Below are positions 1 through 64,000 of a stretch of 64,000 bases of DNA, piece after piece. The position numbers were made by a program, and so were the translations under genes. The stretch is from the NCBI GenBank assembly GCA_041662245.1, contig JBAZSW010000001.1, positions 11,714-75,713 of the forward strand, in the 5' to 3' direction. The DNA comes from Parcubacteria group bacterium. GTDB lineage: Bacteria; Patescibacteriota; Minisyncoccia; Moranbacterales; UBA9337. The notes under the pieces were generated by a model, which ran no database searches, was not told the origin of the DNA, and saw only the letters and a list, made by a program, of their open reading frames with translations. How positions within the stretch are numbered: position 1 is the stretch's first letter; every line of letters begins with the position of its first letter.

Positions 1-2610
1 CTGTGCCCATATCTCCATTTGCTGGGACAAACTCAAATTTTTATGCGACCACTTTTGCTTCCAATAATGTTCGTCATAGTGTCACTAATACTGCCACTAA
101 TGCCATGAATTTTTATTATTCTTTTCAAAATATTCAAACTTATACAGGAGCCAACACTATTTTAGTTAATTATGAAGGAGCTTATGTGAGTGCCACCACT
201 TTAACTTACAACTTAGCTATTTACAATTTCAACTCTAGCGGTTGGGAAGATCTGCACACGGGAGCGATTACCGCCAGTGCTACCAGCACCGATCAAGTTA
301 ATCAATTTGCTAAAAACAATGTAACCTTAACTGACTATATTTCTAGTGGAGAAGTGAGAATTAGAATTTATTCAACCGTTACCGGTACTCAAACCTTTCA
401 ATCTGATATGATTGCCATTACGGTGGGTTCGACTAATACGGATGTCACTCAAAGCGAAACCTCTTTTGGCCAAGAAACAGGGAGTACTACCGCTACCAAT
501 ACTCGTGATTTAGATGTGTTAACTACATCGACTGCTGGTAATACTTGGCAACATGCTACTTGTTTAAATAATGCGATTGCCGGAGCTTGTACGGCCGTCA
601 CTTATCCTTATGCGACTGATTGGGCAGGAACTTGGGGAACCAATTACAGCGCTTCTGCCAATGTTTTCGTGCCTATTACAGTGCCTACTGATGCTTCGGT
701 CACCGGTATCAGATATGCTGCTAGATTTAGAAGTAATGTTACAACTAATGCTGTACAACTTGGAATCAAAGATTATTCCGGACAATTTGCAGGACCAACG
801 GTGGCTGGAGGTTGGACCGCTGTAGGTGCTACTAATGCTTTGACTACTTTTACTTTTACTGATGGAATTTACCAAGTTAATCCAGAAGACTATATTGATA
901 CTATTAATAATCGAGGCAATTTAAGATTAAGAACTTCTACTTCGACTGCTACGGCTACCGCTACTAGAGCTTGGGATTTTGCGTTTATGAGTATACGATG
1001 GATTAATGACACAGTACCGAGACCGACATCCCTCAGCCAATTCTCTCCTACTGACTATTTTTACAATGCTTCCACTACTACTATTAATGCCGCTTCAGCT
1101 ACTAGCTTAAGATCTCACCGCGGAGCTGTGGCTACTGATAACGTTTTCTTTTCTACTGCCAACATTGCCAACCAAGCTTTGGAAGTGGGGGTTAATTTGG
1201 GCAATGTATCTTTAAATGGAGCTAATAAAATAATAATTGCTTCTGAAACTGCTAATGTAACTACAGCCAGAAATTATTTTGTTCAAATTTGTGATTGGAG
1301 TTCTACAGTGGGAGTAAATAATGCAGCCGATTCCAATTGCACTGGAGGAGGTTGGAGAACGATTAATAATCCTCGCACTACAGCTCTATCTAATGTCTCT
1401 GACGCTACTTATACTTATGAAGTTTTTAATGGCTATTTTTATTCCGGTACTGCTCCCGGAACTAAAATTGATACTCCTTTAACCAACTTTGTTTCTTCGG
1501 GTAGTTTTAAAGTTAGATATTTAGGAGCCACCAATGCTTCAGCAATTACTTTTAATATTGATCGTGTTATGGTAGAAACAGCCATTGATCCTGTCTACTA
1601 TCCATCTTCTTCTGTGCCCATATCTCCATTTGCTGGGACAAACTCAAATTTTTATGCGACCACTTTTGCTTCCAATAATGTTCGTCATAGTGTCACTAAT
1701 ACTGCCACTAATGCCATGAATTTTTATTATTCTTTTCAAAATATTCAAACTTATACAGGAGCCAACACTATTTTAGTTAATTATGAAGGAGCTTATGTGA
1801 GTGCCACCACTTTAACTTACAACTTAGCTATTTACAATTTCAACTCTAGCGGTTGGGAAGATCTGCACACGGGAGCGATTACCGCCAGTGCTACCAGCAC
1901 CGATCAAGTTAATCAATTTGCTAAAAACAATGTAACCTTAACTGACTATATTTCTAGTGGAGAAGTGAGAATTAGAATTTATTCAACCGTTACCGGTACT
2001 CAAACCTTTCAATCTGATATGATTGCCATTACGGTGGGTTCGACTAATACGGATGTCACTCAAAGCGAAACCTCTTTTGGCCAAGAAACAGGGAGTACTA
2101 CCGCTACCAATACTCGTGATTTAGATGTGTTAACTACATCGACTGCTGGTAATACTTGGCAACATGCTACTTGTTTAAATAATGCGATTGCCGGAGCTTG
2201 TACGGCCGTCACTTATCCTTATGCGACTGATTGGGCAGGAACTTGGGGAACCAATTACAGCGCTTCTGCCAATGTTTTCGTGCCTATTACAGTGCCTACT
2301 GATGCTTCGGTCACCGGTATCAGATATGCTGCTAGATTTAGAAGTAATGTTACAACTAATGCTGTACAACTTGGAATCAAAGATTATTCCGGACAATTTG
2401 CAGGACCAACGGTGGCTGGAGGTTGGACCGCTGTAGGTGCTACTAATGCTTTGACTACTTTTACTTTTACTGATGGAATTTACCAAGTTAATCCAGAAGA
2501 CTATATTGATACTATTAATAATCGAGGCAATTTAAGATTAAGAACTTCTACTTCGACTGCTACGGCTACCGCTACTAGAGCTTGGGATTTTGCGTTTATG
2601 AGTATACGAT
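1..2610 (+). repeat. Tandem direct repeat inside the large surface-protein gene. nt 1-999 are identical to nt 1612-2610, period 1611 bp (537 aa).
   Basis: Identical strings at both ends and in the middle of the two copies were checked by eye. Shadow ORFs 564..875 and 2175..2486 (and 571..825 / 2182..2436) translate identically. Copy 1 may extend upstream of the window. Confidence 0.85.
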
Positions 2611-3602
2611 ATACTTATTTAAATGGAGGAATATCTCCTTCAATTACTGTTGATACGACAGGCACTCAAACAGCTACCATGAACATTCCTTCCAGCAATC
2701 AATCTGTAGGAGGAGCTTTTACTATGATTAGAAATTCTGGCTCCGCTAATGTTACCGGAATAACTATTACAGAAACAGGAACAGTAGTAGCTAACACTAA
2801 TTTAGCTAATGTAAAACTTTTTTACGACACGACTAATTGTACTTATGATGGAACGGAATCCCAATTTGGTAGTACCACCACTTTTAATGCTTCAGCTAAG
2901 GCTTCTTTTAGTGGGTCTGTTTCGGTGGGAACTTCTCAGGTTTGTTTTTATGCTATGTTAGATGTAGGTTCGGGAGCCAGTGGTGGAGAAACTCTCGAAA
3001 TTCAAATTGCTGATCCATCCACAGAAGTAACGGCTTCAGCAGGAACTGTTACTCCTGCTTCGGCTGTGTCAATTTCCGGAACTACAACTTTAAATGCGGG
3101 ATCATTGGGGGGAGATATAGTGGATGATGTTGGCAATACAGTAGCTAATCCTTCAGTATCTTTTTCTACGGGACTTTATAATTGGAGCAGTCAGCAATCC
3201 ACTGGAACACTAGGTATATCTACTCAAAAAATAAGAATTACTAATACCAGTGGAACACCTAGTTGGACACTTTCAATTGCGGCTGCTGCCAATACTAATC
3301 TTTGGACAAGTGGAGGAAACACTTATGATTTTAATGATACTGTTACTACAGGAAGACTGAATGTTGACCCCAGCGTGTCAACAATTACTCCTCAAGGCGG
3401 TTGTTCTACTACGGGACTAAGCAAGGGCTCTTCAACTTATTTTTCTCAAGGAACACAAGACTCAGTTAATCTAGTTGTGGCGGGAGGAACTGCTCAAACT
3501 AATTGTTATTGGGATATTACTGGTATTAGTATGACTCAAGATGTGCCAGCTTCTCAGCTAGTGGGTAGTTATGGGTTAAATATGGTTTTAACTGCTATTT
3601 GA
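3..3602 (+). CDS. Large Thr/Ser/Asn-rich secreted surface protein, 5'-truncated by the window edge. It contains a perfect tandem duplication and a C-terminal WxL-like domain.
   Basis: Single 1199-aa ORF running in from the window start. The C-terminal ~150 aa (about nt 3150-3602) is paralogous to the two downstream small proteins. It has an FxFxT...RIR...SWTLSIA first motif and a YWDITG...SYGLNMVLTAI terminal motif that resemble the two WxL motifs of Firmicutes WxL surface proteins. Confidence 0.6.
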   Translation: MPISPFAGTNSNFYATTFASNNVRHSVTNTATNAMNFYYSFQNIQTYTGANTILVNYEGAYVSATTLTYNLAIYNFNSSGWEDLHTGAITASATSTDQVNQFAKNNVTLTDYISSGEVRIRIYSTVTGTQTFQSDMIAITVGSTNTDVTQSETSFGQETGSTTATNTRDLDVLTTSTAGNTWQHATCLNNAIAGACTAVTYPYATDWAGTWGTNYSASANVFVPITVPTDASVTGIRYAARFRSNVTTNAVQLGIKDYSGQFAGPTVAGGWTAVGATNALTTFTFTDGIYQVNPEDYIDTINNRGNLRLRTSTSTATATATRAWDFAFMSIRWINDTVPRPTSLSQFSPTDYFYNASTTTINAASATSLRSHRGAVATDNVFFSTANIANQALEVGVNLGNVSLNGANKIIIASETANVTTARNYFVQICDWSSTVGVNNAADSNCTGGGWRTINNPRTTALSNVSDATYTYEVFNGYFYSGTAPGTKIDTPLTNFVSSGSFKVRYLGATNASAITFNIDRVMVETAIDPVYYPSSSVPISPFAGTNSNFYATTFASNNVRHSVTNTATNAMNFYYSFQNIQTYTGANTILVNYEGAYVSATTLTYNLAIYNFNSSGWEDLHTGAITASATSTDQVNQFAKNNVTLTDYISSGEVRIRIYSTVTGTQTFQSDMIAITVGSTNTDVTQSETSFGQETGSTTATNTRDLDVLTTSTAGNTWQHATCLNNAIAGACTAVTYPYATDWAGTWGTNYSASANVFVPITVPTDASVTGIRYAARFRSNVTTNAVQLGIKDYSGQFAGPTVAGGWTAVGATNALTTFTFTDGIYQVNPEDYIDTINNRGNLRLRTSTSTATATATRAWDFAFMSIRYTYLNGGISPSITVDTTGTQTATMNIPSSNQSVGGAFTMIRNSGSANVTGITITETGTVVANTNLANVKLFYDTTNCTYDGTESQFGSTTTFNASAKASFSGSVSVGTSQVCFYAMLDVGSGASGGETLEIQIADPSTEVTASAGTVTPASAVSISGTTTLNAGSLGGDIVDDVGNTVANPSVSFSTGLYNWSSQQSTGTLGISTQKIRITNTSGTPSWTLSIAAAANTNLWTSGGNTYDFNDTVTTGRLNVDPSVSTITPQGGCSTTGLSKGSSTYFSQGTQDSVNLVVAGGTAQTNCYWDITGISMTQDVPASQLVGSYGLNMVLTAI

Positions 3603-3659
3603 CTTTTTGGTTTAGATAGTGTATAATGAATCTGAGAAATAGTAACAGGGAAGCTTAAC

Positions 3660-3728
3660 GGGTGAAAATTCCTTTCTCTAAATCCTTATTTTTAGGGGGT
3701 TAGAGAGATGAATGTTCACCCTTTTTAG
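3660..3728 (+). terminator. Nested inverted repeats (gggtgaa...ctctaa...ttagag...ttcaccc) followed by a T-run. Putative intrinsic terminator or structured 3' element.
   Basis: Inverted repeats seen directly in the sequence, followed by tttttag. Confidence 0.4.
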
Positions 3729-3743
3729 TTTAAAAACAAAAAA

Positions 3744-4403
3744 ATGAAAACAAAAATAATCAATTTAATAGTTAAGAGAATCGGAGTTATTTCGATAATT
3801 GTTTTTAGTGTGATTGCCATTAGGGCTTCGGCTAGCAATCAATCTCAATTAAATCAATCTATTAGCGATGGGGTTAAAGCTATCGATATTGTAGATGCAG
3901 GTGGAACTACAGTAACGAGTCCTTCGGTTTCATTTACATCAGCTACTTTTTCTTTTACTACCCAAAATACTACAGGAACATTGGGTGTTTCAGCTCAAAG
4001 AATTCGTGTTTATAATCCCACTTCTACTGCTACTTGGACAGCCAGTATTGCTGGAAGCGCCCCGACTGCCACTTGGACGACAGGAAGTGCTTATTATGAT
4101 TTTAATGACGGCAATGGTGCCACTGATGGCGGAGATACTGATTCTTACGGAGGACAGTTATCTGTCGCTCCGGCAGGAGGAACTTTAGCGGGAGTATCGG
4201 GATGTGCAACGAGTAATGTTTCATTGGGATCCAACAGCGCTTTCGTGGAAACAACTACCAATAGTATAACTCTTGCCTCAGGTGCTGCAGGCGCCCCGAC
4301 TTACTGTCGCTGGGACGTAACTGATATCGGGCTTACTCAATCATTGCCTGCTTCTCAGACATCAGGTTCCTATGCCCTAAATCTTGTGTTATCGATAATT
4401 TAA
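3744..4403 (+). CDS. Small secreted WxL-like domain protein, paralog 1.
   Basis: N-terminal signal/TM (MKTKIINLIVKRIGVISIIVFSVIAIRASA). The body is paralogous to the C-terminus of the upstream giant protein: FSFTT...RIRVYNP...TWTASIAG, then CRWDVTDIGLTQSLP...SGSYALNLVLSII. Confidence 0.7.
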   Translation: MKTKIINLIVKRIGVISIIVFSVIAIRASASNQSQLNQSISDGVKAIDIVDAGGTTVTSPSVSFTSATFSFTTQNTTGTLGVSAQRIRVYNPTSTATWTASIAGSAPTATWTTGSAYYDFNDGNGATDGGDTDSYGGQLSVAPAGGTLAGVSGCATSNVSLGSNSAFVETTTNSITLASGAAGAPTYCRWDVTDIGLTQSLPASQTSGSYALNLVLSII

Positions 4404-4407
4404 AAAA

Positions 4408-5073
4408 ATGAAAATGAAAATAATTAATTTGTTAGCTAAACAGATAGGAACAGTTGCATTGATTGTTTTGGTTATGTTTGCTATTAAAACTTCAGCCAAT
4501 AATCAATCCCAATTAAATCAGTCAGTTAGCGATGGGGTTAAAGCTATCGATATTGTGGATGCGGGCGGAACTACAGTAGCGAGTCCTTCGGTTTCATTTA
4601 CATCAGCTACTTTTTCTTTTGCTACGCAAGATACTACAGGAACATTGGGTGTTTCGGCTGAAAGGATTCGTATTTTTAATCCTACGGCTACAGCTACTTG
4701 GACAGCCAGTATTGCCGGAAGCGCTACAACTGCTACTTGGACGACAGGAAGTGCTTATTATGATTTTAATGATGCTACTGGAAGTGGATATACTGATGGC
4801 GCAGATACCGATGTTTATGGAGGACAGTTAAATATAGCACCTGCAGGAGGAACTCTAGCGGGAGTATCCGGATGTGTGACAACCAACGTTTCCTTGGGGT
4901 CTAATAGTGCTTTTAGTGAAGGAAGTATAGATAGTATCACACTTGCTTCTGGAGCAGCAGGAGCGTCTACTTTTTGTCGATGGGATGTGACCAATATTGG
5001 CTTAACTCAAAAAATGCCCGCTTCACAAGTTTCAGGATCGTATGCTTTAAATCTGGTGCTATCAATAATTTAA
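4408..5073 (+). CDS. Small secreted WxL-like domain protein, paralog 2. Tandem duplicate of the previous gene.
   Basis: About 80% identical to the 3744..4403 product with the same motifs. It starts 5 nt after that gene's stop codon. Confidence 0.7.
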   Translation: MKMKIINLLAKQIGTVALIVLVMFAIKTSANNQSQLNQSVSDGVKAIDIVDAGGTTVASPSVSFTSATFSFATQDTTGTLGVSAERIRIFNPTATATWTASIAGSATTATWTTGSAYYDFNDATGSGYTDGADTDVYGGQLNIAPAGGTLAGVSGCVTTNVSLGSNSAFSEGSIDSITLASGAAGASTFCRWDVTNIGLTQKMPASQVSGSYALNLVLSII

Positions 5074-5106
5074 GCAAAATAAAATTTATATAAAAAAATA
5101 AAAAGT

Positions 5107-5134
5107 ATCCACGTTAGTTAGTGGATTTTTTTTA
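5107..5134 (+). terminator. Intrinsic terminator: atccac / gtggat stem followed by a T8 run.
   Basis: Hairpin plus U-run immediately after the second small WxL-like gene. Confidence 0.5.
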
Positions 5135-5200
5135 TTGGTGTGCTATAATTTAGGTAATTAAAAAACTGATTATTAAAAAATAAAATTGTAAAAATAAAAT

Positions 5201-7471
5201 ATGAAAACAAAAATATTATTGAGTAGTTTTTTTCTGCTACTTTTTTTTGGGTTTTTGATTCAACCTGCTCATGCTATTGAATACGGGCAAATGGGTGGTA
5301 AGCCGACTAATTTTGATCCCAATATTCCCGATAGTAAATCTTGGTTTATTTATAATTTAGATCTTGGAACAGAAAAAGAAGATTCTTTAACTGTGGCTAA
5401 CTTATTTAATGAACCATGGATAGCTGTAATTTATGCAGCAGATAGCATTAAGAGTTCCAGTGGTGGATTTGCCCTCAAACAGTTAACTGAGTCTAAAGAA
5501 GAAATGGGATCTTGGGTAAAATTTTATCCAGATCCAAAACCAGAATTTGCTAGTAAAATTTTTGAAGAGAAAAAAACTATCAATGAAGTGTGTAAGGTTA
5601 CTGATGAAGATTTGGAGAAAAAATATGAGTTTGATTCAGAAAAAATAACTAAAATCAGAGATTGGTGCAAGGGGAAAGAAATAGTAGAACTCGAAATGAA
5701 AGCAGGAGAAAAAAAGGATTTATTGTTTGTAATTAGTGTGCCTGCTAATGCTGAAGTGGGGGAGCATACGGGAGGAATTCTGATTCAAAAAAAAGCCAAG
5801 GATGAAACTGCTCAAAGCGATGGTTCCAAAGTAATGCTAACCACTCGAGTGGGAGTTAGAATTTACGAGACCGTACCAGGAAATATTATTAAAAGATTAG
5901 CTTTTTCTGATTTTAAAATTGTAAAAAATTTCGATGAATTTTATTTGCCTTGGAATAAACAGAAAAAAGAAAAATTCAAAGAATATATATTGTCATCTTC
6001 TATTAACAATAGTGGAAATGTAAGTACCAATTTTAGTGAAAATATAATTATTAAAAATTTAATTACTCAAAAAACAGAAAGAATTGACAATCGAGAGTTT
6101 CAAGTTTTGAGAAGTGATGATTTTATTTCGACTTTAGCTTGGAAAGCTCCTCGTTTAGCGTATCTTTCTTTTCAAAAAGAATATACCTATAAAGATAGTG
6201 CAGATAATGAACAAAAAATATCCACGGAGGCAATTTCTAAATGGTTTATCCCTTGGAGAGAAATGTTAATTATTTTGGTCATTGTTTTGATTATTTGGAT
6301 AAGCTATTTTTTCTGGAAGAGATACCAAGACAAACATTATGGAGGAGCAGGCTGGGAGGATTATGAAGTAGCAGAAGGAGAAACTGTGCAGTCGCTAATT
6401 AATAAATTTTCTATAGATTGGAAGACTTTTATTAAGACAAATAAACTGAAAGCCCCTTACATTTTAGAAGTAGGAAAAATTGTAAAAGTTCCTAAAACAG
6501 AAACAGAAAAGCCAGCAAAAATAGAACCAGACGTTCAAATCATTCCTGAGAATAAGTCCAATGATGCCGTAACAGATGAAGGTGTTGGAGAGGGCGAATT
6601 GTCAGATGAAGATATTTTAAATAGAACGGAGCTTTTTGATAGTGCTGTGGAAAACAAAAAAATAGAAAGTGTCAAGATAAGTGAGCCAGATAAAGATTCT
6701 TCCAAGAATGATATTATTGATAGCTCCCTTTTCTTCGATGATTTAGAAGATAGTCAGGCGGTTATCGTTCCTAATAAAGTGGAATCTTTATCTGTGAATG
6801 AATCCAAGAAAAAGGTTTCAAATGCTCAACCCCTCAGAAGAAGTACAGATATTCAAAAACCGAAAGTAGCAGTTGTCGAAGCTCCCGTTGCAGAAGTTAA
6901 GGAAAAGAGTGCAGAGGCGGTAGCCGTAGATGACATTATAACCATCGAGGCGGACAAAGATAATTCGACAAATTATTTAAAGTGGGTTCTCGTGGCTCTA
7001 TCTTTGATAATAATATTATTGCTGGGTATCGTGGGGTACCTTTTGGTGGGTAATAAAAAAGAGATTAAAGCACCTATCCAAACAGCAGAAGTTTCTAGCG
7101 AAAATAAAGAAGCTACTCCCCAAAAAGAAGATACTCTTAGTAAGGATAGTAATGAAAATGAACAAGTAGAGATTTTAAAGAATGATCCTTTAAAAATGGA
7201 GATCAAAATATTTAATGGCAGTGGAATTGCGGGAGCAGCTGGAAAAGTAAAAGATTTTTTGGTCAGCAAGAAATATGAGAATGTCGAAGCAGGAAATTAT
7301 TCGGGAGAAAACGTTGTGGGTTCAACAGTCTATTATAAGGAGGATGCTTTGAAAGATGAAGCTCAATGGATTGCCGATATTTTAAAGGGTAATAAACTAT
7401 TGACTGACACAAAATTAGCATCTTCAGATGAAGAAAAATCTGGAGACATCGTAATTATCATTGGAAAATAA
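5201..7471 (+). CDS. Multidomain envelope protein. Signal peptide, then a DUF916-like (CscA-like) extracellular domain, a TM helix, a LysM domain, a second TM helix and a C-terminal LytR_C-like domain.
   Basis: LysM: YEVAEGETVQSLINKFSIDWKTFIKTNKLKAPYILEVGKIVKVP. LytR_C: MEIKIFNGSGIAGAAGKVKDFLVSKKYENVEAGNYSGENVVGSTVYYKEDALKDEAQWIADIL. The N-terminal SWFIYNLDLGTEKEDSLTVANLFNE...VIYAADS and PANAEVGEHTGGILIQ...RVGVRIYE resemble the DUF916 pattern. TM helices at WREMLIILVIVLIIWISYFFW and WVLVALSLIIILLLGIVGYLLVG. Confidence 0.55.
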   Translation: MKTKILLSSFFLLLFFGFLIQPAHAIEYGQMGGKPTNFDPNIPDSKSWFIYNLDLGTEKEDSLTVANLFNEPWIAVIYAADSIKSSSGGFALKQLTESKEEMGSWVKFYPDPKPEFASKIFEEKKTINEVCKVTDEDLEKKYEFDSEKITKIRDWCKGKEIVELEMKAGEKKDLLFVISVPANAEVGEHTGGILIQKKAKDETAQSDGSKVMLTTRVGVRIYETVPGNIIKRLAFSDFKIVKNFDEFYLPWNKQKKEKFKEYILSSSINNSGNVSTNFSENIIIKNLITQKTERIDNREFQVLRSDDFISTLAWKAPRLAYLSFQKEYTYKDSADNEQKISTEAISKWFIPWREMLIILVIVLIIWISYFFWKRYQDKHYGGAGWEDYEVAEGETVQSLINKFSIDWKTFIKTNKLKAPYILEVGKIVKVPKTETEKPAKIEPDVQIIPENKSNDAVTDEGVGEGELSDEDILNRTELFDSAVENKKIESVKISEPDKDSSKNDIIDSSLFFDDLEDSQAVIVPNKVESLSVNESKKKVSNAQPLRRSTDIQKPKVAVVEAPVAEVKEKSAEAVAVDDIITIEADKDNSTNYLKWVLVALSLIIILLLGIVGYLLVGNKKEIKAPIQTAEVSSENKEATPQKEDTLSKDSNENEQVEILKNDPLKMEIKIFNGSGIAGAAGKVKDFLVSKKYENVEAGNYSGENVVGSTVYYKEDALKDEAQWIADILKGNKLLTDTKLASSDEEKSGDIVIIIGK

Positions 7472-7527
7472 TATTCTTTGGCGTATAGCGAAAGTAGTTT
7501 CAAAAAATATAGATAAATTTTAAAAAA

Positions 7528-7893
7528 ATGCGGGTGAACTTTTTTTTAAAAATAATTTGGGTGATTATTCTATTTGTTAGTTTACAAATTATCTCAATTA
7601 ATAAAGTTGTGGCGAATAATCTGAGTTGTTCTCAGAGTATTTTACCTGTGAAATTTATTTATATGTCTAGACAGGGAGGGATAGACAATATTTGGAGTAA
7701 TGTAGGCCAGTCGGATGACATTTATGTAATCAAATTTTTTAATGAAAAAAAAGAGGAACTTCCTACTAGTAGAAATTTATTTTCTCAATATGTTTTGGGT
7801 TCTCAGAAAGACATTGTTGAGAAAAACAAAACCCAAGAAATTAGATTTTCTAGCAGAGATAATTTTTTGGAGGAAATTAGAACTATTGTTTGA
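7528..7893 (+). CDS. Hypothetical small secreted protein.
   Basis: ORF with an N-terminal hydrophobic segment. No recognisable family. Confidence 0.4.
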   Translation: MRVNFFLKIIWVIILFVSLQIISINKVVANNLSCSQSILPVKFIYMSRQGGIDNIWSNVGQSDDIYVIKFFNEKKEELPTSRNLFSQYVLGSQKDIVEKNKTQEIRFSSRDNFLEEIRTIV

Positions 7894-7910
7894 GATCAGA
7901 TTTGCTTTTA

Positions 7911-7941
7911 AAAAACCATCTTTTTAGTAAAGATGGTTTTT
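7911..7941. terminator. Bidirectional intrinsic terminator: 13-bp stem aaaaaccatcttt / aaagatggttttt.
   Basis: Perfect hairpin flanked by A-run and T-run, between convergent genes. Confidence 0.6.
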
Positions 7942-7959
7942 TAAATTAGTAAGTGGCAA

Positions 7960-10900
7960 TTACTTTTTTTCTTTAATAAAAGTAATAAATAATACCGGCA
8001 CCAAAAACAAAGTTAAAAATGAAGATAACACAAGACCAAAGATAACGGCGCTCCCAAGAGCTCGCCACATTTCGTTAGAGAGAGTGATGGGTATTATTCC
8101 AAAAATAGTGCAAATGGAAGTAACAAAGATTGCTTCTAATCTAGATTTTCCCGCATCAATTACTGAATCATAAAATGGAATATTACTTTTAATGTTAAGA
8201 TTTATTTTATCAATCAAAATAATAGCATTTTTAACTACGATTCCAAAGAGAGCTAAAATTCCAATTAATCCTGGAAAACTCAAGCTGATTCCAAAGATGG
8301 CTAATCCGAGGAATGTCCCAATAAGAGCAAGGGGTAAAGTCACCAAGACGATAGCAGATTTTTTGAAAGAATTAAATTGGATAATCATTGTGGAAAAGAT
8401 TAAGATACCTGCAATAATCATTGCTCGCAATATGGAGGCAACCGACTCGGCATTTTGTTCATTTTCTCCTCCGTAAGTAATAGTGTAACCTTCGGGCAAT
8501 TGATAGCTATCCTTTAATTTTTTTTGAAACTCAGCTAAGATCTGATTAGAATTAGTAGTTTTTTTTGCATCTGCAGTTAAAAGAACAACTCTTTTTTGAT
8601 CAATATGCTCAATTGATTCTACTGATGGCTTTAGCTCAATTTTGGCTACATCTTTAATATAGACTGGCTGACCTAATTTATTTAATATCTGTAAATTTTG
8701 AATTGACTCCAGAGAGGGTATTTTAGTTTCATCAAATTTTGCTACGATATCAATAGTTTTATTGCCAGAAATTATTTTGGAAACAGTCGTTCCTGAGATA
8801 GCCATTCTCAAAGTACTACCCACTAGAGAGGCGTTTAAGTTGTAAAGTTCCATCTTGGCCACATCAAGTTTAAAAGTGTATTCTGCCGGAGAGTCTTTTA
8901 GGGAAATGTCGCTGTTAATAGTCCCTGAAATTGAATCTAAAATGGGTTTCAAGTCAGAAGCAATTTTGTCTAGGGTCTGAAGATCATCGCCAATTATTTG
9001 GGCTTGGAAAGCTGCTCCGGAAGGCGGTCCCCCTGAAGGACTACTCACAGTAATCACTGCTTCTTGGATGCCTTTGATATCATTCCTTATTTCATCGGCT
9101 AATTCATAAGATTTTTTAGTTCTCTCTTTTTCAGAAACTAATTTTATCGTTATAGAAGCGGTATTAGAACTGCTTTTTGTTAAACCTATCCTATGACCAC
9201 CCAATCCCGGATTGCCTACCAATGTCGAAAAATTTTCTATTTCAGGATATTTATAGAGATTTTCCTCCACTCGTTGGATAATTTTATCGGATTGTTGTAA
9301 ATTGAGTCCAGAAGGTGCACGCATACTAACGTAAATTTCTTCACTGTCTGATGCAGTAAAAAATTCAGTTTTGACAATTCCAAAAAAGGGAAGTGCCATT
9401 GAAAAAATAAAAAGAATTAAAATAAAAGAAATAAAGGTCCAACGTGTCCTTTTTGTTTTGGTTATCTTTTTAAGATAATTTTCATAAATAGGCAAGACTT
9501 TGTCGAAATGAATAATTCCGTGAATTAACTTTTGGGAAAAGTCATTGGATTCTTGATTGCCTTGAGAAAGAAGTTTCTTTTTTATAAGTTCGTCATCTTT
9601 CCACTCCTGCTGTGCTAGTAAATCGTTTCTTTCTAAAATGTTTTGTCCTTTTTTAAAATACCAAAAGAGCATCCAAAAAATAATAGCAAGAAATATTATA
9701 GCAAAAATATATCCATAAATATTGTGTAAAGTGATGCTAAAAATTCCAAACAACAATAAAAGAGAAATAATTAAAAGGAAGAATTTTTTGGTCATTCGAA
9801 TTCTTTCCAGTACCGCTGCTAGAGGATGATTTATCATAAGAGCAATAAGTAAAGAAGAAACTAGCGTTACAGAAACCGTAATGGGGATTGATTTGATATA
9901 TTCCCCGATCATTCCGCTGGCCATAAGTAAAGGCAAAAAGGCCCAAACGGTAGCTAGCGTTGTCGTGGTAAGTACAATTTTAAAATCGTTCAGTACCAAT
10001 AATACGGCTTCTTCGGGAGTGAATTTACCAGTTTTCATATATTGTTTGGTAGCGCTTACTACCACGATTGCGTCATCAACTAATAATCCTAACGCAAGTA
10101 GAAGAGAGAAAATTGAAAGAAAATTTAAAGATGTTCCCGTAGCTAACATCACGCCGAAAGTAGAGAAGAAAACTAGTGGAATAGCTAAGCCAGCCACAAA
10201 GGCTTCCTTGAGCCCTACCACCAAAAACAAAACGCCTACTACTAGAATTAGTGTAATGATAAAATCATGAGCCAATTGATCAAAGTCTTGTTTAATTAAA
10301 TCGGCTTGGTTTACAGTAGTAAAGTAACTAAATCCTTGGGGAAAATTTTTGATTTGATCTTCAATTATTGTTTTTGATTGACTGACGGTGTCAAGAATAG
10401 ATCCACCTGTTCTTTTTACAATTTGGATGCTAACTGCTTCTTGAGTTGGGTCTCCTTTATTAGAAAAACGAGAGATAACTGTTTTTTTGATAGCTTTTTC
10501 TTCTACTTTGGCAATATCTTTTAAATAAACTATAGAATTATTTTGTCCATGTAAGATAGGAATATTTCCTAGATCTTGAGCATTGTAAAAACGAGCATCA
10601 GTTCTGACGGGATAATCGTATTTTGTTCCTTCAAAATTTCCCGAAGGAATAGCTATATTAGTAGCTGAAACAATTTGGTTGGCTTGTTCTGGAGAAATAT
10701 TAAAAAATGACAATTTCTCAGGATCGTAAGAAATATCAAACTCTCGCTCATCTCCTCCAGAAATATTTACTTCACGAATATCAGATACTTTTTCTAATTC
10801 AGTCTGAATTTTTTCAGCGTATTCTCTAAGAACAAATCCATTATAAGGTCCGGTTAATTCAAAGGTGACAATAGGCGTATCATCTAAAGATATCTCCACC

Positions 10901-11388
10901 ACTTCTGGATCGTTGGCTTCAGAGGGGATGTCACTGCGAATAGTGGATAATTTATCGCGAAGTTTTCTGATAGATCCTTCTAGATCTTGCTTGGCATCGA
11001 ATTCAACAGTTACTGAGGAAAAAGAGTTGGTAGATTGAGAAGTAATTTTGTTTATCCCAGAAATTCCCGAAATATCTGTTTCAATTTTTTTGGTAACCAA
11101 TTCTTCTACATCAGCCGGAGAGGCTCCCGGATAGACAGCCGTGACTATGGCTGTAGGTATTTTTACTTCAGGGCTAGATTCGCGCGGAAGTTTTATATAA
11201 GAGTATATTCCCCAACCAGAAAGAAGCATTATCAACAAAACTACTACTCTAAAATTAACTATAAAAAAATTAAGCCAACCTTTAGTTAACTCTGGATTAA
11301 ATTTAAGTCTTTCTAAATAAGCCAAATCACTGGATTTAATTTGCTTTTCTTTCGGCTTATTGCTGCTTGAAGTGAATGTATTTTTCAT
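7960..11388 (-). CDS. RND-family efflux transporter permease (AcrB/MMPL-like).
   Basis: 1142-aa protein. Multiple TM clusters and AcrB-like periplasmic loop motifs (TAIVTAVYPGASPADVEELVTKKIE). Confidence 0.8.
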   Translation of the reverse strand: MKNTFTSSSNKPKEKQIKSSDLAYLERLKFNPELTKGWLNFFIVNFRVVVLLIMLLSGWGIYSYIKLPRESSPEVKIPTAIVTAVYPGASPADVEELVTKKIETDISGISGINKITSQSTNSFSSVTVEFDAKQDLEGSIRKLRDKLSTIRSDIPSEANDPEVVEISLDDTPIVTFELTGPYNGFVLREYAEKIQTELEKVSDIREVNISGGDEREFDISYDPEKLSFFNISPEQANQIVSATNIAIPSGNFEGTKYDYPVRTDARFYNAQDLGNIPILHGQNNSIVYLKDIAKVEEKAIKKTVISRFSNKGDPTQEAVSIQIVKRTGGSILDTVSQSKTIIEDQIKNFPQGFSYFTTVNQADLIKQDFDQLAHDFIITLILVVGVLFLVVGLKEAFVAGLAIPLVFFSTFGVMLATGTSLNFLSIFSLLLALGLLVDDAIVVVSATKQYMKTGKFTPEEAVLLVLNDFKIVLTTTTLATVWAFLPLLMASGMIGEYIKSIPITVSVTLVSSLLIALMINHPLAAVLERIRMTKKFFLLIISLLLLFGIFSITLHNIYGYIFAIIFLAIIFWMLFWYFKKGQNILERNDLLAQQEWKDDELIKKKLLSQGNQESNDFSQKLIHGIIHFDKVLPIYENYLKKITKTKRTRWTFISFILILFIFSMALPFFGIVKTEFFTASDSEEIYVSMRAPSGLNLQQSDKIIQRVEENLYKYPEIENFSTLVGNPGLGGHRIGLTKSSSNTASITIKLVSEKERTKKSYELADEIRNDIKGIQEAVITVSSPSGGPPSGAAFQAQIIGDDLQTLDKIASDLKPILDSISGTINSDISLKDSPAEYTFKLDVAKMELYNLNASLVGSTLRMAISGTTVSKIISGNKTIDIVAKFDETKIPSLESIQNLQILNKLGQPVYIKDVAKIELKPSVESIEHIDQKRVVLLTADAKKTTNSNQILAEFQKKLKDSYQLPEGYTITYGGENEQNAESVASILRAMIIAGILIFSTMIIQFNSFKKSAIVLVTLPLALIGTFLGLAIFGISLSFPGLIGILALFGIVVKNAIILIDKINLNIKSNIPFYDSVIDAGKSRLEAIFVTSICTIFGIIPITLSNEMWRALGSAVIFGLVLSSFLTLFLVPVLFITFIKEKK

Positions 11389-11418
11389 TGAACTTGAATT
11401 AAGATTAAGGGAGATTAA

Positions 11419-12492
11419 TTATTTGTTTTTTACAGTAACTTTATCTCCATCTTGAAGTAGTTTATTGCCCTCTAAAATGATTTGAGTTTCAGCTGTAATA
11501 TCGGTTTTAATTTCAGCCATTTCTCCATCAACTCTAACAATTTTCACGCTCACTTTTTGTGCTTGATTATTTTTATTTATGAATATAAAACTTTCATTTT
11601 GTCCAATAGTAATAGCCGAAAGAGGCAATATCAAATTTCCAGCTGTTTGCGGAGAATAGTTGAAATCAAAAGTTACTGTTACTACAGAGCCAATAATTAG
11701 AGGTTTTTTATCATTGGGCATTGCTTCAATGAGGAATCTTTTGGTAGTTTCGTCCGCTTGAGGAGCTATTTTGGTTACTTTTCCTTCGATAGTGACATCG
11801 TTTTCAGTTATAAAAATGTCCGAACCAATTTTCAAATTAGCCACTTCATTTTTGTCTACGAAAAATTGGACTTTAGTTAAATCGGTTTTGGATAGTGTAG
11901 CTAATGTTTGTCCAAGATTAACAGAATCTCCTTGAGAAATATATTTTTGAATAATAGTTCCGGTTATAGGGGCGGTAAGTAGTTGATTGTCCAGTGATCC
12001 ATTTAGGGCATTTTGAGCAGCGATTAGGTTTATTTTAGCTATTTCTCTGGTCTTTTTATTAGCGTAAGATTGAGTCTTTTGATAGTTTTCTTTAGCTAAC
12101 TTGTAGCTTTTTTCGGCAGATTGAACTGCTGACTCTAGAGCTTGAATTTGTCCACTTCTCAAGCCATTCTCTCCAACAGTAGAATTATTACCACGAGAGT
12201 CAATGGTGATTATATTTTGCCCCAGATAGACCTTTTTGCCTAAATCAAAGTTGAGCTTGGTGATAGTTCCGCTGGCAGTAGCGATAATATTGACCTGTTG
12301 GTCGCTGGCGATAATGGCAGGGTATCGGATACTCTTTTTAAAAGTAGCGCTATCCTTGACACTTTGGGTGGTGATATTAATAGGATTTTTGGTGATAGCA
12401 TCTTCAACAACAGTTTTCTTTTGCGAAAATCTAAAAGCCAAAGTGACAATAACTAAAATAATTATAAAAGAAGCGAATAACTTTAATTTCAT
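11419..12492 (-). CDS. Efflux RND/HlyD-family periplasmic adaptor subunit.
   Basis: N-terminal TM, coiled-coil region and beta-barrel/lipoyl-like segments. Immediately upstream of the RND permease in the same orientation. Confidence 0.75.
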   Translation of the reverse strand: MKLKLFASFIIILVIVTLAFRFSQKKTVVEDAITKNPINITTQSVKDSATFKKSIRYPAIIASDQQVNIIATASGTITKLNFDLGKKVYLGQNIITIDSRGNNSTVGENGLRSGQIQALESAVQSAEKSYKLAKENYQKTQSYANKKTREIAKINLIAAQNALNGSLDNQLLTAPITGTIIQKYISQGDSVNLGQTLATLSKTDLTKVQFFVDKNEVANLKIGSDIFITENDVTIEGKVTKIAPQADETTKRFLIEAMPNDKKPLIIGSVVTVTFDFNYSPQTAGNLILPLSAITIGQNESFIFINKNNQAQKVSVKIVRVDGEMAEIKTDITAETQIILEGNKLLQDGDKVTVKNK

Positions 12493-12511
12493 ACATTTTT
12501 AGATTAGATAA

Positions 12512-12976
12512 TTATTTATTAAAGATTTCTTTTAGTTTAGAATCTTCCTCTTCTAGAAAAATTATTAATTTTTGCATAAATTTTATGTGGCCAGAAATTT
12601 CTTTTCTAGAAAAATATTTTTCTTTGGACAGATGAAATTTTTTAATTTTTTGCATAGCTTCTTTAACCTTGCTTTCCCCTAGCGAAGTTATTTTTAAAAA
12701 AGTTTCTCTCCCATCTTTATTATTTTCATTCTTTATCCTAATAATGAAACCATTCCTCTCTAAGATAGCCAGTCTTTGGCTAATATTAGACTTGGATTTA
12801 CCGGTTAGCCGTATTAATTCCTTGGCAGTAGTGGTTTTCTTGCTATTTACATAACCAAGAACTCGCATAGAGGATAGCGACATATTCATAGGGCCAAAAA
12901 TATATTTATTGGCCATGGATTCAATTTTTTCTCCGATAAAGATAAAATCTTCAGAGGGAATTTTTATACATGGCAT
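12512..12976 (-). CDS. MarR-family winged-helix transcriptional regulator.
   Basis: TTAKELIRLTGKSKSNISQRLAILERNGFIIR helix-turn-helix. Heads the adaptor-RND operon. Confidence 0.7.
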   Translation of the reverse strand: MPCIKIPSEDFIFIGEKIESMANKYIFGPMNMSLSSMRVLGYVNSKKTTTAKELIRLTGKSKSNISQRLAILERNGFIIRIKNENNKDGRETFLKITSLGESKVKEAMQKIKKFHLSKEKYFSRKEISGHIKFMQKLIIFLEEEDSKLKEIFNK

Positions 12977-13169
12977 AACTAAAGTAGTTTATCAGTAAAC
13001 TATCTGTATGTCAATAATTAATTGATTTACATAGAGAAGAATCAATAAGTTACTAGCAACTGTTTGATTAAATTAACAAAATTTTTCCTAAGCAAGTGTT
13101 ACGTAATTTAATTTTACTTAAATCTTATCCTATATTACAATTAATAAACAAGACGAGTTTTTTAATTTT

Positions 13170-14366
13170 ATGCAATACTCAGTTTCAAAAAAACTAAAAG
13201 TTTCTTTAATAATCCTATTGGGAATAGTGGTGGTCTTAGGGTTGGTATTAATTTTTAAAAAAATATCTGATAATAAGAAGGCTCAAGACAAAATTATTTT
13301 TGAAAATAAAGGGGATGAGTATTGGGAAGACGATTCTAAATTAAGATCTCTTTTGCCAATAGATAGTTTTACTCCCCCGCCTCCTCCTCCCAAGATGGAA
13401 AAGATGAAGACTGCTGGTTGCGTGGCAGATGGGGTATTGAATGATTATACTTCTGGCACTGATGGATTGATAAAGCTTATCAATCGATCAAACTGTTATT
13501 ATTTGCATCGTGCCATTGAAACTTGGTTGGAACCGCCTGATTTTAAAGAAATCACTAAAAATATTCAAAAAATTCAAAAAGTGGATATTGTTTATGGGAT
13601 GTTTATTGCTGAAGCTATTGATACTAAAGCGAATTATTACTATGATACGGGCGGTAGAGATTTTGATTTTGATAAAATGTGTCGAGATGGAAGTAAAAAT
13701 TTCTGGGGGGAGCATACGTGTAAGCCCACTTTATCCAAAAAAGAATATCAGCGATATGTATTAAATATTACCAAAAAAGCCATGGATCTAGGCGTGCAAA
13801 GTTTTATGTTTGGAGAGGTTTTTTATCAGGACTATGTTTCTGATCCATCAATTGGAACAGTAATGGAAAAGATGAGAAAATATGCTGCTCTAAAGGGGAT
13901 GAAAATTGTGATTGGAGCTCAGACGAATGATATTGAGGATGAAAGCTATTTAAGGCAGTTTGATTTTATTGAAGGCGGAGTAGGTCTAAATTCTAATGGT
14001 ACGATTGAAGACGGTCCTTGCTATTCAAGGTGGTATAAACAAGAAGGTGATTGGTGCTGGGCACTTCTTTGGCATGATAGATTTGCCAAAAAAGCCAATA
14101 ATGTTTTTACTCACTTGGACTGGAGTGGCAAAAGAGGAGATGATATGAGTACTTTTGCTTTAATGAGTCAAAATGAACGTGCTCGTACCCTTAAATATCT
14201 AGATGATTATTTCACCAAGAGAAATGTCGGCTTTCTGATGCCGATTTCCGCAATTCTTCCTAAAGATAATGGAGGATGCCACGGGCGATCGGAAAGATTT
14301 TATTCGGCTGATAATAAATATTCTTGTAAAGATGAGGACGCAATAAATAGCTTGTTGGAGCAGTAG
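13170..14366 (+). CDS. Hypothetical membrane-anchored extracytoplasmic protein with a poly-Pro linker.
   Basis: N-terminal TM, PPPPPPK linker, Cys-containing globular domain. No recognisable family. Confidence 0.45.
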   Translation: MQYSVSKKLKVSLIILLGIVVVLGLVLIFKKISDNKKAQDKIIFENKGDEYWEDDSKLRSLLPIDSFTPPPPPPKMEKMKTAGCVADGVLNDYTSGTDGLIKLINRSNCYYLHRAIETWLEPPDFKEITKNIQKIQKVDIVYGMFIAEAIDTKANYYYDTGGRDFDFDKMCRDGSKNFWGEHTCKPTLSKKEYQRYVLNITKKAMDLGVQSFMFGEVFYQDYVSDPSIGTVMEKMRKYAALKGMKIVIGAQTNDIEDESYLRQFDFIEGGVGLNSNGTIEDGPCYSRWYKQEGDWCWALLWHDRFAKKANNVFTHLDWSGKRGDDMSTFALMSQNERARTLKYLDDYFTKRNVGFLMPISAILPKDNGGCHGRSERFYSADNKYSCKDEDAINSLLEQ

Positions 14367-14460
14367 CGTAGCTATTTCAAAAATTTTATGCAATATTAAA
14401 AAACTATTATATTTTGTTTGAATCCCAAGGGGCTACTAACTAAAAGCTAATGACTTACAT

Positions 14461-15243
14461 ATGAATATTATTGAAATTGAAAGTAAAGATAATAAGAAGA
14501 TAAAAGAATTAAACAAATTAAAGTTAAAGAAATATCGTCAGAAGTCAGGATTGTTTGTAGTGGAGAATTGGAAGATAATCCAAGATGCCTTTCGGAGTGA
14601 TATTTGCTTTAAGGAAGTCTTTTTAACTAAGGATTTTTTAAATAGAAACAAGGAGGAGTTGGCAGATACTCTTGGTGAGAACGGAAGCGTTTTTCTGGTG
14701 GCAGATAGTATTGGCAAAAATTTTTCTTCCTTAGAATCACCTCAAGGAATTTGGGCTATTTATGAAATAAGAGAAAAGCAAATTGATTTCAAAAAGGATA
14801 TTATTTATCTCAATGGTATTAATGATCCGGGAAATTTGGGTACAATTTTAAGAAGTAGCTTAGCTTTTGGATTAGAAAACATTGTTTTGGATGAGAAATG
14901 TGTAGATATCTATAATCCAAAGGTTATTCAGGCCGCTAAAGATGCTATATTTAAATTAAATCTAGCTTTTGATAAAAATAAAGAAATCATCAGAAAAATT
15001 AAAGAAAAAGATATTAAAGTTTATATAACCAGTGTTAAACAAGGGGAAAATTCTTCTGATATTTTTAGCTCTGATGAAAAAAAATGTATCGTACTGGGGA
15101 GCGAAAGTCATGGAGTAGAGGAATTTTTAGAAAAAGAGGCGGATAAATTTATTAATATAAAAACTACATCCAAGATAGAATCTTTAAACGTAGCTATTAG
15201 TGCAGGAATAATTTTTTATGAACTATTCAAGCAACGAAAGTAG
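14461..15243 (+). CDS. TrmH/SpoU-family RNA 2'-O-methyltransferase.
   Basis: NDPGNLGTILRSSLAFGLENIVL SpoU motif and the C-terminal VAISAGIIFYE motif. Confidence 0.75.
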   Translation: MNIIEIESKDNKKIKELNKLKLKKYRQKSGLFVVENWKIIQDAFRSDICFKEVFLTKDFLNRNKEELADTLGENGSVFLVADSIGKNFSSLESPQGIWAIYEIREKQIDFKKDIIYLNGINDPGNLGTILRSSLAFGLENIVLDEKCVDIYNPKVIQAAKDAIFKLNLAFDKNKEIIRKIKEKDIKVYITSVKQGENSSDIFSSDEKKCIVLGSESHGVEEFLEKEADKFINIKTTSKIESLNVAISAGIIFYELFKQRK

Positions 15244-15254
15244 ATTTTGAAAAC

Positions 15255-16106
15255 TTAAAAGAGAACGGAAAAAATAACGATAAATAAAATTAGATTTACT
15301 AAGGAGTGTTTGTGATAAAAATCTTTGGAGCCGATACTTTTTAAAACGATATCTTTGGAAATAATCAAAATTGCAATTAAGGCGATAGTCCAAATTACTT
15401 TATTGGATTGCTCGTGAGCTATTTTAAATAATGATTGGTAGTCAGAAGAGGAGGTTTTTTCTTTCGAAGATGGATTATTGTTTTTAGTTTGGACGCCCAA
15501 GATGTAGCTGTTCTTTTTATTAGAAAGAGAGCTTAGGGAATTAGAAAATATTTTGTTCTCAGGAGTGCCAAAAACTGTAACTGTGATATTAGATTTTTTA
15601 CCATTAATCATTCCACTTCCAGTTGCAATTCCAATTTCGCTAAAGTTAGAGTTGAGGATATTTTTTTTATGAGTGGGACTGGCCATCCAAGCCTCTTGCT
15701 CTTCTTGGGCATCTTCATAATTTATTGCTAAATTTTCTCCAGCATATTTGTAAAAATAATTATTTTTATCAAACCAATACCAAGGAGTTGTCCCGCTAGG
15801 GGAAGTATGAGAAAAGTAATGATTTGCTATCATGTCATTAGCTTTGGATTGAGCTACTTTTTTTAAGGTAGAGTTCTCATTTAAGGGAAATAAATTATTT
15901 TGAGTACGACTAGTATTAATTAGATTTATTACATTTTGGGAATTTATTTCTTGAGCGTAAGCGGTATTTGAATAAAATAAAGAAAGTAAAACTCCCGTGC
16001 TTATAAAAAGCCCCAGTCGGATAATATCTAGTTTTGCAATTGTATTTGTCATAAAAATCAAATAAAAAAGCCGTTCCACCCATTTATCCTGCCTTTTTAG
16101 GGGCAA
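15255..16106 (-). CDS. CAP (SCP/PR-1-like) domain protein with a C-terminal TM anchor.
   Basis: HYFSHTSPSGTTPWYW...GENLAINYEDAQEEQEAWMASPTHKKNIL...ITVTVFG. The true start may be the internal Met (MTNTIAKL). Confidence 0.65.
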   Translation of the reverse strand: MPLKRQDKWVERLFYLIFMTNTIAKLDIIRLGLFISTGVLLSLFYSNTAYAQEINSQNVINLINTSRTQNNLFPLNENSTLKKVAQSKANDMIANHYFSHTSPSGTTPWYWFDKNNYFYKYAGENLAINYEDAQEEQEAWMASPTHKKNILNSNFSEIGIATGSGMINGKKSNITVTVFGTPENKIFSNSLSSLSNKKNSYILGVQTKNNNPSSKEKTSSSDYQSLFKIAHEQSNKVIWTIALIAILIISKDIVLKSIGSKDFYHKHSLVNLILFIVIFSVLF

Positions 16107-16368
16107 AAATGCGAAACGACGCTAATTTCTTAACTTTTCCTAATTCATTATTACAACTTGATTATAGCACAAAACATAGAAAAAATCAAGTAAATATGGA
16201 TGTGTCTTAATGCTGATGCTCTTTTAAAATCGAAAAATATGTGCTAGAATAAATGGGTTAAGTACTCAGGCCTTTAACTGAGGGTTGAGTTGGCAAATAT
16301 AAAGTATTACTAAAATAACAATAAATTTTCTAATAAGATTTACGTATCTGTATTTTTATGATGCGTAA

Positions 16369-18414
<2,046 letters not shown>

Positions 18415-18515
18415 TCTATAAATTTCAAAATTCCAATTTCAAATTTCAAATGAATTTTAAATGACTGAAATTCAAAACGAAAAACTTCTCAATAGAATGG
18501 GGAGTTTTTTTAAAA

Positions 18516-18815
18516 TTATTTTAGCCAGTTTATAATTCTAATATTATTTTTCTCCATCAAAACGACAACGTATGTTCCGCACCAAGATCCCAGCGCTAGA
18601 GGGATTATGTATAAAAAATTATTAACATAATTGATAACGCCAAAAGCCAAGAGAAAATGCATTACAAATCCAGTATTTGCAGAAGCAAAGGGCTTTTTCT
18701 TAATTACTGAATAGGTGTAATAGGCATATAGTCCATCAATGATAAAATATGAAAAAAATATTACCCCCGCAAGCGCAAAATTAAAAATTTTCCAATGATT
18801 AATTAGATTATCCAT
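18516..18815 (-). CDS. Small integral membrane protein (about 99 aa).
   Basis: The track ORF was trimmed to the internal Met (MDNLINHW...) because the longer form overlaps the tRNA-Gly gene. Three predicted TM helices. Confidence 0.45.
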   Translation of the reverse strand: MDNLINHWKIFNFALAGVIFFSYFIIDGLYAYYTYSVIKKKPFASANTGFVMHFLLAFGVINYVNNFLYIIPLALGSWCGTYVVVLMEKNNIRIINWLK

Positions 18816-18891
18816 AATATACACATTATACCTAGTTATAATTATCTTAGCCAGCAATAAAAAACAAGACCCTTCATAGTCTTGTTTTCTT

Positions 18892-18914
18892 ATCTGAGCG
18901 GGTGAAAGAAATCC
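18892..18914 (-). repeat. Degenerate copy of the tRNA-Gly 3' end (about 22 nt, same orientation as the gene), preceded by a terminator-like hairpin.
   Basis: atctgagcgggtgaaagaaatcc compared with the tRNA's atctgagcgggtgaagggaatcg. Each copy is preceded by an aaaacaNNN...hairpin. Confidence 0.6.
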
Positions 18915-19016
18915 TTTTCCTCCGTCATTCGGCGTGCCTCTCGGCACATGTCTCATTTCCTCTTCCAAAGCCTGGGTTTTTAAAAATGCAAAACTGTTTG
19001 CTTTTTTAAAATACTC

Positions 19017-19036
19017 TTCGATTCCCTTCACGCCCA
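19017..19036 (+). repeat. Inverted-orientation copy of the tRNA-Gly T-arm and acceptor 3' segment.
   Basis: ttcgattcccttcacgccc on the + strand matches the tRNA's TTCGATTCCCTTCACCCGC. Confidence 0.55.
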
Positions 19037-19085
19037 AAAATAAAACAAAACTGTGCGAAAAGCACAGTTCTGTTTTATTAATCTG

Positions 19086-19158
19086 AGCGGGTGAAGGGAA
19101 TCGAACCCTCGTCCTCAGCTTGGAAGGCTGATATAATAAGCCACTATACGACACCCGC
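19086..19158 (-). tRNA. tRNA-Gly (anticodon UCC).
   Basis: Cloverleaf folded by hand. Acceptor GCGGGTG/CACCCGC, anticodon stem TCAGC/GCTGA with loop CTTCCAA, T-loop TTCGATT, discriminator U. CCA is not encoded. Confidence 0.85.
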
Positions 19159-19397
19159 TTACGCTACGCTTCAGCGAGGCAAAGCCCGCTTTTGTTATAT
19201 TCTTATGTGTACCTTTAGTATTATAGACAAAAATAAAAATTTGTCCAGTTTTTAAATTGAGAATAGAAAAAAATATTTTAAAGTTAATCTTGAAAAAATA
19301 TTGACTTACTGTTTAGAATATGTCAAAATGAACAGTTGTCAAAATCAATGATGATAACTGTGGAAATTATCTAAGAGTACTTTAAAAGGAGAATAAC

Positions 19398-20588
19398 ATG
19401 CGTAAAAATACAGATACTCAAGAAAAACGGCGGCAACTTGTAAAAATGCTTTATGAGAGTGGAATTTCAATGGCATGGATCGCAGACTGGCTTGGAATAA
19501 ACGCACGTACTGTTTGCAATGATGTCTTAAGGGATAAAATGGTTGCTTTTCAGGGCAAAAAGAAGAAAGAGATCTGGGTTAATGTTTTAGGGAAATATGT
19601 CTCACTTTTCAATAGTGAAGATGTACTTCAAAAAGAGGTGAGTCTTCTTATGGCTGAATGGTTAAATATTAGTCGTATGGATGGAACATTCAAAATTCTT
19701 GATGGTGTCGCTCTTTTCTTGAATCATCCTCAAATTTCAGATCAAGAGAAAGGTTTTCTTGATTTGATCTGGATGCTTAGAGGAAAAGTAGATGTCAAAC
19801 ATCCAGCCAAAGAAGTTTGGGAAGAATATCTCGAGCGGGAACTTTTTCACAAAAAAAAGGTTACTCCAGGATGTACTTATTACGATTTTCTCGGCTATGA
19901 ATCGGGTCCAAAAAATTTGGAAGAATTGATTAGCGGATTCTATCAATTCTGGGCAAATACTCAGCGTCAGAATATTGGAGCGGATTGGACAGATAACCGG
20001 CATGTGAGTGAAGTATTTGATGAAATGTTGGGAACACTAGAATTTCGTCGTGATGAGCAGGTGCTGAGAAAATTATTTGGCATTGGTTGCAAATCATGTA
20101 GTCAAAAAGAAACGGCTAAAGAGTTGGGCATCAACAGTCCTCAGCGAATCGTGCCTATTAAGAAAAGAGCTTTGAGTCAGTTGCGCTTTTCTCCTGAAAA
20201 ACGTAAATTAGAAAAGCTGTATTATTTGCCGGAAAAAACAGTAGACCCAGAAAAAGTGATTGTTGCATTGCGGGCGGAGGTAGCGGAGCTTAAAAGAGAT
20301 ATAAATTGTTCCAAAGAAAAAATTGTCCAAAAAGAAATCTTTGAAAGTCTTTGTTATCGAAGCATTGAGGAGCTTGAATTATCAATTCGATCACTTAATT
20401 GTTGCAGAAATAATGATATTAATCTGATCGGAGAGTTAGTTCAATGCACTGAAGTGCAACTATTGAAAATGAAGAATTTCGGGCGTAAATCATTGCATGA
20501 AATTAAGGCTATTCTTGCAGAAAAAGGTTTAGCGCTTGGGATGAAAATTGAACATTGGCCCGATGAAGAAACGTTTCGGGAGATGTAG
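19398..20588 (+). CDS. DNA-binding protein combining an N-terminal transposase-like HTH, a sigma-70 region-4-like HTH and a C-terminal RNA polymerase alpha-subunit CTD-like domain.
   Basis: The C-terminus [68 protein letters not shown] aligns residue-by-residue with the E. coli RpoA CTD ([66 protein letters not shown]). The middle [40 protein letters not shown] resembles sigma region 4.2. The N-terminus [29 protein letters not shown] is a transposase-like HTH. Good SD (aaaaggag) upstream. Confidence 0.7.
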
Positions 20589-20712
20589 ATATGAAGTTAG
20601 ACTGAATTTTTTTCTTGTTCAAATAACCGTCGAGTAGCTATTCAGTTAGTTCGGCGGTTTTTTTAATATTGACTGCTTAATATTTGACCTATATTATAGA
20701 TAAGTAATGTTT

Positions 20713-20785
20713 GGGCCATTAGCTCATCTGGTAGAGTGCTCCCATGGCATGGGAGAGGTGGCCGGTTCGAGTCCGGCATGGTCCA
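20713..20785 (+). tRNA. tRNA-Ala (anticodon GGC).
   Basis: GGGCCAT acceptor with the G3:U70 identity pair, anticodon stem CTCCC/GGGAG with loop ATGGCAT, T-loop TTCGAGT, discriminator A. CCA is not encoded. Confidence 0.85.
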
Positions 20786-20902
20786 CTGTCCGTAGGAAAT
20801 TTCCAAATCCCAATTTCCAAACAAATATTAAATATCAAATTCCAAATTTAAAAAATAATTCGTTAATGCGTTAACTCGTTAATTAAATAATAAATCAAAA
20901 AT

Positions 20903-21421
20903 ATGAAAACAAATATTTTAATCGCAATTTTATTGGTAGTGGGAGGAATTTTTGTTTATAAATATGTTAATAATTGGGATATTAATTTAGATTCTGGCAA
21001 AGAGGAATCTCAAAATGTTAAAGAGGAAGTAAAAAAAATAGCTAAAGAAGAAAAAACTAATTCACAAGTAAATAATAATGGTAATCAAAAAAATATGGAT
21101 CTAAAAATCGAAACTACCCAAGAGGGAACAGGGGATAGAAAAACAAAAGCAGGAGATGCAATTTCAGTTCACTATACTGGAAAGCTAGCTGACGGAACCA
21201 AATTTGATTCTAGTGTAGATAGGGGAACCCCTTTTGAATTTACAATTGGACAGGGGATGGTTATCGCTGGTTGGGAGAAAGGACTGCTTGATATGAAAGT
21301 GGGAGAAAAAAGAATTTTGACTATTCCTGCCGACATGGGTTATGGAGCCCAAGGAGCAGGCGGAGTAATCCCGCCCAATGCTACATTAATCTTTGAGGTG
21401 GAGCTTGTAGGAATTAAGTAA
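20903..21421 (+). CDS. FKBP-type peptidyl-prolyl cis-trans isomerase with an N-terminal TM anchor.
   Basis: [60 protein letters not shown]...LIFEVELV. Confidence 0.85.
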
Positions 21422-21461
21422 AAAATAGTTTATAAAGTTTGTAAAGTATTGAAAAATATTT

Positions 21462-21490
21462 TTTGACTTGTGTCAAAAAATATGCTATAC
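21462..21490 (+). promoter_or_regulatory. Near-consensus sigma-70-type promoter: TTGACT, 17-nt spacer, TATACT.
   Basis: Seen directly in the sequence. It is followed by a GC-containing hairpin and a T-run near 21517-21545. Confidence 0.4.
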
Positions 21491-21684
21491 TTAAAGAGTT
21501 AAAAAAACGGGTGTGCCATAAAAAGCCCCGTTTTTTATTTATTTGGAAAAGAATCTAATAAATGTTATACTTTAGTAAAATAACTTGTAACTTAATCTAG
21601 ATTAAATAGCCCAATGCTATAATTTTAGCAGTTTATTCTGTCAGATTGTGGCAACCTAAGCTATTTTATGTGGGAACAAGAAAA

Positions 21685-21978
21685 ATGAAAACAAAAAAAG
21701 AAGAAACGGGGAATGCTTGGAAGGATATGACTCAAGTTTTTGTGTCTAATATCTTGGCTAAAGTAGGGGATAATATTTCTACAAAAATTCAGAATTGGTT
21801 TAACGATATAAAAAGGAGGACTATGGGAGCCTTACTTTCAGTGATAGGTTTGATTTTTGTCTTAGTCTGTTTTTCTCTGTACATTAATACTTTCGTCAGT
21901 GAATCAGCTAACTGGGTAGGTTATGGAGTAGTGGGGATATTGATATTGAGCGCAGGATATTTGTTAAGTAAAAAATAA
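21685..21978 (+). CDS. Hypothetical small membrane protein with two C-terminal TM helices.
   Basis: The track ORF was trimmed to the Met at 21685. LLSVIGLIFVLVCFSLYINTF and VGYGVVGILILSAGYLL are hydrophobic helices. Confidence 0.4.
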   Translation: MKTKKEETGNAWKDMTQVFVSNILAKVGDNISTKIQNWFNDIKRRTMGALLSVIGLIFVLVCFSLYINTFVSESANWVGYGVVGILILSAGYLLSKK

Positions 21979-22032
21979 TTAATTATTAATTTATCTTTTG
22001 TTAAAATAAGGATTTAACAGAGACAAATAAAA

Positions 22033-22317
22033 ATGGATACAAAAGAAGTAAATAAGGAGTTGAAAAAAGAAGTGAAAAAAGTAAAAAAAGTGGTAAACGC
22101 CAATATAGCGAAAGCTAAAGAAACAGGAGCAATGTTAGAAGGCGTAGCAATGAAAGAGTTAAAAAAGATTGAAAAAGAATTAGAATCAACTTCCAAAAAA
22201 GTCGGAATTTACATAAAGAAGAATCCAGAGAAGGCAGCGATGATTGCTGCTGGAATTGGTGCCGCTTTAGGAACAGTGGCTGGATTATTTATGGGAGGTA
22301 CAAAGAAAAAAAAATAA
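22033..22317 (+). CDS. DUF883 (ElaB/YqjD-like) C-tail-anchored small protein.
   Basis: Lys/Glu-rich helical N-terminus and the C-terminal AAMIAAGIGAALGTVAGLFMGG anchor, typical of ElaB/YqjD. Confidence 0.5.
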   Translation: MDTKEVNKELKKEVKKVKKVVNANIAKAKETGAMLEGVAMKELKKIEKELESTSKKVGIYIKKNPEKAAMIAAGIGAALGTVAGLFMGGTKKKK

Positions 22318-22388
22318 TATTCCTCAATGTAATAAAGGAAGTGGCCATAAAATAATTTGGTCACTTTTTGTTTTTGAGAAATGATGTT

Positions 22389-22459
22389 AAAGTCATCAAG
22401 TTAAAAGTCATTGGTCAATGCCCATCAAATGCTGGCTGATTGCGATTGACTGGTGACTT
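22389..22459. repeat. Structured interspersed repeat, family W copy 1 (arms aagtcatc / gatgactt with an internal gatggctgattgc), upstream of uvrB.
   Basis: Shares agtcatcaagtYaaaagtcatYgg ... atgSctgattgcKat.gact with the element at 54591-54660. Confidence 0.6.
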
Positions 22460-22540
22460 GCTGGATAGTTATTTTATGTTATGTTGAAATTTTAGAAAAA
22501 ATGTGGTACTATTTTTTGAAGCTTGCTATAATATTTTTTT

Positions 22541-24499
22541 ATGCCATTTAAAATAAATTCAAAATTTAAGCCTGCGGGAGATCAGCCCCAAGCTATCGAG
22601 AAACTGACGCAGGGAATCAAAAGGGGAAAGAAATTTCAAACGCTTTTGGGTGTGACAGGAAGTGGTAAGACTTTTACTATTGCTAATTTGATTGAAAGAA
22701 TTCAAAAGCCAACGCTAGTAATTGCGCCCAATAAAACTTTAGCTGCTCAATTAACTCAAGAATTTCGAGCTTTTTTCCCCAACAACGCCGTAGAATATTT
22801 TGTTTCTTATTATGATTATTATCAACCCGAGGCTTATATAAGTTCTACTGATACATATATTGAAAAAGAAACTCAGATTAACGACGAAATTGATAAGTTA
22901 AGGCATAGTGCGACAGCTTCAGTCTTATCTCGCAAAGATGTAATTGTGGTAGCAAGCGTTTCTTGTATCTATGGTTTAGGTAGTCCTGCTAGATATGAAG
23001 AAATTACTTTAACCTTAAAAAAGGGTGGTTCATTTACACGTGAAGAAGCGATAAAAGGTTTAATCGGAATGTATTATATGCGCAGTGATATCCTCGAGCG
23101 TGGAAAGTTTCGAGTAATTGGAGAGACAATTGAAATAGTTTCTCCCGGCAGAGAAGTTATCGTCAGAGTGGAGATTGCTAATGACAAAATTCAAAGCATT
23201 TCTGAGAGGGATATGCTTACTCAGGAAAAGATGAGTGATTTAGAAAAAGTGATGATTTTTCCGGCTAAACATTTTGTGATGCCCGAAGAAATAATGGGAG
23301 ACGTTCTAAAAGAAATTGAGAGTGAGATGAAAAAAAGAGTGGCCTATTTCGAGAAAAAAGGAAATATTTTGGAAGCCCAGAGGATTGAAAAAAGAACTAA
23401 ATATGATATTGAGATGATGCGTGAAGTGGGGTATTGCAGTGGAATAGAAAATTATTCCCGTTATCTCAGTGAGCGAAAAGCCGGTGAATCTCCTTATACT
23501 CTAATAGATTATTTTGGGAAAGATTTTCTGATGGTAATTGATGAATCTCATGTCACTATTCCGCAAATTGGAGGAATGTATTTTGGCGATAGATCTAGAA
23601 AAGCTAATCTGGTAGAAAATGGTTTTCGTCTTCCGAGTGCGATGGATAATCGACCATTAAAGTTTACCGAATTTGAAAATAGGATCAATCAAGCTATTCT
23701 GGTGAGTGCTACCCCCTCTAAATACGAAAAAGCTAATTCACCGACAGTGGTAGAACAAATTATCCGTCCTACAGGATTGATTGATCCAGAATTAATTGTA
23801 AGAAGTGCCAAAACCCAAGTCAAAGATGTACTAGAAGAAATAAAAACTGTTTCGGCGCGCGGGGAAAGAATTTTAATTACTACGCTGACAAAAAAACAAT
23901 CCGAAAATTTAGCTGAGTTTCTTAAAGAAAATAAAATTAAATCTAATTACCTTCATTCCGGCGTGGATACCCTAGATAGAATTAAAACTTTGGAAGATTT
24001 GCGACGCGGAAAATTCGATGTATTGGTGGGAGTTAATCTTTTGCGGGAAGGCTTGGATTTGCCGGAAGTTTCTTTGGTGGCAATTTTTGATGCGGATAAA
24101 GAAGGCTTTTTGCGTAGTGAAACATCGCTTATCCAAACTATCGGTCGAGCCGCTCGAAACGTGATGGGGCGGGTGATTCTTTACGCAGATAATATTACTG
24201 GTTCGATGGAAAGGGCGATTCGAGAAACGGAACGAAGACGCACAATTCAAAGAGCTTATAATAAAAAACATCATATCACTCCTAAAACAATTAAGAAAAA
24301 AATTCAATCTATTGTGGACCATGAAATTAATCCAGTCTTATCTAGCGATTTTGTCAGATTGGAAACCTTGGAAGATATTAATGGCTATATAAAACAAAAA
24401 GAAAAAGAAATGAAAGAAGCAGCTAAAAATTTAGAATTCGAGCGAGCGTCAATTATCAGGGACGAAGTTTACGAATTAAGAAAGTTGCGAGTTAAATAA
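22541..24499 (+). CDS. uvrB: Excinuclease ABC subunit B.
   Basis: The N-terminus MPFKINSKFKPAGDQPQAIEKL matches E. coli UvrB. Walker A GVTGSGKT, helicase motifs, C-terminal UVR domain. Confidence 0.92.
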   Translation: MPFKINSKFKPAGDQPQAIEKLTQGIKRGKKFQTLLGVTGSGKTFTIANLIERIQKPTLVIAPNKTLAAQLTQEFRAFFPNNAVEYFVSYYDYYQPEAYISSTDTYIEKETQINDEIDKLRHSATASVLSRKDVIVVASVSCIYGLGSPARYEEITLTLKKGGSFTREEAIKGLIGMYYMRSDILERGKFRVIGETIEIVSPGREVIVRVEIANDKIQSISERDMLTQEKMSDLEKVMIFPAKHFVMPEEIMGDVLKEIESEMKKRVAYFEKKGNILEAQRIEKRTKYDIEMMREVGYCSGIENYSRYLSERKAGESPYTLIDYFGKDFLMVIDESHVTIPQIGGMYFGDRSRKANLVENGFRLPSAMDNRPLKFTEFENRINQAILVSATPSKYEKANSPTVVEQIIRPTGLIDPELIVRSAKTQVKDVLEEIKTVSARGERILITTLTKKQSENLAEFLKENKIKSNYLHSGVDTLDRIKTLEDLRRGKFDVLVGVNLLREGLDLPEVSLVAIFDADKEGFLRSETSLIQTIGRAARNVMGRVILYADNITGSMERAIRETERRRTIQRAYNKKHHITPKTIKKKIQSIVDHEINPVLSSDFVRLETLEDINGYIKQKEKEMKEAAKNLEFERASIIRDEVYELRKLRVK

Positions 24500-24509
24500 G
24501 TGAAATATT

Positions 24510-24870
24510 ATATTATCCGTGCGAGCGAAGCCCAGTTATTCCGCAAACCGAAATTTTACGGGGTGAAAAAGCTAGTGTTATTAGAGATGAGATTTATGAA
24601 TTGAGAAAGATCTCCAAATAAATTTTGAATTTAAAATTTTGAATTTTAATTCAATTTTTAATGTTATAATATTTAATATTTCCTCCTCTCCATCTTTGTG
24701 CTCAAAGGGGGAGATGTCCAGCAGGACAGAGGGGGTTGTTTCCAGTATTCAATGCTCATTTAATATTCAATGATACAATGTTTGATAGGTATGTCATTTC
24801 GACCGAATAAATTTATGCCTGTCATGTTGAATAACATGGTAATCATAAATTTATGCATGGAGAAATCTTA
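24510..24870. repeat. Composite inverted-repeat arm A. It holds a partial U, V (ctcaaagggggagatgtccag) and a full U in reverse (atgtcatttcgaccgaata...gcataaatttatgc).
   Basis: The reverse complement of 24790-24862 aligns with 27261-27332. The V motif is present in the opposite orientation to arm B. Confidence 0.65.
24565..24621 (+). pseudogene. Remnant duplicate of the uvrB 3' end (UVR-domain tail), out of frame and downstream of the real stop.
   Basis: Translates to EKASVIRDEIYELRKISK*, compared with the genuine C-terminus EFERASIIRDEVYELRKLRVK*. It is separated from the uvrB stop by 66 bp carrying a partial family-U repeat. Confidence 0.6.
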
Positions 24871-24952
24871 AGTTTTCAATTGTAGGCAGTTTTGATGGAA
24901 CCATGATTGATAGTATAATAGCCACATTGATATAATAATTCTTATAAAATTT

Positions 24953-25558
24953 ATGAAAGCAGTTGTCTTTGATTTTGATGGTGTAATCCATGATACCTAT
25001 GAATTAGCTTATCAGATAAATGTTGAAATTTTAGGAGGATCTTTGACTCGAGAACAGCATAGAGATTTTTTTAATGGAAACATGTTTGAGCGGGTGATAG
25101 TAGATAAGGAAAAAGAAAAGATAGAAAGTGAAAATTTTTATAAGTTGCAAAATGAAGCATTTAAACATCTTGAAATAGATGAGAATATTAGAAAAAATTT
25201 AGAAAAATTATCTAAAAAATATTCTTTGTTTATAATTTCATCTAATCAGGAAAAAGCCTTAAATAGCTATTTTAAAAATAACAAATTTACACATATTTTT
25301 AAAGAAATACTAGGGTCAGAAACACATCAATCAAAGGTTGAAAAATTTAAGTATTTGTTTGAAAAATATGCCTTGGTTGCTGATGATTGTATTTTTGTTA
25401 CAGATACTCTGGGAGATATTTTGGAAGGAAACAAAGTCGGCGTAAAAACAATTGCAGTTGATTTTGGTTTTCATAAAAGAGATCGGCTTGAAAAAGGTAA
25501 ACCGTTTAAGATAGTTTCTAGCTTTGATGAAATAATAGAAATAATATCGAAGCTGTAA
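24953..25558 (+). CDS. HAD-superfamily hydrolase.
   Basis: Motif I VVFDFDGVIHDT plus downstream HAD motifs (SSNQ; DD near the C-terminus). Confidence 0.75.
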   Translation: MKAVVFDFDGVIHDTYELAYQINVEILGGSLTREQHRDFFNGNMFERVIVDKEKEKIESENFYKLQNEAFKHLEIDENIRKNLEKLSKKYSLFIISSNQEKALNSYFKNNKFTHIFKEILGSETHQSKVEKFKYLFEKYALVADDCIFVTDTLGDILEGNKVGVKTIAVDFGFHKRDRLEKGKPFKIVSSFDEIIEIISKL

Positions 25559-25597
25559 TCCGGGGAATAAATTTTAAAAATAATTAATAAAAAATAT

Positions 25598-26047
25598 ATG
25601 GAAATAAGATCAAAATTGGATTTTCCGGCTGGAGCACTGACCAATTTTGCTCCACATGCTTTTGAAATTGATGATGTAAAATGTGCTTCTATGGAAGGGT
25701 TTTTGCAATCCTTAATAATAGATGACGAGAAAATTCAAAAAGAAATTTGTCAGTTAGTGGGAATTGAAGCCAAAAACTGGGGGATTGCACAAGATGCTGT
25801 TTGGCAAGAAACCCAATGCTTATGGTGGAAAGGCGAGAAATATGATCGCCACGGAAAAGAATATCAGGAGCTTCTTGATAGAGCTTATGCAGAACTTTTC
25901 AAAAACGAAAATTTTAGAAAAGCTCTCTTGGCAACGGGAGATGAAATTTTAACGCATTCAATTGGACACGCTGACCCATATGAAACAATTCTTACTGAGA
26001 AAGAATTTTGCGATAGGTTGATGGAATTGAGAAAAAGAGCAAAGTAA
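25598..26047 (+). CDS. NADAR (YbiA-like, DUF1768) family protein.
   Basis: LTNFAPHAFEIDDVKCASMEGFLQSL, FRKALLATGDEILTHS and DRLMELRKRA align with E. coli YbiA (FSNFAAWPI...SEHYFQAQKF; LRALLLATAPAKLVEHT; LLMELREQL). Confidence 0.75.
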   Translation: MEIRSKLDFPAGALTNFAPHAFEIDDVKCASMEGFLQSLIIDDEKIQKEICQLVGIEAKNWGIAQDAVWQETQCLWWKGEKYDRHGKEYQELLDRAYAELFKNENFRKALLATGDEILTHSIGHADPYETILTEKEFCDRLMELRKRAK

Positions 26048-26174
26048 ATTTCAAATTTTGAATTTCGGTTCAATTTTTAATATTTAATCTAGTATAAATT
26101 CTATTTCTTTTTTAGCAATAAAATTTAAACGGCTACCCATTGGATTTCAACAGGTAGCCGTTTCAGTAAGAAAA

Positions 26175-26534
26175 CTATTTGGTTTCTGATTGGATGAGTT
26201 GGCAGACCTCCTCTTTAAATATCAACCATCGCATAAATATAGGGCTTACATGTTCCGTCCACCATTGTGCTGCGTCAGGGCTTTTTTCTTTCAATATTTG
26301 TATGGCGATAGATGTTTCAACGGGATATCCATTTGGATTTTCCGCTTTACCACCGAGTACCCCCATTGCAATCGTATGAGTTGGCAAGTTCTCTGCAACT
26401 GGCATGACGAGTCCGATCCATGCTTTTCTTACCCACTCAGGTGCTTGACCGGGGGGAACATCAATAATTTTTTTCTTGTGCCACGGTGTACCTCCTATTG
26501 TTTGTTTGTGAGGGACTATTCCTTCTAAAAACAC
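26175..26534 (-). CDS. Hypothetical protein in a GC-richer segment (roughly 45% GC by eye).
   Basis: 119-aa ORF with a GTG start and protein-like composition. The overlapping + strand ORFs are Cys/Trp-rich and look spurious. Confidence 0.4.
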   Translation of the reverse strand: MFLEGIVPHKQTIGGTPWHKKKIIDVPPGQAPEWVRKAWIGLVMPVAENLPTHTIAMGVLGGKAENPNGYPVETSIAIQILKEKSPDAAQWWTEHVSPIFMRWLIFKEEVCQLIQSETK

Positions 26535-26590
26535 TCTTTAATCTTTTGAAATAGTATAAAGTCTAAACTGTAATTTTGCAAATTATTATT

Positions 26591-26648
26591 TTTTTTCAAA
26601 GAGTGTCACTTTTGTCCACGTGGACAAAAGTGACACTAATTTTTTTTG
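26591..26648. terminator. 36-bp perfect palindrome (AGTGTCACTTTTGTCCAC|GTGGACAAAAGTGACACT) flanked by T6 and T8 runs. Likely a bidirectional terminator, possibly an operator.
   Basis: Perfect dyad at 26602-26637 seen directly in the sequence. Confidence 0.55.
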
Positions 26649-26985
26649 AAATAGATTTTTATTGCTTTTTGTTTTTGGATATGTTTAGATAGGGTTAGCT
26701 ATTTTTATAAAGTTTTTTTGGTGATTCGGCTATAGTAGAATACTCTAACTAAGAAGGAGGGTGTTTTAATGAAAAAAATCTTGCATTATGCATCATATCA
26801 ATTTTGTTGACTGCTGGCGGAGGGTTGATAGTGGGACTGAGTGACCAAGATGCTCTTGGTGTAGTTCTTGTTGTAGCGGGTTTTGCAGGTATATTTTTTT
26901 CTTTCTATAGAGAATATTGGAGAATGGCATATGATGAATCTGATGAAATGTCCCAAGAAATCGATTCATAAGGAGGAAAGTGCTT

Positions 26986-27153
26986 ATGTGCTGGAGAGAT
27001 AATATCAGCAGAGCAAGAATGTGCTCACTTTGCGGTCAAGAATATTATGGAGATCTCGGGCATAGAAATTGCCCAGCTCTCGAGAAGGAAGAAGAGCCAG
27101 AGGAAAAAGTTATCAAACTTAATAAAGATTTCTGGAGGGAATTCTACGAGTGA
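26986..27153 (+). CDS. Hypothetical 55-aa Cys-containing (CxxC...C) small protein.
   Basis: Strong SD aggagg 9 nt upstream of the ATG. MCWRDNISRARMCSLCGQEYYGDLGHRNCP. GC-richer segment. An alternative-frame track ORF 27047..27229 has no SD. Confidence 0.3.
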   Translation: MCWRDNISRARMCSLCGQEYYGDLGHRNCPALEKEEEPEEKVIKLNKDFWREFYE

Positions 27154-27249
27154 TGAAAAATTGTGGCATTCATTTGCCCTGGTGGAAAGAGTTTTGCGCT
27201 CACCATTGGGGCATTTTTTTATTTTATAATTTATAAATTTTAAATTCTA

Positions 27250-27600
27250 GATCTCTCCACGCATAAATTTCCGAGTACCCCAGTTATTCAACGGGGCACG
27301 CAGAAATTTATTTGGTCGAGATGACATATTTTTTAATATGGGTAATTGAAACTAACCCTCTCTATTTTTTGGACATTTCCCCCTTTGAAAAGGGGGAGAG
27401 GGGAAACTTATTGAATATTGCAACATTGAAAATTGATTGGAAATTGGGATTTGGGATTTGGAAATTGCTTAAAGGGTGACATTTCTAAGAAAATGGTATA
27501 ATATAGGTAGACGATAATAGTTGATTGTCATTGCGAATTAGCTAGATTTCTCCACTCCTATTTTTTTGAGTACAAAAAATTATCCGGTCGAAATGACATA
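27250..27600. repeat. Composite inverted-repeat arm B. It holds a full U in forward orientation, V in reverse (ttggacatttccccctttgaaaaggggga) and a partial U in forward orientation (ggtcgaaatgacata).
   Basis: See arm A. The motif ggtcgaRatgacata appears at 27314 and 27584, and its reverse complement at 24797. Confidence 0.65.
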
Positions 27601-27660
27601 GTGAGTAAGGGCGAGATGATAGAGCATAAAGTCGAGATGACAAACGATAATGTTAAATAT

Positions 27661-30492
27661 ATGAAAGATAGAATTTTTGTAAAAGGAGCTAGAGAACACA
27701 ATCTAAAAAATATTGATCTCGAAATTCCTAGAAATAAATTAATAGTTTTTACAGGGCTTAGCGGTAGTGGCAAGAGTACCTTGGCTTTTGATACGATTTT
27801 CGCTGAAGGACAAAGAAGATATTTAGAAAGTCTTTCTAGCTACGCTCGCCAATTTTTAGGTCAAATGGATAAGCCGGATGTGGATTATATTGAAGGACTT
27901 AGTCCAGCTATTTCTATTGACCAAAAATCAGTTTCTCGCAATCCTCGTTCAACGGTGGGAACTATTACCGAAATTCATGATTATTTGCGTTTGCTTTATG
28001 CTAAAATAGGAATTCCTCATTGTCCAGAATGTGGGCGAGAAATTAGCAAAATGTCGATTGATGAGATTGTCGATCGAGCTATTGAGAATGGAGCTAATAA
28101 AGAAATAGAAATTATGGCTCCTATTGTGCGAAGTCGTAAAGGTGAATATAGTACACTTTTGGAAGATATGTATAAAAGTGGATATTCCACTGCCAGAGTT
28201 AACGGTAAAATGATAAAATTAATTAATTGGAAAGAAATAAAATTAGCTCGTTACAAAAAACATAACATTGACATTGTAGTTGATAAATTAAAAATAAATG
28301 ATGATAATCTGAGTCGAATCTTCGAGGGAGTTGAAAGAGCTTTAAAAATTGCCAAGGGAATTGTGATGATCAAGAATGGGAAAAAAGAAAGTTCTTTTAA
28401 TCAAAATTTAGCTTGTCCGGTGCATGAAATAGAATTTCCCGAGTTGGAACCTCGGTTGTTTTCTTTCAATTCTCCTTTTGGGGCTTGCGAAGCTTGTGAG
28501 GGATTAGGAACAAAAAAGGAGTTAGATGAAAAATTGATTATTCCCGACAGAAACAAAACCATCGGTGAGGGGGGTATTTTACCTTGGAGTTATAAGTCTA
28601 ACAATTATTTAGGGACAATAATGCGCGCGGTAACTAATTATTATCACATTGCCGAAAATAAAAGACTTAAAGATTTAAGCAAAAGTGATTTGGATACATT
28701 GCTTTATGGCAGCGAAGAGCAGGATTTGATTAGCGTAAAATATCATTTTCGTACAGGGGTACGGGAATATTTTATGACTTGGAAAGGAATTGTCGGTTGG
28801 ATGGAAGACAGATATAAAAAAACTACTTCGGAGGCAGTCAGGAATGATATTGAAAAGTACATGAGTCAAAACCCTTGTTCTACTTGCAAGGGGAGTCGTT
28901 ATAAAAAAGAAGTGCTTCTAGTAAAAGTGGGAAAGAAAAATATCGATGAAATTTCTCATGAAAATATTTTAGATGCGCTAAATTTTTTTAAAAATTTAAA
29001 ATTAAATAAAAAAGAAGAACTTATCGGAAGTCGGATTGTGCAAGAAATTATCAACCGGCTAACTTTTTTAAATGATGTGGGTCTAAATTACATTACTCTT
29101 TCTCGTGGAGCCAAAACTTTAAGCGGAGGAGAATCTCAAAGAATTAGATTAGCTTCCCAAATTGGCTCGCAATTAGTGGGTGTCTTGTATATCCTTGATG
29201 AACCATCAATCGGTTTACATGCTCGCGATAACGCTAGACTTTTAGAAACTCTAAAAAATTTAAAAAGATTAGGGAATACCGTAATTGCCATTGAGCACGA
29301 TGAAGAAACGATGCGAGGAGCGGATTATTTGGTCGATATCGGTCCAGGAGCAGGTAAGCATGGAGGAGAAATTGTCGCAGCGGGAACTCCCGAAGAAGTG
29401 ATGAAAAGTAAGAAATCCATTACAGCACAATATTTGAATGGGACTAATAAAATTGAGATTCCTCATATTAGAAGGAAAGCTTGGGGTAAAAAAAGTATTA
29501 TTTTAAAGGGAGCTAGAGAAAATAATTTAAAAAATCTTAATGTAGAGTTTCCTCTCAATGTCTTTACTTGTGTGACAGGAGTTTCGGGAAGTGGTAAATC
29601 CACTTTAGTTAAGGATACTCTCTACAAAGCACTTTCTAATAAATTACATAAAACTCTAGAAATTCCTGGCACGCATCAAGAAATAATCGGAGCTCACAAT
29701 ATTGATAAGATAATAATGGTTGATCAGGCACCGATTGGACGAACCCCTCGTTCTAATCCTGCGACATACACAGGATTGTTTACTTTTATTCGTGATTTAT
29801 TTGCTACAACTCGCGATGCTAAAGCTCGGGGTTATAATCCGGGAAGATTTTCTTTTAATGTTAGTGGCGGACGTTGTGATAATTGTAAAGGTGAAGGATT
29901 TTTAAAAATTGAAATGCAATTTATGCCAGATGTTTATCTGCCCTGCGATGTGTGTAAAGGAAAAAGATATAATCGAGAAACTTTGGAAGTAAAATATAAA
30001 GGAAAAAATATTTCAGAAGTTTTAGCAATGACTGTCAGTGAGGCATTAGAATTTTTTGAAAATTTTACGATTATTTCCGATAAGTTAAGAGTTTTAGACG
30101 AAGTAGGGTTGGGCTATATCGAACTGGGGCAAAGTGCCACTACTCTAAGTGGAGGAGAAGCTCAAAGAGTAAAGCTGGCTACGGAACTTTCACGTCGTTC
30201 TAGCGGACATAATATTTATATTTTAGACGAACCGACCACGGGACTTCATTTTGAAGATATTAAAAAATTATTGGATATTCTCAATCGTTTGGTGGATGCC
30301 GGCAACACTGTAATTGTAATTGAACACAATATGGATATGATTAAATCGGCGGATTGGCTTATTGATCTCGGCCCTGAAGGAGGAGAGAATGGGGGAAAAA
30401 TTATCGTGACGGGTACGCCTGAAGAAGTAGCCAGATGGCATAAAGAAAGTTATACAGGGAAATATTTGAGAAAAGCTTTAGGGCTTAGATGA
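27661..30492 (+). CDS. uvrA: Excinuclease ABC subunit A.
   Basis: Start chosen at MKDRIFVKGAREHNLKNIDLEIPRNKLIVFTGLSGSGKSTLAFDTIFAEGQRRYLESLSSYARQFL by homology to the E. coli N-terminus. The track ORF begins at GTG 27601, and ATGs at 27616 and 27637 are also possible. Two ABC ATPase modules and zinc-finger Cys clusters. Confidence 0.92.
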   Translation: MKDRIFVKGAREHNLKNIDLEIPRNKLIVFTGLSGSGKSTLAFDTIFAEGQRRYLESLSSYARQFLGQMDKPDVDYIEGLSPAISIDQKSVSRNPRSTVGTITEIHDYLRLLYAKIGIPHCPECGREISKMSIDEIVDRAIENGANKEIEIMAPIVRSRKGEYSTLLEDMYKSGYSTARVNGKMIKLINWKEIKLARYKKHNIDIVVDKLKINDDNLSRIFEGVERALKIAKGIVMIKNGKKESSFNQNLACPVHEIEFPELEPRLFSFNSPFGACEACEGLGTKKELDEKLIIPDRNKTIGEGGILPWSYKSNNYLGTIMRAVTNYYHIAENKRLKDLSKSDLDTLLYGSEEQDLISVKYHFRTGVREYFMTWKGIVGWMEDRYKKTTSEAVRNDIEKYMSQNPCSTCKGSRYKKEVLLVKVGKKNIDEISHENILDALNFFKNLKLNKKEELIGSRIVQEIINRLTFLNDVGLNYITLSRGAKTLSGGESQRIRLASQIGSQLVGVLYILDEPSIGLHARDNARLLETLKNLKRLGNTVIAIEHDEETMRGADYLVDIGPGAGKHGGEIVAAGTPEEVMKSKKSITAQYLNGTNKIEIPHIRRKAWGKKSIILKGARENNLKNLNVEFPLNVFTCVTGVSGSGKSTLVKDTLYKALSNKLHKTLEIPGTHQEIIGAHNIDKIIMVDQAPIGRTPRSNPATYTGLFTFIRDLFATTRDAKARGYNPGRFSFNVSGGRCDNCKGEGFLKIEMQFMPDVYLPCDVCKGKRYNRETLEVKYKGKNISEVLAMTVSEALEFFENFTIISDKLRVLDEVGLGYIELGQSATTLSGGEAQRVKLATELSRRSSGHNIYILDEPTTGLHFEDIKKLLDILNRLVDAGNTVIVIEHNMDMIKSADWLIDLGPEGGENGGKIIVTGTPEEVARWHKESYTGKYLRKALGLR

Positions 30493-30578
30493 TAAACTTA
30501 AAAAGTGATTAAAATTAAATACTAAAAAATAAAAAAGATTCCTGATATTACGGGGAATCTTTTTTGAGTTTTTTAAAC

Positions 30579-31187
30579 TCAAGTTTTTATTTTTTGGAAG
30601 TCACTTATGGAGAATGCAACTCCGCTGGTCTTGTAGTGGTGAATTGCCATCCCAAGGGCATAGTTTCGAGAGGCATCAAAATTTGGAAATGTTGCCTTTT
30701 GGCATAGGAATTTTTTAAATGTAACATTCTCGTAGCAATATATTTTTTCAAAAACAGCATTGCCACAGTCAAACTCTCCGATGGTCGAAACGCTAAAGTA
30801 AATATCCTTAAAAAAGGCATTTTCACAATTAAATTTTTTGATGGTTGCACCATTGAATTGAAACCTGCTATTGAATTTGGCATTTCCACAATAGAATCCG
30901 CCAAACAAGCTAATGCTGTCTCCCAAAGAGAACCAATCGTCGAATTTTGCATCATCGCAATAAAAACCTCCTTTAAATCTGGCGTAGAAACAGCTGAAAT
31001 GTTTTTTGAACGTAGCGTCACCACAATGAAAGTCATTCTTAAAAGTTCCCCTGCCAAGAGAAATGTCTCGGGTAAAAGTTTTTTTGGGAAGAACAATTTT
31101 TCCTTTAACGATGTACTCGCCAAAAATTTGGAAATTGCCGTTCTTGTACAAATGTTCGATAAATTTTGCAACGGTTATGGTTTTCAT
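30579..31187 (-). CDS. Pentapeptide-repeat-like (beta-helical) protein.
   Basis: About 10-residue periodicity of xFxCxxAxFx: ATFKKHFSCFYARFKGGFYCDDAKFDDWFSLGDSISLFGGFYCGNAKFNS.... Confidence 0.5.
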   Translation of the reverse strand: MKTITVAKFIEHLYKNGNFQIFGEYIVKGKIVLPKKTFTRDISLGRGTFKNDFHCGDATFKKHFSCFYARFKGGFYCDDAKFDDWFSLGDSISLFGGFYCGNAKFNSRFQFNGATIKKFNCENAFFKDIYFSVSTIGEFDCGNAVFEKIYCYENVTFKKFLCQKATFPNFDASRNYALGMAIHHYKTSGVAFSISDFQKIKT

Positions 31188-31372
31188 CTCTTCCTCCAGT
31201 TGATTTTTAAAAAAAGTACTACATCAATCCACCATAGAACTGACTGTATATTATAACTTATTTTTAGAACATGTCAATTCATTCATACTTGGGATCCTGA
31301 GCTTAATAGACCATTTTAAAACTTGAATTTAGAATTCAATTTGAAACTTTTAATTTAGCCTTTAAAATTAAT

Positions 31373-32356
31373 CTAATTTTTTATTTCCTCCATCTTAACA
31401 TTGGCTATGCCTTGACCGAGTGAGGCTATTTTTTCAAAAGCGACTTTATCTAGATCAATAATTCGACCAGCGCCAAACGGACCGCGATCATTAATTTTTA
31501 CTATGACTGATTTACCATTATCTTTGTTGGTTACTTTGACATAACTGCCCATGGGAAGCCAAGGATTGGCAGCTGACATTGTGCCTGTATAAGCATACCA
31601 ACTAGCTTGACCAGTGTGAGATGTGCCTAATTTTACATAGGTTCCTTGCGTAACAACTTTATTAATTGGTTCTTTAGTAACGACAGTTTCTTTTATTTTA
31701 CGGCTAACCTCTTTATTATCATGGTAGGCTACTTCATAACGAATTTCTTTAGTTCCTTTTTCTCCCGCTACTTCTACTTTTTTAGTTCGCCAGCTGAGTT
31801 TATCGTCTTCTTTTTCAATAGTTTTGAAATCGATATCTTTTTTGACGATTTCTTCCTTGATTTCTACTCGGGTAATTTTTATCTCTTCGTTATTATAGGC
31901 TAAGGTTTTTCTTTCAGGTTTAATGAGGTCTTCTTCGCGGATGTCTAGATTGTTTTCAATAATTATTTCACCTACAGTTTTTCTAAAGCCAAAAATTTCT
32001 TTCTGCTCTTTATCTACCGAAATAATTAATTTTTTGGCTCTTTGTATCTCAACAACATTTCCGGGGAAAAGAATGTTTGACCTATCAGGAAAAACTAAGT
32101 CTTTCTCGTTTAAAGTTATTTTTTCGGTATTTAAAAATTCCTCTATTGTGAGAGCGTTGGTTTGAAATTTATTTTCAAAGTTGTTATCGTTTAGAATAAT
32201 ATTTTTCTCTCCACTGGCGATACCCAAAACTCGTTTATCTTTAAAGAAGAAAGTTTTCCCGACAAAAAAGGTCCCCCCCATCAAGAGGAATATGAGAAAA
32301 TATTTAAATTTAGATTGCCTATGTTTTTGTGTCATCATTGTATAGTCATCAGCCAT
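31373..32356 (-). CDS. Cell-wall-binding protein of the YabE/RpfB type: TM anchor, DUF348/G5-like region, and an RlpA-like double-psi beta-barrel (3D) domain.
   Basis: C-terminus GQASWYAYTGTMSAANPWLPMGSYVKVTNKDNGKSVIVKINDRGPFGAGRIIDLDKVAFEKIA is an RlpA/3D signature. A G5-like segment lies upstream. Confidence 0.7.
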   Translation of the reverse strand: MADDYTMMTQKHRQSKFKYFLIFLLMGGTFFVGKTFFFKDKRVLGIASGEKNIILNDNNFENKFQTNALTIEEFLNTEKITLNEKDLVFPDRSNILFPGNVVEIQRAKKLIISVDKEQKEIFGFRKTVGEIIIENNLDIREEDLIKPERKTLAYNNEEIKITRVEIKEEIVKKDIDFKTIEKEDDKLSWRTKKVEVAGEKGTKEIRYEVAYHDNKEVSRKIKETVVTKEPINKVVTQGTYVKLGTSHTGQASWYAYTGTMSAANPWLPMGSYVKVTNKDNGKSVIVKINDRGPFGAGRIIDLDKVAFEKIASLGQGIANVKMEEIKN

Positions 32357-32572
32357 ATTTTTAATCTCGTGGCCTTATCTATTAAATTATAACAGATTAA
32401 TCCTCACTTTAGCACTATTTGAGAGTTTTTGCACGGATATAATTGCATAAGTGTCCGTATTTGCTATTTTTATCTTAAAGGTTTTATTGTTATAATAACC
32501 CATGAGATGATGGTTGTTGGAATATTAGAAAATTATCATTTAAATAAAATAAAAATTATTAATTTGTAATCT

Positions 32573-33847
32573 ATGAAAAAATTAATTCCTCAAAGTTTTA
32601 AAAATATTTATCATCTGTGCCAAGCTGTCTGGGCTAACATTTGCTTTGGTTTTCCAAGCAGAAAAATAAAGATTATTGGGATAACTGGCACTAACGGCAA
32701 AACTACCACAACTCAATTGGTGACTAAAATTTTAGAGGAAGCGGGATATAAAGTGGCGATGGCTTCGACAATTAATTTTAAATTAGCCGATGAAGAATGG
32801 ATAAATAAAACTAAATTTACTACCCTGTCAGCTTGGCAGGTGCAAAAATTTATTAAAAAAGCAGTAGATAAAAAATGTGATTATTTAGTTTTGGAAACAT
32901 CTTCTCATTCTCTAGATCAATATCGAGTGTGGGGAGTGGATTATGATGGGGCTGTCATAACTAATGTAACTAGAGAACATTTGGATTACCATAAGACAAT
33001 GGAGGTTTATAGAGAGGCCAAATTAAAATTATTTCAAAAATCCAAAAGAATTATAATTAATTTGGATATGGAAAACCCTCAAGAATTTTATAATTTTCAG
33101 GGTAAAGAAATGATTTATGGTTACACTACCAAAAATGAAATTGTAGATAAGGAAAACTTGGTGGTGATTAGAGCTAAAAATATTGAAATGTTTACTAAGT
33201 CCTCTACTTTTAAAGTAGATGATGATGAGTTTGTTTTAAATTTGCCAGGAAAATTTAATATCGAGAATGCCTTAGCGGCAATTTGTGTGGGAATTGTTGA
33301 AGGAATAGATAACAAGATAATTAAAAAAGCTCTAGAAAAAATTGCTAATATTTCAGGGAGAATGGAGTATATTGCCAATGACAAGGATCTCAACATCGTT
33401 GTAGATTATGCGGTCACTCCTGATTCATTGGAAAAACTCTATGATTTGGTTAAAACGATTAATAAAGACAATAAAAAAGTTATTGCAGTTTTTGGTTCTT
33501 GCGGAGAGAGGGATAGAGGAAAAAGACCAATAATGGGAGAAATTGTTTCTAAAAATGCAGATATTGTCATTGTAACTAACGAAGATCCTTATAACGAAAA
33601 CCCAATGCAGATAATAGATGAAGTAGCTAGCGGGATAAAAAATAAAATAGAAGGCAAGGATTTTTATAAAATATTCGATAGACGAGAGGCTATTAATAAA
33701 TCCTTGAATTTGGCCAATCAAGGTGATTTTGTGATTGTAACAGGTAAGGGCGCTGAAGAAACGATGGCAATCGGAGAAAAAAGAATTCCATGGAATGACA
33801 AACAAGTGATTTTGGAAGAATTAAAAAATATTAAAATTGTTGATTAA
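32573..33847 (+). CDS. murE: Mur ligase family protein, MurE-like (UDP-N-acetylmuramoyl-tripeptide synthetase). Short form.
   Basis: P-loop IIGITGTNGKTTTTQLV, and DYAVTPDSLEKLYDLV matching the MurE DYAHTPDALEKAL motif. At 424 aa it is shorter than the canonical protein. Confidence 0.6.
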   Translation: MKKLIPQSFKNIYHLCQAVWANICFGFPSRKIKIIGITGTNGKTTTTQLVTKILEEAGYKVAMASTINFKLADEEWINKTKFTTLSAWQVQKFIKKAVDKKCDYLVLETSSHSLDQYRVWGVDYDGAVITNVTREHLDYHKTMEVYREAKLKLFQKSKRIIINLDMENPQEFYNFQGKEMIYGYTTKNEIVDKENLVVIRAKNIEMFTKSSTFKVDDDEFVLNLPGKFNIENALAAICVGIVEGIDNKIIKKALEKIANISGRMEYIANDKDLNIVVDYAVTPDSLEKLYDLVKTINKDNKKVIAVFGSCGERDRGKRPIMGEIVSKNADIVIVTNEDPYNENPMQIIDEVASGIKNKIEGKDFYKIFDRREAINKSLNLANQGDFVIVTGKGAEETMAIGEKRIPWNDKQVILEELKNIKIVD

Positions 33848-34047
33848 CGCTAGATGGGTCAGAATAATTATGTTGAATTTAAAAACTCGGTTTTTTCCGA
33901 GTTTTTTTGATGCGATATGTGGAATTTGTGTTTAATTCTAATTTTTTTTCTTGACTTTTAGTTTTATGATTGCTAGTTTTAAAGTAGTTTTTTAAGAAGA
34001 ATGGGATTTTTCTGCGTTTAGTATAAAAATATTATAGGGAGGGTTAA

Positions 34048-34626
34048 ATGAAAAAAGAGATATTCGATGCCAAGGGAAGAATTAAGAGAGAATTTTCGGG
34101 GAATGTGATTGTCTATTTAAGCTCTCTTACCAAACAAGGAAATCAAAAAGGAGTGGGGGATGCTTTTGAGATCAGTAGCGGGTCAGTTAGCCAGATGAAA
34201 GTGGAAGCGGGTCGTATGTACATAGGTAGAAAACATCTGGAAAAATTTGCACAAAAAATTGGCGTAAGTATCGAAGAGCTTATTGAAGACATAACTAACA
34301 ATTTGTTTTTGTCACCAACTCAAGAATGTCCCAGAAAAAATAATAAAAGAAATAAGTGCAACAAACATGAGGTGTGGAATATCGCGCTAGTAGATAGAGA
34401 GCCCTTTTTGGCTAGCTTAAAAAAGTCGATAGGTGGATTTGATGTCGAATCCTCATTCATAATGGAACTTAACAAAAATCCCATTTGGGTAGGAATTAAC
34501 AATGTGGCTAAGTTTGATCAAACGGGACTTTTCCCGTCTTGGTGGCTTGGGCTCATCAAAGACAAAGAAGTGAGACAGAGAGTTGTTAGTTGCTTTCAAT
34601 GTTGTCTCAAAAATAATGTACGATAA
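34048..34626 (+). CDS. Hypothetical protein with an XRE-like helix-turn-helix and a Cys-rich C-terminus.
   Basis: ISSGSVSQMKVEAGRMYIGRKHLEKFAQKIGVSIEEL resembles Cro/C1-type HTH. C-terminal CPRKNNKRNKCNKHE...CFQCC. Confidence 0.4.
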   Translation: MKKEIFDAKGRIKREFSGNVIVYLSSLTKQGNQKGVGDAFEISSGSVSQMKVEAGRMYIGRKHLEKFAQKIGVSIEELIEDITNNLFLSPTQECPRKNNKRNKCNKHEVWNIALVDREPFLASLKKSIGGFDVESSFIMELNKNPIWVGINNVAKFDQTGLFPSWWLGLIKDKEVRQRVVSCFQCCLKNNVR

Positions 34627-34768
34627 TAGTCATGAAGATAAACTCGGTAGCCATAAGCCAATGGTTGCCGAGTTTTTTAAAATATAAATTATTTCTGCTG
34701 ATAATTAAATTTGACTTTGTGCTGTCGAAGGTATATTATTTAATGTTGTAAAATTAATTTCAAATGAT

Positions 34769-35284
34769 ATGTCTCTAGAGTCAATAGAAAAACATATTCA
34801 AAAAATTGGGAGAAAGAGATCTGATCTGTTTATCCAATCTTTGCAATTTATCGTTGGATATCAAAGAAATTTTCATATTTACTATTTGGTGGCAATATTT
34901 GTGTCCCTAACTGTGATAATGGCAGATATTACCCTGTTTTTCAGTTTTGAATCTAATCTCTTTGTTAAAATAAGTTTATTTTTCACAACTGTTTCTTTTT
35001 TATTTTCTCTAATTAATTATCTTAATTCTTTAGAAAGAAGTGCTGAAAAAATGGGTGATATTTTTGATAACTTAGATTTTGAATATAAGCAGGAAGCCAA
35101 AATTTTAAGTGATTTTTTTGGAGGGAAAATAGTTGAAAAAGATGTACGAGATTTTTATTTAAGCAGTAAGATAGTTGTAGATAAAAAATATTTTAGCAAT
35201 AACTATGAGATCATCTGGCGTTGGATAAATTTAATCTTGATAGCGTTAGCTGTAATATTTATGCTTTTTAATTTTATCGAATAA
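34769..35284 (+). CDS. Hypothetical membrane protein.
   Basis: Three or four predicted TM helices. No recognisable family. Confidence 0.4.
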   Translation: MSLESIEKHIQKIGRKRSDLFIQSLQFIVGYQRNFHIYYLVAIFVSLTVIMADITLFFSFESNLFVKISLFFTTVSFLFSLINYLNSLERSAEKMGDIFDNLDFEYKQEAKILSDFFGGKIVEKDVRDFYLSSKIVVDKKYFSNNYEIIWRWINLILIALAVIFMLFNFIE

Positions 35285-35330
35285 AAAACTCCTTAGATTT
35301 TAAGGAATTTTTGTTATGGTAGAGTATCTC

Positions 35331-35777
35331 CTAGAGTATCTTAATTAGAAAAATTGTAAATGTGAATCCCACAATTCCTCCGGCAATCACTTCGCTCATG
35401 CGGTGGCCCATCCTTTCTTTCAATTCGGGATATTTTTCATTGTCCATTTCAAGTTTGTTTTTAATGAAATTGAGATACTCGCTGTGGGTTCCCATGTAAA
35501 CTCTCAGTCGGGTAGCGTCATCGACTACAATAATGGCCATAATCACCGCCAGAGCAAAAGCTCCTGAAGTTATGCCTGCATAATGTCCGATGGAAGTAAC
35601 CATCGAAGTCATCAGGGCAGTATGAACACTGGGCATATGACCATAGCTCATAGCATGTTTTTTAGTATAAGCAAAATCTCTATTGTGGTTAAAATAAAAT
35701 ATGAGAAATTTCAAAACTCGGGTGAGAAGTAATACGACTAAAGGTATGATAAAAATATTATATTGTCCGAAAGGCAT
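35331..35777 (-). CDS. Divergent PAP2 family protein (DUF212).
   Basis: GHMPSVHTALMTSM and RMGHRMSEVIAGGIVG match the DUF212 GMPSSHSA and GHTPxEVxAG motifs. Confidence 0.65.
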   Translation of the reverse strand: MPFGQYNIFIIPLVVLLLTRVLKFLIFYFNHNRDFAYTKKHAMSYGHMPSVHTALMTSMVTSIGHYAGITSGAFALAVIMAIIVVDDATRLRVYMGTHSEYLNFIKNKLEMDNEKYPELKERMGHRMSEVIAGGIVGFTFTIFLIKIL

Positions 35778-35940
35778 ATTTTTTATTTTTTAGAGCTTAA
35801 TGCTTAAATCATAGCATAAATTAGCAAATTATAAAAATTAAACTTGCTGATAGTTATAGAAGTGATATAATTAAAGGGGTAATTAATAAATGATGAATAT
35901 TTTTATTTCTTTGAATAAATAAAAATAAACATAAAAAAGT

Positions 35941-36504
35941 ATGATAATTTTAGTGATTTTGCTGGTGATTATTGCGATAGGGGTTATTTGGGTCATCTCT
36001 ATCTATAATGGTTTAATTAAGCTAAAAAATAGAGTGGATGAGGCTTGGAGCGATATTGATGTGCAATTGAAAAGAAGATATGATTTGATTCCCAATCTAG
36101 TGAATACCGTAAAAGGTTATGCAGCTCATGAAAGCGGCACTTTTGAAAAGGTTACTGAAGCTCGAAATAAAGCTATGCAAGCTCAAGCTACAGGAGATGC
36201 TAAATCTCAAGCTGAGGCGGAGAATATGCTTTCAGGAACATTGAAATCAATTTTTGCATTAGCAGAGAATTATCCTGAATTGAAAGCTAATCAAAACTTT
36301 TTAGAGTTGCAGAGAGAGTTGAGTGATACAGAAGATAAAATTCAAGCTTCTCGAAGATTTTACAATGGTAATGTGCGTGATTTCAATATTAAAATTGAAC
36401 TTTTCCCCAATAATGTTTTTGCGGGAATGTTAAACTTTACAAAAAGAGAATTTTTTGAAGTAGCGAATGAATCAGAAAAAGAAGCTGTTAAAGTAGAATT
36501 TTAG
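35941..36504 (+). CDS. lemA: LemA family protein.
   Basis: N-terminal TM plus IYNGLIKLKNRVDEAWSDIDVQLKRRYDLIPNLVNTVKGYAAHE...TEARN. Confidence 0.8.
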   Translation: MIILVILLVIIAIGVIWVISIYNGLIKLKNRVDEAWSDIDVQLKRRYDLIPNLVNTVKGYAAHESGTFEKVTEARNKAMQAQATGDAKSQAEAENMLSGTLKSIFALAENYPELKANQNFLELQRELSDTEDKIQASRRFYNGNVRDFNIKIELFPNNVFAGMLNFTKREFFEVANESEKEAVKVEF

Positions 36505-36615
36505 GATTTCTTTATTAATTACGAATTTTTACAAATATACAAAATATTAAAGGGTTTGTAATGCTTATAAAGTAGCAAGTATTATTCATAATTCTTAATT
36601 CATCCTATCAACGCT

Positions 36616-37509
36616 ATGTCCACTTTATATACACAAGCTGATAAAAATAAACGATTAACTTGGATTTACATTTCAGGTTTTTTGGTTTTTGTAATTGGAG
36701 TGGGTTATGTTTTTGCTGGAGCAATAGGCAATAGCTGGATTTTATACGGAGCAGTAATTTTTTCTATTTTGATGAGCTTTGGCTCATATTGGTGGAGTGA
36801 TAAGATCGTATTGGGAATGAGTGGAGCCAAGGAAGTCACTCACGAAAATGCCAAAGAAGTTTTTCATTTAGTAGAAAATCTTTGTATTACGGCTGGTTTG
36901 CCTGTCCCCAAAATTTATATTATTGAAGATAGCGCTCCCAATGCTTTTGCGACAGGTAGAGACCCTGAGCATGGTGTAATTTGCTTTACTACAGGAATAA
37001 TCGCCAAACTGGAAAAGGCCGAGCTGGAAGGAGTAATCGCTCATGAATTATCCCATATCGGCAATCGAGATATTTTACTTTCTACGGTGGTAGTTGTTTT
37101 AGTTGGATTTGTAACACTTCTTGCTGATTGGTTTCGACATTGGGCTTTTTGGGGAGGTAGAGGAAATAACAATAATGAAGGCGGACAGTTAAGATTAATT
37201 TTAATAATATTGGCTGTGATTCTTTCAATTTTAGCTCCTTTTGCAGCGATGTTGATGCAATTAGCCATTTCTCGAAAAAGAGAATTTTTAGCTGATGCTG
37301 ATGGAGCATTACTTACCCGTTATCCCGAAGGATTAGCAAGAGCACTGGAAAAAATATCGGCTGATAGTGAACCATTAGAAGCAGCGAATCGTGCTACAGC
37401 TCACCTTTATATCGCTAATCCTTTTAAAGGAAAAAAGGTTTCCAAATTATTTATGACCCATCCACCAATAACAGAGAGGGTGGCAAGATTAAGAGATTTA
37501 AATATTTAA
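36616..37509 (+). CDS. htpX: Protease HtpX (M48 zinc metalloprotease).
   Basis: HELSHIGNRD (HExxH), four TM helices, C-terminal FMTHPPITERVARL. Confidence 0.85.
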   Translation: MSTLYTQADKNKRLTWIYISGFLVFVIGVGYVFAGAIGNSWILYGAVIFSILMSFGSYWWSDKIVLGMSGAKEVTHENAKEVFHLVENLCITAGLPVPKIYIIEDSAPNAFATGRDPEHGVICFTTGIIAKLEKAELEGVIAHELSHIGNRDILLSTVVVVLVGFVTLLADWFRHWAFWGGRGNNNNEGGQLRLILIILAVILSILAPFAAMLMQLAISRKREFLADADGALLTRYPEGLARALEKISADSEPLEAANRATAHLYIANPFKGKKVSKLFMTHPPITERVARLRDLNI

Positions 37510-37513
37510 AAAT

Positions 37514-38017
37514 ATGATTGAAAATGAACTAATTTTTACTACTCCAGATAGATTGCCTCGAGATAGATTCGTTTTTCCGGAAGTGTTGGTGGGGATATTT
37601 AAGGATAATGATGCAATTGTAGAGGCGATAGAAACTGAAATAAGGAAAAGAATTCAAGAAAGTACAATTAATAATTTTACCAGTGAGGTTGTTTTGAAAA
37701 ACGTTATAGGACCATTTTTTATTGATCTAAATAATGAAGAAAAAAAGATTTTATTGAGCATAGTTGATGAAATAAAGGATAAAAAAATAGAAAAAGAAGA
37801 AAAAGATATTTCCAACAAGGCTGTTCCTAAAAAGACATTATCTAATAATGATTTGCAAGAGGCTATTGCTGGTGCAACTAATTTTTTAAGTGAAGAAGCT
37901 AAAAGGGCAGGAAATGTTTCCGAGGTTAAGCGCACTTTTAAGGGCAGTATAATCTTTGATGGGGATCATGCTGGTCACGAAAGAGATATTGCAGAGATTG
38001 ATGATATAGAAGATTAA
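37514..38017 (+). CDS. Hypothetical acidic protein.
   Basis: ORF starts 5 nt after the htpX stop. No recognisable family. Confidence 0.4.
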   Translation: MIENELIFTTPDRLPRDRFVFPEVLVGIFKDNDAIVEAIETEIRKRIQESTINNFTSEVVLKNVIGPFFIDLNNEEKKILLSIVDEIKDKKIEKEEKDISNKAVPKKTLSNNDLQEAIAGATNFLSEEAKRAGNVSEVKRTFKGSIIFDGDHAGHERDIAEIDDIED

Positions 38018-38039
38018 TTCTTTTTTAAGAAGAATCCGT

Positions 38040-38474
38040 ATGAGTTTTGGAAATTTTAATCCTCCCAAAAATTGTAGCAAATATTATTGGACCAGACACA
38101 GTATCGGAAAAATGATGCAATATGGACTTAGTGCTCAGAGGGTTACTCGGGTAATCAGAAGTTTTCAACGAATAGAAGAAGGAATTGCTAAAAATACTGT
38201 TGCTGTAATGCAACCCAATTCGATTAAGATAGACAAAGAAGGTAAAAAGAAGTGGAGTCAGGAGATTTGGGTGATGTACCAAAAATCAGTTAAAAATTCA
38301 AAGTGCAAAATTAAAAGTGATAATAAAGATAACAAAGAAATTTCGAATTTGAAGCAAATCATTTTTGGGAGTAATCAATTGAAAATAATAAGTGTTTGGC
38401 GGTACCCTGGAGTGAGTCCAAAAAATAATCCAATCCCGAGTGAAATTTTGGATGAAATTGAGGAATTATTATAA
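38040..38474 (+). CDS. Hypothetical protein with a DUF4258-like N-terminal segment.
   Basis: YWTRHSIGKMMQYGLSAQRVTRVI resembles the DUF4258 pattern [ST]xHAxxRMxxRGISxxxVxxxI. Weak call. Confidence 0.35.
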   Translation: MSFGNFNPPKNCSKYYWTRHSIGKMMQYGLSAQRVTRVIRSFQRIEEGIAKNTVAVMQPNSIKIDKEGKKKWSQEIWVMYQKSVKNSKCKIKSDNKDNKEISNLKQIIFGSNQLKIISVWRYPGVSPKNNPIPSEILDEIEELL

Positions 38475-38520
38475 TTTTATATTCAAACAAAAAACAGCTC
38501 AAAAGCTGTTTTTTTAAATG

Positions 38521-38592
38521 TAGCCCTAAGGGGAATCGAACCCCTGTTTACAGGATGAAAACCTGCTGTCCTAACCACTAGACGATAGGGCC
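38521..38592 (-). tRNA. tRNA-Glu (anticodon UUC).
   Basis: GGCCCTATCGTCTAGTGGTTAGGAC... anticodon stem GCAGG/CCTGT with loop TTTTCAT, T-loop TTCGATT. Glu-type D-arm. Confidence 0.8.
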
Positions 38593-38870
38593 ATAAAACA
38601 AAAAGAAATAATATTGATTTGAAGAATAATCTCTAAAATACTAAACAAATCAAAATATCATTTCAACGAATATTATAATATCATTTAAATTAATTTTAAT
38701 CAAGTCCTTTCTATTTTTTGGTTTTTAAAGATTGAAAATTGATTAAAAATTCTAAATTTAAAATTAGAGAGACTTTTTCATCTTCTTGCTTTTTAGTTAA
38801 AAATAGTGTATAATGATTCTAGGTAAATAAACGGGTGTAAATTCCCGTTTTTTATATTTTAAGCCTAAAT

Positions 38871-39530
38871 ATGGATAAAATAAGCCAAAAATACAACAAA
38901 ATAAAGGAAAAGGTTGCCAAATCCAGTATTGGTTGTGTTGATTTTTGTGATCAGAAGTTTAAGAATATAGTTGATTTTGAAAAAAATCATCTAAAGAATA
39001 CTTTATTAGTTATTTTGGTAACTTTTCTATCTATTTTTACTTATTTATCAATTAAATCATTAGATAATATTCAATATTCAACAGCGGAAATTAAGACAGC
39101 CAGTTTACCTAAAAGAAATATTGAGTTGGAAAATAGAATCAAAAAAGCAACGGCTGGTTTTCCTATTGAAAACATGACACGTCTTATCGCCAAAGAGGAC
39201 GAACAGACAGCCGCTTTTATTGTGGCGATTGCCAAAAAGGAAAGTAACTGGGGAAAGAGAACTCCCAAACTTAACGGTGAAGAATGCAATAATCTTTGGG
39301 GATTTCGTCAAAAAAGAGAGAGAATGGGAAGCGGGGGGCATACTTGTTTTAATAATCAGGAGGAGGCAGTGGAATCTGTGGCAGCTAGAATAAATGAATT
39401 AATTGATGCAGGTATCGATACTCCAGAAAAAATGGTAGTTTGGAAGTGTGGCTATAGTTGTGACGGGCAAAATGAAGAGAGTGTAAATAAATGGATTGCT
39501 GATGTTAAATATTATTATAATAAATTTTAA
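38871..39530 (+). CDS. Membrane-anchored glucosaminidase-domain (FlgJ-like muramidase) protein.
   Basis: IAKKESNWGKRTPKLNGEECNNLWGFRQK...FNNQEEAVESVAARINELI matches the Glucosaminidase-domain pattern ESGWGKS...NNLFGIK...F.S..ES..DY..LL. Confidence 0.55.
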   Translation: MDKISQKYNKIKEKVAKSSIGCVDFCDQKFKNIVDFEKNHLKNTLLVILVTFLSIFTYLSIKSLDNIQYSTAEIKTASLPKRNIELENRIKKATAGFPIENMTRLIAKEDEQTAAFIVAIAKKESNWGKRTPKLNGEECNNLWGFRQKRERMGSGGHTCFNNQEEAVESVAARINELIDAGIDTPEKMVVWKCGYSCDGQNEESVNKWIADVKYYYNKF

Positions 39531-39543
39531 TTCTAACAAAAAA

Positions 39544-40536
39544 ATGAAAAATAAAATAGAATATTTTCAAATAATAAAAGATGCAATGAACTTGACCAAA
39601 GAAAATAAATTTCTTTGGTGGTTTGGTCTTTTGTCTATGTTTGGGGGGATGAGCGGATCTTTTAGCTATAATTTTCCCAATAACTCGTCTAAAGATAAAA
39701 ATTTTGATGAAATGGCTTATATGAATATAGTAAGAAAAGCCTCTTTCTATTGGGAGCATTATCAGGAGTGGATAATACTCGGGATAATTTTACTGGCAAT
39801 TATCTTTATTGGCTTATATTTTCTAGGAATAATCGGAAGAGGAGCCTTGATTGATTCAACTTTTAAGATTAATAAAAAAGAAAATGTAAATTTTTCTTCG
39901 GGCTTTAAGAGGGGGATATATTTTTTTAAAAGGTTATTTTTAGTAGATATGTTATTTTTTATTGCCCTGATAGTCTCAATGTTCATATTGATCTTCCCGA
40001 TAGTAAGACTTTTTATATTAAAATCTTACAGTATTGCTTTTTCTATGGGATTAGTTGCTTTTATGCTATTAATCTCAATTTTTATTTTATTCTTTTATTT
40101 AAAAAAATATACGCAGATGTATATAATCAGCAGTGATTTGAATATTGCAAATTCTATAAAATTGTCTTATCGACTTTTTGAAAAAAATATTAAAGAAAGT
40201 TTTATTATGAGTTTGGTTGTGGTGGCAGTTAATATGGTTATCAGTATGGGATTATTTTTTGCGTTGCTAGTGGCTATTATCCCCATTGGAGTTTTAGGGG
40301 CAATCATCTATGGATTAGTCGGGAAATTATTGTTGATTATCTTTGCCTGCTTGTTTTTTTTGATATTAATAGGCGGATTGATTTTTGTTAGTTCAATTTT
40401 AAATGTGTTTTTCCAATCAATCTGGGTATTGTTTTTTGTTGAAATTGCCAAACAAAAAGAGATTGATGGCAGTTTGCTAGCTGAAAATAATCCAATTGAA
40501 TTGATAAATAAAAAAGAAATTGAATCGAGCGTATAG
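39544..40536 (+). CDS. Hypothetical polytopic membrane protein.
   Basis: Start moved to MKNKIEY to avoid overlap with the upstream gene. At least six TM helices. Confidence 0.45.
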   Translation: MKNKIEYFQIIKDAMNLTKENKFLWWFGLLSMFGGMSGSFSYNFPNNSSKDKNFDEMAYMNIVRKASFYWEHYQEWIILGIILLAIIFIGLYFLGIIGRGALIDSTFKINKKENVNFSSGFKRGIYFFKRLFLVDMLFFIALIVSMFILIFPIVRLFILKSYSIAFSMGLVAFMLLISIFILFFYLKKYTQMYIISSDLNIANSIKLSYRLFEKNIKESFIMSLVVVAVNMVISMGLFFALLVAIIPIGVLGAIIYGLVGKLLLIIFACLFFLILIGGLIFVSSILNVFFQSIWVLFFVEIAKQKEIDGSLLAENNPIELINKKEIESSV

Positions 40537-40617
40537 AATAATGTAAATTAAAATAAATTTTAAAAAATCGTCTAAATATAAAAGACGATTTTTTTATAGA
40601 AAAAAATATGGATAAAA

Positions 40618-41607
40618 TTAATCACAGGTGGAGTTGGATGAGGTTCCGAGAGTTCCTAATCCTGAATTGCCGTTTTTAGTGTTCCCGCTAGAACTGTAAT
40701 TATTTAATTGGTCTTTTAGGCTACTTGAAGACGAATCACATGTATTACTGCTGCTACTTCCACTATTCTTTCTAGCATTACCAATCCCTTGTTTTATGAC
40801 ATTGGAGGCGATTTTTCCGACCACTATTCCTGCTATTTCACCGATATTTCTGGCATTAGCAATGGCGTCATTATCCACGGTATTAGCAGCTACTGTTAAT
40901 CCCTCGATAGTTGATCCGGGAGTAATAACTGTTCCATCATCAGATTTTTTAGCCTTAAATCCACTATAAGCTTGAGCTTGATCGGAAGCTATTTTTTCTT
41001 CTTCGGCTAATTTGTCCATATAAATAGCCTCAGCTTGCAACTCATAGGCAATGGGATTGTTATTGAGTTGCCAAAAAGCATCATAGGCTGCCCAATTGCC
41101 ATCATCAAACATGCTAGCAGCGTCAGAGGCGTATTCTTCATAATCAGATTGCAATTCAGTGTAGTCGGGAGATTCAGTTAAATATTTAGCTCCCTCAGAT
41201 CGCCATTCAGAATAAGAAGAACTACTGCCAGAACTGCTAGTATAAGAACCGCTAGATTGACCTCGATTGGTGAGAGTAAAAAAATCATTCATGTAGAGAT
41301 TTGTATTTTGAGTGGGAGTTTGAAAAAGATAATCTGCCCAATCTTGAACGTAAAGAGCCTCTTCTTGGGCATTTCCTCCCACGAGTCCGTTAATGGTTTC
41401 ACTAATAGTATTAATAGCTTCTTTTTTGAGGGCGCCAATAATAGCTGCTCTAATTTGAATCCACATTTCATTTAGCATTGTTCGCATGAAAGCGTTACCA
41501 ATGTCTGGCCAAGCCACATAAGCTTGAGCCTTATAGCTAGGAACAAAAGAAATAATAGAAACTAAGAGAAGTGTGTGAAATATTATTTTTTTTAATTTGT
41601 TACTCAT
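40618..41607 (-). CDS. Hypothetical secreted Ser-rich protein.
   Basis: Signal peptide. Ser/Asn-rich C-terminus ending in CD. Operon partner of the gene at 41604. Confidence 0.45.
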   Translation of the reverse strand: MSNKLKKIIFHTLLLVSIISFVPSYKAQAYVAWPDIGNAFMRTMLNEMWIQIRAAIIGALKKEAINTISETINGLVGGNAQEEALYVQDWADYLFQTPTQNTNLYMNDFFTLTNRGQSSGSYTSSSGSSSSYSEWRSEGAKYLTESPDYTELQSDYEEYASDAASMFDDGNWAAYDAFWQLNNNPIAYELQAEAIYMDKLAEEEKIASDQAQAYSGFKAKKSDDGTVITPGSTIEGLTVAANTVDNDAIANARNIGEIAGIVVGKIASNVIKQGIGNARKNSGSSSSNTCDSSSSSLKDQLNNYSSSGNTKNGNSGLGTLGTSSNSTCD

Positions 41608-42611
41608 AGATTAGTAGTTTGTTCTGCCACGAAATTAGTTAGACCTAATTTTTCTAATTCAGTTTCTGTTTCACTTAAATAATCATTGCCTAAAACCATT
41701 AAATTTTCGACTTCAGAAAAGCTGACAATGGAAGCGATGGGGTCATTATTATCTACTTTTACTTTTTCCTTAAGAGATATGGCATAATTAGCTAGTTGCA
41801 GTCCTTTTTTATGTATTTCTAGCATATCTGCAGGAACTTCCAGTTCATTTAATTTTTCTAGCATAGCGCTTCCTCTGTCGGCTAAATCTGTAAAATAGTT
41901 GAGTCCTGAACCATCATCTGAGGAAATGATAGAAGGTATCTTTTTCATTATTTCATCAGAAAATTCTTGAATAGCTTCTTTAGAGTTTACGGAATGGGGA
42001 AGATTATTAGCCATTATGTAAAAAACAGCAGAAAGATACTCTTGATTGTCCTCCTTCAATAATCTTGCTTGTTTGTCTTTTCCATATCCAGAATAATTCT
42101 GAACCTTCATTATTATAGTAGAATCATCAATTTTTGGTAAATCGCTAAAAGAAATATGGCTAGAAATTTTTTCTTCAATTAAATTGTTAATACTATTTAC
42201 ATCAATTCCCTTGGATGAGTCGCTAGAAGAAACCATAGAAGCGATTTGATCGGATATTTCTTCGGTTAAATTTTTTGTTCCCGACAAAGAAGTTTTTAAA
42301 TTGGAATCAGTCGTCAAAGTCGATGTTGCTCCTGTTGTTAATTTATCTCCTGGGGCTGGTTTTGCTGGATCATAGCCACTTTTGACTTCGGCGCCATCAG
42401 AATATCCATCTCCATCAGTATCAGGTTTTTGAGCATCTGTTTTATAGATGATTTCATCTTTGTTGCTTAAACCATCTTGATCAGAATCAAGAAAAATGCT
42501 TTTATCGGTAGAATTTTCTTGTGCTACTAGAGAATAGGAAAAACTAGAAATTAAAAGCAAGAAAAAAACCAAGAAAGTTATTTTTATTTTTTTTACTTTC
42601 ATTAGATGCAT
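41604..42611 (-). CDS. Hypothetical secreted protein with thrombospondin-type-3-like DxDxDG calcium-binding repeats.
   Basis: DSDQDGLSNKDE...DTDGDGYSDGAEVKSGYDP. Signal peptide present. Confidence 0.45.
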   Translation of the reverse strand: MHLMKVKKIKITFLVFFLLLISSFSYSLVAQENSTDKSIFLDSDQDGLSNKDEIIYKTDAQKPDTDGDGYSDGAEVKSGYDPAKPAPGDKLTTGATSTLTTDSNLKTSLSGTKNLTEEISDQIASMVSSSDSSKGIDVNSINNLIEEKISSHISFSDLPKIDDSTIIMKVQNYSGYGKDKQARLLKEDNQEYLSAVFYIMANNLPHSVNSKEAIQEFSDEIMKKIPSIISSDDGSGLNYFTDLADRGSAMLEKLNELEVPADMLEIHKKGLQLANYAISLKEKVKVDNNDPIASIVSFSEVENLMVLGNDYLSETETELEKLGLTNFVAEQTTNL

Positions 42612-42746
42612 AATTCTATTTTGTTTTTTTATTTAAATTTAAAGCACAATCTCATAAAAAAATTATAGCATAAAAACACTTGATTTGACAACAGCTTTAA
42701 TGGTATTCTTTTTATTGATTGAGAGTTTTTATTAACCAATAATCCA

Positions 42747-44381
42747 ATGGCGATATTTCTAGCTAATTTAGTTAAAAGGATTGAAGATTCAAACACTTCT
42801 TTTTATCTTTGGGTATTTTCCTTTTTGGGAATTATTGCTTTGCGGGTCTTGATGGAAAATTGGTTAGGGGGAATGATCAATAGAACCGGAGATTATTTTT
42901 TTCATCATGTTTCTTATACGTTTGTTTTTTTTCTATTATCTTATCTAATTTTTTTAGTGTTGATAATAAAAAATTTAAAGATTGAGATTAAGAAAGCGTC
43001 CAACGTGTTGCTTTGGGGGTATTTAATTATAATATTCCCACCACTGATTGATTTTATTCTATTGAGAGATCGGGCTTACTTAAGTTTTTATGGAATTTAT
43101 GGATTGGCGGAGATGCCCAAGCGATTTGTTACCTTTTTTGGTGATAGCCCAGATTTCGGTATTACTTATGGAGTTCGATTTGAAATTGCAGTAACCGTGC
43201 TAGCCTTGCTTGTCTATGGGTATTTAAAAACAAAAAGTCCAGTAAAAGCACTTTCGCTAGCTCTTCAATCGTATGTAATTTTATTTATTTTAGGGACATT
43301 TCCATCTTGGGTAACTATCATCAGTCAAGGTTTTTCAAAGGGATTTATGCAGATAGGGGATTTGGAAATAGTGAAATTGTTTTTTACTTCAGCTCGCTTA
43401 TTTTCTCGAGAAACAGGCACTTATTTGAATGCCTTGAGTATTAAGCTATCTCTTATTTATGCAACAATGTTGGCAGGATTAATTATTGGAGGATTATTCT
43501 TGTCTTATAGAGATAAATTTGTAGTTTTTTTAAAAAATTCTCGCCCAGTTCAAATAATTTATCATTTGGGATTGCTCTTGCTCGGGGGTGTTTTGGGAAT
43601 TATTTTTACTAAATTCAATTGGGATTTTAATATTTTTAATTTCTTTGGTTTTTTGAACATAAGTATTGCAGTTATCTTGGCGTGGTTAGCTTCGGTGGTA
43701 TTTAATGATATTTATGATGAAAGAATAGATTTGGTCACTAATCCTAGGCGTCCTTTGGCAGTTAAGGATTTCTCGCAAACTGAATATGTTACAATCGGAG
43801 TTGTTCTTTTTGTTTTTTCTATTTTTTATGCCACCTTGGTAAACCCCAAGGTAGCTTTTTTATTGATTGCTTATCAATTGCTAGCTTGGGTTTACTCTGC
43901 TTGGCCTTTTCGATTAAAACGTTTTCCCTTAGTAGCAACACTAATTAGTGCATTGGCGTCTTTGCTAATAATATTTTCAGGATTTATTTTAGTTAGTCCT
44001 GCAGAAGATATCTTGGAATTTCCTAAAAGAATTTTTTGGTTAGTGTTGATTGCTTTAATTTTTTCTCTGCCCATTAAGGATTTAAAGGATATTAAGGGAG
44101 ATAAATTGGATAAAGTAAATACTATCCCTGTAATTTTTGGTGAATATTGGGGAAAAATTATTATTGGAAGTGGAATTTTTATGTCTTATTTTTTGAGTGT
44201 TGTCTTTCTAAACGAATATGCTCTGACATTTTGGGCTATTGTCGTCGGAGGGGCGTCTTTTGGAGTAGTAGTTTTTTCTGGAAGAAATAAAAGAATAAAT
44301 AACTATAATTTAATCTGGTGGATTTTAGGATTGGTAGTTATTTACTTGCTTATTATGATTAAGATTATTTTTTTAAGATAG
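42747..44381 (+). CDS. Fusion of an uncharacterised roughly 300-aa polytopic membrane domain to a UbiA-family prenyltransferase domain.
   Basis: First Asp-rich motif NDIYDERID. Second motif KDLKDIKGDKLDKVNTIPVIFG. Hydrophobic throughout. Confidence 0.6.
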   Translation: MAIFLANLVKRIEDSNTSFYLWVFSFLGIIALRVLMENWLGGMINRTGDYFFHHVSYTFVFFLLSYLIFLVLIIKNLKIEIKKASNVLLWGYLIIIFPPLIDFILLRDRAYLSFYGIYGLAEMPKRFVTFFGDSPDFGITYGVRFEIAVTVLALLVYGYLKTKSPVKALSLALQSYVILFILGTFPSWVTIISQGFSKGFMQIGDLEIVKLFFTSARLFSRETGTYLNALSIKLSLIYATMLAGLIIGGLFLSYRDKFVVFLKNSRPVQIIYHLGLLLLGGVLGIIFTKFNWDFNIFNFFGFLNISIAVILAWLASVVFNDIYDERIDLVTNPRRPLAVKDFSQTEYVTIGVVLFVFSIFYATLVNPKVAFLLIAYQLLAWVYSAWPFRLKRFPLVATLISALASLLIIFSGFILVSPAEDILEFPKRIFWLVLIALIFSLPIKDLKDIKGDKLDKVNTIPVIFGEYWGKIIIGSGIFMSYFLSVVFLNEYALTFWAIVVGGASFGVVVFSGRNKRINNYNLIWWILGLVVIYLLIMIKIIFLR

Positions 44382-45161
44382 AGTTTCTTTAAATAAAATG
44401 GAAAGTTCTTGCCACTTAGATATGGAAAGTTCCTGAGCCCTGATGCCAATGGGCAAATTAGCAGAAATGAGAATTTTTTCCACTTCTTTTTTATCAATAT
44501 GGAAACTATTAGCAAGATTATTGAGTAATGTCTTTCTGCGAGCGCAAAATCCCGCCTTTACTATTTTGAAAAATTGTTTATCTTCTGGGGGATTATTTTT
44601 TTTGATGTTAAATATTCTGATTACACTACTATCTACTTTGGGTGGGGGATTGAAATTATCTTTAGTAACATCAAAAAGAATTTCTGCTTGGGCATAATAT
44701 TGAACGGAATTTGATAGTTTGCTCATTTTTCCTAAAGGAGCAGTAATTCTTTGAGCGACCTCCTTTTGAATCATTAAAATTATCTCATCGGGCTGAATGC
44801 TGGTTTCTAAAAATAAGCGAATGATTTTAGAGGTTATATAGTAAGGAATGTTGGCAATCAGTTTGTAGTTTTTAATATGGTGATCTTTTATGAGTTGTGG
44901 CAAATTTATTTTTAGAATATCTTCAAATATTATTTTTAAATTTTCTTGGTTGGCGAACTTTTCTTTTAAAGGATTTTTTAATTTATCGTCTAGCTCAATA
45001 GCGATGACCTGGGAGGCATTTTCACATAATTTTTCAGTTAAGGCTCCTTCTCCTGGGCCAATTTCCAAAACGACGTCAGTATTTTTTAGATGGGCTGAGA
45101 TTATTATATCGTCAACAATAGCAGGATTGTTTAAGAAATGTTGTCCTAAATAACGAGGCAT
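44373..45161 (-). CDS. rsmA: 16S rRNA (adenine1518/1519-N6)-dimethyltransferase.
   Basis: MPRYLGQHFLNNPAIVDDII...VLEIGPGEGALT. Confidence 0.88.
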   Translation of the reverse strand: MPRYLGQHFLNNPAIVDDIIISAHLKNTDVVLEIGPGEGALTEKLCENASQVIAIELDDKLKNPLKEKFANQENLKIIFEDILKINLPQLIKDHHIKNYKLIANIPYYITSKIIRLFLETSIQPDEIILMIQKEVAQRITAPLGKMSKLSNSVQYYAQAEILFDVTKDNFNPPPKVDSSVIRIFNIKKNNPPEDKQFFKIVKAGFCARRKTLLNNLANSFHIDKKEVEKILISANLPIGIRAQELSISKWQELSILFKETLS

Positions 45162-45313
45162 ATTTTCTTTAAATAAGAATTAGTTTATATTGGAAGGTTA
45201 CAGAATAGAAAAGAGGTTGTCAAATTATAAACTGGCATTAAATTTAGAGGTTTAGTTTGGCATTTATTGTTTTTGGCAGTATAATGACTTTGTATAGTTA
45301 AGTTTTAAATTAT

Positions 45314-46138
45314 TTGATTAAATTGATGAATAGAGGAAAAAAGAGGATAATTATAATTTGTATCTATTTACTGATTTTTAGTATTTTTGGAGCTTTGATT
45401 TATTATATTTTGGAACCAGATCCTACTTGTAGTGATGGGAAGAAGAACCAATCAGAGGAGGATATTGATTGTGGAGGAGTATGCACCCCTTGTAAGAGAG
45501 AAATTAAAGCTAAAGAGTTAAAGGTAAATGAAAAGTATTTTGTCTATGGAAGTAGAGATCAATTTGATGTAATGGCAGGAATTACTAATCCCAATGATAA
45601 ATATGGGGCAGTTGGGTTTGATTATGAATTTCAATTATTGGATCAATCGGGAGCTGTTTTGGCTAAAAAAGAGGGGACAAATTTTATTTTACCAGGTGAA
45701 AGCAAATTCATAATAGAGTTAAATTTGTATTCTTCAATTAATCCTTATTCTTTAAAATTCGAAATAAAAAATATTAAATGGGATGAATTTTTGGAGTATG
45801 AGGAGCCCAAATTAAACATATACGAAAAAAATTATAGCGAAGATCCTGAGAAGAATATTGTCACAGGTTTATTGAGGAATGAAAGTTATTTTGATTTCAA
45901 TTCAATCGAGATCGCGATAGTTTTGAGAGATGAAGGAGGTAAGCCAGTCGCACTAGGAAAGAATGAGATGCGGACAATTAAATCTCAAGAGGAGAGAGAT
46001 TTCAAATTAATCTGGCCTTATAAATTTGGAAAAAATGTAGAAAGTGTCGATATTAAAGCGGAAGCGAATGTTTTTGATTCAGATAACTTTATTAAAAAAT
46101 ATCTGCCCAATAGAAAGTTTCAAGATTATACTTATTAG
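45314..46138 (+). CDS. Hypothetical membrane-anchored protein with a Cys-rich N-terminal segment.
   Basis: TM, then CSDGKKNQSEEDIDCGGVCTPC, then a beta-rich body. Confidence 0.4.
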   Translation: MIKLMNRGKKRIIIICIYLLIFSIFGALIYYILEPDPTCSDGKKNQSEEDIDCGGVCTPCKREIKAKELKVNEKYFVYGSRDQFDVMAGITNPNDKYGAVGFDYEFQLLDQSGAVLAKKEGTNFILPGESKFIIELNLYSSINPYSLKFEIKNIKWDEFLEYEEPKLNIYEKNYSEDPEKNIVTGLLRNESYFDFNSIEIAIVLRDEGGKPVALGKNEMRTIKSQEERDFKLIWPYKFGKNVESVDIKAEANVFDSDNFIKKYLPNRKFQDYTY

Positions 46139-46190
46139 CGGGACAGTTGCAAGAAAAATAAAAAATACTCTATATGATATAGAGTATTTT

Positions 46191-47342
46191 TTATTTTAAA
46201 TTAGCATAAAGTCGGTAGACAGAATAATTAAATTTACTTATTAAATTTGCTATTTCATCTTTTTTCAGAGGTCTTTCTTTAATGGTTTCTATGGTACTTA
46301 TTTTTTCCAAATAGGATTGAATCATTTTTTCGAAGGAAGAATTTTCAACGTCGATATCTTTATATTTATTCAATTCCATGGTGAGAAGCGCGGATAGATC
46401 TAAGATATCTGTTTTTATTTTTAATTTTCTAATTTCTTTTTGAATGAAATCTAGTCGAGATAAATTATCGAGCACTTTATCGCAGTATTGAATTGATTCT
46501 AGAGGCCAAGCAGATTCATTATTTTCATTTCTTTTAAAGTTGTTGGGACTCCAATTATAAGCAGTTAATATTTTTTTGCGAGCTTGATTTATCTGCCCAA
46601 GCTCAAATGCTTGCTTGCCTATCTCAAAATTGTTAAATAATTCTGCGAAATAAAGTTTACCGAAAGCTTTGCCCAAGTCCTTATTTTGTTTAATCAGAGT
46701 CATGAGTTCGGCAACGTTATTTTCTGAAAGCTCTTTGGCCGAAGGTCCTTCAAATTTTATGGTTTCATTATTTTTTAATATGTTTAAATACCTTATGACT
46801 TCTTTGACAGTGATAGGTTTAACTTGCATTATTCCAATAGCCCCCGCTTGAGATTCGGCATCTTTTTCTAAATTAGATTCTTGAATTTGAACTGCCAAAA
46901 ATAAGTTTTCAGAAAATAATTTTTTGGGCAAAAACTTGTCTTTTTTAAGAAGTTCATGAGCTCTTATTTGAACCTCTTGGGCAAGGAGTTGCATTTGAGG
47001 AGAAGCTTCTTTTTTCTCTGGCATTTTTTCATTTTCTTGTTTTTGATCATTTTCTTTGGGCTTGTCTTCATCATTAAAAAGAGATTTAATATGGTTTAAT
47101 ATCCTTGGAACAATGTTTGTTTTTTCGCTTACTTCTTTGGGAAAAGTTGAATCAAGAGCTAAAATAGCCGCTCCAACAAGGAATTTGCGTCGGCTATGAT
47201 TAATATTTTCTTTATAATTTTTTTCAGAAAGTGGATTCTTGAGATTTCTTCTTGAATTTAAAGGGGCGTTTGGGGAAACGTTAAGGTCGGGATGAAATAT
47301 TTTTATTTCTTCGATATTTTTCATTTGATAGATATTGAACAC
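46191..47342 (-). CDS. Lytic transglycosylase (SLT) domain protein.
   Basis: ESQAGAIGIMQVKPITVKEV SLT motif. SRRKFLVGAAILAL resembles a twin-arginine signal. Confidence 0.6.
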   Translation of the reverse strand: MFNIYQMKNIEEIKIFHPDLNVSPNAPLNSRRNLKNPLSEKNYKENINHSRRKFLVGAAILALDSTFPKEVSEKTNIVPRILNHIKSLFNDEDKPKENDQKQENEKMPEKKEASPQMQLLAQEVQIRAHELLKKDKFLPKKLFSENLFLAVQIQESNLEKDAESQAGAIGIMQVKPITVKEVIRYLNILKNNETIKFEGPSAKELSENNVAELMTLIKQNKDLGKAFGKLYFAELFNNFEIGKQAFELGQINQARKKILTAYNWSPNNFKRNENNESAWPLESIQYCDKVLDNLSRLDFIQKEIRKLKIKTDILDLSALLTMELNKYKDIDVENSSFEKMIQSYLEKISTIETIKERPLKKDEIANLISKFNYSVYRLYANLK

Positions 47343-47507
47343 ATGAAGTATCTGTAATTTAATTTTAACAGATTATCAGAAGAGTTTCAAAGTTTACGAA
47401 AGGTTTATTCAAAAGAAATGCTTCGGAATAATTTTATGTTTTTTAAGCTTGATTTTGGCTGTGTTTAGTGTAAACTGGAGTAGCTATTTAATTTATAATT
47501 TTTTTGT

Positions 47508-47801
47508 ATGGATATCAATTTTCTTATTTTAGTGGTTGTTTATTTAGCCATTAATGTAGCGTCTTTTTTAATCATGATGGTTGATAAAATCAAGTCGAGA
47601 AAAAACAATGTGGATAGAATTTCGGAAGGAGCCTTGTTTTTTATGGCCACTGCTTTTGGCAGTATTGGGGTTTATTTGGGAATGTTTATGTTTCATCATA
47701 AAACTAGAAAATGGAATTTTATTATCGGAATTCCTCTTTTGATGTTACAAAATATCGTATTTCTTTCAGTGGTGTATAATTTGTTGAATTCTTTGCGGTA
47801 A
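47508..47801 (+). CDS. DUF1294 membrane protein.
   Basis: MVDKIKSRKN...RISEGALFFMATAFGSIGVYLGMFMFHHKTRKWNF. Confidence 0.6.
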   Translation: MDINFLILVVVYLAINVASFLIMMVDKIKSRKNNVDRISEGALFFMATAFGSIGVYLGMFMFHHKTRKWNFIIGIPLLMLQNIVFLSVVYNLLNSLR

Positions 47802-47920
47802 ATATAGTCAATTTGAGTTTTTGAAATAAATAGGATAATATTAGGTTGAAGCTAAACAAAAGGAATTTTGTCAGTTTTTTAATTTCAAATAAAAAATTAG
47901 TTAAAATTACAAAAAAGTTT

Positions 47921-49189
47921 ATGAATTACAAAAAAACAATTTTAGATAATGGACTGAGGATAATCACTGCGCCTATGAAAGACACTCAGACAGCCACGGT
48001 AATGATAATGGTTGGAGTAGGATCAAGATATGAGGAGAATTATGAGAGAGGGCTTTCTCATTTTATTGAACATATGATGTTTAAGGGAACTCAAAAAAGA
48101 CCTAATACTCAGGTTATCGCCAATGAATTGGATGCTATTGGGGGAGAATTTAATGCCTTTACAGGGAAAACCGGCACGGCTTATTATGCTAAAAGTGACG
48201 CTAAACACCTAGCTACAACTCTAGATGTAATATCGGATATGTATCTTAATTCAAAATTTGAATCTAGGGAAATAAATAAGGAAAGAGGAACAATCCTTCA
48301 GGAATTGAATATGTATGAAGACATGCCGATGCGGAGCGTGGAGGATGTCTTTGAAGGACTTCTGTATGGAGATCAAAAATTGGGTAGAGAAATTATTGGG
48401 ACCAAAGAAACTATTCAAAACGTAAAGAGAGATAATTTTATTAAATATCGAGAAAGGTTTTATTTGGCTAATGACACTGTGATTTGTGTGGCAGGGAAGA
48501 TTGATGAAGACAAGGTTATTGAAAAAATAAAAAAATATTTTTCTCAGATGAATCGAGGAATAAAACCAGAATTTGAAAAAGTTATCGAAAAACAAGTGGG
48601 CTCACAAATAAAAATAAAGAACAAAAAAACCGATCAAACTCATTTGGTTTTGGGGGTACGGGCTTATGATGATGATCACAAGGATAAGTATGTTTTAAAT
48701 CTGCTTTCTATAATTCTAGGAGGAAATATGAGTAGCCGACTTTTCATCAATGTTAGAGAGAAACAAGGATTATCTTATTATATCCATACTGACAGTGAGG
48801 CTTATCAGGACGCGGGTTATCTAGCGACGTTTGCAGGAGTGGAGCATAAAAACTTAATCAAAACAATAAAAACAATTTTAAAGGAGTATCGTAAAATATC
48901 TTCCAAGAAGGTTTCTGAAGTTGAGCTAAAAAAGGCCAAGGATTTCATTAAAGGAAAATCGGTGATGGGTTTGGAGTCATCTAACTCAGTGGCTTCTTTC
49001 TTAGTGGGGCAAGAAGTAATTAAAAATAAAATATTAACTCCCAAAGATATTTTTAAAAAAATTGACGAAGTGACCGCAGCCGATATTTTGAGGGTGGCAA
49101 AAGATATTTTTGTTAATGATAAATTGAACTTGGCGGTAACTGGTCCGCATAAAAAGTCTAAAGAATTAGAAGAAATGTTAAAATTTTAG
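47921..49189 (+). CDS. M16-family (pitrilysin/insulinase-like) zinc peptidase.
   Basis: Start moved to MNYKKTILDNGLRIIT. GLSHFIEHMMFKGT inverted zinc motif (HxxEH). Confidence 0.8.
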   Translation: MNYKKTILDNGLRIITAPMKDTQTATVMIMVGVGSRYEENYERGLSHFIEHMMFKGTQKRPNTQVIANELDAIGGEFNAFTGKTGTAYYAKSDAKHLATTLDVISDMYLNSKFESREINKERGTILQELNMYEDMPMRSVEDVFEGLLYGDQKLGREIIGTKETIQNVKRDNFIKYRERFYLANDTVICVAGKIDEDKVIEKIKKYFSQMNRGIKPEFEKVIEKQVGSQIKIKNKKTDQTHLVLGVRAYDDDHKDKYVLNLLSIILGGNMSSRLFINVREKQGLSYYIHTDSEAYQDAGYLATFAGVEHKNLIKTIKTILKEYRKISSKKVSEVELKKAKDFIKGKSVMGLESSNSVASFLVGQEVIKNKILTPKDIFKKIDEVTAADILRVAKDIFVNDKLNLAVTGPHKKSKELEEMLKF

Positions 49190-49246
49190 GCAAGGATTGA
49201 ATCAATTTTCAAATAGGAGGTAATCTCATAAAAACTATTCAAAAAT

Positions 49247-50266
49247 ATGGAAAATAAATTATGGGGATCATCGACGGAAATAATTTTTAAGATTATGGCT
49301 ATTGCCTTAGGGTTGTGGTTTCTTTATCTTATTAGGGACGTTTTAGTATTATTTTTTGTGGCTATTATCGTAATGGCAGCCATTGACCCTTTGGTAAGTT
49401 GGTTTAAACTAAAGATAAAAATTCCTCGAATTATGGGGGTTTTGATAATTTATCTTTTTTTAATTTCAATTTTAGTAGCGATTATTTCTTTTATTATCCC
49501 AGCCTTATCAGGTCAATTTAGAGATTTTTTAATAGCCCTACCTAGCTATTTTCAAAAAGTTGATTATTTTCTAAGAGGCGTTTCTCTTTATGGACAATCT
49601 TATGGATTCGATTTAAATCTAGGAAAAATAAGCGAAAATTTTGGAGAAAGTTCTTTCAATATTTTTTCTACCACAGTAGGTTTTTTTAGTGGTTTGATTT
49701 CTTTTGTGGTGGTTTTTTCGATGGCTTTTTATATGTCTATTCATGAAGATGGAATGGAAAATTTTTTAGATTCAGTAACGCCCGAAAGATACAAATTAAC
49801 AGTAATAAAAATTGCCAAGAGAATAAAGAATAGAATCGGGCGTTGGATGAGCGGACAATTAGTATTGATGTTAACTATTTTCTTGCTGGACTATGCTATC
49901 CTTTATTTCTTGGGAGTTCCTTATGCTTTATTTATAGCGATGATTAGCGGATTTTTGGAAATCATTCCTTATATTGGACCAACTATTGCTGTTTCTTTAG
50001 CGACTCTGATTACTGTATTAGTTTCTCCTGTTAAAGCTATTTTTGTTTTAGTTTTCTATGTTATCGTGCATCAAATTGAAAGTAATATCATTTTTCCTCA
50101 GATAATGAAAAAAGCCGTAGGGCTAAATCCTTTGGCAGTAATACTCTCAATGTTAATTGGTTTAAAGTTGGCAGGGGTAGCAGGAGCAATTTTAGCGGTG
50201 CCTGTGGCGACTGCTGTAGGTGTAGTAGCCAAGGAGCTAATGAAAAAAAATAATGTTAAAATTTAG
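49247..50266 (+). CDS. AI-2E family transporter (PerM/UPF0118).
   Basis: Eight TM helices with the GFLEIIPYIGPTIA motif. Confidence 0.7.
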   Translation: MENKLWGSSTEIIFKIMAIALGLWFLYLIRDVLVLFFVAIIVMAAIDPLVSWFKLKIKIPRIMGVLIIYLFLISILVAIISFIIPALSGQFRDFLIALPSYFQKVDYFLRGVSLYGQSYGFDLNLGKISENFGESSFNIFSTTVGFFSGLISFVVVFSMAFYMSIHEDGMENFLDSVTPERYKLTVIKIAKRIKNRIGRWMSGQLVLMLTIFLLDYAILYFLGVPYALFIAMISGFLEIIPYIGPTIAVSLATLITVLVSPVKAIFVLVFYVIVHQIESNIIFPQIMKKAVGLNPLAVILSMLIGLKLAGVAGAILAVPVATAVGVVAKELMKKNNVKI

Positions 50267-50287
50267 CTTTTTCTGATTAACTTTTTT

Positions 50288-50989
50288 TTAGAGCCTGTCA
50301 GGATAATCCGAAAATATTCCATCTACCCCGATATCTTTTAGGTGTTGGATTTCCTTTTTTTGGTTTACTGTGTAAACAAAAATTTTTATTTTTTCTTTGT
50401 GAGCCATCGCTACTATTTTTTGATTAACTATTTTTTTGTGGATGTTTATAGAAAAAGAATTTATTTTTTTGGCGAAATGAAGGTGTTTTTTAAAAATAAA
50501 AGGAAATCTTTTTATCCAAAGAGAATATGGTCGCAAGGGGTTGATTAAAAATCCTATTTTTATTTGGGGTAAATATTGGATAAATTTTTCCAGCTCTTTT
50601 TTGCTAAAGGAAGATATTAGAAAATCATTTCGATGCCATTTTTTATTATCTATATAATTTTTTACTATTTTTGCTACGGGTTCAGCAGTATTTTTGCCTT
50701 TTAATTCAATGTTTATTTTGGCTTTTCGATTTATCAAATCGAGAACATTTTCTAAAGTAGGAATTTTTATTTTTTTTAAATCAGCATAATTTTGTTTAAT
50801 AACTTGATCCTTTCTTTTGTTTATCTTTTTAGTGTCTTTATTGTGGATGACGACTACTTCTTTGGACTTGCAAATATGAGCATCAAGTTCTATCATATCA
50901 ACATTGAGTTCCAACGCTTTTTTAAATGATTCTAGCGTATTCTCAGTGGCATATCCTGCAGCGCCACGGTGACCAATTTTATAAAACAT
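50288..50989 (-). CDS. Glycerophosphodiester phosphodiesterase family protein.
   Basis: MFYKIGHRGAAGYATENTLESFKKALELNVDMIELDAHI GDPD N-terminal motif. Confidence 0.75.
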   Translation of the reverse strand: MFYKIGHRGAAGYATENTLESFKKALELNVDMIELDAHICKSKEVVVIHNKDTKKINKRKDQVIKQNYADLKKIKIPTLENVLDLINRKAKINIELKGKNTAEPVAKIVKNYIDNKKWHRNDFLISSFSKKELEKFIQYLPQIKIGFLINPLRPYSLWIKRFPFIFKKHLHFAKKINSFSINIHKKIVNQKIVAMAHKEKIKIFVYTVNQKKEIQHLKDIGVDGIFSDYPDRL

Positions 50990-51022
50990 ATCTTATAGTA
51001 TATAAATAATAAATTTAATAAT

Positions 51023-51700
51023 ATGAAAACTTTGATAAAAAGTACCTTGTATATTGTAGCTACTCCTATTGGAAATTTAGAAGATATCACTTTGCGAGCC
51101 TTAGAAGTGCTAAAAAATGTCAATTTAATTATTTGCGAAGACACTCGGGTTACAATAAAACTTTTAGATAGATATGAAATCAAAACACCCAGCTTATCTT
51201 ATCATCAACATAGTAAAATTAAAAGGATTAATGAGATTGTAGAAAGATTAAAAAAAGAGGAGAGTATCGCTTTAGTAACAGATGCGGGTACCCCCGGGAT
51301 AAGTGATCCTGGAAATATTTTAGTAGCTGAAGCAATAAAAAATAATATTATGGTGAGTCCTATCCCTGGAGCTTCTGCTATTGGAGCGCTGATTAGTGTG
51401 GCTGGAATAGACATGCAAAAATTTACTTTTTTAGGTTTTCCTCCTCATAAAAAGGGACGTCAAACTTTTTTTAAAGAGGCTTTAGCTCAGAAATATCCAG
51501 TTATTTATTATGATTCTCCGCATCGACTTTTAAAAAATTTAGAATTATTAAAAGAATTAGGATATGTTAAAAATATTATTGTAGGGAGGGAGTTAACTAA
51601 AATGTTTGAAGAAATAATACGAGGAAGTGTCGATGAAATAATCGAATATTTTAATCGCAAAGAAAAAATTAAGGGGGAGTTGGTAGTGATTTTGGGATAA
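51023..51700 (+). CDS. rsmI: 16S rRNA (cytidine1402-2'-O)-methyltransferase.
   Basis: LYIVATPIGNLEDITLRALEVLKNVNLIICEDTRVT tetrapyrrole-methylase fold, RsmI signature. Confidence 0.8.
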   Translation: MKTLIKSTLYIVATPIGNLEDITLRALEVLKNVNLIICEDTRVTIKLLDRYEIKTPSLSYHQHSKIKRINEIVERLKKEESIALVTDAGTPGISDPGNILVAEAIKNNIMVSPIPGASAIGALISVAGIDMQKFTFLGFPPHKKGRQTFFKEALAQKYPVIYYDSPHRLLKNLELLKELGYVKNIIVGRELTKMFEEIIRGSVDEIIEYFNRKEKIKGELVVILG

Positions 51701-51826
51701 GTTGCATATTTAGTTGAAGATGGTATATTTTATTTGTTTGAAATTTATATAAGAATCAGTTATTTAAAACGAATCATTTTAAAAATTAAATGAGTTTTGT
51801 CTAAAATAAACATAAGGGAGGTCAGC

Positions 51827-52033
51827 ATGCGCCTGTTCACTGTTGGAGAAAGGTGGGGACCACTTTCGTGTGAATATCCCAACTGTCAAAGAAAAAATGC
51901 TTTCACTATTGTTTTATCTGATGAAGAAAGTAATCTTCTCCCAGAAAAAACAGGTTTAACTGCACTCAGGTTTATTATTAGCAACAGATTTGGATTGGTT
52001 GTTTGTGATGAACACATTAGGTCTGTGACATAG
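51827..52033 (+). CDS. Hypothetical small Cys/His protein, possibly zinc-binding.
   Basis: Start moved to the Met with strong SD (aagggagg). CEYPNC...CDEH. Confidence 0.4.
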   Translation: MRLFTVGERWGPLSCEYPNCQRKNAFTIVLSDEESNLLPEKTGLTALRFIISNRFGLVVCDEHIRSVT

Positions 52034-52150
52034 AACGATTAGAAGGATAGAGAAAATTTTTCTCTATCCTTCTTGTATTTATTAGCTTAACTTAAAACAA
52101 ATAAAAAATCCCGCGATTGGAATTTTTTATTTCTACATAAAAAATGATTT

Positions 52151-52543
52151 TTAATATCTAAAGTTTACTTTAATATCCATTTTTTTCCCTTCAAAAAACT
52201 TTTTGGCGAATTGAGCAGTTTTATAGGGTGGATAAGGTTTGCAACTGAATACATCTAAATAGATAGCATTGGAATTATTGGCAAAATGTCCCGAGATAAG
52301 AGAAGTTTCTATTAACTGAGTCATAGAGAACCCTGATACGCGAGGATCTTCTCCGAAATTTACTACGACAGTTTCACCAAAAGTTTTCATTTCGATTAGC
52401 CCACAGAGTTCTTTTACAAATCGTTTTATTTCTCTCGCACTTCTCAATGTCTGGGGATTACAATGATATAAATCAATACAGGTGCTCATTCCCCAAGGAT
52501 TTTCTTTCTTGTATTTTTGGACTATTTGTTGGTCTTTGGTCAT
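52151..52543 (-). CDS. speH: S-adenosylmethionine decarboxylase proenzyme (SpeH type).
   Basis: FGETVVVNFGE...SLISGHFANNSNAIYLDVFSCK matches the AdoMetDC class 1b ES/HxSxHTxPE...VDVFxCG pattern. Confidence 0.7.
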   Translation of the reverse strand: MTKDQQIVQKYKKENPWGMSTCIDLYHCNPQTLRSAREIKRFVKELCGLIEMKTFGETVVVNFGEDPRVSGFSMTQLIETSLISGHFANNSNAIYLDVFSCKPYPPYKTAQFAKKFFEGKKMDIKVNFRY

Positions 52544-52734
52544 TTTGTGTTTGGTTATTTGAGTTTAAAAAATAAACTCAAATTTTTAAAATAAATGATT
52601 AAACAATCTTATTATAGGAGATGCTTAAAATTATGCAAGAGTCTCAACTTTGTTATTTCTTAAAATGATATTAAGTAGTAATCTTTTATTTATTTGACAT
52701 ATTTTTTATAAAGTATATACTCAAAGCATGAAAA

Positions 52735-52884
52735 TAGTTTATCAATCAAATCCAGCCAATAAAAACAATAACCGTCTTGGGCGGCCTTGTTTCTAATTGC
52801 TTAGAGGAATTGATAAATAAAAGAAACCGGTCGCCTAAAATAAGGCGATTTTGTTTTTTAAGTGAACAACAAAGGAGGCATTAA
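52735..52884 (+). promoter_or_regulatory. Conserved structured leader, copy 1: antiterminator-like GGCGG segment, terminator hairpin TCGCCT/AGGCGA, then T-run and SD.
   Basis: About 75% identical to the leader at 53215-53373. The terminator stem is kept by a G·U wobble in copy 2 (AGGTGA in place of AGGCGA). Confidence 0.55.
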
Positions 52885-53094
52885 ATGGCTTATTATACGG
52901 GAAGTATATGGGGAGTTATTTTAAACGCAGGTGGGGAACCAATTAATTGGGGAGAAATAATCGGTATTGTCGGAGAAGATTTCTTTTTGTTTGAAAGTTT
53001 TGGACAATACCCAAAATCATTGGTTCGTAAATTCAATTCTCCTAGCGATGCCATGCGTGAATTTGAAAAAATATCAGATTCAAAAAGGGCCTAA
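52885..53094 (+). CDS. Small protein (69 aa), member of a tandem paralog pair behind the conserved leader.
   Basis: Strong SD aaaggagg. Shares a W.V..N..GE motif with the 53374 product. Confidence 0.55.
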   Translation: MAYYTGSIWGVILNAGGEPINWGEIIGIVGEDFFLFESFGQYPKSLVRKFNSPSDAMREFEKISDSKRA

Positions 53095-53214
53095 ACTATG
53101 AAGAATAATATAGATTGGCCAATAAGAGGCGAAATGCTAAAAGCATTTCGCCTCAATAATTATTAGTATAAAATTTTTTAAAATTGACATAGTTTTATAA
53201 TGATATACAATGGA

Positions 53215-53373
53215 GATATGAAAAAAGTTTATCAATTAAATCTAAATAATAATAACAATAACCGCCTCGGGCGATTTTGTTTCTAATTATTTCAGATAAA
53301 ATTGATAGATAAAAGAAACCAAGTCGCCTGAAACAAGGTGATTTTTTTGTTCTTAAAAAGTGAGGGAATAATT
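53215..53373 (+). promoter_or_regulatory. Conserved structured leader, copy 2.
   Basis: See copy 1. Terminator TCGCCTgaaacAAGGTGA followed by a T7 run. Confidence 0.55.
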
Positions 53374-53571
53374 ATGCCAAATGAAACAAATGAGAAATGG
53401 TTGGTGGCTTTTAATGAGAATGGAGAAATTGTATTTTGCGGGCCAGCTAATTCGGAAAAAGTGTACGAGATTAGAACGAAGTTTGTTGTAGTCGAATGGG
53501 AGAAAGAACTTGCTGTTGGTTTTAATAATAAAAGGATATCCTCTCCCTCGAGTGCTGGATTGCCATTCTAG
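53374..53571 (+). CDS. Small protein (65 aa), paralog of the 52885 product.
   Basis: SD gagggaa. MPNETNEKWLVAFNENGEIVFCG. Confidence 0.5.
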   Translation: MPNETNEKWLVAFNENGEIVFCGPANSEKVYEIRTKFVVVEWEKELAVGFNNKRISSPSSAGLPF

Positions 53572-53693
53572 AAAAAAGTTCAAAATACCCGAGATGAAAA
53601 AATTTCATCTCGGGTAAAATGTTTTTTTGAGTATAAAAATAAAAAGATAGAACGATTGCATCCTACCTTTTTTAGAGTAACGCTTGAAATTAG

Positions 53694-53921
53694 TTAAGTC
53701 GAGAGATACTTCAGAAGAGTTGAATTTTCTTCAAACGCTTTGTTGCATTTGGTACATTTCTTGTTGAATCTTCCACCAAAAAGTCTTTCGAAGTTCGCAC
53801 TGTTGCATTGAGGACATTTATTCAATTCAATAAATTTCCAATTTTTTTCTGACGGGGAATCTTGGACATTAATTTTTCCTAGATCTTTGATGGGTAACGT
53901 AACAATTAATTTCGCAACCAT
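53694..53921 (-). CDS. Small zinc-ribbon protein.
   Basis: CPQCNS...CTKCNK pairs of CxxC. Confidence 0.45.
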   Translation of the reverse strand: MVAKLIVTLPIKDLGKINVQDSPSEKNWKFIELNKCPQCNSANFERLFGGRFNKKCTKCNKAFEENSTLLKYLST

Positions 53922-53949
53922 ATTAATTACTCCTATTAGATGAAAGATT

Positions 53950-54141
53950 TTAGTTTAGGGATTTTCCGCAATCAGGACAAAATAAATGTTTTCCTTCAAG
54001 CTTGTAACCAAGATGGAGATAAAGACATCTATGGTTTGTCCGTAAATTTGGGTTAACTATTTTTCCGCAACTGGTGCAATGTCTGCTACATGGAAAAGCT
54101 CTGATACAGTCTAAACATTTTTTTGTAGTTTTTTCTTCCAT
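53950..54141 (-). CDS. Small zinc-ribbon protein.
   Basis: CLDC...CTSCGK...CPDCGK. Confidence 0.45.
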   Translation of the reverse strand: MEEKTTKKCLDCIRAFPCSRHCTSCGKIVNPNLRTNHRCLYLHLGYKLEGKHLFCPDCGKSLN

Positions 54142-54264
54142 AAAGAACCTCTCTGTAGTGAGAATGACTTTGGAATAAAATTATTTAATATAGAACTTTT
54201 TATAGTATAATAATAAAAATAAATAAAAAGCAAGCTCTTTAGGCTTGCTCATAAAAGACTTAGA

Positions 54265-54519
54265 CTAGAAAGGCATTTTCAGATCTCCCGATTTCATTTC
54301 TTTTTGCATTTTCTTTTGGACATTTTGCATAGCGCTATTTATGGATTTGAGAATATTTTTTTCTAAGTCGCTAGAAGTACGAGCTTGGTCGCTGATTTGA
54401 ACGCTTAATATTTTCATCGCACCATTAACAGTAACTTTAATTCCTTTGTAATCTTCAGTAGAATTAATGCCATCGAGCATTTTTTTCATCTGGTAAAGTT
54501 GTTTCATTTTGTCTAGCAT
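54265..54519 (-). CDS. ybaB: Nucleoid-associated protein YbaB/EbfC.
   Basis: MLDKMKQLYQMKKMLDGI...GIKVTVNGAMKILSVQI...MQNVQKKMQKEM. Confidence 0.75.
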   Translation of the reverse strand: MLDKMKQLYQMKKMLDGINSTEDYKGIKVTVNGAMKILSVQISDQARTSSDLEKNILKSINSAMQNVQKKMQKEMKSGDLKMPF

Positions 54520-54590
54520 AATGTATATTTTTAAAAATTAAAACATTTTGATTATAGCATTGTTAGCCAATTTTTCAAGGAAAATACCTT

Positions 54591-54660
54591 AGCCATCAGT
54601 CATCAAGTCAAAAGTCATCGGGTTATCGAAATTAAGTGATGGCTGATTGCTGATGACTTA
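54591..54660. repeat. Structured interspersed repeat, family W copy 2, upstream of the ABC-F gene.
   Basis: See 22389-22459. The element has its own inverted-repeat arms. Confidence 0.6.
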
Positions 54661-54817
54661 ATATTTTAAAATTTATAAAATCTATGATTGCTAGTTGCCG
54701 ATCACAAGGCACTGGTTACAAATCAATATTTGCATAAGTTAACTTTTTGTGTTACAATTTGTTCTCGGGTAAAATAATGTGCTATAAAAGATATTAAATT
54801 AATTTTAGAAAAAATAT

Positions 54818-56269
54818 ATGGCTAACGATGATGTTGTAATAAGATTTAGTGACGTTTCTTTTGAATATGAAAATGGAAAGAAAATTTTAGATGAAGCTTC
54901 TTTTGCTCTTAGAAGAGGGATGAAAGTGGCTCTCATGGGACAAAATGGAGCAGGCAAAACCAGTCTTTTTAATTTAATAATGGGGGTTAATAAACCTTCT
55001 AGCGGAAATATTTTTATCAAAGAAGGACAAACCATTGCTTGTTCTCAACAAGTGCTTCCTAGGGAGCAACTTAAACTAAAAATAAGAGAATTTTTTGCTC
55101 TTTATTTTAAGGGGGAAGATTATGAATTGGATAAAAAAATAAAAGAAGTAATGGAAGCAGTTAATGTTGCTTTGCCAATGGATAAGCCCTTAAGCGCTTT
55201 TTCTGGCGGTCAGCAGGCGAGACTCTTGATGGCTTCGGCTTTAATTCAAAATCCAGATATTTTAATGTTGGATGAGCCAACTAATAATTTGGATTATGAT
55301 GGAATTGGACATTTGATGACATTTTTGATGGCTTATGAAAAAACTTGTATCGTAATTTCTCATGATGCGGACTTTCTCAATATGTTTACAGATGGAGTAA
55401 TCTATTTGGATATTTTCAAGCACAAAATTGATCAATTTGTGGGGGATTATTATGTAGTAGTGGAAGAAATTAAGGCTCAGATAGAAAAAGAAATCAGAAA
55501 GAATGCTCAATATGAAAAAAGAATTCGAGACAATAAAGAGAAGATGAATTATTTTGCCAATAAAGGAGGTAAGATGCGTATTATCGCTAAAAAAATGCGC
55601 GATGAAATAGAACAAATGGAAGAGGATAAGGTAGATGTGCGCAGGGAAGATAAAACTATTCGCAAATTTACTATCCCTGCTCAACCGGACGTAGTGGGGA
55701 ATATAATTACGATTACATCTGTGTCAGTAATGAAGAATCATCAACCAATAGAAAAAAAAGTAGAAATAATTTTAAAGAAAAAGGAACATCTTCTTTTGAA
55801 AGGTCCTAATGGAATTGGAAAAACTACTTTATTGGAGAGATTGGCAAAAAATGATACCAAAGGAGCTAGAATCTTGGAAGGAATCAGGGTGGGCTATTAT
55901 CGTCAAGATTTTTCTACTTTAGATTTTGAAGAAACTGTATATAATACTTTGATGAATGCTATGCAAAAACAAGAGGAAGAAAAAATGCGCAGTGTAGCCA
56001 GCGGTTTTCTTATCGGAAATAGTATAATGTATTCTAAAATTGGCAGTCTTTCAGAGGGACAAAAGGGATTAGTAGCTTTTGCGCAGTTAGTCCTTCAGGA
56101 ACCGGGACTTTTAATTTTGGATGAACCAACTAATCATATTAACTTTCGTCATATTCCTATAATTGCCCAAGCACTTAAAAGCTATCAAGGAGCAATGATT
56201 GTCGTAAGCCATGTGGATGAATTTGTCAGTCAAATTGGGATTAATGAAGAACTGGATCTGGCCAAATAA
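54818..56269 (+). CDS. ABC-F family ATPase (tandem ABC domains, no TMD). Translation-factor type.
   Basis: Two Walker A sites (GQNGAGKTSL and GPNGIGKTTL), two LSGGQ-like signatures, and an inter-domain charged linker. Confidence 0.8.
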   Translation: MANDDVVIRFSDVSFEYENGKKILDEASFALRRGMKVALMGQNGAGKTSLFNLIMGVNKPSSGNIFIKEGQTIACSQQVLPREQLKLKIREFFALYFKGEDYELDKKIKEVMEAVNVALPMDKPLSAFSGGQQARLLMASALIQNPDILMLDEPTNNLDYDGIGHLMTFLMAYEKTCIVISHDADFLNMFTDGVIYLDIFKHKIDQFVGDYYVVVEEIKAQIEKEIRKNAQYEKRIRDNKEKMNYFANKGGKMRIIAKKMRDEIEQMEEDKVDVRREDKTIRKFTIPAQPDVVGNIITITSVSVMKNHQPIEKKVEIILKKKEHLLLKGPNGIGKTTLLERLAKNDTKGARILEGIRVGYYRQDFSTLDFEETVYNTLMNAMQKQEEEKMRSVASGFLIGNSIMYSKIGSLSEGQKGLVAFAQLVLQEPGLLILDEPTNHINFRHIPIIAQALKSYQGAMIVVSHVDEFVSQIGINEELDLAK

Positions 56270-56429
56270 TTTTGAATTTCTAATTTTGAATGAATTTTTA
56301 ATTGATTAATGTTTCAATTAAATATTAGCTAGAGGATGAGGCACATTTATAAATCTATATTAAGGCTTTATTTTAAATTATTTAAAAATTCGAAATTTAA
56401 AATTCGAAATTAAACTTGAATAGTGTTTT

Positions 56430-57743
56430 ATGTTAGATAATAAAATAAAATTACAGTTAAAAAAACTTCCCGCCACCCCTGGTATTTACATCTTTAAAAA
56501 TAAAGCTGGAGAGATTATTTATGTGGGCAAAGCAACTAGCTTAAAAAATAGGGTGGGTTCGTATTTCTTAAATAAAAATAGGCAGGAATTTGTGCGACCG
56601 ATTGAGAGAATGATTGTGCAAGTAGGAAAAATAAAAACGATTGAAACTGAAACTGTTTTAGAGGCTTTGATTTTGGAAGCTAATCTTATCAAAAAATATC
56701 AGCCTAAGTATAATGTAGACGGCAAAGATGACAAGTCTTTTGCTTATTTTGTCATTACAAAGGAGGACTTTCCAAGAGTATTAATATTAAGGGAAACTGA
56801 TTTGCAAAAAAGTCATCAGTCATCAGTAACTAGTCATCAGAAAAATAAAAATCAAGAAGTGGATAAAAAAATACAAGCTACTAGTTACAAGCTACTAGCT
56901 ACTAACATATTCGGTCCTTACACTTCTGCTGTCCAGATGCAAATTGCTCTAAAAATTATTCGTAAAATTTTTCCTTTTCATAGTCGAAATGAAAAAAGTG
57001 AGAAGGGATGTCTTGAATTTCAAATTGGACTTTGCCCTGGGCCTTATGATGGAGCAATTTCCAAAATTGATTACCGAAAAAACATAAAAAGTATCAAAAT
57101 GATATTGGCGGGAAAGAAAAAGAATCTTTTAAAATCATTAGAGAGAGAAATGCAAAAGTATTCCCAAGAGGAAAAATTTGAAAAAGCTCAAGAAACAAAA
57201 AATAAAATTTTTGCCCTAAGACATATTCAAGAAATTGCCCTTTTGGGCAGTGAAAATAAACCCAATATCTCGAAAAATTTAAGAATAGAAGCGTATGATA
57301 TTTCTAATATTTCAGGTGAATTTGCAGTGGGTTCAATGGTGGTTTTTGAAGGTGAAAAATCAAACAAATCTCAGTATCGAAAATTTAAAATTAAAACTGT
57401 TATCGGCTCAAATGATACCGCGATGATGCAAGAAGTTCTTTTGCGAAGGCTGAAAAATAATTGGAAATTGCCAAATCTAATAATTCTTGATGGAGGAAGA
57501 GGGCATTTGAATATGGGGATAAAAATCTTAGGAGAAAATGGCTTCAATATTCCTATTGTTGGAGTAGCCAAGGGGGTAGAAAGAAAAAAAATAGAAGTGG
57601 TGGGTGAAGATAATATCAAAAATAAAAAAATAAAAGCTATTCTGGCGGATAAAAAATTATTAAAAAGAATCACTGATGAAGCTCATCGCTTTGCTATTAC
57701 TTATCATAAAAAAATTAGAGATAAGGAGCTGGTGTTTAAATAG
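56430..57743 (+). CDS. uvrC: Excinuclease ABC subunit C. Short form lacking the C-terminal (HhH)2, with a repeat-derived in-frame insertion.
   Basis: GIY-YIG (PGIYIFKNKAGEIIYVGKATSLKNRVGSYF), UVR domain (EKFEKAQETKNKIFALRHIQE) and the endonuclease domain, but it ends at 437 aa. nt 56808-56910 encode KSHQSSVTSHQKNKNQ... from agtcatcag and agctactag repeats. Confidence 0.8.
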   Translation: MLDNKIKLQLKKLPATPGIYIFKNKAGEIIYVGKATSLKNRVGSYFLNKNRQEFVRPIERMIVQVGKIKTIETETVLEALILEANLIKKYQPKYNVDGKDDKSFAYFVITKEDFPRVLILRETDLQKSHQSSVTSHQKNKNQEVDKKIQATSYKLLATNIFGPYTSAVQMQIALKIIRKIFPFHSRNEKSEKGCLEFQIGLCPGPYDGAISKIDYRKNIKSIKMILAGKKKNLLKSLEREMQKYSQEEKFEKAQETKNKIFALRHIQEIALLGSENKPNISKNLRIEAYDISNISGEFAVGSMVVFEGEKSNKSQYRKFKIKTVIGSNDTAMMQEVLLRRLKNNWKLPNLIILDGGRGHLNMGIKILGENGFNIPIVGVAKGVERKKIEVVGEDNIKNKKIKAILADKKLLKRITDEAHRFAITYHKKIRDKELVFK

Positions 57744-57794
57744 AGGCTAAATTTATCTGTTTTGTATATAAAAAACCAGTATTTAAGCCAAAAG

Positions 57795-57826
57795 AAGCCA
57801 TTTTCGTTTGACAAAATGGCTTTTTG
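57795..57826 (+). terminator. Intrinsic terminator: aagccatttt / aaaatggctt stem followed by a T-run.
   Basis: Perfect 10-bp stem with an 8-nt loop after uvrC. Confidence 0.65.
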
Positions 57827-58050
57827 GGTGCACAATGTCGAGTTAGTACATTAAAATGAAAAATTGTAAATTTGTCATAGCAGAAAGGATTCTACTTATA
57901 ATGTTTAGGGTTTCAATTTCCCATTAATGATCCAGTCCCTCTTCAGATATGATGCAAGAATTTTTTCTGCTATGGCAAAATCGCGATAGTGAGACTTAAG
58001 AAAGCAGTAAAAATAATTTTATTTGGCACAAGTGCCAAAAGGAGGAAAAT

Positions 58051-58755
58051 ATGGCTACTTATTCAGAAGAACAGATATATAAATTGATGGAAAGTCTGGA
58101 AGTGAAGAACGTAACATCTGATGAAGTTGAAAAGCTCATCCAACTTAATGATTATGTAGGATTATGCGGAGTTCTCAATGGCACGCATAAGATCGTGCCA
58201 GTTGATAATGCAATAGGACAGGAAAGTTTAAAAGTTTATCTCCGCGATCTGTTGTATCCGGATGAGACTATAGAGCTTGGACCAGATGATGGCACCCGAA
58301 TGCTGTTTGATGCTAAGGATTCGTTTGAGGCTGGCACAGAATTTGGATTTGTGAATTGGAAGAAGCATTCTGAAAAGTACAAGATTAGGGTTCGGGTTAC
58401 TGAAATATTTGAGGATGGCACGTTTCCCCAGATATTCGGTTCGTTGTTTCGCGCTTCTCCTGATGAGTTTAAAGGTTTTAGGGAGTTCGTCAAGGAGCAT
58501 CGTCAAGATTTGCGAAAATTCTGTGTAGGGCAAGGCCAAATCGAAGAGTTTGCGACAAGGTATCACGATAAACTCAGGAGAGATGACTGCGGCACATTTT
58601 TTCTACTTGAAAATGAAGATGAGGGCGAGTTTGTCGTTGTTGACTTACGCCTTCTTCCAAGTGCTATGCTTGGGGTGGACATGATTAGACTTGGCTTTTC
58701 TCGCGTTTGGAATGCCAGGTTTCTCCATCGTCTGGTGCTTCCACAAGTGGAATAA
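58051..58755 (+). CDS. Hypothetical protein in a GC-richer island.
   Basis: 234-aa ORF with a good SD (aaaaggagg). Visibly higher GC than the neighbours. Flanked by long non-coding stretches of about 300 and 530 bp. Confidence 0.5.
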   Translation: MATYSEEQIYKLMESLEVKNVTSDEVEKLIQLNDYVGLCGVLNGTHKIVPVDNAIGQESLKVYLRDLLYPDETIELGPDDGTRMLFDAKDSFEAGTEFGFVNWKKHSEKYKIRVRVTEIFEDGTFPQIFGSLFRASPDEFKGFREFVKEHRQDLRKFCVGQGQIEEFATRYHDKLRRDDCGTFFLLENEDEGEFVVVDLRLLPSAMLGVDMIRLGFSRVWNARFLHRLVLPQVE

Positions 58756-58774
58756 CCCAAAGATTTTGCGTTTT

Positions 58775-58819
58775 AATCCCTTTGATTCTTTATTATTTTG
58801 AATCAAGGGGATTTTTTTG
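58775..58819 (+). terminator. Intrinsic terminator: aatccctttgattc / gaatcaaggggatt 14-bp stem followed by a T7 run.
   Basis: Seen directly in the sequence. Confidence 0.65.
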
Positions 58820-58959
58820 TACAACAACACGATCTCGGAAAAACTAACACAGACGAGGCGATACTTCGTTTGTATATTATGTTACGCTAAGATAAAAACT
58901 CTTGACAAAAACTGATGATTTGCTACTTTAAACTACTAGTTTAGAATTGAAAAAAGCTT

Positions 58960-59095
58960 AAAAAATTCTATCTGTAGTTTGAAAATAGGTATCCTCCTTA
59001 ATTCCTATGAGTAAATAAAAAGTATCCGATTTCTATCTATTAGAAAGAGGATATGCTCTACAGATAGAGTTTCTTGGGCTTTTTTTAACACTACA
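58960..59095 (+). ncRNA. Candidate structured small RNA. The long-range inverted repeat ttctatctgtag ... ctacagataga encloses internal stems and ends in gggcttttttt.
   Basis: Inverted repeats and a U-tail in a 530-bp non-coding stretch. The sense strand is uncertain. Confidence 0.3.
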
Positions 59096-59284
59096 AATTA
59101 CAAATCTGGTACAAATATACGAATTGAGGAATTTAAGATTTTAGGAATTTGAGAAGCTAGGATCTGAAGATTGCTATGTTGTTTTAATGCTTTTATGTTT
59201 ATTTGTTTCAATGATTAGTGTTAACATCCATCATTTTATATGCTATTATATCAATAATAAAGCTAACTCTAATCTTAAAATAAT

Positions 59285-60343
59285 ATGCAAATAAAAAATC
59301 TCAATGTTTATTTTTTTATTTTGATTTTACTGGGTATCACAGGGATAACGTACTTTTTATTCCAACCATTTTTGTCTGCTATTATAATGGCAGCTGTGAT
59401 AGCTGTTACTTTTCATGCACCCTATCAATATTTGTTAAAGAAAATCAAACACCCCCATGTCAGCTCTCTGCTGACTTGTCTTTTGGTTTTATTTGTAATT
59501 GTTTTGCCAGTATTTTTGATAATGGGTCTTATGTCCAGCGAAATCAATGACGCTTATCAAAAAATAGTATCTGAGGATAATTTCTATCAAAATCATGTTG
59601 TCAACTATTTGGATGTTTTTAAAAATTCTAAATTTTCCAAGGCAATTAATTTAAATAATTTTTTTGATCAAAATCAAATAAATAAATCAGTAGAACAAAT
59701 CAGCAGTGGATTTCTATCTCTTCTTCAGACAGTCTATCAAAATGTGGTAGGGTTAGTTATCTGGATTTTTGTGATGTTTTTTACTTTGTATTATTTTTTG
59801 GTAGAAAACAAAACTATTATAAAAAAGATAATGTATCTCAGTCCTCTTAAAGACGAATATGAGGTGGCTTTAACGGATAATTTTTCTTCAATGGTGGCGG
59901 CAACCTTGAAAGGGACACTGGTCGTGGGAGTAGTTCAGGGTATTTTAGGGGGATTAATGTTTGCTGTTGCAGGTATTCCATCTTTTATAATTTGGGGAAT
60001 TGTTATGATACTTTTTTCTGTTATCCCTGCAGTCGGGTCAGGATTAATATGGGTACCAATGGGAATTATTATGTTATTTGGAGGGCATATTTGGCAAGGA
60101 ATTTTTATTTTTATATTTGGAAGTTTAGTTATTTCTACTATTGATAATATTTTAAGAACGAAATTGGTTGGTAGGGATACAGCTATCCACCCTCTCTTAG
60201 TTTTCTTTGCTACCTTAGGAGGCATTATGTCTTTTGGAATATTAGGTTTTATAATTGGTCCTGTAATTATGGCGCTTTTTCTGACTCTTTGGGATATTTA
60301 TGGAAAGGAATTCGGCGTCCAATTAAAGAAATATAATGCTTGA
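59285..60343 (+). CDS. AI-2E family transporter (second paralog).
   Basis: Polytopic, with the VIPAVGSGLIWVPMGIIMLFGG motif. Confidence 0.7.
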   Translation: MQIKNLNVYFFILILLGITGITYFLFQPFLSAIIMAAVIAVTFHAPYQYLLKKIKHPHVSSLLTCLLVLFVIVLPVFLIMGLMSSEINDAYQKIVSEDNFYQNHVVNYLDVFKNSKFSKAINLNNFFDQNQINKSVEQISSGFLSLLQTVYQNVVGLVIWIFVMFFTLYYFLVENKTIIKKIMYLSPLKDEYEVALTDNFSSMVAATLKGTLVVGVVQGILGGLMFAVAGIPSFIIWGIVMILFSVIPAVGSGLIWVPMGIIMLFGGHIWQGIFIFIFGSLVISTIDNILRTKLVGRDTAIHPLLVFFATLGGIMSFGILGFIIGPVIMALFLTLWDIYGKEFGVQLKKYNA

Positions 60344-61172
60344 GCTTTACCAAAATTTACCCGAAAAATTAAATCCGGTATTTTTTTCTGTGGGATCTTT
60401 TTCGATCTATTGGTATTCAATAATGTATTTAGTGGGTTTTGCGGTAGTTAGCGGGTTATTGTATTGGCGAGTTTATAAAAAAGAAACGAATATTATTTGG
60501 GATGATATTTTTGATTTATTGCTAAGCTCTTTTTTGGGAGCAATTATTGGAGGAAGGATTGGCTACGTTATCTTCTATAATTTTATATACTTTTTGACTA
60601 ATCCAATAGAAATAATATTCCCTTTTGCCGAAAATGGGCAGTTTACCGGAATTTATGGAATGAGTTATCATGGAGGAGTACTGGGATTTATTTTGGTAGC
60701 TTATTTCTTTTGCAAGAAGCGAAAAATAAATTTTTGGAAAATAACCGATTTTATTTTACCAGCTATACCTGCAGGATATTTTTTTGGACGAGTGGGCAAT
60801 TTTTTAAATGGAGAGTTATATGGGAGATCGACTACATATCCATGGGGGATGAATTTTGGCGATGGATTTTTGCGTCATCCTTCACAATTGTATGAAGCTT
60901 TTTTTGAGGGAATCTTTCTCTTTGTAATCTTGTGGCTACTACGAAATAAAATGGATAAAAAAAACGGAATGATTACAGGATTGTATGTTTTTGGTTATGG
61001 AACGATAAGATTTATTATTGAGTTTTTCCGCGAGCCGGATATTCAAGTTGGTTTATTTTTTAATCTTTTGACGATGGGACAAATGCTTTGTTTGATTATG
61101 ATAGGAGTGGGGATATATTTGGTAATTAAAAATTTAGATAATATAGGAATATGGAAAACAAGAAAAAATTAA
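60336..61172 (+). CDS. lgt: Prolipoprotein diacylglyceryl transferase.
   Basis: FSVGSFSIYWYSIMYLVGF, GGRIGYVIFYN and GRVGNFLNGELYGR are Lgt signatures. Confidence 0.85.
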   Translation: MLELYQNLPEKLNPVFFSVGSFSIYWYSIMYLVGFAVVSGLLYWRVYKKETNIIWDDIFDLLLSSFLGAIIGGRIGYVIFYNFIYFLTNPIEIIFPFAENGQFTGIYGMSYHGGVLGFILVAYFFCKKRKINFWKITDFILPAIPAGYFFGRVGNFLNGELYGRSTTYPWGMNFGDGFLRHPSQLYEAFFEGIFLFVILWLLRNKMDKKNGMITGLYVFGYGTIRFIIEFFREPDIQVGLFFNLLTMGQMLCLIMIGVGIYLVIKNLDNIGIWKTRKN

Positions 61173-62194
61173 TTATTGAATTAAACAAAAAACATTCAGA
61201 AATGTTTCAAGCTCAACGTTTGGAGCGAGAATTATATTTATCCAAGCATCCCACCAATGTAATGGTATTTAAATGTATGGATGGTCGGATTCATATGCCC
61301 ACAGTGACACGTACGCCGCTAGGAATTATGAAACCTTTTCGAAATATTGGAGGAAGATTTGATTTGGGCTGGCCACTTCTTAATGAATCATTTGATCAAA
61401 GTATTAAGAAAGCGGTAGCTAAAGGAAATCGTACGTTAGTATTGGTTACTTATCATTATTCACAAGGAGATGAGAATCGTGGTTGCGCGGGGTTTCATTA
61501 TAATTGCGAGGATTCAAAAAGATTTACTGAGAATTTTCGCAGGCAAATTTTGCGAACTTATGGAGAAAATAATGGAGTAGTTTTTCCTATATTGGTGGGA
61601 TTAGAAACTGACAAGGACGCCTTGATTTTTCATGGAGATAAAGGGAAGATATTAGATGTTTCTACCATTGCTGATGATTCAAAGAAAAATCTAGTTTCTT
61701 TGTTTCATAAAATTTATCCCTTGATGCCAGAAAGAATTTTGGAAGATTTAATTCCGCTTGTGGCGGGAAATATAAAGCGTATTGCAGAAACTAAAAGTAA
61801 AGGCAAACCACTGGATCAACTGGTGCATGGTGAATGGGTATTGGCAGTTGGCAAGGGTTTTGATTGGTTACATACTCCCAATATGGCTCTAATTGTGGGA
61901 CCCTATGATCCCAATATCGGAGAACCAATTAATACCGCCGCTGGAATAATCAAATCGAACCTAGAGGCTGCGGGAGCGCAACATCGGCATGGTTCCTCTG
62001 CAGGAATGGTGCTACTTTCATCAGCAGTTTATGCAGATCCAGCTGAAAAAACTAGAGCCAAAGAGAGGACTCTTTATATGAGCAGGCTATCGCGGGAAAT
62101 AATAGAGAAAAATTATCCAGAGATGCTTAATCAAATGCATTCTATGGCGGTAGTGCTTAATGCTTTTACAATGGAAATGGAGATTGTGGAGTAA
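61151..62194 (+). CDS. Hypothetical protein upstream of the NuoB-like gene.
   Basis: 347-aa ORF. It contains a CMDGRI (CxDxR) motif but no beta-carbonic-anhydrase HxxC. FHKIYPLMPERIL weakly recalls the NuoC HPxLRRIL motif. Unassigned. Confidence 0.4.
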   Translation: MENKKKLIIELNKKHSEMFQAQRLERELYLSKHPTNVMVFKCMDGRIHMPTVTRTPLGIMKPFRNIGGRFDLGWPLLNESFDQSIKKAVAKGNRTLVLVTYHYSQGDENRGCAGFHYNCEDSKRFTENFRRQILRTYGENNGVVFPILVGLETDKDALIFHGDKGKILDVSTIADDSKKNLVSLFHKIYPLMPERILEDLIPLVAGNIKRIAETKSKGKPLDQLVHGEWVLAVGKGFDWLHTPNMALIVGPYDPNIGEPINTAAGIIKSNLEAAGAQHRHGSSAGMVLLSSAVYADPAEKTRAKERTLYMSRLSREIIEKNYPEMLNQMHSMAVVLNAFTMEMEIVE

Positions 62195-62422
62195 TCTCAA
62201 ATAAATCTTGCTTGTAATTTTTTAAGTAGTTGATTGTCGGTTGCAAGTTATTGCTAACTGTCCGAATTTGACAGATATTTTTAGTAGGAGTAATATTATT
62301 TTTGTGAATGATGTATTTTTTAAATTACAAAAACTTTTAAATTTTTTCGGTTGAGTCCGTTTTTTTATTTTTTAAAATTTAATAAGAATCATTTCTCTTA
62401 TTGAAAGTTTATAAAAATTTGT

Positions 62423-62953
62423 ATGAAAATTTTTTCATTAATGAAGGTTTTGCTATGGCAAAAAAATGTTACCCAAAATAAAAATGATTTTTTTTACTTG
62501 GAAAAAGATGGAGATTTCGAGAAAATTGGGGCAGAGGTTCATGCTATCGTAAAAGAGCTTTATAAGGGACGATCCTTGAGAATCAGAGCAATTGATGCCG
62601 GATCAACTAATGCAGAAGAGATAGAACTAACTGCTTTGAGCAATGCCTATTATGATATTGATCGTTTCGGTTTAAGTTTTGTAGCGTCACCTCGACATGC
62701 CGATATGCTTTTTATAACAGGTCCTGTAACTAGAAATTTAGAGCAAGCACTTCGAACAACTTATGAAGCCACTCCGAAGCCTTGCATTGTTGTGGCTGTC
62801 GGAGACGGAGCTTGTACGGGAGGAATTTGGAAAGATTCTTATGCAATAGTAGGGGCAGTAGAAGATGTAATCCCTGTGCATATCCATATTCCTGGGGATC
62901 CACCAACTCCCGTTGAAATTTTAAAAGGAGTACTAAATGTTTTAAAAAATTAG
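62423..62953 (+). CDS. NuoB / hydrogenase-small-subunit-like protein with degenerate Fe-S ligands.
   Basis: Aligns to the NuoB core: YYDIDRFGLSFVASPRHADMLFITGPVTRNLEQALRTTYEATPKPCIVVAVGDGACTGGIW.DSYAIVGAVEDVIPVHIHIPGDPPTPVE. The CC pair is replaced (AGSTN) and PGCPP becomes PGDPP. Only the GAC cysteine is retained. Confidence 0.7.
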   Translation: MKIFSLMKVLLWQKNVTQNKNDFFYLEKDGDFEKIGAEVHAIVKELYKGRSLRIRAIDAGSTNAEEIELTALSNAYYDIDRFGLSFVASPRHADMLFITGPVTRNLEQALRTTYEATPKPCIVVAVGDGACTGGIWKDSYAIVGAVEDVIPVHIHIPGDPPTPVEILKGVLNVLKN

Positions 62954-63040
62954 AATTTACACGTTTAAATAATATTTTTTAGAAACTGGAAATATATAAA
63001 TTTAAGCAAGTAAATTGCAAAAATATAAAATAACGATTAT

Positions 63041-64000
63041 ATGTTAGAACAAATAATTACTTATAGTATTGGGATTTATTTTTTTAGTCTTTTTTTATCA
63101 GGACTGCTATCTTTTAGCGGCAAATCATTTAAATTGGCTACTTGGCTATTTGTTTTTTCAAACATTATTGGATTTTTTTCAGGGATAATCTATTTTTTAA
63201 ATTTTTTCCCTAAAAGAATTACCTTTCTTCATCTTGATTGGTTTTTAAATTTTGCTCCACAATTAAATTTGCTTTCTGCGATTTTTTTCATTTTATTAAG
63301 TATCGTTTCTGCTATAGTGGGTGTCTATAGTGTTAGGTACTTAGAATTATATAAAAAATCATATAACCCAAGAATAGTTCAATTTTTAATGTCCTTTTTT
63401 GTTTTGGGAATGCAGGGGGTTTTTATTTCCAATAATTCTTTTGCTTTTCTGTTTTTTTGGGAAGTAATGTCAATTGCTTCTTTCTTTTTAGTTTTATCAG
63501 ATAGAACTCAAGAATCTGTTCGAGCAGCTTTTATTTATTTTATAATGACACATTTGGGAGCATCCGCAATATTAGGAGGATTTTTGATTTTAGGAAATGG
63601 ATCTATTTTATTTGATTTAAATAATATCCAAAGTGCTTCATCAAATTTATCTTATGAAAAGATATGTTTAGTTTTTTTATTGTTTGCTTTCGGTTTTGGC
63701 TCAAAGGCAGGCTTGGTGCCTTTTCATGTTTGGCTTCCCGAAGCTCATCCTCAGGCTCCTAGTAATATTTCCGCTCTCATGAGTGGTTTAATGCTCAAGG
63801 TAGCTGTGTATGGATTTGTTTTTATTGTCATTGGACTGGCCAATATCCCTAGTTGGTTGGGATTAGTTATCGTTTTCTTAGGATTGCTTTCTTCTATGAC
63901 AGGAGTGCTGTATGCCACTATGGAAAGAGATATCAAGAGAGCTTTTGCTTATAGCAGTATCGAAAATATGGGAATTGTTTTTACTATGTTAGGATTGGCT
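63041..64000 (+). CDS. Complex I NuoL/M/N / Mrp MnhA / HyfB-type antiporter-like membrane subunit. 3'-truncated by the window edge; absent from the ORF track.
   Basis: Translated by hand: MLEQIITYS...GLVPFHVWLPEAHPQAPSNISALMSGLMLKVAVYGF... The PFHxWLPxAxxxP..xSAL motif is typical of the family. No stop codon before the window end. Confidence 0.7.
   Translation, partial: MLEQIITYSIGIYFFSLFLSGLLSFSGKSFKLATWLFVFSNIIGFFSGIIYFLNFFPKRITFLHLDWFLNFAPQLNLLSAIFFILLSIVSAIVGVYSVRYLELYKKSYNPRIVQFLMSFFVLGMQGVFISNNSFAFLFFWEVMSIASFFLVLSDRTQESVRAAFIYFIMTHLGASAILGGFLILGNGSILFDLNNIQSASSNLSYEKICLVFLLFAFGFGSKAGLVPFHVWLPEAHPQAPSNISALMSGLMLKVAVYGFVFIVIGLANIPSWLGLVIVFLGLLSSMTGVLYATMERDIKRAFAYSSIENMGIVFTMLGLA

What the first reader, a model, noticed from the sequence alone, without database searches (positions are those of the whole stretch)
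5201..7471. Unusual domain architecture: DUF916-like ectodomain, TM, LysM, TM, LytR_C
LysM (peptidoglycan binding) and LytR_C are both envelope-associated, but the simple topology prediction places LysM between two TM helices on the cytoplasmic side, which is odd. I do not recall seeing CscA-like, LysM and LytR_C fused in one protein. It could be the membrane anchor of the WxL-like complex.
Basis: partly seen in the sequence, partly recalled or inferred. Interest (0 to 1): 0.6.

Follow-up and report, generated by a model that had tools for sequence, protein, structure and literature searches.

The report
WxLIP membrane anchor with cytoplasmic LysM
This is an intact, widely conserved surface-complex anchor protein of candidate-phyla-radiation (CPR) bacteria whose normally wall-binding LysM module is predicted to sit inside the cell between two membrane helices, which hints at a link between a surface adhesion complex and cell-wall precursor supply.

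Summary
The 756-aa ORF at 5201..7471(+) is real and intact, and it has the stated architecture: signal peptide, two-Ig ectodomain, TM1, LysM, a disordered acidic linker of about 155 aa, TM2, LytR_C. Pfam, an AlphaFold2 model and a PDB fold search all support this; the top fold hits are the E. faecium WxLIP structures 9i1y and 9i25. It is not a fusion artefact. About 166 relatives from many CPR/Patescibacteria lineages follow a strict grammar: ecto-TM, ecto-TM-LysM, ecto-TM-LysM-TM, ecto-TM-LysM-TM-LytR_C or ecto-TM-TM-LytR_C. LysM always follows one TM, and LytR_C always follows two (87 of 87). Three further observations fit an out-in-out topology with LysM in the cytoplasm: the K/R bias at TM1 (C-flank richer in 93 of 96), an AxA cleavage site, and a cysteine pair confined to the ectodomain. 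The gene sits in a conserved cluster of one large and two small divergent WxL-like proteins, this protein, and a conserved 121-aa secreted protein. Best reading: a CPR-specific extended WxLIP (CscA) anchor. I infer that its cytoplasmic LysM binds lipid-linked GlcNAc precursors, as SpoVID's cytosolic LysM binds lipid II, and that its external LytR_C tethers the complex to sites of wall synthesis. It is a new variant of a known kind.

The parts
3..3602 (+). Large WxL-like surface protein. It is cut by the window start, with 1199 aa visible. Its C-terminal residues 1038-1199 (about nt 3114-3599) form the domain shared with the two small proteins.
   Evidence: ORF; the C-terminus is 44% identical to the small protein, E 2e-39; it matches the small-protein HMM at 9e-56; it contains a 999-bp perfect direct repeat.
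3744..4403 (+). Small WxL-like secreted protein 1 (219 aa; N-terminal signal or anchor helix followed by one beta-rich domain)
   Evidence: 86 CPR homologs, none with a Pfam domain. AF2 pLDDT 90.7, all-beta; hhalign 93.7% probability, E 1.8e-7, to Pfam-positive WxL proteins of locus L002; no direct Pfam WxL hit and no PDB fold hit.
4408..5073 (+). Small WxL-like secreted protein 2 (221 aa), a paralog of the previous one at 80% identity
   Evidence: (P0103).
5201..7471 (+). The finding: a 756-aa extended WxLIP (CscA-like) anchor protein
5201..5275 (+). Signal peptide (residues 1-25), with an A-x-A type cleavage site AHA|IEYG
   Evidence: alanine at position -1 is at least 90% conserved and the mature N-terminus IEYG is conserved.
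5276..6250 (+). Ectodomain (residues 26-350) made of two Ig-like beta-sandwiches. The first is the PGBD/DUF916-like domain, about residues 26-228, with a helical insert at 102-156 that carries the only two cysteines, C131 and C156. The second is the HBD-like domain, about residues 229-350.
   Evidence: Pfam; pLDDT above 90; 9i1y and 9i25 WxLIP, E 2.4e-12, alignment spans both domains; exactly two Cys in 85 of 96 homologs.
6254..6340 (+). TM1 (helix 352-380, hydrophobic core 355-372). It is preceded by the conserved IPWRE motif and followed by a basic KRYQDKHYGG stretch.
   Evidence: the C-flank has more K+R than the N-flank in 93 of 96 homologs.
6350..6496 (+). LysM domain (residues 384-432), canonical beta-alpha-alpha-beta fold, predicted to lie in the cytoplasm about 10 residues from the membrane
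   Evidence: Pfam, above GA. (fold); the family profile hits glycan-binding LysM structures (Ecp6 1.3e-12, YaaH, LytE, CEBiP, SafA); conservation, including the family-specific W407/K408/K412/K417/P419.
6506..6967 (+). Acidic, intrinsically disordered linker (residues 436-589; 37 D/E against 20 K/R), predicted cytoplasmic
   Evidence: composition. (pLDDT below 50); length is variable and the sequence is poorly conserved.
6968..7054 (+). TM2 (helix 590-617), the most hydrophobic segment of the protein
7190..7468 (+). LytR_C domain (residues 664-756), predicted extracytoplasmic. It is reached through a disordered spacer of about 45 aa (residues 619-663).
   Evidence: E 8.3e-13. PDB 2m5y, the M. 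tuberculosis LytR_C protein, E 0.0017. (pLDDT about 96); always preceded by a second TM.
7528..7893 (+). Conserved 121-aa protein with an N-terminal signal or anchor helix; the fifth member of the cluster
   Evidence: 34% identity, E 4e-19, to the same-position gene in L004; a homolog lies 16-136 bp downstream of the WxLIP-like gene in 17 places, 14 of them distinct loci (L001 duplicates the window, and L005 is a near-identical contig encoding the same WxLIP as L004), including Kerfeldbacteria and Microgenomates.

Best explanation
The protein is a CPR/Patescibacteria-specific, extended version of WxLIP (CscA/DufA), the membrane-anchored scaffold of WxL-type cell-surface complexes.

Supported by direct evidence here: a cleavable signal peptide exports a two-Ig WxLIP ectodomain.

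Inferred from homology to the E. faecium WxLIP-WxL complex: this ectodomain holds the large and small WxL-like proteins encoded just upstream.

Supported by family-wide signals: TM1 crosses from outside to inside, so the juxtamembrane LysM and the acidic disordered linker are cytoplasmic; TM2 crosses back, placing LytR_C outside.

Inferred mechanism: the two added modules tie the surface complex to sites of wall synthesis. The basic, membrane-proximal LysM would bind GlcNAc-containing lipid-linked precursors (lipid II or Und-PP-GlcNAc) on the inner leaflet, as the cytosolic LysM of B. subtilis SpoVID binds lipid II. The external LytR_C would self-associate or dock onto LCP-type wall ligases at nascent wall, as M. 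tuberculosis VirR does.

My confidence by step: WxLIP-type anchor about 0.85; out-in-out topology with cytoplasmic LysM about 0.75; lipid-linked precursor as the LysM ligand about 0.3.
For: Domains and fold: (top PDB hits 9i1y and 9i25, WxLIP, E 2.4e-12).

Real and conserved: 96 homologs, all from CPR MAGs where a source names the organism; 59 species-level loci across Moraniibacteriota, Paceibacterota, Kerfeld-, Komeili-, Peri-, Levy- and Saccharibacteria and Microgenomates; 752 representatives at 50% identity with E <= 1e-30.

Topology: (K+R in the TM1 C-flank 4.48 against 1.74 in the N-flank, C-flank richer in 93 of 96; TM2 N-flank 3.78 against 2.85, N-flank richer in 41 and C-flank richer in 13; exactly two Cys in the ectodomain in 85 of 96 and almost none elsewhere). 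(grammar over about 166 proteins: LysM only after one TM; LytR_C only after two TMs, 87 of 87; ecto-TM-TM-LytR_C forms exist without LysM, so a second TM is needed to put LytR_C on the ectodomain side). (in two members without LytR_C, the domain after TM2 gives a weak pilin-like T2SSG hit).

Cluster.

The organism makes peptidoglycan: the window holds a Mur ligase, a G5-DPBB protein and an SLT transglycosylase.

LysM is canonical and under constraint: (N414, G425 and P431 at or above 94%, plus a family-specific basic patch; mean net charge +2.8).
Against: No dedicated topology predictor or experiment was available. The topology rests on hydropathy, the positive-inside rule, the cysteine distribution and the domain grammar. 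In this particular protein the TM2 flanks do not favour the proposed orientation (2 K/R before, 3 after). In some homologs TM1 is only marginally hydrophobic (Kyte-Doolittle about 1.6-1.9). Nearly all characterised bacterial LysM domains are extracytoplasmic. Ligand binding by this LysM is untested, and the threonine of the GDT motif, which is critical in SpoVID (T532), is kept in only 57 of 90 members. SpoVID's LysM is acidic and this one is basic. The WxL identity of the window's neighbours is indirect. No LCP gene was found in the window, although not all ORFs were scanned.
Confidence: 0.55

Rival explanations
1. The topology is as proposed, but the cytoplasmic LysM is not a glycan or precursor binder. 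It would serve as a protein-protein, oligomerisation or anionic-membrane-binding module, for example clustering anchors or recruiting a cytoplasmic partner together with the acidic disordered linker.
For: SpoVID's LysM also binds a protein (SpoVK) independently of its glycan-binding residue (PMC11513918). The family LysM carries non-canonical, nearly invariant surface residues (W407, K408, K412, K417, P419) and a net positive charge. The GDT threonine is variable. Close homologs share short conserved motifs in the disordered linker.
Against: The domain retains the full canonical LysM signature, and its profile matches glycan-binding LysM structures at E down to 1e-12. No partner is identified, and no conserved cytoplasmic gene sits in the cluster.
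Confidence: 0.28
2. LysM is actually extracytoplasmic and binds mature peptidoglycan. On this view TM1 is not a stable membrane span (SAR-like release, cleavage, or translocation of a marginally hydrophobic helix), so the ectodomain and LysM are both outside and the standard topology rules mislead.
For: LysM domains are almost always extracytoplasmic (general knowledge). TM1 hydrophobicity is marginal in several homologs. In this protein the K/R count is slightly higher after TM2 than before it. A TM followed by LysM resembles YneA and ActS (NCBIfam partial hits).
Against: The K/R bias at TM1 is strong and nearly universal (93 of 96). Short forms (ecto-TM-LysM, 45 proteins) would have no membrane anchor at all. 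The long forms would then place LytR_C in the cytoplasm, contrary to its known position after extracellular LCP domains (PMC11481543, PMC11832169). The grammar that LytR_C requires exactly one more TM than LysM is unexplained if both lie on the same side.
Confidence: 0.12
3. The cluster is not a WxL-type wall-bound complex. It would be a pilus- or fibre-like system in which the two-Ig ectodomain acts as a PapD-like chaperone or platform and the small proteins are donor-strand-complemented subunits.
For: The ectodomain model also matches chaperone-usher chaperones (CfaA, FimC, Caf1M, PapD) at E about 1e-6. The small-protein model's best, non-significant PDB hits are the CfaB and FimG pilins and the archaeal cannula CanA. 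The window's small proteins fail Pfam WxL.
Against: The best structural matches by about four orders of magnitude in E-value are WxLIP itself. The family hits Pfam WxLIP_PGBD. CPR relatives have Pfam-positive WxL neighbours that are homologous to the window's small proteins. WxLIP-WxL binding itself uses beta-strand insertion (PMC10599100), so a resemblance to pilins is expected. No usher or sortase was seen in the cluster.
Confidence: 0.04
4. The architecture is an artefact: two or three neighbouring genes fused by a sequencing frameshift or by chimeric assembly.
For: None found. The upstream large gene does contain a suspicious perfect 999-bp repeat, so the assembly is not flawless everywhere.
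Against: The frame is uninterrupted. An identical protein lies on an independent Logan contig. Dozens of full-length homologs at 33-59% identity come from independent samples.
Confidence: 0.01

Closest known systems
WxLIP / CscA / DufA (DUF916-DUF3324-TM proteins of Firmicutes WxL clusters; PDB 9i1y, 9i25; PMC10599100)
   Same: Signal peptide. Two perpendicular Ig-like domains, which are the best PDB fold match. Pfam WxLIP_PGBD across the family. A TM helix directly after the second domain with a basic cytoplasmic flank. Encoded next to one large and one or more small proteins that share a C-terminal domain.
   Different: [quoted passage not shown] This protein adds about 380 residues: LysM, a disordered linker, a second TM and LytR_C. 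The second Ig domain does not hit Pfam DUF3324. The PGBD carries a cysteine-pair helical insert. The host lineage is CPR rather than Bacilli; 91% of known WxL sequences are in Firmicutes (PMC9772566).
SpoVID (B. subtilis spore-coat checkpoint protein) C-terminal LysM
   Same: A LysM domain that works on the cytoplasmic side of a membrane. It is the only documented bacterial case I could verify here in which the ligand is the inner-leaflet precursor lipid II (PMC11513918).
   Different: SpoVID is a soluble mother-cell protein with a SPOCS region, not a membrane protein. Its LysM is acidic (pI 4.8) and masked by SpoIVA. There is no sequence relationship beyond the LysM fold, and the ligand of the CPR LysM is untested.
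LytR_C 'solo' proteins VirR (Rv0431, PDB 2m5y) and Cei (Rv2700) of M. tuberculosis
   Same: A TM or membrane-association segment, a disordered spacer and then a single LytR_C domain with no LCP catalytic domain. There is sequence similarity to 2m5y and an NCBIfam partial hit to Cei. These proteins are linked to wall remodelling at nascent wall.
   Different: Here the module is the C-terminal third of a larger surface-complex anchor. The function of LytR_C is unknown even in the model proteins (PMC11481543).
Bitopic TM-LysM proteins (YneA, ActS, NlpD-type activators)
   Same: LysM lies within about 10-20 residues of a single TM helix (NCBIfam partial hits at residues 357-439).
   Different: In those proteins the TM is an N-in signal anchor and LysM is outside. 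Here the TM follows an exported ectodomain and has its positive flank on the LysM side, which reverses the orientation.

Membership tests
WxLIP (WxL-interacting protein; CscA/DufA) | N-terminal signal peptide (secreted ectodomain) | tested here: met
   Hydrophobic residues 5-23 and an AHA|IE site; alanine at -1 is at least 90% conserved.
WxLIP (WxL-interacting protein; CscA/DufA) | PGBD = DUF916 domain (Pfam PF06030) | tested here: met
   This protein scores 21.6 bits, E 2.4e-4, below GA 27.3. However, 30 of 34 family members hit, best E 7.4e-15, and the fold matches 9i1y and 9i25 at E 2.4e-12.
WxLIP (WxL-interacting protein; CscA/DufA) | HBD = DUF3324 second Ig-like domain directly after the PGBD | tested here: inconclusive
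   No Pfam PF11797 hit in any member. AF2 shows a second beta-sandwich at residues 233-349, and the Foldseek alignment to WxLIP spans 324-329 columns, covering both domains.
WxLIP (WxL-interacting protein; CscA/DufA) | A single C-terminal TM helix that ends the protein | tested here: not met
   A TM helix is present at the expected place (352-380), but about 376 further residues follow it: LysM, linker, TM2 and LytR_C. This is the feature that makes it a variant. Canonical ecto-TM forms also exist in CPR (17 proteins).
WxLIP (WxL-interacting protein; CscA/DufA) | Encoded within four genes of at least two WxL proteins (cluster definition of PMC10599100) | tested here: inconclusive
   Three adjacent upstream genes share one C-terminal domain. 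That domain is only indirectly linked to WxL (hhalign 93.7%). WxL-like genes lie within 6 kb in most of the 64 places (the window and fetched loci) holding a WxLIP-like gene.
WxL domain (Pfam PF13731), for the neighbouring genes | Pfam WxL model match | tested here: not met
   None of 43 members of the small-protein family hits WxL at E <= 1. The L002 relatives' neighbours do pass it (25.1-28.7 bits against GA 25).
WxL domain (Pfam PF13731), for the neighbouring genes | Dual Trp-x-Leu motif | tested here: not met
   The first motif is W-T-L in the large protein (SWTLSI) but W-T-A in the small ones. The C-terminal motif lacks Trp (YALNLVLSII, YGLNMVLTAI). Read directly.
WxL domain (Pfam PF13731), for the neighbouring genes | WxL fold | tested here: inconclusive
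LysM domain (PF01476) | Sequence model and beta-alpha-alpha-beta fold | tested here: met
   27.8 bits against GA 20.9. 32 of 34 members hit, best E 1.3e-21. AF2 shows strand-helix-helix-strand at 385-431. The family profile hits Ecp6, YaaH, LytE, CEBiP and SafA.
LysM domain (PF01476) | Extracytoplasmic location and binding of GlcNAc-containing glycans | tested here: not met
   Location: every sequence-based signal places it in the cytoplasm. Binding cannot be tested with these tools.
LytR_C domain (PF13399) | Sequence model; C-terminal position after a TM or an extracellular region | tested here: met
   49.5 bits against GA 22.2. PDB 2m5y at E 0.0017. Always preceded by a second TM (87 of 87).
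LCP (LytR-CpsA-Psr) glycopolymer ligases | LCP catalytic domain (PF03816) | tested here: not met
   No LCP domain hit at E <= 1. The NCBI name 'LytR C-terminal domain-containing protein' should not be read as an LCP enzyme or as a transcriptional attenuator.

The most novel reading that the evidence does not exclude
In CPR bacteria the WxLIP anchor would be a trans-membrane coupling device. A cytoplasmic, membrane-apposed LysM reads or captures lipid II or Und-PP-GlcNAc on the inner leaflet, while the same polypeptide holds a WxL-type adhesin complex and a LytR_C module outside. Surface-complex (host-attachment) assembly would then be physically tied to the flux of wall precursors. This would be only the second known intracellular, precursor-binding LysM, and the first built into a surface-protein anchor.
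Probability: 0.25. Interest if true: 0.75.

Novelty: new variant of a known kind. Interest (0 to 1): 0.55.

Why it matters
WxL/Csc clusters are treated in the literature as a feature of Firmicutes, mainly gut Bacilli. A full-text search found no paper linking WxL or DUF916 to CPR/Patescibacteria. This work shows a large CPR-wide family of WxLIP anchors: 752 representatives at 50% identity with E <= 1e-30. The family carries stepwise additions on the cytoplasmic tail. CPR bacteria are tiny, and those studied so far live attached to host cells, yet their attachment machinery is poorly known. A conserved cluster with a huge variable adhesin-like protein and a dedicated anchor is therefore a concrete candidate for that machinery. 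The predicted cytoplasmic LysM gives a directly testable hypothesis about intracellular LysM function beyond the single SpoVID case. It also corrects the uninformative database name 'LytR C-terminal domain-containing protein'.

Tried and rejected
1. Frameshift or fusion artefact: rejected.
3. Foldseek of the small-protein model against the PDB gave only weak pilin, cohesin and cannula hits.
4. Profiles of the small proteins (A3) and of the Pfam-positive CPR WxL trio (A4) found no PDB sequence relative.
5. The family profile did not find 9i1y or 9i25 by sequence, only by structure.
6. Literature searches for WxL + Patescibacteria and for the phrases 'cytoplasmic/intracellular/cytosolic LysM' found nothing relevant.
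7. The Kbp/YgaU search returned only potassium-indicator papers, which I did not read. That E. coli Kbp is a cytoplasmic BON-LysM protein is my own recollection and was not verified here.
8. A re-entrant or hairpin TM1 was rejected: the helix is 29 residues with an 18-22 residue hydrophobic core and no conserved central Pro or Gly.
9. A sortase-type sorting signal at TM1 was rejected: there is no LPXTG motif and TM1 is not C-terminal.
10. The weak Pfam and NCBIfam hits over TM1 (DUF6097, Mbov_0395 pilin-like, FliL, and others) were treated as hydrophobic-segment noise.
11. The promoter and terminator scan found no more sites than chance.
Full report
**Observation.** The ORF at 5201..7471(+) is a single open frame of 756 aa. 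Pfam finds LytR_C (residues 667-756, E 8.3e-13) and LysM (388-431, E 2.5e-6), both above their gathering cut-offs (GA), and WxLIP_PGBD (= DUF916; 41-196, E 2.4e-4) just below its cut-off. Hydropathy shows three segments: an N-terminal signal peptide (5-23, AHA|IE), TM1 (354-372) and TM2 (596-614). An AlphaFold2 model built on 90 homologs has a mean pLDDT of 78.8. It is confident (pLDDT above 90) for a two-domain beta-sandwich ectodomain (about 30-350), a helix at 352-380, a beta-alpha-alpha-beta LysM at 385-431, a helix at 590-617 and LytR_C at 667-756. Residues 436-589 and 620-657 are disordered. Foldseek against the PDB ranks the recently released Enterococcus faecium WxLIP structures first (9i1y and 9i25, E 2.4e-12, TM-score normalised to the target 0.57-0.61, alignment spanning both Ig domains). 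Next come generic two-Ig proteins, including chaperone-usher chaperones at about 1e-6.

**Not an artefact, and not rare.** The identical protein is in NCBI (Parcubacteria group MAG, 217-kb contig) and on an independent Logan contig. Ninety-five further homologs, all from CPR MAGs wherever a source names the organism, include many full-length proteins at 48-59% identity. A scan of one genome per GTDB species found 59 loci. Nearly all are labelled Moraniibacteriota, Paceibacterota, Kerfeld-, Komeili-, Dojka-, Peri-/Peregrini-, Levy-, Gottesman- or Saccharibacteria, or Microgenomates. A few MAGs carry other labels, which I did not verify. A profile search of 1.84 billion representatives gives 752 proteins at E <= 1e-30. 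Family-wide, 30 of 34 sampled members hit Pfam WxLIP_PGBD (best E 7.4e-15), 32 of 34 hit LysM and 22 of 34 hit LytR_C.

**Topology.** No dedicated predictor was available, so I used four independent sequence signals across the family.

- The N-terminus is a canonical signal peptide. Alanine at position -1 and the mature N-terminus IEYG are conserved.
- The positive-inside rule holds. The 12 residues after TM1 carry 4.48 K+R on average, against 1.74 before it, and the C-flank is richer in 93 of 96 proteins. For TM2 the N-flank is richer (3.78 against 2.85; richer in 41, poorer in 13, equal in 19).
- Exactly two cysteines occur in the ectodomain in 85 of 96 proteins, and almost none occur elsewhere. 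This fits an exported, disulfide-bonded ectodomain.
- The domain grammar is the most telling signal. I scored about 166 family proteins with in-house HMMs and hydropathy:

| Architecture | Proteins |
|---|---|
| ecto-TM-LysM-TM-LytR_C | 80 (plus 2 with two LysM and 2 with two LytR_C) |
| ecto-TM-LysM | 45 |
| ecto-TM (canonical WxLIP) | 17 |
| ecto-TM-LysM-TM | 10 |
| ecto-TM-TM-LytR_C | 3 |
| ecto-TM-TM | 2 |
| ectodomain only, no TM found (three of the five run to a contig or locus end) | 5 |

LysM is never found after TM2. LytR_C is never found without a second TM (87 of 87). A module that needs one extra membrane crossing relative to LysM must lie on the opposite side from LysM. LytR_C follows the extracellular LCP domain in characterised proteins, and VirR acts at nascent wall (PMC11481543, PMC11832169). 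The consistent solution is ectodomain out, LysM and linker in, LytR_C out. There are two caveats. In this particular protein the TM2 flank counts are 2 before and 3 after. In some homologs TM1 is only marginally hydrophobic.

**Genomic context.** Upstream lie a large protein (3..3602, cut by the window edge) and two paralogous proteins of about 220 aa (3744..4403 and 4408..5073). The C-terminal 162 residues of the large protein are 44% identical to the small proteins (E 2e-39). This is the 'one large + small + WxLIP' layout that defines WxL/Csc clusters (PMC9772566, PMC10599100). The same order, including a conserved 121-aa secreted protein immediately downstream (7528..7893), recurs in P0051's locus and in many others. 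With HMMs of the small-protein family, WxL-like genes are found within 6 kb in most of the 64 places (the window and the fetched loci) that hold a WxLIP-like gene.

The link to bona fide WxL is indirect. None of 43 small-protein homologs hits Pfam WxL. The second W-x-L motif lacks its Trp. The confident AF2 model of the small protein (pLDDT 90.7) finds no significant PDB match. On the other hand, in the distant locus L002 the three small neighbours pass Pfam WxL (25.1-28.7 bits against GA 25), and the window's family aligns to them by hhalign at 93.7% probability, E 1.8e-7. I therefore call the neighbours divergent WxL-like proteins rather than WxL proteins.

**What it most likely does.**

- Well supported: it is the membrane anchor and scaffold (WxLIP, CscA) of this surface complex.
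- Inferred from the E. faecium complex 9i25 and PMC10599100: its PGBD captures the WxL-like domain of the large and small proteins by beta-strand insertion.
- The added modules are the novelty. A published precedent exists for a functional intracellular LysM. [quoted passage not shown]
- The CPR LysM is canonical. Its profile hits Ecp6, YaaH, LytE, CEBiP and SafA, and N414, G425 and P431 are each conserved in at least 85 of 90 members. It lies about 10 residues from the membrane. It carries a family-specific basic patch (W407, K408, K412, K417) and a mean net charge of +2.8.
- The window encodes a Mur ligase, a G5-DPBB protein and an SLT transglycosylase, so the organism makes peptidoglycan.

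My preferred mechanism is an inference with a probability of about 0.3. LysM engages lipid-linked GlcNAc precursors on the inner leaflet, and LytR_C self-associates or docks onto wall ligases outside. Together they would hold the surface complex at sites of wall synthesis. The main rival, at about 0.28, keeps the same topology but makes LysM a protein- or membrane-binding module. An extracytoplasmic LysM, with the topology rules failing, gets about 0.12. A pilus-like reading of the cluster gets about 0.04.

[quoted passage not shown] This protein fails one defining WxLIP feature, the terminal TM helix, because it continues for about 376 residues. It lacks an LCP domain, so it is neither an LCP ligase nor a 'transcriptional attenuator'. 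Full-text searches found no paper connecting WxL or DUF916 with CPR. I rate it a new variant of a known kind, of moderate interest.

Noticed in passing
window 1-999 and 1612-2610 (inside the large gene 3..3602): A 999-bp perfect direct repeat with 1611-bp spacing. It lies in frame, so the large WxL-like protein contains a duplicated block of about 537 aa that starts identically and then diverges (74% identity over the full 1611 bp). This could be a recent tandem duplication in a fast-evolving adhesin, or an assembly artefact. The repeat may extend beyond the window start.
   Followed up: partly
window 7528-7893: A 121-aa protein with an N-terminal hydrophobic helix and no Pfam domain. A homolog lies directly downstream (16-136 bp) of the WxLIP-like gene in 17 places, 14 of them distinct loci (L001 duplicates the window, and L005 is a near-identical contig encoding the same WxLIP as L004), including distant Kerfeldbacteria and Microgenomates. 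It is a likely fifth cluster component. It may be the counterpart of the small CscD/LPXTG protein of Firmicutes, but it has no LPXTG motif.
   Followed up: partly
window 5504-5668 (residues 102-156 of the main protein): A helical insert in the PGBD-like domain carries the protein's only two cysteines (C131 and C156, at least 90% conserved). It is present in the Parcubacteria/Moranbacteria-type members and absent from the more distant ones (P0090-P0096). It may be a clade-specific disulfide-stabilised lid or 'buttress'.
   Followed up: no
window about 6560-6720 (residues about 455-505, cytoplasmic linker): Within the otherwise unconserved acidic disordered linker, the closest homologs (P0001-P0004, P0014) share short motifs (ELSDEDILNRxELFD and DIxDSSLFF). 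These could be linear binding motifs for a cytoplasmic partner.
   Followed up: no
L002 8001-9743 (P0094) and P0096: Members with ecto-TM-LysM-TM but no LytR_C carry about 150 extra residues after TM2. These give a weak Pfam T2SSG (pseudopilin-like) hit (2 members, best E 0.0028). An extracellular pilin-like head after TM2 would fit the out-in-out topology.
   Followed up: partly
L019, L022, L026, L027, L029, L030: Kerfeldbacteria, Microgenomates, Peribacteria and related loci carry two or three tandem paralogous WxLIP-LysM genes interleaved with WxL-like genes, which suggests cluster amplification.
   Followed up: no
L022, L025, L028, L032, L037 (labelled Gammaproteobacteria), L040 (Bdellovibrionales), L046 (Pirellulales), L051 (Pseudomonadales), L059 (Clostridia): A few MAGs holding family members carry non-CPR taxonomic labels. 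Their locus architecture is like that of the CPR loci. This could be mis-binning or mislabelling, or genuine occurrence outside CPR; I did not check.
   Followed up: no
window 5107-5149: A terminator-like hairpin with a T-run (5107-5126) follows the second small gene, and an extended -10-like TGTGCTATAAT (about 5139-5149) lies about 50 bp upstream of the main ORF. The anchor gene may therefore be transcribed separately from the WxL-like genes. The number of consensus matches in the region is no greater than chance.
   Followed up: partly
window 7960-12976 (- strand): An RND efflux pump (ACR_tran, 1142 aa), a membrane-fusion protein (357 aa) and a MarR-family regulator (154 aa) lie immediately downstream on the opposite strand. 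A tripartite-type RND set is unusual for a presumed monoderm CPR cell.
   Followed up: no
window 31373-33847 and 46191-47342: Peptidoglycan-related genes lie elsewhere in the window: a G5-DUF348-DPBB (Rpf-like) protein, a Mur ligase and an SLT transglycosylase. The window also holds gyrB, uvrA, uvrB, uvrC and lgt, and three tRNAs (Gly-TCC, Ala-GGC, Glu-TTC).
   Followed up: partly
window 13170-14366: A 398-aa protein with an N-terminal TM helix, a PPPPPP tract and several cysteines has no Pfam match. It is conserved next to the cluster on the Logan contig L001.
   Followed up: no

Follow-up and report, generated by a model that had tools for sequence, protein, structure and literature searches.

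The uvrB-uvrA spacer and its genes

The window, that is, the whole 64,000-nucleotide stretch of DNA that was analysed, comes from a genome of Moranbacteria, members of the candidate phyla radiation (CPR), and the region studied here is the spacer separating uvrB from uvrA. The flanking genes, the genes between them and their signals are as follows.

22541–24499, plus strand: uvrB, the left core gene; ORF with 100% identity to P0010, named excinuclease ABC subunit UvrB
24892–24936, plus strand: promoter-like sites of the HAD gene, TTGATA-18-TATAAT (11/12 positions) and TTGATG-16-TATAAT (10/12)
24953–25558, plus strand: HAD-family hydrolase gene (Pfam HAD_2, 2.2e-22)
25598–26047, plus strand: T4 gp30.3-like protein, NADAR superfamily (Pfam Phage_30_3, 6.8e-54; NADAR only 0.03)
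26127–26163, minus strand: terminator hairpin of the minus-strand gene (stem of 16 pairs, then a T-rich tail), conserved in both L005 and L145
26175–26534, minus strand: hypothetical protein, annotated as 119 aa; ORF of ~45% GC
26602–26637, no strand assigned: 36-bp perfect palindrome between divergent promoters (DNA fold z = -7.6), terminator-like on the plus strand
26980–27153, plus strand: 57-aa Cys-rich, zinc-ribbon-like ORF (weak Pfam DZR match, 0.002)
27476–27504, plus strand: uvrA promoter-like site, GTGACA-17-TAATAT; 84–86% identity in L020, L142 and L019
27662–30492, plus strand: uvrA, the right core gene; ORF with a likely ATG start at 27662

The first-pass annotation of this DNA had already listed the HAD hydrolase, the hypothetical ORF of about 45% GC, the perfect palindrome and a small Cys-protein ORF, all of which are present, and had noted the absence of a transposase, in agreement with our finding no transposase or recombinase domain in the ORFs of 24500–27600. 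Its NADAR assignment holds at the level of the superfamily, although the best-matching family is Phage_30_3; the gp30.3-like protein has 1007 homologues at E ≤ 1e-20, and those that are named come largely from CPR bacteria. Homologues of the 119-aa ORF measure 86–153 aa, mostly 96–99 aa, and its usual start codon is out of frame because of a 2-nt difference from L005 in a run of A. The Cys-rich ORF is conserved in the same spacer of L019 (window 26971–27246 versus L019 5770–6038, 71% over 280 nt), which carries a hairpin of different sequence at the position equivalent to the palindrome. The cargo had also been described as GC-richer and compositionally atypical. This is true of the minus-strand ORF (43.5–47% over 26200–26499) and the small ORFs, the only parts of the cargo to reach 40–47% GC in 200-nt windows, but not of the cargo as a whole, given 19.5–32% in the HAD gene; the gp30.3-like gene lies at 37–39%, the window background at ~33%, and uvrB locally reaches 45%.

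An inverted repeat assembled from dispersed modules

The cargo was initially proposed to be bracketed by inverted arms of ~350 bp. An extended collinear inverted repeat is indeed present, but it is ~240 nt long: the reverse complement of arm A (24642–24881) aligns with arm B (27236–27445) at ~78% identity, with indels. The local alignment score of 116 compares with 22.6 ± 2.9 (maximum 37) in 300 dinucleotide shuffles and with 48 for the highest-scoring unrelated 400-nt segment of the window, so that self-alignment yields extended identity far above shuffled sequence rather than short low-complexity matches only. Past ~240 nt, the correspondence is reduced to isolated pieces, namely a third, short copy of the repeat U in the uvrA leader and a fragment of CCCAGTTATTC at 24532. 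The repeated modules of the spacer, designated U, V, W and X, are the following.

24622–24680, plus strand: W1, AT-rich and terminator-like, in the outer part of arm A; TTGAATTttAATTCAA and then a T run, with a stop codon immediately upstream
24685–24741, plus strand: V of arm A, a 57-nt GC-rich hairpin (DNA fold -14.1 kcal/mol, z = -3.3)
24784–24869, minus strand: U of arm A, long form; covariance-model match of 65.8 bits, E = 3e-12; outer helix P1 variant ATTTC/GAAAT
26047–26084, plus strand: W2, a direct 38-nt copy of W after the gp30.3 stop codon, 87% identical to 24628–24665
27174–27225, plus strand: terminator module X, GCCCTGGTGG through CACCATTGGGGC and then a T run; two copies in L019
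27248–27334, plus strand: U of arm B, long form; covariance-model match of 69.5 bits, E = 5e-13; outer helix P1 variant ATCTC/GAGAT
27352–27410, minus strand: V' of arm B, inverted and degenerate relative to V, from the arm alignment and inverted-repeat listing
27400–27465, minus strand: W' of arm B, AT-rich, tandem units of GGGATTTG, from the arm alignment
27543–27606, plus strand: U copy C, short form, in the uvrA leader; covariance-model match of 85.2 bits

The U and V elements recognised at first pass are thus real, the V motif lying at 24701–24720 (plus) and 27370–27389 (minus). Both are confined within the 64-kb window to the uvrB-uvrA spacer, and related DNA holds further copies of either. 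BLAST finds copies 96–98% identical to V of arm A at unrelated loci in L031, L058, L010, L118, L127 and L129; it finds no other close copies of V', for which L005 has an ortholog upstream of uvrA. W1 gives 14 BLAST matches, its own match in the window included, and an 8-mer run similar to the W' units occurs at 20798–20820. In L127, where the W module likewise follows a stop codon, that of an unrelated gene, the whole arm A order W-V-U(-) recurs. Each arm is therefore a mosaic of dispersed repeats and no copy of an insertion sequence. The repeats are short, non-coding and mobile-looking in the manner of MITEs or REPs, in line with the MITE-like make-up first suggested for the arms. When aligned, the two arms show no clear homology over the stretch that separates U from V, and so they could stem from independent insertions rather than from a single inverted duplication.

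U as a family of structured intergenic repeats

U is a three-helix hairpin of 55–87 nt with the consensus ends (T/G)AGATYYCTCCA and GTCGRRATGACA. A covariance model applied to about 1 Mb of related DNA recovers 198 unique copies, among them a near-identical long form of the arm B copy at L051 5501–5587. Its secondary structure is strongly maintained. In the 109 hits examined (89 distinct rows), pairing holds for 94.7% of the cells and 276 cells have changed on both sides, a result equalled in none of 500 shuffles, and sliding the 3' partners reduces pairing to 31–51%. The two variable P1 pairs are complementary in 202 of 215 copies, even though complementarity was not demanded by the search pattern. 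A search with the Rfam 15 covariance models returned nothing on U or V at E ≤ 5, its matches, all under gathering scores, falling on the palindrome and other positions outside U. An exact-pattern scan of species-representative genomes gave 6 matches, all from three Moranbacteria metagenome-assembled genomes; a similar scan of metagenomes matched more than 120 stretches and one of viral contigs none. These results describe a strongly structured repeat family that is apparently undescribed. In its folded single-stranded DNA (or RNA) form, U is probably the target of a protein acting in trans.

About 90% of the copies are intergenic, as frequent after stop codons as before start codons, with no orientation bias relative to the flanking genes (29 versus 25; 32 versus 25). 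This distribution bears on the idea that U and perhaps also V control DNA-repair genes in cis, as an operator or leader RNA, with the arms being duplicated control regions of uvrB, uvrA and the HAD gene. Such a role would fit the U copy that follows the conserved promoter within the uvrA leader, both in the window and, as an orthologous U(+), in L142, as well as the three GTCGARATGA units spaced by 21–23 nt ahead of the uvrA start codon, where U copy C is followed on its 3' side by two degenerate 3' half-units (motif matches at 27609–27623 and 27630–27644). We nevertheless regard regulation as quite unlikely, given that U adjoins housekeeping genes of all kinds, in either orientation and on either side of genes, with no protein family enriched among 185 ORFs within 600 nt, that L005 and L020 either lack it ahead of uvrA or have it in degenerate form, and that no Rfam family was matched.

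Closely spaced copies have a characteristic geometry. A first count gave 28 close pairs, every one of them inverted (0 tandem) and 24 head-to-head, with spacers mostly of 14–44 nt; a later count reached 43 distinct inverted doublets. A compact doublet consists of two inverted units of ~50–66 nt with the termini TGTCAT...ATGACA, and is short, non-coding and ended by terminal inverted repeats, as MITEs are. Its two ends are nearly always different variants (3/43 homotypic versus 27% expected, P about 9e-4), and no target-site duplication was found among 22 doublets inspected. The U copies of the two arms are opposed, as originally noted, and both turn their 5' end (AGAT in arm A) toward the cargo, which is the usual doublet geometry of the family.

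A strain-variable slot between two core genes

Comparison with relatives shows that the bracketed segment, which the first-pass annotation had called a cargo, is truly variable. Six different gene contents occupy this one slot, with 1–7 genes in 1.8–6.9 kb.

Window: HAD, gp30.3, 119-aa ORF and small ORFs
L142: HAD and gp30.3 only
L145: HAD, gp30.3, 168-aa ORF, NUDIX and GH1 fragments
L005: 86-aa ORF, 98-aa ORF and GH1
L020/L021: GH1 only
L017–L019: ABC transporter, radical-SAM enzyme and others

Homology to L020 ends at 24514 and resumes at 27474, placing both arms inside the variable segment, at its ends; the right edge is the uvrA promoter-like site, where homology to relatives resumes, and the uvrA start region beyond it is conserved in L005, L019, L020 and L142. 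The edges recur in other genomes: L019 and L142 likewise have a U(-) behind uvrB and a U(+) ahead of uvrA, and L005 has the inverted V...V' pair. In L142 and L145, too, the HAD gene follows U(-) at this position. Its promoter-like sites, which in the window start ~20 nt past the U copy, lie in a region conserved in both relatives. Cargo genes carry their own locus-specific promoters and terminators, and in L145 the NUDIX gene fills the promoter-to-terminator frame held in the window by the 119-aa ORF. Assembly ends fall at this locus: a 1.27-Mb contig stops within a few nucleotides of the uvrB stop codon, and the ends of the independent 1.8-kb contig L001 lie inside U and inside the palindrome.

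The left edge contains a scar, listed here.

24515–24621, plus strand: second uvrB 3' end, a class-2 remnant ending in ASVIRDEIYELRKISK and its stop (24571–24621)

When C-terminal alleles are compared, the final ~20 codons of the live uvrB belong to class 1 (ending in DEVYELRKLRVK), and this class-1 end precedes the class-2 remnant. The remnant is broken at about 24528–24572 by a hairpin fragment running from CCCAGTTATTC to GGGG, and the window at 24565–24611 is 85% identical to the real uvrB 3' end of L142. The tail classes are also swapped between otherwise near-identical UvrB proteins (P0013 versus P0016, and P0026 versus P0029). The leftover second 3' end and the swapped tail alleles together point to exchange by recombination, which presumably is how the content of the slot is replaced. 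Module X forms a direct repeat in L019, and a deletion between its two copies would yield the arrangement seen in the window.

It had been suggested that the arms and cargo form a composite transposon, a reading that the comparison does not support. The arms are ~240-nt non-coding repeats with no insertion sequence or transposase, no direct repeat indicative of target duplication was found at the outer ends (24621/24622 versus 27445–27475), and cargo DNA was found in public contigs only at the orthologous slot, with no second copy of the cassette. Elsewhere, neither the closest gp30.3 homologue (L146) nor the homologues of the 98-aa protein have U flanks. The U/V brackets stay fixed at one locus while their contents change, the opposite of what a moving unit would do.

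An invertible segment had been offered as well, in which recombination between the arms would flip the cargo and alter which genes are expressed. Its single point of support is that inverted repeats surround a block with promoters on both strands. With arms only 78% identical and no exact match longer than 13 AT-rich nt, which is below the minimal pairing lengths for efficient homologous recombination, and with no invertase or recombinase domain in 24500–27600, whose neighbours are uvrB and uvrA, such a switch is very improbable. None of the shared genes (the 98-aa gene, GH1, HAD, gp30.3 and the Zn-ribbon ORF) changes its orientation with respect to uvrB and uvrA in any relative possessing it, L001 is collinear with the window, and no related contig contains flipped cargo, a comparison at contig level in which rare inverted or excised variants would go unnoticed.

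We therefore favour, with a probability of roughly 0.6, a reading in which the arms are inverted paralogous W-V-U composites edging a strain-variable slot that turns over by recombination, deletion and swaps of coding sequences, not by block transposition or inversion. The W-V-U composite would have been built from dispersed structured repeat families of the intergenic DNA of Moranbacteria and other CPR bacteria, and arms A and B would be paralogous copies, oppositely oriented, at the two edges of the slot. The contents of the slot may then change in three ways: by recombination with related genomes that crosses over within the final ~60 nt of uvrB and at the promoter of uvrA; by deletions between repeated modules within the slot; and by the swapping of single coding sequences.

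A candidate nuclease partner of U

At 5 independent loci, a gene for a small GIY-YIG nuclease is enclosed by a head-to-head U pair, 6–32 nt from each U, and one such unit present in L014 is absent from the orthologous site of L015. The protein is ~95 aa long, without a separate DNA-binding domain, and its closest solved relatives are SLX1 and UPF0213, at weak E-values. This nuclease is a candidate trans-acting partner of U. No RAYT gene was found when ORFs of 80 aa or more in about 1 Mb of related DNA were screened for motifs. The screen returned one Y1 gene, in L070, which is an ordinary IS200 (NF033573, 123.5 bits) with its own hairpin ends unrelated to U, and which scores 21.6 against the REP_Tyr_transpos model, under the cut-off of 80.

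The nuclease also provides a candidate enzyme for a further form of the cassette idea, in which the U(-)/U(+) pair constitutes the ends of a non-autonomous cargo element, moved or captured by a nuclease that recognises folded ends and is encoded elsewhere (the MITE-pair cassette of the first-pass annotation). Several features are compatible with it: the invariably inverted, mostly head-to-head arrangement of close copies, the unlike variants at the two ends of doublets, as distinct left and right ends would look, the same head-to-head placement of unlike P1 variants in arms A and B as in compact doublets and GIY-YIG-bearing units, and the nested genes with their presence/absence polymorphism. 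However, the bracket stays at uvrB-uvrA in at least 3 relatives despite different contents, neither a second cassette copy nor a target duplication was found, the cargo genes have their locus-specific signals, U shows no head-to-head preference beyond 400 nt, and there is no GIY-YIG gene within the 64-kb window; GIY-YIG enzymes are not known to be transposases. On balance we find a mobile cargo element rather unlikely.

A broader proposal, which is tentative and which we would still wager against, is that U forms the ends of ~450-nt mobile units, U(-)-GIY-YIG gene-U(+), whose gene-less doublets and solo copies would have colonised the intergenic DNA of Moranbacteria and other CPR bacteria in a REPIN/RAYT-like partnership, with a structure-specific GIY-YIG nuclease replacing the HUH transposase. 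Pairs of U such as those of arms A and B could then bracket ordinary genes, marking or creating slots of fast turnover.

Significance and comparison with known systems

CPR bacteria have tiny genomes, and little is known of their mobile DNA or of the turnover of their gene content. The locus described here provides a compact, well-delimited slot between core repair genes, filled with different genes in each close relative, and a family of repeats, U, that lines the slot and is scattered through the intergenic DNA of the related contigs sampled. The repeat also breaks assemblies. If the GIY-YIG nuclease proves to be the partner of U, this would be a second, independent invention of a repeat-nuclease association of the REP/RAYT type, and would open genome plasticity to testing in organisms not yet culturable alone.

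The closest parallel to U is the REP/REPIN-RAYT system of Proteobacteria. Like U, REPs are short, structured, imperfect palindromes, intergenic, independent of orientation and present in many copies; their structure is kept by compensatory changes (94.7% of cells paired and 276 double changes in U); they typically form inverted doublets with no target duplication; and inverted repeat copies are found on both sides of a gene for a small nuclease. Unlike REPs, U is longer, with three helices and invariant internal-loop and terminal-loop sequences, lacks the conserved 5' GTAG tetranucleotide, resides in a CPR bacterium, and encloses a gene for a GIY-YIG nuclease instead of an HUH/Y1 enzyme. The arms, in turn, resemble the BIMEs of Escherichia coli, which are also mosaics of short modules (here U, V and W) in varying order and orientation, intergenic and often placed after stop codons, although they share no sequence with the larger modules found here. 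BIMEs bind host proteins, as U, V and W may also do.

The nested nuclease gene recalls the free-standing GIY-YIG homing endonuclease genes (for example those of the T4 Seg proteins) in being small and in its presence/absence polymorphism at orthologous sites, and the structure-specific nucleases of the SLX1 type are among the closest solved relatives of its product, with weak E-values. It differs from both in lying between two dispersed structured repeats and in encoding only ~95 aa with no separate DNA-binding domain. Finally, the slot is akin to the strain-variable islands between core genes that are exchanged by flanking homologous recombination, sharing with them a fixed position, different cargo in close relatives and crossover scars in a flanking gene. 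It is, however, very small in comparison, with no integrase or tRNA site, its edges are lined by structured repeats, and in one case a single coding sequence has been swapped between the same promoter and terminator.

Inverted repeat in the uvrB-uvrA spacer

The region studied lies in a 3.16-kb spacer between uvrB and uvrA. The UvrB encoded here is 91-93% identical to UvrB of Candidatus Moranbacteria MAGs and has no record in the exact-protein look-up, and a 119-aa ORF of the spacer matches, at 100% identity, a protein encoded on a 217-kb contig of a 'Parcubacteria group bacterium' MAG.

Landmarks of the spacer (window coordinates)
22541-24499: uvrB, left flank
24642-24881: arm A, with U on the minus strand
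24953-26047: HAD phosphatase gene and T4 gp30.3/NADAR-like gene
27174-27225: terminator module X
27236-27445: arm B, with U on the plus strand
27543-27606: third, short U copy, in the uvrA leader
27662: likely start of uvrA, right flank

Self-alignment revealed an extended inverted match, in which the reverse complement of 24642-24881 is collinear with 27236-27445 over ~240 nt at ~78% identity, with indels. Its local alignment score is 116, against 22.6 +/- 2.9 for dinucleotide shuffles and at most 48 for the best unrelated part of the window, and in both arms the modules follow the order U, V, W outward from the cargo. The inverted repeat described in the first-pass annotation is thus real, at ~240 nt rather than the ~350 bp given there, a figure that took in the third U copy and a fragment at 24532, both outside the collinear match. 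The palindrome, the HAD and gp30.3/NADAR-like genes, the 45% GC ORF and the Cys-rich ORF are present as described. The cargo, said to have GC-richer genes, is not GC-rich overall, the HAD gene having 19.5-32% GC in 200-nt windows. An Rfam scan of 24300-27800 (E <= 5) gave no match at U or V, and just microRNA-like matches to the palindrome and weak chance matches.

A variable gene slot

Close relatives carry differing genes at the same uvrB-uvrA position.

Slot content in the window and in related contigs
Window: HAD, gp30.3, 119-aa ORF, small ORFs
L142: HAD, gp30.3 (the pair at 557-2002)
L145: HAD, gp30.3 (the pair at 593-1687), 168-aa ORF, NUDIX, GH1 fragments; contig without uvrB and uvrA, matching only in the U(-)-HAD-gp30.3 block and flanking modules
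L005: 86-aa ORF, 98-aa ORF, GH1; contig without uvrB, ending in an arm A-like U/V
L020/L021: GH1 only
L017-L019: ABC transporter, three small ORFs, radical-SAM enzyme, 220-aa ORF

Homology between the window and L020 ends at 24514, 15 nt past the uvrB stop codon, and resumes at 27474, at the uvrA promoter, so that both arms lie at the extreme ends of the variable segment. A U(-) after uvrB and a U(+) before uvrA are also found in L019 and L142, L005 has an inverted V...V' pair, and L020 has remnants only. Within the slot, the window, L142 and L145 share a block of ~1.2 kb (U(-), promoter, HAD and gp30.3) at 80-82% identity. In L145, the NUDIX gene replaces the minus-strand gene of the window exactly, the same promoter/5'-UTR and terminator hairpin being kept (window 26057-26161 and 26488-26593; L145 2363-2462 and 2827-2931). 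The parts of the inverted repeat are mobile-looking repeats and line both edges of the slot. The favored reading of the 2.4-kb block is as the genes that this slot, driven by recombination, currently holds; slots of this kind are ordinary.

Several details of the cargo deserve mention. The HAD and gp30.3 genes form a conserved pair that travels together and lies between the repair genes uvrB and uvrA in the window and in L142; the pair may be functionally linked to DNA repair or ADP-ribose metabolism. The NUDIX exchange swaps a single coding sequence, that of the 119-aa gene (homologues mostly ~98 aa), and the NUDIX stop codon falls inside the terminator hairpin. At 26440-26475 (minus strand), where the 98-aa gene begins, a run of A residues is 2 nt shorter than in L005, so that the usual start codon, after a good ribosome-binding site, is out of frame, and the annotated 119-aa ORF is obtained only from a GTG 63 nt upstream; the difference may reflect a frameshift, a pseudogene or a homopolymer error in sequencing. 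In two other contigs, L002 and L003, a 98-aa homologue (P0006) and its right flank are identical and the left flanks differ (CYTH with an ABC transporter on one contig, an isoleucyl-tRNA-synthetase-like gene on the second), placing a rearrangement boundary directly beside this small gene.

Probable recombination rather than transposition or inversion

The first-pass annotation had proposed a composite transposon, a MITE-pair cassette or an invertible segment. For transposition of the block, we found neither a transposase nor a target duplication nor a second copy; the bracket is fixed at one locus and what varies is the inside, which argues against the block as the moving unit. Inversion fares no better: exact identity between the arms never exceeds 13 nt, no invertase is present, and the orientation of shared cargo genes is the same in every relative. 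An independent Logan contig, L001, is identical to and collinear with the window, ending at window 24812 (inside the arm A U) and 26631 (inside the 36-bp palindrome), as expected for assembly breaks at repeats. Assemblies break at this locus in L016 as well, a near-complete 1.27-Mb genome contig that ends only a few nt from the uvrB stop codon.

The edges of the slot carry traces of a different process. Directly behind the live uvrB end (...DEVYELRKLRVK) lies an interrupted second uvrB 3' end (...ASVIRDEIYELRKISK*), which matches the allele of L019, L142 and P0039. The last ~20 uvrB codons fall into two allele classes that are swapped between otherwise near-identical UvrB proteins (P0013/P0016 and P0026/P0029), and hence crossovers recur within the last ~60 nt of the gene; in window 24440-24621 the live end belongs to one class and the remnant to the other. 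L019 carries terminator module X as a direct repeat, and a deletion between the two copies there would give the window arrangement. The uvrB scar, the tail swaps and module X point to homologous and illegitimate recombination, not transposition, as the probable source of changes in slot content.

Dispersed repeats that compose the arms

U also occurs outside this locus. A pattern from the first four copies matched six times in species-representative genomes, all in three Moranbacteria MAGs; a looser one matched >120 metagenome stretches and 0 viral contigs; and a covariance model built from eight copies recovered 198 unique copies in ~1 Mb of fetched DNA. The unit consists of a 5-bp outer helix, P1 (ATYYC/GRRAT), an invariant internal loop (TCCA opposite GTC), a single closing pair (C-G or U-A), an AT-rich inner helix of 9-10 bp, an invariant terminal loop GAGTAC and a tail TGACA. 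Covariation is very strong, with 94.7% of cells paired, 276 cells changed on both sides and 0 of 500 shuffles as good; pairing fell to 31-51% when the 3' partners were slid by 1-3 columns. Complementarity of the two variable P1 pairs holds in 202 of 215 copies, even though any combination would have satisfied the search pattern. RNAalifold offered an alternative hairpin, GTC-GAAAT-GAC, which we rejected in favor of the long-range P1 because its loop A/G position covaries perfectly with the 5' ATYYC.

Copies are ~90% intergenic, show no orientation preference relative to flanking genes and neighbor ordinary housekeeping genes, with no protein family enriched within 600 nt at first pass; in this respect, U looks like a dispersed repeat. 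A LexA-type operator (for GTC-N5-GAC) was dropped since U is dispersed and orientation-free, and an integron attC since the consensus is without the GTTRRRY core and the interval without an integrase. TIGR-Tas arrays were set aside on their general description. The promoter, 5'-UTR and terminator modules of the slot were found at the orthologous locus only and were rejected as dispersed repeats.

Both arms carry a rarer long form of U with an extra 23-nt hairpin in the loop, also found in L051 and L130. L130 further contains, at 2150-3100, arrays of ~30-nt 'mini-U' units (e.g., AGATTTCTCCAtaaaGTCGAAATGACA) that keep just the outer helix and internal loop, and similar half-units precede the uvrA start codon at window 27609-27644.

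V, of 57 nt, is a second dispersed family: the arm A copy has 96-98% identical counterparts at unrelated loci of other genomes, and the arm B copy is degenerate. W is AT-rich, terminator-like and placed after stop codons. Since the arm A order W-V-U(-) recurs behind an unrelated gene in L127 and the modules are dispersed, the arms are two inverted instances of a recurrent mosaic. The intergenic DNA of this lineage is also rich in short tandem 7-8-mers (such as GGGATTTG, TATGCTC and TATGTAT; window 20798-20820 and 27437-27466, L010 ~7691-7750, L011 ~3490-3530).

U doublets and GIY-YIG nuclease genes

Neighboring U copies separated by <400 nt are invariably inverted (24 head-to-head, 4 tail-to-tail, 0 tandem), and the same P1 variant occupies both units in 3 of 43 doublets, versus 27% expected. 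Exactly the same geometry is seen in arms A (ATTTC) and B (ATCTC), where 2.4 kb takes the place of the usual 14-44-nt spacer. When we asked, in a sample centered on U copies, for ORFs flanked by U on both sides, small GIY-YIG nuclease genes were the only ones among 852 ORFs in U-bearing loci to lie within head-to-head pairs.

GIY-YIG genes nested in U pairs
L014: 1385-1675
L081: 2574-2855
L125: 1177-1401, with an internal deletion
L130: 2350-2673
L135: 10878-11150
L091: 12270-12539

These represent five independent loci (L081 and L125 being one), diverged homologues included. The genes (93-107 aa) always sit within a head-to-head pair, 6-32 nt from each U. Their proteins are as little as 53% identical, and the U copies beside them belong to different variants, ATCCC and ATTGC among them. 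The U and GIY-YIG unit of L014 is absent at the orthologous site in L015. Among solved structures, SLX1 structure-specific nucleases and UPF0213 come closest, at weak E-values.

An IS200 TnpA in L070 was rejected as the mobilizing enzyme: its ends are CCCCGGGGCAAGCCCCGAGG hairpins of its own, and U does not flank it, the nearest match being ~3.6 kb off. The gene, at 3600-4200, is an ordinary IS200/IS605 transposase gene, and the hairpins on both its sides are unrelated to U.

Comparison with known systems

A literature search on the U repeat or a GIY-YIG/REP link found nothing relevant; both the U family and its association with GIY-YIG genes appear to be new and merit genome-wide follow-up. 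The mosaic make-up of the arms can be likened to the BIMEs of E. coli. RAYT genes sit between inverted REPs, an arrangement mirrored by the GIY-YIG gene between U pairs. The window has no GIY-YIG gene, and by this analogy the nuclease is a candidate for the mobilization in trans that the first-pass annotation had proposed.

What the first reader, a model, noticed from the sequence alone, without database searches (positions are those of the whole stretch)
52700..53580. Two tandem modules of conserved structured leader plus small paralogous ORF: candidate riboswitch or attenuator
Each roughly 150-nt leader contains a conserved 5' block (atgaaaaWagtttatcaat..aataaNaacaataaccgYctYgggcg), a GGCGG-containing segment that can pair with the 5' arm of the terminator (antiterminator logic), then TCGCCT-loop-AGGYGA and a U-run, then SD and ATG. 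The terminator stem is preserved by a C-to-U change giving a G·U pair, so a compensatory-type change and selection on structure. The downstream ORFs (69 and 65 aa) are diverged paralogs. I cannot match this to a riboswitch class from memory.
Basis: seen in the sequence. Interest (0 to 1): 0.6.

Follow-up and report, generated by a model that had tools for sequence, protein, structure and literature searches.

The report
Asparagine-run leader-peptide attenuator, duplicated
Two tandem copies of a conserved 157-base leader from an uncultivated Parcubacteria genome most likely act as ribosome-read on/off switches, in which a tiny asparagine-rich reading frame decides whether transcription stops before two small genes of unknown function; this is a known kind of switch in a new form and an unstudied group of bacteria.

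Summary
Two about 157-nt leaders are 84% identical. Each has an 11/12 sigma-70 promoter, a long hairpin, an intrinsic terminator, an SD and a small ORF. Rfam 15 has no match.

I recovered 16 distinct homologous leaders from Moranbacteria/Parcubacteria contigs. Nine contigs were reached through the downstream proteins rather than the leader sequence; six of them gave new distinct leaders.
- They share a four-helix rod and a terminator: 95% of cells pair (30-50% when slid) and 9 pairs show compensatory change.
- An alternative antiterminator helix can form in all 14 close homologs.

- Its AUG lies 6-7 nt after the -10 box in all 16 leaders, which is leaderless geometry.
- It carries a run of 5-7 Asn codons (Gln codons in the most divergent homolog) directly before the apical hairpin.
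- Its indels are all in frame, whereas 1-4-nt indels occur downstream.
- Synonymous changes are enriched.

Masking RNA as a stalled ribosome would gives the antiterminator. Masking at the stop codon gives the terminator.

Best reading (about 0.6): a ribosome-mediated transcription attenuator, not a riboswitch. The ancestral state is one leader before a two-gene operon of clade-restricted small paralogs. This genome duplicated the leader. Nothing here is experimentally tested.

The parts
52694..52721 (+). Promoter of module 1 (TTGACA, 16 nt, TATACT). The -10 box ends 6 nt before the ATG of the short ORF.
   Evidence: 11/12 match. The same geometry is seen in all 16 homologous leaders.
52728..52796 (+). 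Leader ORF 1: 22 codons, MKIVYQSNPANKNNNRLGRPCF, stop TAA. The AUG sits at the predicted transcript 5' end (leaderless).
52737..52818 (+). Rod-like hairpin P1-P4 of module 1 (anti-antiterminator). Its 5' strand is codons 4-17 of the leader ORF. The apical hairpin P4 is CCGTC-TTG-GGCGG at 52772-52784.
52779..52794 (+). Antiterminator 5' strand of module 1: GGGCGG (region 2) and GTTTCT. It pairs either within the rod or with 52822-52836.
52822..52836 (+). Antiterminator 3' strand of module 1: AGAAAC, then TCGCCT (region 3, which is also the 5' arm of the terminator).
52829..52859 (+). Intrinsic terminator of leader 1 (GGTCGCCT-loop-AGGCGATT followed by a T run).
52874..53094 (+). SD GGAGG (52874-52878) and ORF A (52885-53094, 69 aa). 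Family A small protein, predicted as five strands plus a C-terminal helix.
53126..53154 (+). Terminator-like hairpin after ORF A (13-pair stem, followed by AATAATTATT rather than a clean T run).
53184..53211 (+). Promoter of module 2 (TTGACA, 16 nt, TACAAT). The -10 box ends 6 nt before the ATG.
53218..53286 (+). Leader ORF 2: 22 codons, MKKVYQLNLNNNNNNRLGRFCF, stop TAA. Its (AAY)6 run at 53245-53262 is the longest in the window.
53227..53310 (+). Rod-like hairpin P1-P4 of module 2. The apical hairpin is CGCC-TCG-GGCG at 53263-53273.
53269..53284 (+). Antiterminator 5' strand of module 2 (GGGCGA and GTTTCT).
53314..53329 (+). Antiterminator 3' strand of module 2 (AGAAAC, then TCGCCT).
53321..53351 (+). 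Intrinsic terminator of leader 2 (AAGTCGCCT-loop-AGGTGATTT followed by a T run).
53374..53571 (+). ORF B (65 aa), family B small protein. In relatives it is the second gene of the operon.
53586..53616 (+). Terminator-like hairpin after ORF B (14-pair stem; tail AAATGTTTTT).

Best explanation
Each module is a ribosome-mediated (leader-peptide) transcription attenuator on a leaderless transcript.

Proposed sequence of events:
1. Transcription starts at the A of an AUG that opens a 22-codon frame rich in asparagine codons.
2. As the RNA emerges, the frame and the next 25 nt fold into a long rod (P1-P4). The rod locks up the strand RGGCGR...GUUUCU.
3. The downstream UCGCCU/AGGYGA hairpin and its U run then form, and transcription stops before the small protein genes. 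This is the default OFF state.
4. A ribosome that initiates on the 5' AUG opens the rod.
5. If it runs to the stop codon, it covers RGGCGR...GUUUCU itself, and the terminator still forms.
6. If it stalls in the Asn run for lack of charged tRNA(Asn), it holds the rod's 5' strand but leaves RGGCGR...GUUUCU free. That strand then pairs with AGAAAC...UCGCCU as an antiterminator, and RNA polymerase reads through into the ORFs.

What is shown computationally: the parts, their conservation, the mutually exclusive pairings, and the coding signature of the short frame.

What is inferred: the transcription start, translation of the frame, stalling at Asn codons, and the direction of regulation.

History of the locus: the ancestral arrangement is one leader in front of a two-gene operon of small paralogs. 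In this genome and a close relative the leader, with its promoter, was duplicated in front of the second gene.
For: 1. Homologs.
- 16 distinct leaders were recovered. One came from a genome scan, four new distinct leaders from the five true hits of a metagenome pattern scan, and one (L035) from a 95%-identical copy of ORF B.
- Nine contigs (L041-L048, L050, L051) were reached only through the downstream proteins. All nine carry the leader; six of them (L041, L044-L048) gave new distinct leaders alongside L050 and L051.
- No second copy occurs per locus except in the window.

2. RNA structure.
- The rod plus terminator is 95% paired, against 30-50% when the partners are slid.
- 9 pairs and 15 cells show changes on both sides, and 0-2 of 500 shuffles reach these values.
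- RNAalifold predicts the same structure independently.
- The divergent L051 leader keeps a rod of about 30 bp even though most stem bases differ.

3. Antiterminator.
- Both antiterminator helices can pair in 14/14 close homologs, against 31-61% when slid.
- Masking everything 5' of region 2 makes the antiterminator the minimum-energy fold in all 14 (-16.6 to -23.4 kcal/mol).
- Masking through the stop codon +10 leaves only the terminator (-8 to -12 kcal/mol).

4. Short ORF.
- All 16 leaders have a -10 box, then 6-7 nt, then ATG.
- The first 9 nt are unpaired.
- The frame is 21-23 codons in all.
- Inside the frame, indels are +3, -3 or a compensated +1/-1. In the next 58 columns there are 1-, 2-, 3- and 4-nt indels at five or more sites.
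- Leu18 uses five synonymous codons.
- 14 of 30 minimal substitution steps are synonymous, against 21-29% expected (P = 0.001-0.04).

5. Codon run.
- 5-7 Asn codons end exactly at the apical hairpin.
- Asn makes up 5.9% of residues in the window's long ORFs, and there is no run of 5 or more in 17,595 residues.
- L051 has Gln-Gln-Gly-Gln-Gln-Asn at the same place.

6. Other points.
- L040 is a natural variant that lacks exactly the terminator.
- No Rfam family matches.
Against: - There are no expression data. The transcription start, translation of the short ORF and premature termination are all inferred.
- The sequences are closely related (83-85% column identity apart from L051), so the covariation is modest. 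The alignment behind one search was fitted to the model.
- The antiterminator shows no compensatory change, because its bases are invariant. In L051 it is the best fold only before the terminator 3' arm is made, not at equilibrium (-17.1 versus -19.1 kcal/mol).
- Several 'synonymous' sites are also wobble-tolerant positions in helices, so coding and structural constraints are confounded.
- The last two codons and the stop never vary, which reflects RNA-level rather than peptide-level constraint.
- The regulated genes have no known link to asparagine. The Asn-to-Gln switch in L051, in front of the same genes, is not what classical amino-acid attenuators show.
- The A-rich AAY/CAA triplets could be kept simply because they pair with the U-rich 3' strand.
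Confidence: 0.6

Rival explanations
1. It is a riboswitch. The P1-P4 rod is an aptamer for an unknown small molecule or ion, and ligand binding stabilises the rod (OFF) or destabilises it (ON). The ATG-to-TAA frame is incidental.
For: - A conserved, covarying structure sits directly upstream of a terminator/antiterminator platform.
- Nucleotide conservation is very high, including the never-varying TGTTTCTAATT.
- No known class matches, so it would be a new one.
Against: - The structure is an unbranched rod.
- The junction between P2 and P1 on the 3' side varies from 0 to 5 nt. The P3 register slides by 3 nt between lineages. The internal loops differ in L051. This is unlike a precise binding pocket.
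- A riboswitch does not explain the ATG fixed 6-7 nt after the -10 box, the in-frame-only indels, the synonymous excess, or the Asn/Gln codon run.
Confidence: 0.12
2. It is protein-mediated attenuation. An RNA-binding protein binds the rod or the (AAN)n repeat and sets the terminator/antiterminator choice. The protein could be the downstream small beta-barrel proteins acting in feedback.
For: - ORF A is confidently predicted (pLDDT 88) as a small five-stranded barrel plus a helix.
- Its nearest, non-significant, structural neighbours include Sm-like/Hfq, KOW/L24 and OapB RNA binders.
- From general knowledge, AAYAAYAAY repeats resemble the A-R-N triplets bound by the Hfq distal face.
- Leader and proteins co-occur in every locus reached through the proteins.
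Against: - No fold match is significant (best E = 0.27). The helix is C-terminal, unlike the Sm fold.
- L002 has the same leader in front of an unrelated Cys-rich ORF.
- This reading does not explain the coding signature of the short frame.
Confidence: 0.12
3. The conserved unit is an independent small gene, either a 125-nt sRNA or a 22-aa peptide with its own function and its own promoter and terminator. The ORFs downstream are expressed only by incidental read-through.
For: - The unit is complete, with its own promoter and terminator.
- It is more conserved than the downstream proteins. L002 and L050 share a leader but have different downstream ORFs.
- Released attenuator RNAs and leader peptides can act in trans in other bacteria (abstracts of PMC6614838 and PMC7298713).
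Against: - The downstream ORFs have strong SDs but no promoter of their own between terminator and start.
- A conserved antiterminator overlapping the terminator has no purpose in a stand-alone gene.
- The peptide diverges strongly in L051, while the architecture is kept.
Confidence: 0.08

Closest known systems
Classical ribosome-mediated attenuators of amino-acid operons (trpL, hisL, pheL, thrL, leuL, ilvL types)
   Same: - A short leader ORF carries a tandem run of one amino acid's codons.
- Four segments pair as 1:2 plus 3:4 (terminator), or as 2:3 (antiterminator).
- The codon run lies just upstream of, or inside, segment 1.
- The stop codon is placed so that a finishing ribosome covers segment 2.
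   Different: - The leader ORF has no 5' UTR or SD: the AUG is at the predicted +1.
- The whole ORF is embedded in one long four-helix rod rather than a short 1:2 hairpin.
- The codons are Asn (Gln in one lineage), which is not among the classical types. A literature search found no Asn case.
- The regulated genes are two clade-specific small proteins of unknown function, not a biosynthetic operon.
- The host is a CPR bacterium. That CPR bacteria generally lack amino-acid biosynthesis is general knowledge and was not tested here.
Leaderless polycysteine short ORFs that act as cysteine-responsive attenuators in mycobacteria (Canestrari et al., bioRxiv 10.1101/834739)
   Same: - A leaderless short ORF is the first cistron.
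- It carries a run of one amino acid's codons.
- Ribosome stalling in the run remodels downstream RNA structure to switch on the operon (abstract).
   Different: [quoted passage not shown] Here the regulated structure is an intrinsic terminator, and the SD is not sequestered in the predicted folds.
- The codons are Cys there and Asn/Gln here.
- The mycobacterial system is linked to cysteine metabolism genes. Here the cargo is unknown.
Riboswitches with a terminator/antiterminator expression platform
   Same: A structured leader of about 100 nt is followed by a competing antiterminator and an intrinsic terminator, then an SD and a gene.
   Different: - There is no Rfam match.
- There is no multi-helix junction or conserved pocket.
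- The 'aptamer' is a translated frame with coding signatures.

Membership tests
Ribosome-mediated (leader-peptide) transcription attenuator | A short translatable ORF at the 5' end of the leader | tested here: met
   An ATG lies 6-7 nt after the -10 box in 16/16 leaders. The frame is 21-23 codons with a conserved stop, in-frame-only indels and a synonymous excess. Translation itself is not shown.
Ribosome-mediated (leader-peptide) transcription attenuator | A tandem run of regulatory codons for one amino acid | tested here: met
   There are 5-7 Asn codons in 15 leaders (3 consecutive in module 1, 6 in module 2). No Asn run of 5 or more occurs in 17,595 residues of the window's ORFs. L051 has 4 Gln plus 1 Asn instead.
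Ribosome-mediated (leader-peptide) transcription attenuator | An intrinsic terminator between the leader ORF and the structural gene | tested here: met
   (52829-52850 and 53321-53344, each with a T run). It is conserved in 15 of 16 homologs, and L040 has it deleted.
Ribosome-mediated (leader-peptide) transcription attenuator | A mutually exclusive antiterminator and anti-antiterminator, positioned so that ribosome location selects the fold | tested here: met
   Pairing is 100% conserved in the 14 close homologs. Masked folding switches between antiterminator and terminator. It is weaker in L051. There is no covariation in the antiterminator.
Ribosome-mediated (leader-peptide) transcription attenuator | Regulated genes belong to the metabolism of the cognate amino acid | tested here: inconclusive
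   The downstream proteins have no Pfam match, no significant structural neighbour and only about 9 clusters of relatives. No Asn-related gene was found in the window.
Ribosome-mediated (leader-peptide) transcription attenuator | Read-through responds to charged-tRNA supply | not testable with these tools
   This needs in vivo or coupled in vitro transcription-translation assays.
Known riboswitch classes (Rfam 15) | A match to a curated covariance model | tested here: not met
   No family reaches its gathering score in the window except tRNA. The best sub-threshold hits in 52500-53700 are unrelated snoRNA, miRNA and sRNA models at 14-27 bits.
Riboswitch (generic) | A conserved ligand pocket formed by invariant unpaired nucleotides or a helical junction | tested here: not met
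   The structure is an unbranched rod. The P2/P1 junction is 0-5 nt, the P3 register shifts, and the loop of P4 varies at all three positions.
Mycobacterial leaderless poly-Cys sORF attenuators | A stalled ribosome unmasks a sequestered ribosome-binding site (translational attenuation) | tested here: not met
   The SD of the downstream ORF lies beyond the terminator and is not part of a conserved helix. Control here is via an intrinsic terminator. The defining mechanism is taken from the abstract.
T-box leaders | A specifier loop and the T-box antiterminator sequence | tested here: not met
   There is no T-box hit, even at E up to 10.

The most novel reading that the evidence does not exclude
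The leader could be a sensor of amide-aminoacyl-tRNA supply: Asn-tRNA(Asn) in most lineages and Gln-tRNA(Gln) in the L051 lineage. That would make it a sensor of the transamidation (GatCAB) route, or of glutamine-derived nitrogen, in host-dependent CPR bacteria. It would switch on a clade-specific pair of small beta-barrel proteins as starvation effectors. If so, it would be the first amino-acid-sensing attenuator described in the Candidate Phyla Radiation and the first Asn/Gln-specific leader-peptide attenuator.
Probability: 0.2. Interest if true: 0.7.

Novelty: new variant of a known kind. Interest (0 to 1): 0.5.

Why it matters
Gene regulation in CPR/Patescibacteria is almost unexplored, and no cis-regulatory RNA of this kind is catalogued for them (Rfam has no match). 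A compact, self-contained attenuator that reads ribosome progress on a leaderless Asn-run frame would have three consequences:
- It would show that these minimal, largely non-biosynthetic cells monitor charged-tRNA supply.
- It would point to a pair of uncharacterised small proteins as the output of that signal.
- It would provide a native regulatory part for the genetic tools now being built for Patescibacteria.

It would also extend leader-peptide attenuation to an amino acid (Asn, or Gln in one lineage) and a transcript type (leaderless, terminator-based) that have not been described together.

Tried and rejected
- **Rfam.** A gathering-threshold scan of the whole window and a permissive scan of 52500-53700 found nothing relevant.
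- **Single-sequence protein searches.** ORF A and ORF B found only themselves or a 95% identical copy. Only a profile of locus-derived relatives found the family.
- **Pfam.** There was no hit for the small proteins.
- **Viral-contig pattern scans.** Two scans gave only chance hits, as blastn confirmed.
- **Genome scan.** The Flavipsychrobacter hit is a chance match inside a coding region. My genome pattern was too narrow: it required AACCG, whereas most relatives have AATCG.
- **RiPP-precursor idea** for the 22-aa peptide (C-terminal Cys-Phe). Rejected because there is no modifying enzyme nearby, the peptide diverges strongly in L051, and the TGT TTC TAA conservation is at the nucleotide level.
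- **Mobile promoter-cassette idea.** Rejected because the locus is syntenic in 7 of the relatives' loci (next to rsmI in L038, L039 and L046; next to the ybaB gene in L002, L035 and L041, plus the ABC-F gene in L002) and there is one copy per locus; the other loci (L042-L045, L047, L051) show different neighbours.
- **SD sequestration (translational attenuation).** No conserved pairing to the SD was seen.
- **Link to Asn metabolism.** I looked for Asn-related genes, aminoacyl-tRNA synthetases and GatCAB in the window and found none. The only tRNAs are Gly, Ala and Glu.
Full report
**What is there.** The window comes from a Parcubacteria-group (CPR) metagenome-assembled genome; the source's own name for ORF A says so. 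Between 52690 and 53620 lie two head-to-tail modules.
- Each module has a near-consensus sigma-70 promoter. These are TTGACA-16-TATACT at 52694-52721 and TTGACA-16-TACAAT at 53184-53211, both 11/12 and the two best matches in the region.
- Each then has a leader of about 157 nt, an intrinsic terminator (52829-52850 and 53321-53344, each followed by a T run), a Shine-Dalgarno sequence and a small ORF (52885-53094, 69 aa; 53374-53571, 65 aa).
- Each ORF is followed by its own strong terminator-like hairpin, though without a clean T run.
- The two leaders are 84% identical including the promoters.
- The signature block occurs exactly twice in 64 kb, against 0.01 expected.
- Both leaders fold more stably than shuffled controls (z = -2.3 and -4.3).

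**Not a catalogued RNA.** Rfam 15 finds only three tRNAs in the window at gathering thresholds. Nothing meaningful appears in 52500-53700 even at E up to 10.

**Relatives.**
- ORF A and ORF B alone have no detectable relatives beyond a 95% identical copy.
- A DNA pattern scan of species-representative genomes found one true homolog (L002, a Moraniibacteriota MAG) and one chance hit.
- A scan of metagenome contigs found five true homologs.
- In those loci the leader precedes two adjacent small ORFs that align with ORF A and ORF B respectively.
- A profile of these proteins retrieved only 16 proteins, all from Moranbacteria/Parcubacteria.
- An exhaustive profile search of 1.84 billion cluster representatives found about 9 clusters, plus weak hits to beta-propeller repeat proteins.
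- Nine contigs reached through the proteins (L041-L048, L050, L051), independently of the leader sequence, all carry the leader upstream.
- This gives 16 distinct leaders, including one very divergent one (L051: nhmmer E = 1e-6, 43.6 bits with the covariance model).
- There is one leader per locus everywhere except in the window. Its close relative L035 shows the end of ORF A, its terminator and then the module-2 leader.

The ancestral state is therefore one leader plus a two-gene operon, and this lineage duplicated the promoter and leader in front of the second gene. The locus is syntenic in 7 of the relatives' loci. It lies downstream of rsmI in L038, L039 and L046, and next to the ybaB gene in L002, L035 and L041, plus the zinc-ribbon genes and the ABC-F gene in L002. 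The other loci (L042-L045, L047, L051) show different neighbours.

**RNA structure.** All leaders fold into an unbranched rod of four helices (P1 to P4), followed by the terminator.
- On a MAFFT alignment of 14 leaders, 95.5% of cells pair, against 31-49% when the 3' partners are slid. Five pairs show changes on both sides.
- On a covariance-model alignment of all 16 leaders, 95% of cells pair, 9 pairs and 15 cells are compensatory, and 0-2 of 500 shuffles reach these values. This alignment is fitted to the model.
- RNAalifold predicts the same rod and terminator on its own.
- The clearest covariation is in P2: AUCU/AGAU versus AUCC/GGAU versus AUUU/AAAU, and an A-U to G-C change in L047.
- P1 has one pair that is U-A, U.G or C-G. 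The outer pair of P4 is C-G or U-A.
- L051 keeps a rod of about 30 bp although most stem bases differ.

**Alternative pairing.**
- RGGCGR is the 3' half of P4. GUUUCU is the 3' strand of P3 together with the end of the short frame.
- These two are complementary to AGAAAC and UCGCCU, the latter being the 5' arm of the terminator.
- Both helices can form in 14/14 close homologs (100% of cells, against 31-61% when slid). Their bases are invariant, so there is no covariation.
- When everything 5' of RGGCGR is made unavailable, the antiterminator becomes the minimum-energy fold in all 14 leaders (-16.6 to -23.4 kcal/mol).
- When the RNA is masked through the stop codon plus 10 nt, only the terminator forms (-8 to -12 kcal/mol).
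- In L051 the equivalent helix (GCGG:UCGC plus CUGG:CCAG) is the best fold before the terminator 3' arm exists (-13.9 kcal/mol). It is slightly less stable than the terminator conformer at equilibrium (-17.1 versus -19.1 kcal/mol).

**The overlooked short ORF.** The 'conserved 5' block' starts with an ATG.
- In all 16 leaders this ATG lies 6-7 nt after the -10 hexamer. By the usual spacing for sigma-70 promoters (established knowledge), that is where the transcript should begin, so the mRNA would be leaderless.
- The first 9 nt are unpaired in every predicted fold.
- The frame is 21-23 codons. It ends at a conserved stop inside the rod's 3' strand.
- The consensus peptide is MKRIYQSNPNNNNNNRLGRACF. 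In the window the peptides are MKIVYQSNPANKNNNRLGRPCF and MKKVYQLNLNNNNNNRLGRFCF.
- Inside the frame, length changes are +3 (L037), -3 (L044) or a +1/-1 pair four bases apart (L035). The next 58 alignment columns carry 1-, 2-, 3- and 4-nt indels at five or more sites.
- Leu18 is encoded by TTA, TTG, CTT, CTC and CTA.
- Of 30 minimal substitution steps, 14 are synonymous, against 21-29% expected (P about 0.001-0.04, depending on the transition bias assumed).
- These signals are partly confounded with wobble-tolerant helix positions. The last two codons plus the stop never vary, which indicates RNA-level constraint there.

**The codon run.**
- The run of 5-7 Asn codons ends exactly at the 5' arm of P4.
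- Asn is 5.9% of residues in the window's long ORFs, and there is no run of 5 or more in 17,595 residues.
- The (AAY)6 of module 2 is the longest such run on either strand of the window.
- In L051 the same position reads Gln-Gln-Gly-Gln-Gln-Asn.

**Mechanism proposed.** The default state is rod plus terminator, which is OFF.
- A ribosome that loads on the 5' AUG and stalls early in the Asn run would hold the rod's 5' strand, and with it the 5' arm of P4. It would leave RGGCGR...GUUUCU free to capture AGAAAC...UCGCCU as these emerge, which prevents the terminator (ON).
- A ribosome that reaches the stop codon would cover RGGCGR...GUUUCU, so the terminator forms (OFF).
- The footprint distances assumed (about 12-15 nt 3' of the A site) are taken from what is known for E. 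coli ribosomes.
- Shown here, computationally: the parts, their conservation, the exclusivity of the pairings and the coding signature.
- Inferred: the start site, translation, stalling and the sign of the response.
- A natural variant (L040) lacks exactly the terminator hairpin and T run while keeping the rod and the SD. It is a ready-made 'constitutive' allele, unless it is an assembly artefact.

**Why not a riboswitch.** The rod has no junction. The 3' linker between P2 and P1 ranges from 0 to 5 nt. The only C in the 5' strand of P3 slides by one codon between lineages. All three loop positions of P4 vary. None of this suggests a ligand pocket, and a riboswitch would not need the ATG geometry or frame conservation. 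I keep the riboswitch at about 0.12.

**Other rivals.**
- A protein-mediated switch is kept at about 0.12. ORF A is confidently modelled (pLDDT 88) as five strands plus a C-terminal helix. Its structural neighbours are non-significant small barrels, including Hfq, L24/KOW and OapB (best E = 0.27). L002 has the same leader in front of an unrelated Cys-rich ORF.
- A stand-alone sRNA or peptide gene is kept at about 0.08. A conserved antiterminator would then be pointless.

**Comparison with known systems.**
- In logic this is a classical leader-peptide attenuator. It differs in four ways: it is leaderless, the whole frame is embedded in one long rod, it uses Asn (or Gln) codons, and it controls clade-specific small proteins rather than a biosynthetic operon.
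- The nearest published relative in concept is the set of leaderless polycysteine short ORFs of mycobacteria. Those act by unmasking a ribosome-binding site rather than a terminator (10.1101/834739, abstract).
- Literature searches found no Asn-codon leader peptide and no cis-regulatory RNA described for Parcubacteria.

**Open questions.**
- Why Asn, and why the switch to Gln in L051? One possibility is that both report amide-aminoacyl-tRNA supply. This is untested: no aminoacyl-tRNA synthetase, GatCAB or Asn-metabolism gene lies in the window, and its tRNAs are Gly, Ala and Glu.
- The alternative is that A-rich triplets are kept mainly for pairing with the U-rich 3' strand, and that the ribosome senses translation in general.

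**Verdict.** The element is real and conserved, and it is absent from Rfam. It is most likely a ribosome-mediated transcription attenuator (confidence about 0.6) that this genome has duplicated. I rate it a new variant of a known kind, of moderate interest.

Noticed in passing
L040:8492-8616 compared with L036:9990-10151: Two nearly identical Moranbacteria contigs differ by a 37-nt deletion. It removes exactly the leader terminator hairpin and its T run (GGT|CGCC...GTTAAAA|TAAGAGG) and leaves the rod and the SD intact. This is either a natural constitutive allele or an assembly artefact.
   Followed up: partly
L051:2590-2737 (also L052 and L053): This is a very divergent homolog of the leader, in front of the same two-gene operon. 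It keeps the promoter-to-ATG geometry, a 21-codon frame, a roughly 30-bp rod and a terminator. The frame reads MKISYRLQQGQQNIRLKRLGF, with a Gln-codon run in place of the Asn run.
   Followed up: partly
L002:6564-6737 (minus strand): In a syntenic Moraniibacteriota locus (ybaB, ABC-F and zinc-ribbon genes nearby) the same leader precedes an unrelated 57-aa Cys-rich ORF (CxxC...CxxC) with no Pfam match. L050 has an almost identical leader in front of a normal family-A gene.
   Followed up: partly
Proteins P0007, P0009, P0010, P0012, P0016 (family A) and P0005, P0008, P0011, P0014 (family B): Most family A proteins end in a Cys motif (M-x-C-E-C/G-L/F/Y). Most family B proteins end in C-G-K-A-x-x-C. 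Both window copies lack these tails. The leader peptide itself ends in Cys-Phe. No explanation was found.
   Followed up: no
L048:70-230: The 5' strand of P2 is of the AUCC type (as in L036), while its 3' strand is of the AAAU type (as in L041). This gives two C.A mismatches and looks like a recombinant or a chimeric assembly of two leader types.
   Followed up: no
window 52151-52543 (minus strand): A SpeH-like S-adenosylmethionine decarboxylase gene (Pfam E = 1e-21), together with a 450-bp stretch containing an unannotated 78-aa ORF (51797-52033), lies between rsmI and the first leader. In L039 and L046 the leader follows rsmI directly.
   Followed up: no
window 53694-53921 and 53950-54141 (minus strand): Two small zinc-ribbon-like proteins (75 and 63 aa; Pfam hits are weak and below threshold) converge on the modules. 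They are followed by ybaB (54265-54519) and an ABC-F ATPase gene (54818-56269). L002 has ybaB and the ABC-F gene in the same relative order, with a 94-aa Cys-rich ORF (not scanned against Pfam) in the corresponding position.
   Followed up: partly
P0020-P0023: The small-protein profile gives weak multi-stretch hits (E about 1e-5, 4-6 stretches) to large proteins, one of which carries SBBP/RCC1-like beta-propeller repeats (the other three show only FlgD-Ig/secretion-tail or weak cupredoxin hits). The W-x-V-x-F...G...W-G motif may be blade-like, or the hits may be compositional.
   Followed up: partly
window 49247-50266 and 59285-60343: Two AI-2E family transporter (PerM-like) paralogs lie within 10 kb of each other on the same strand.
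   Followed up: no
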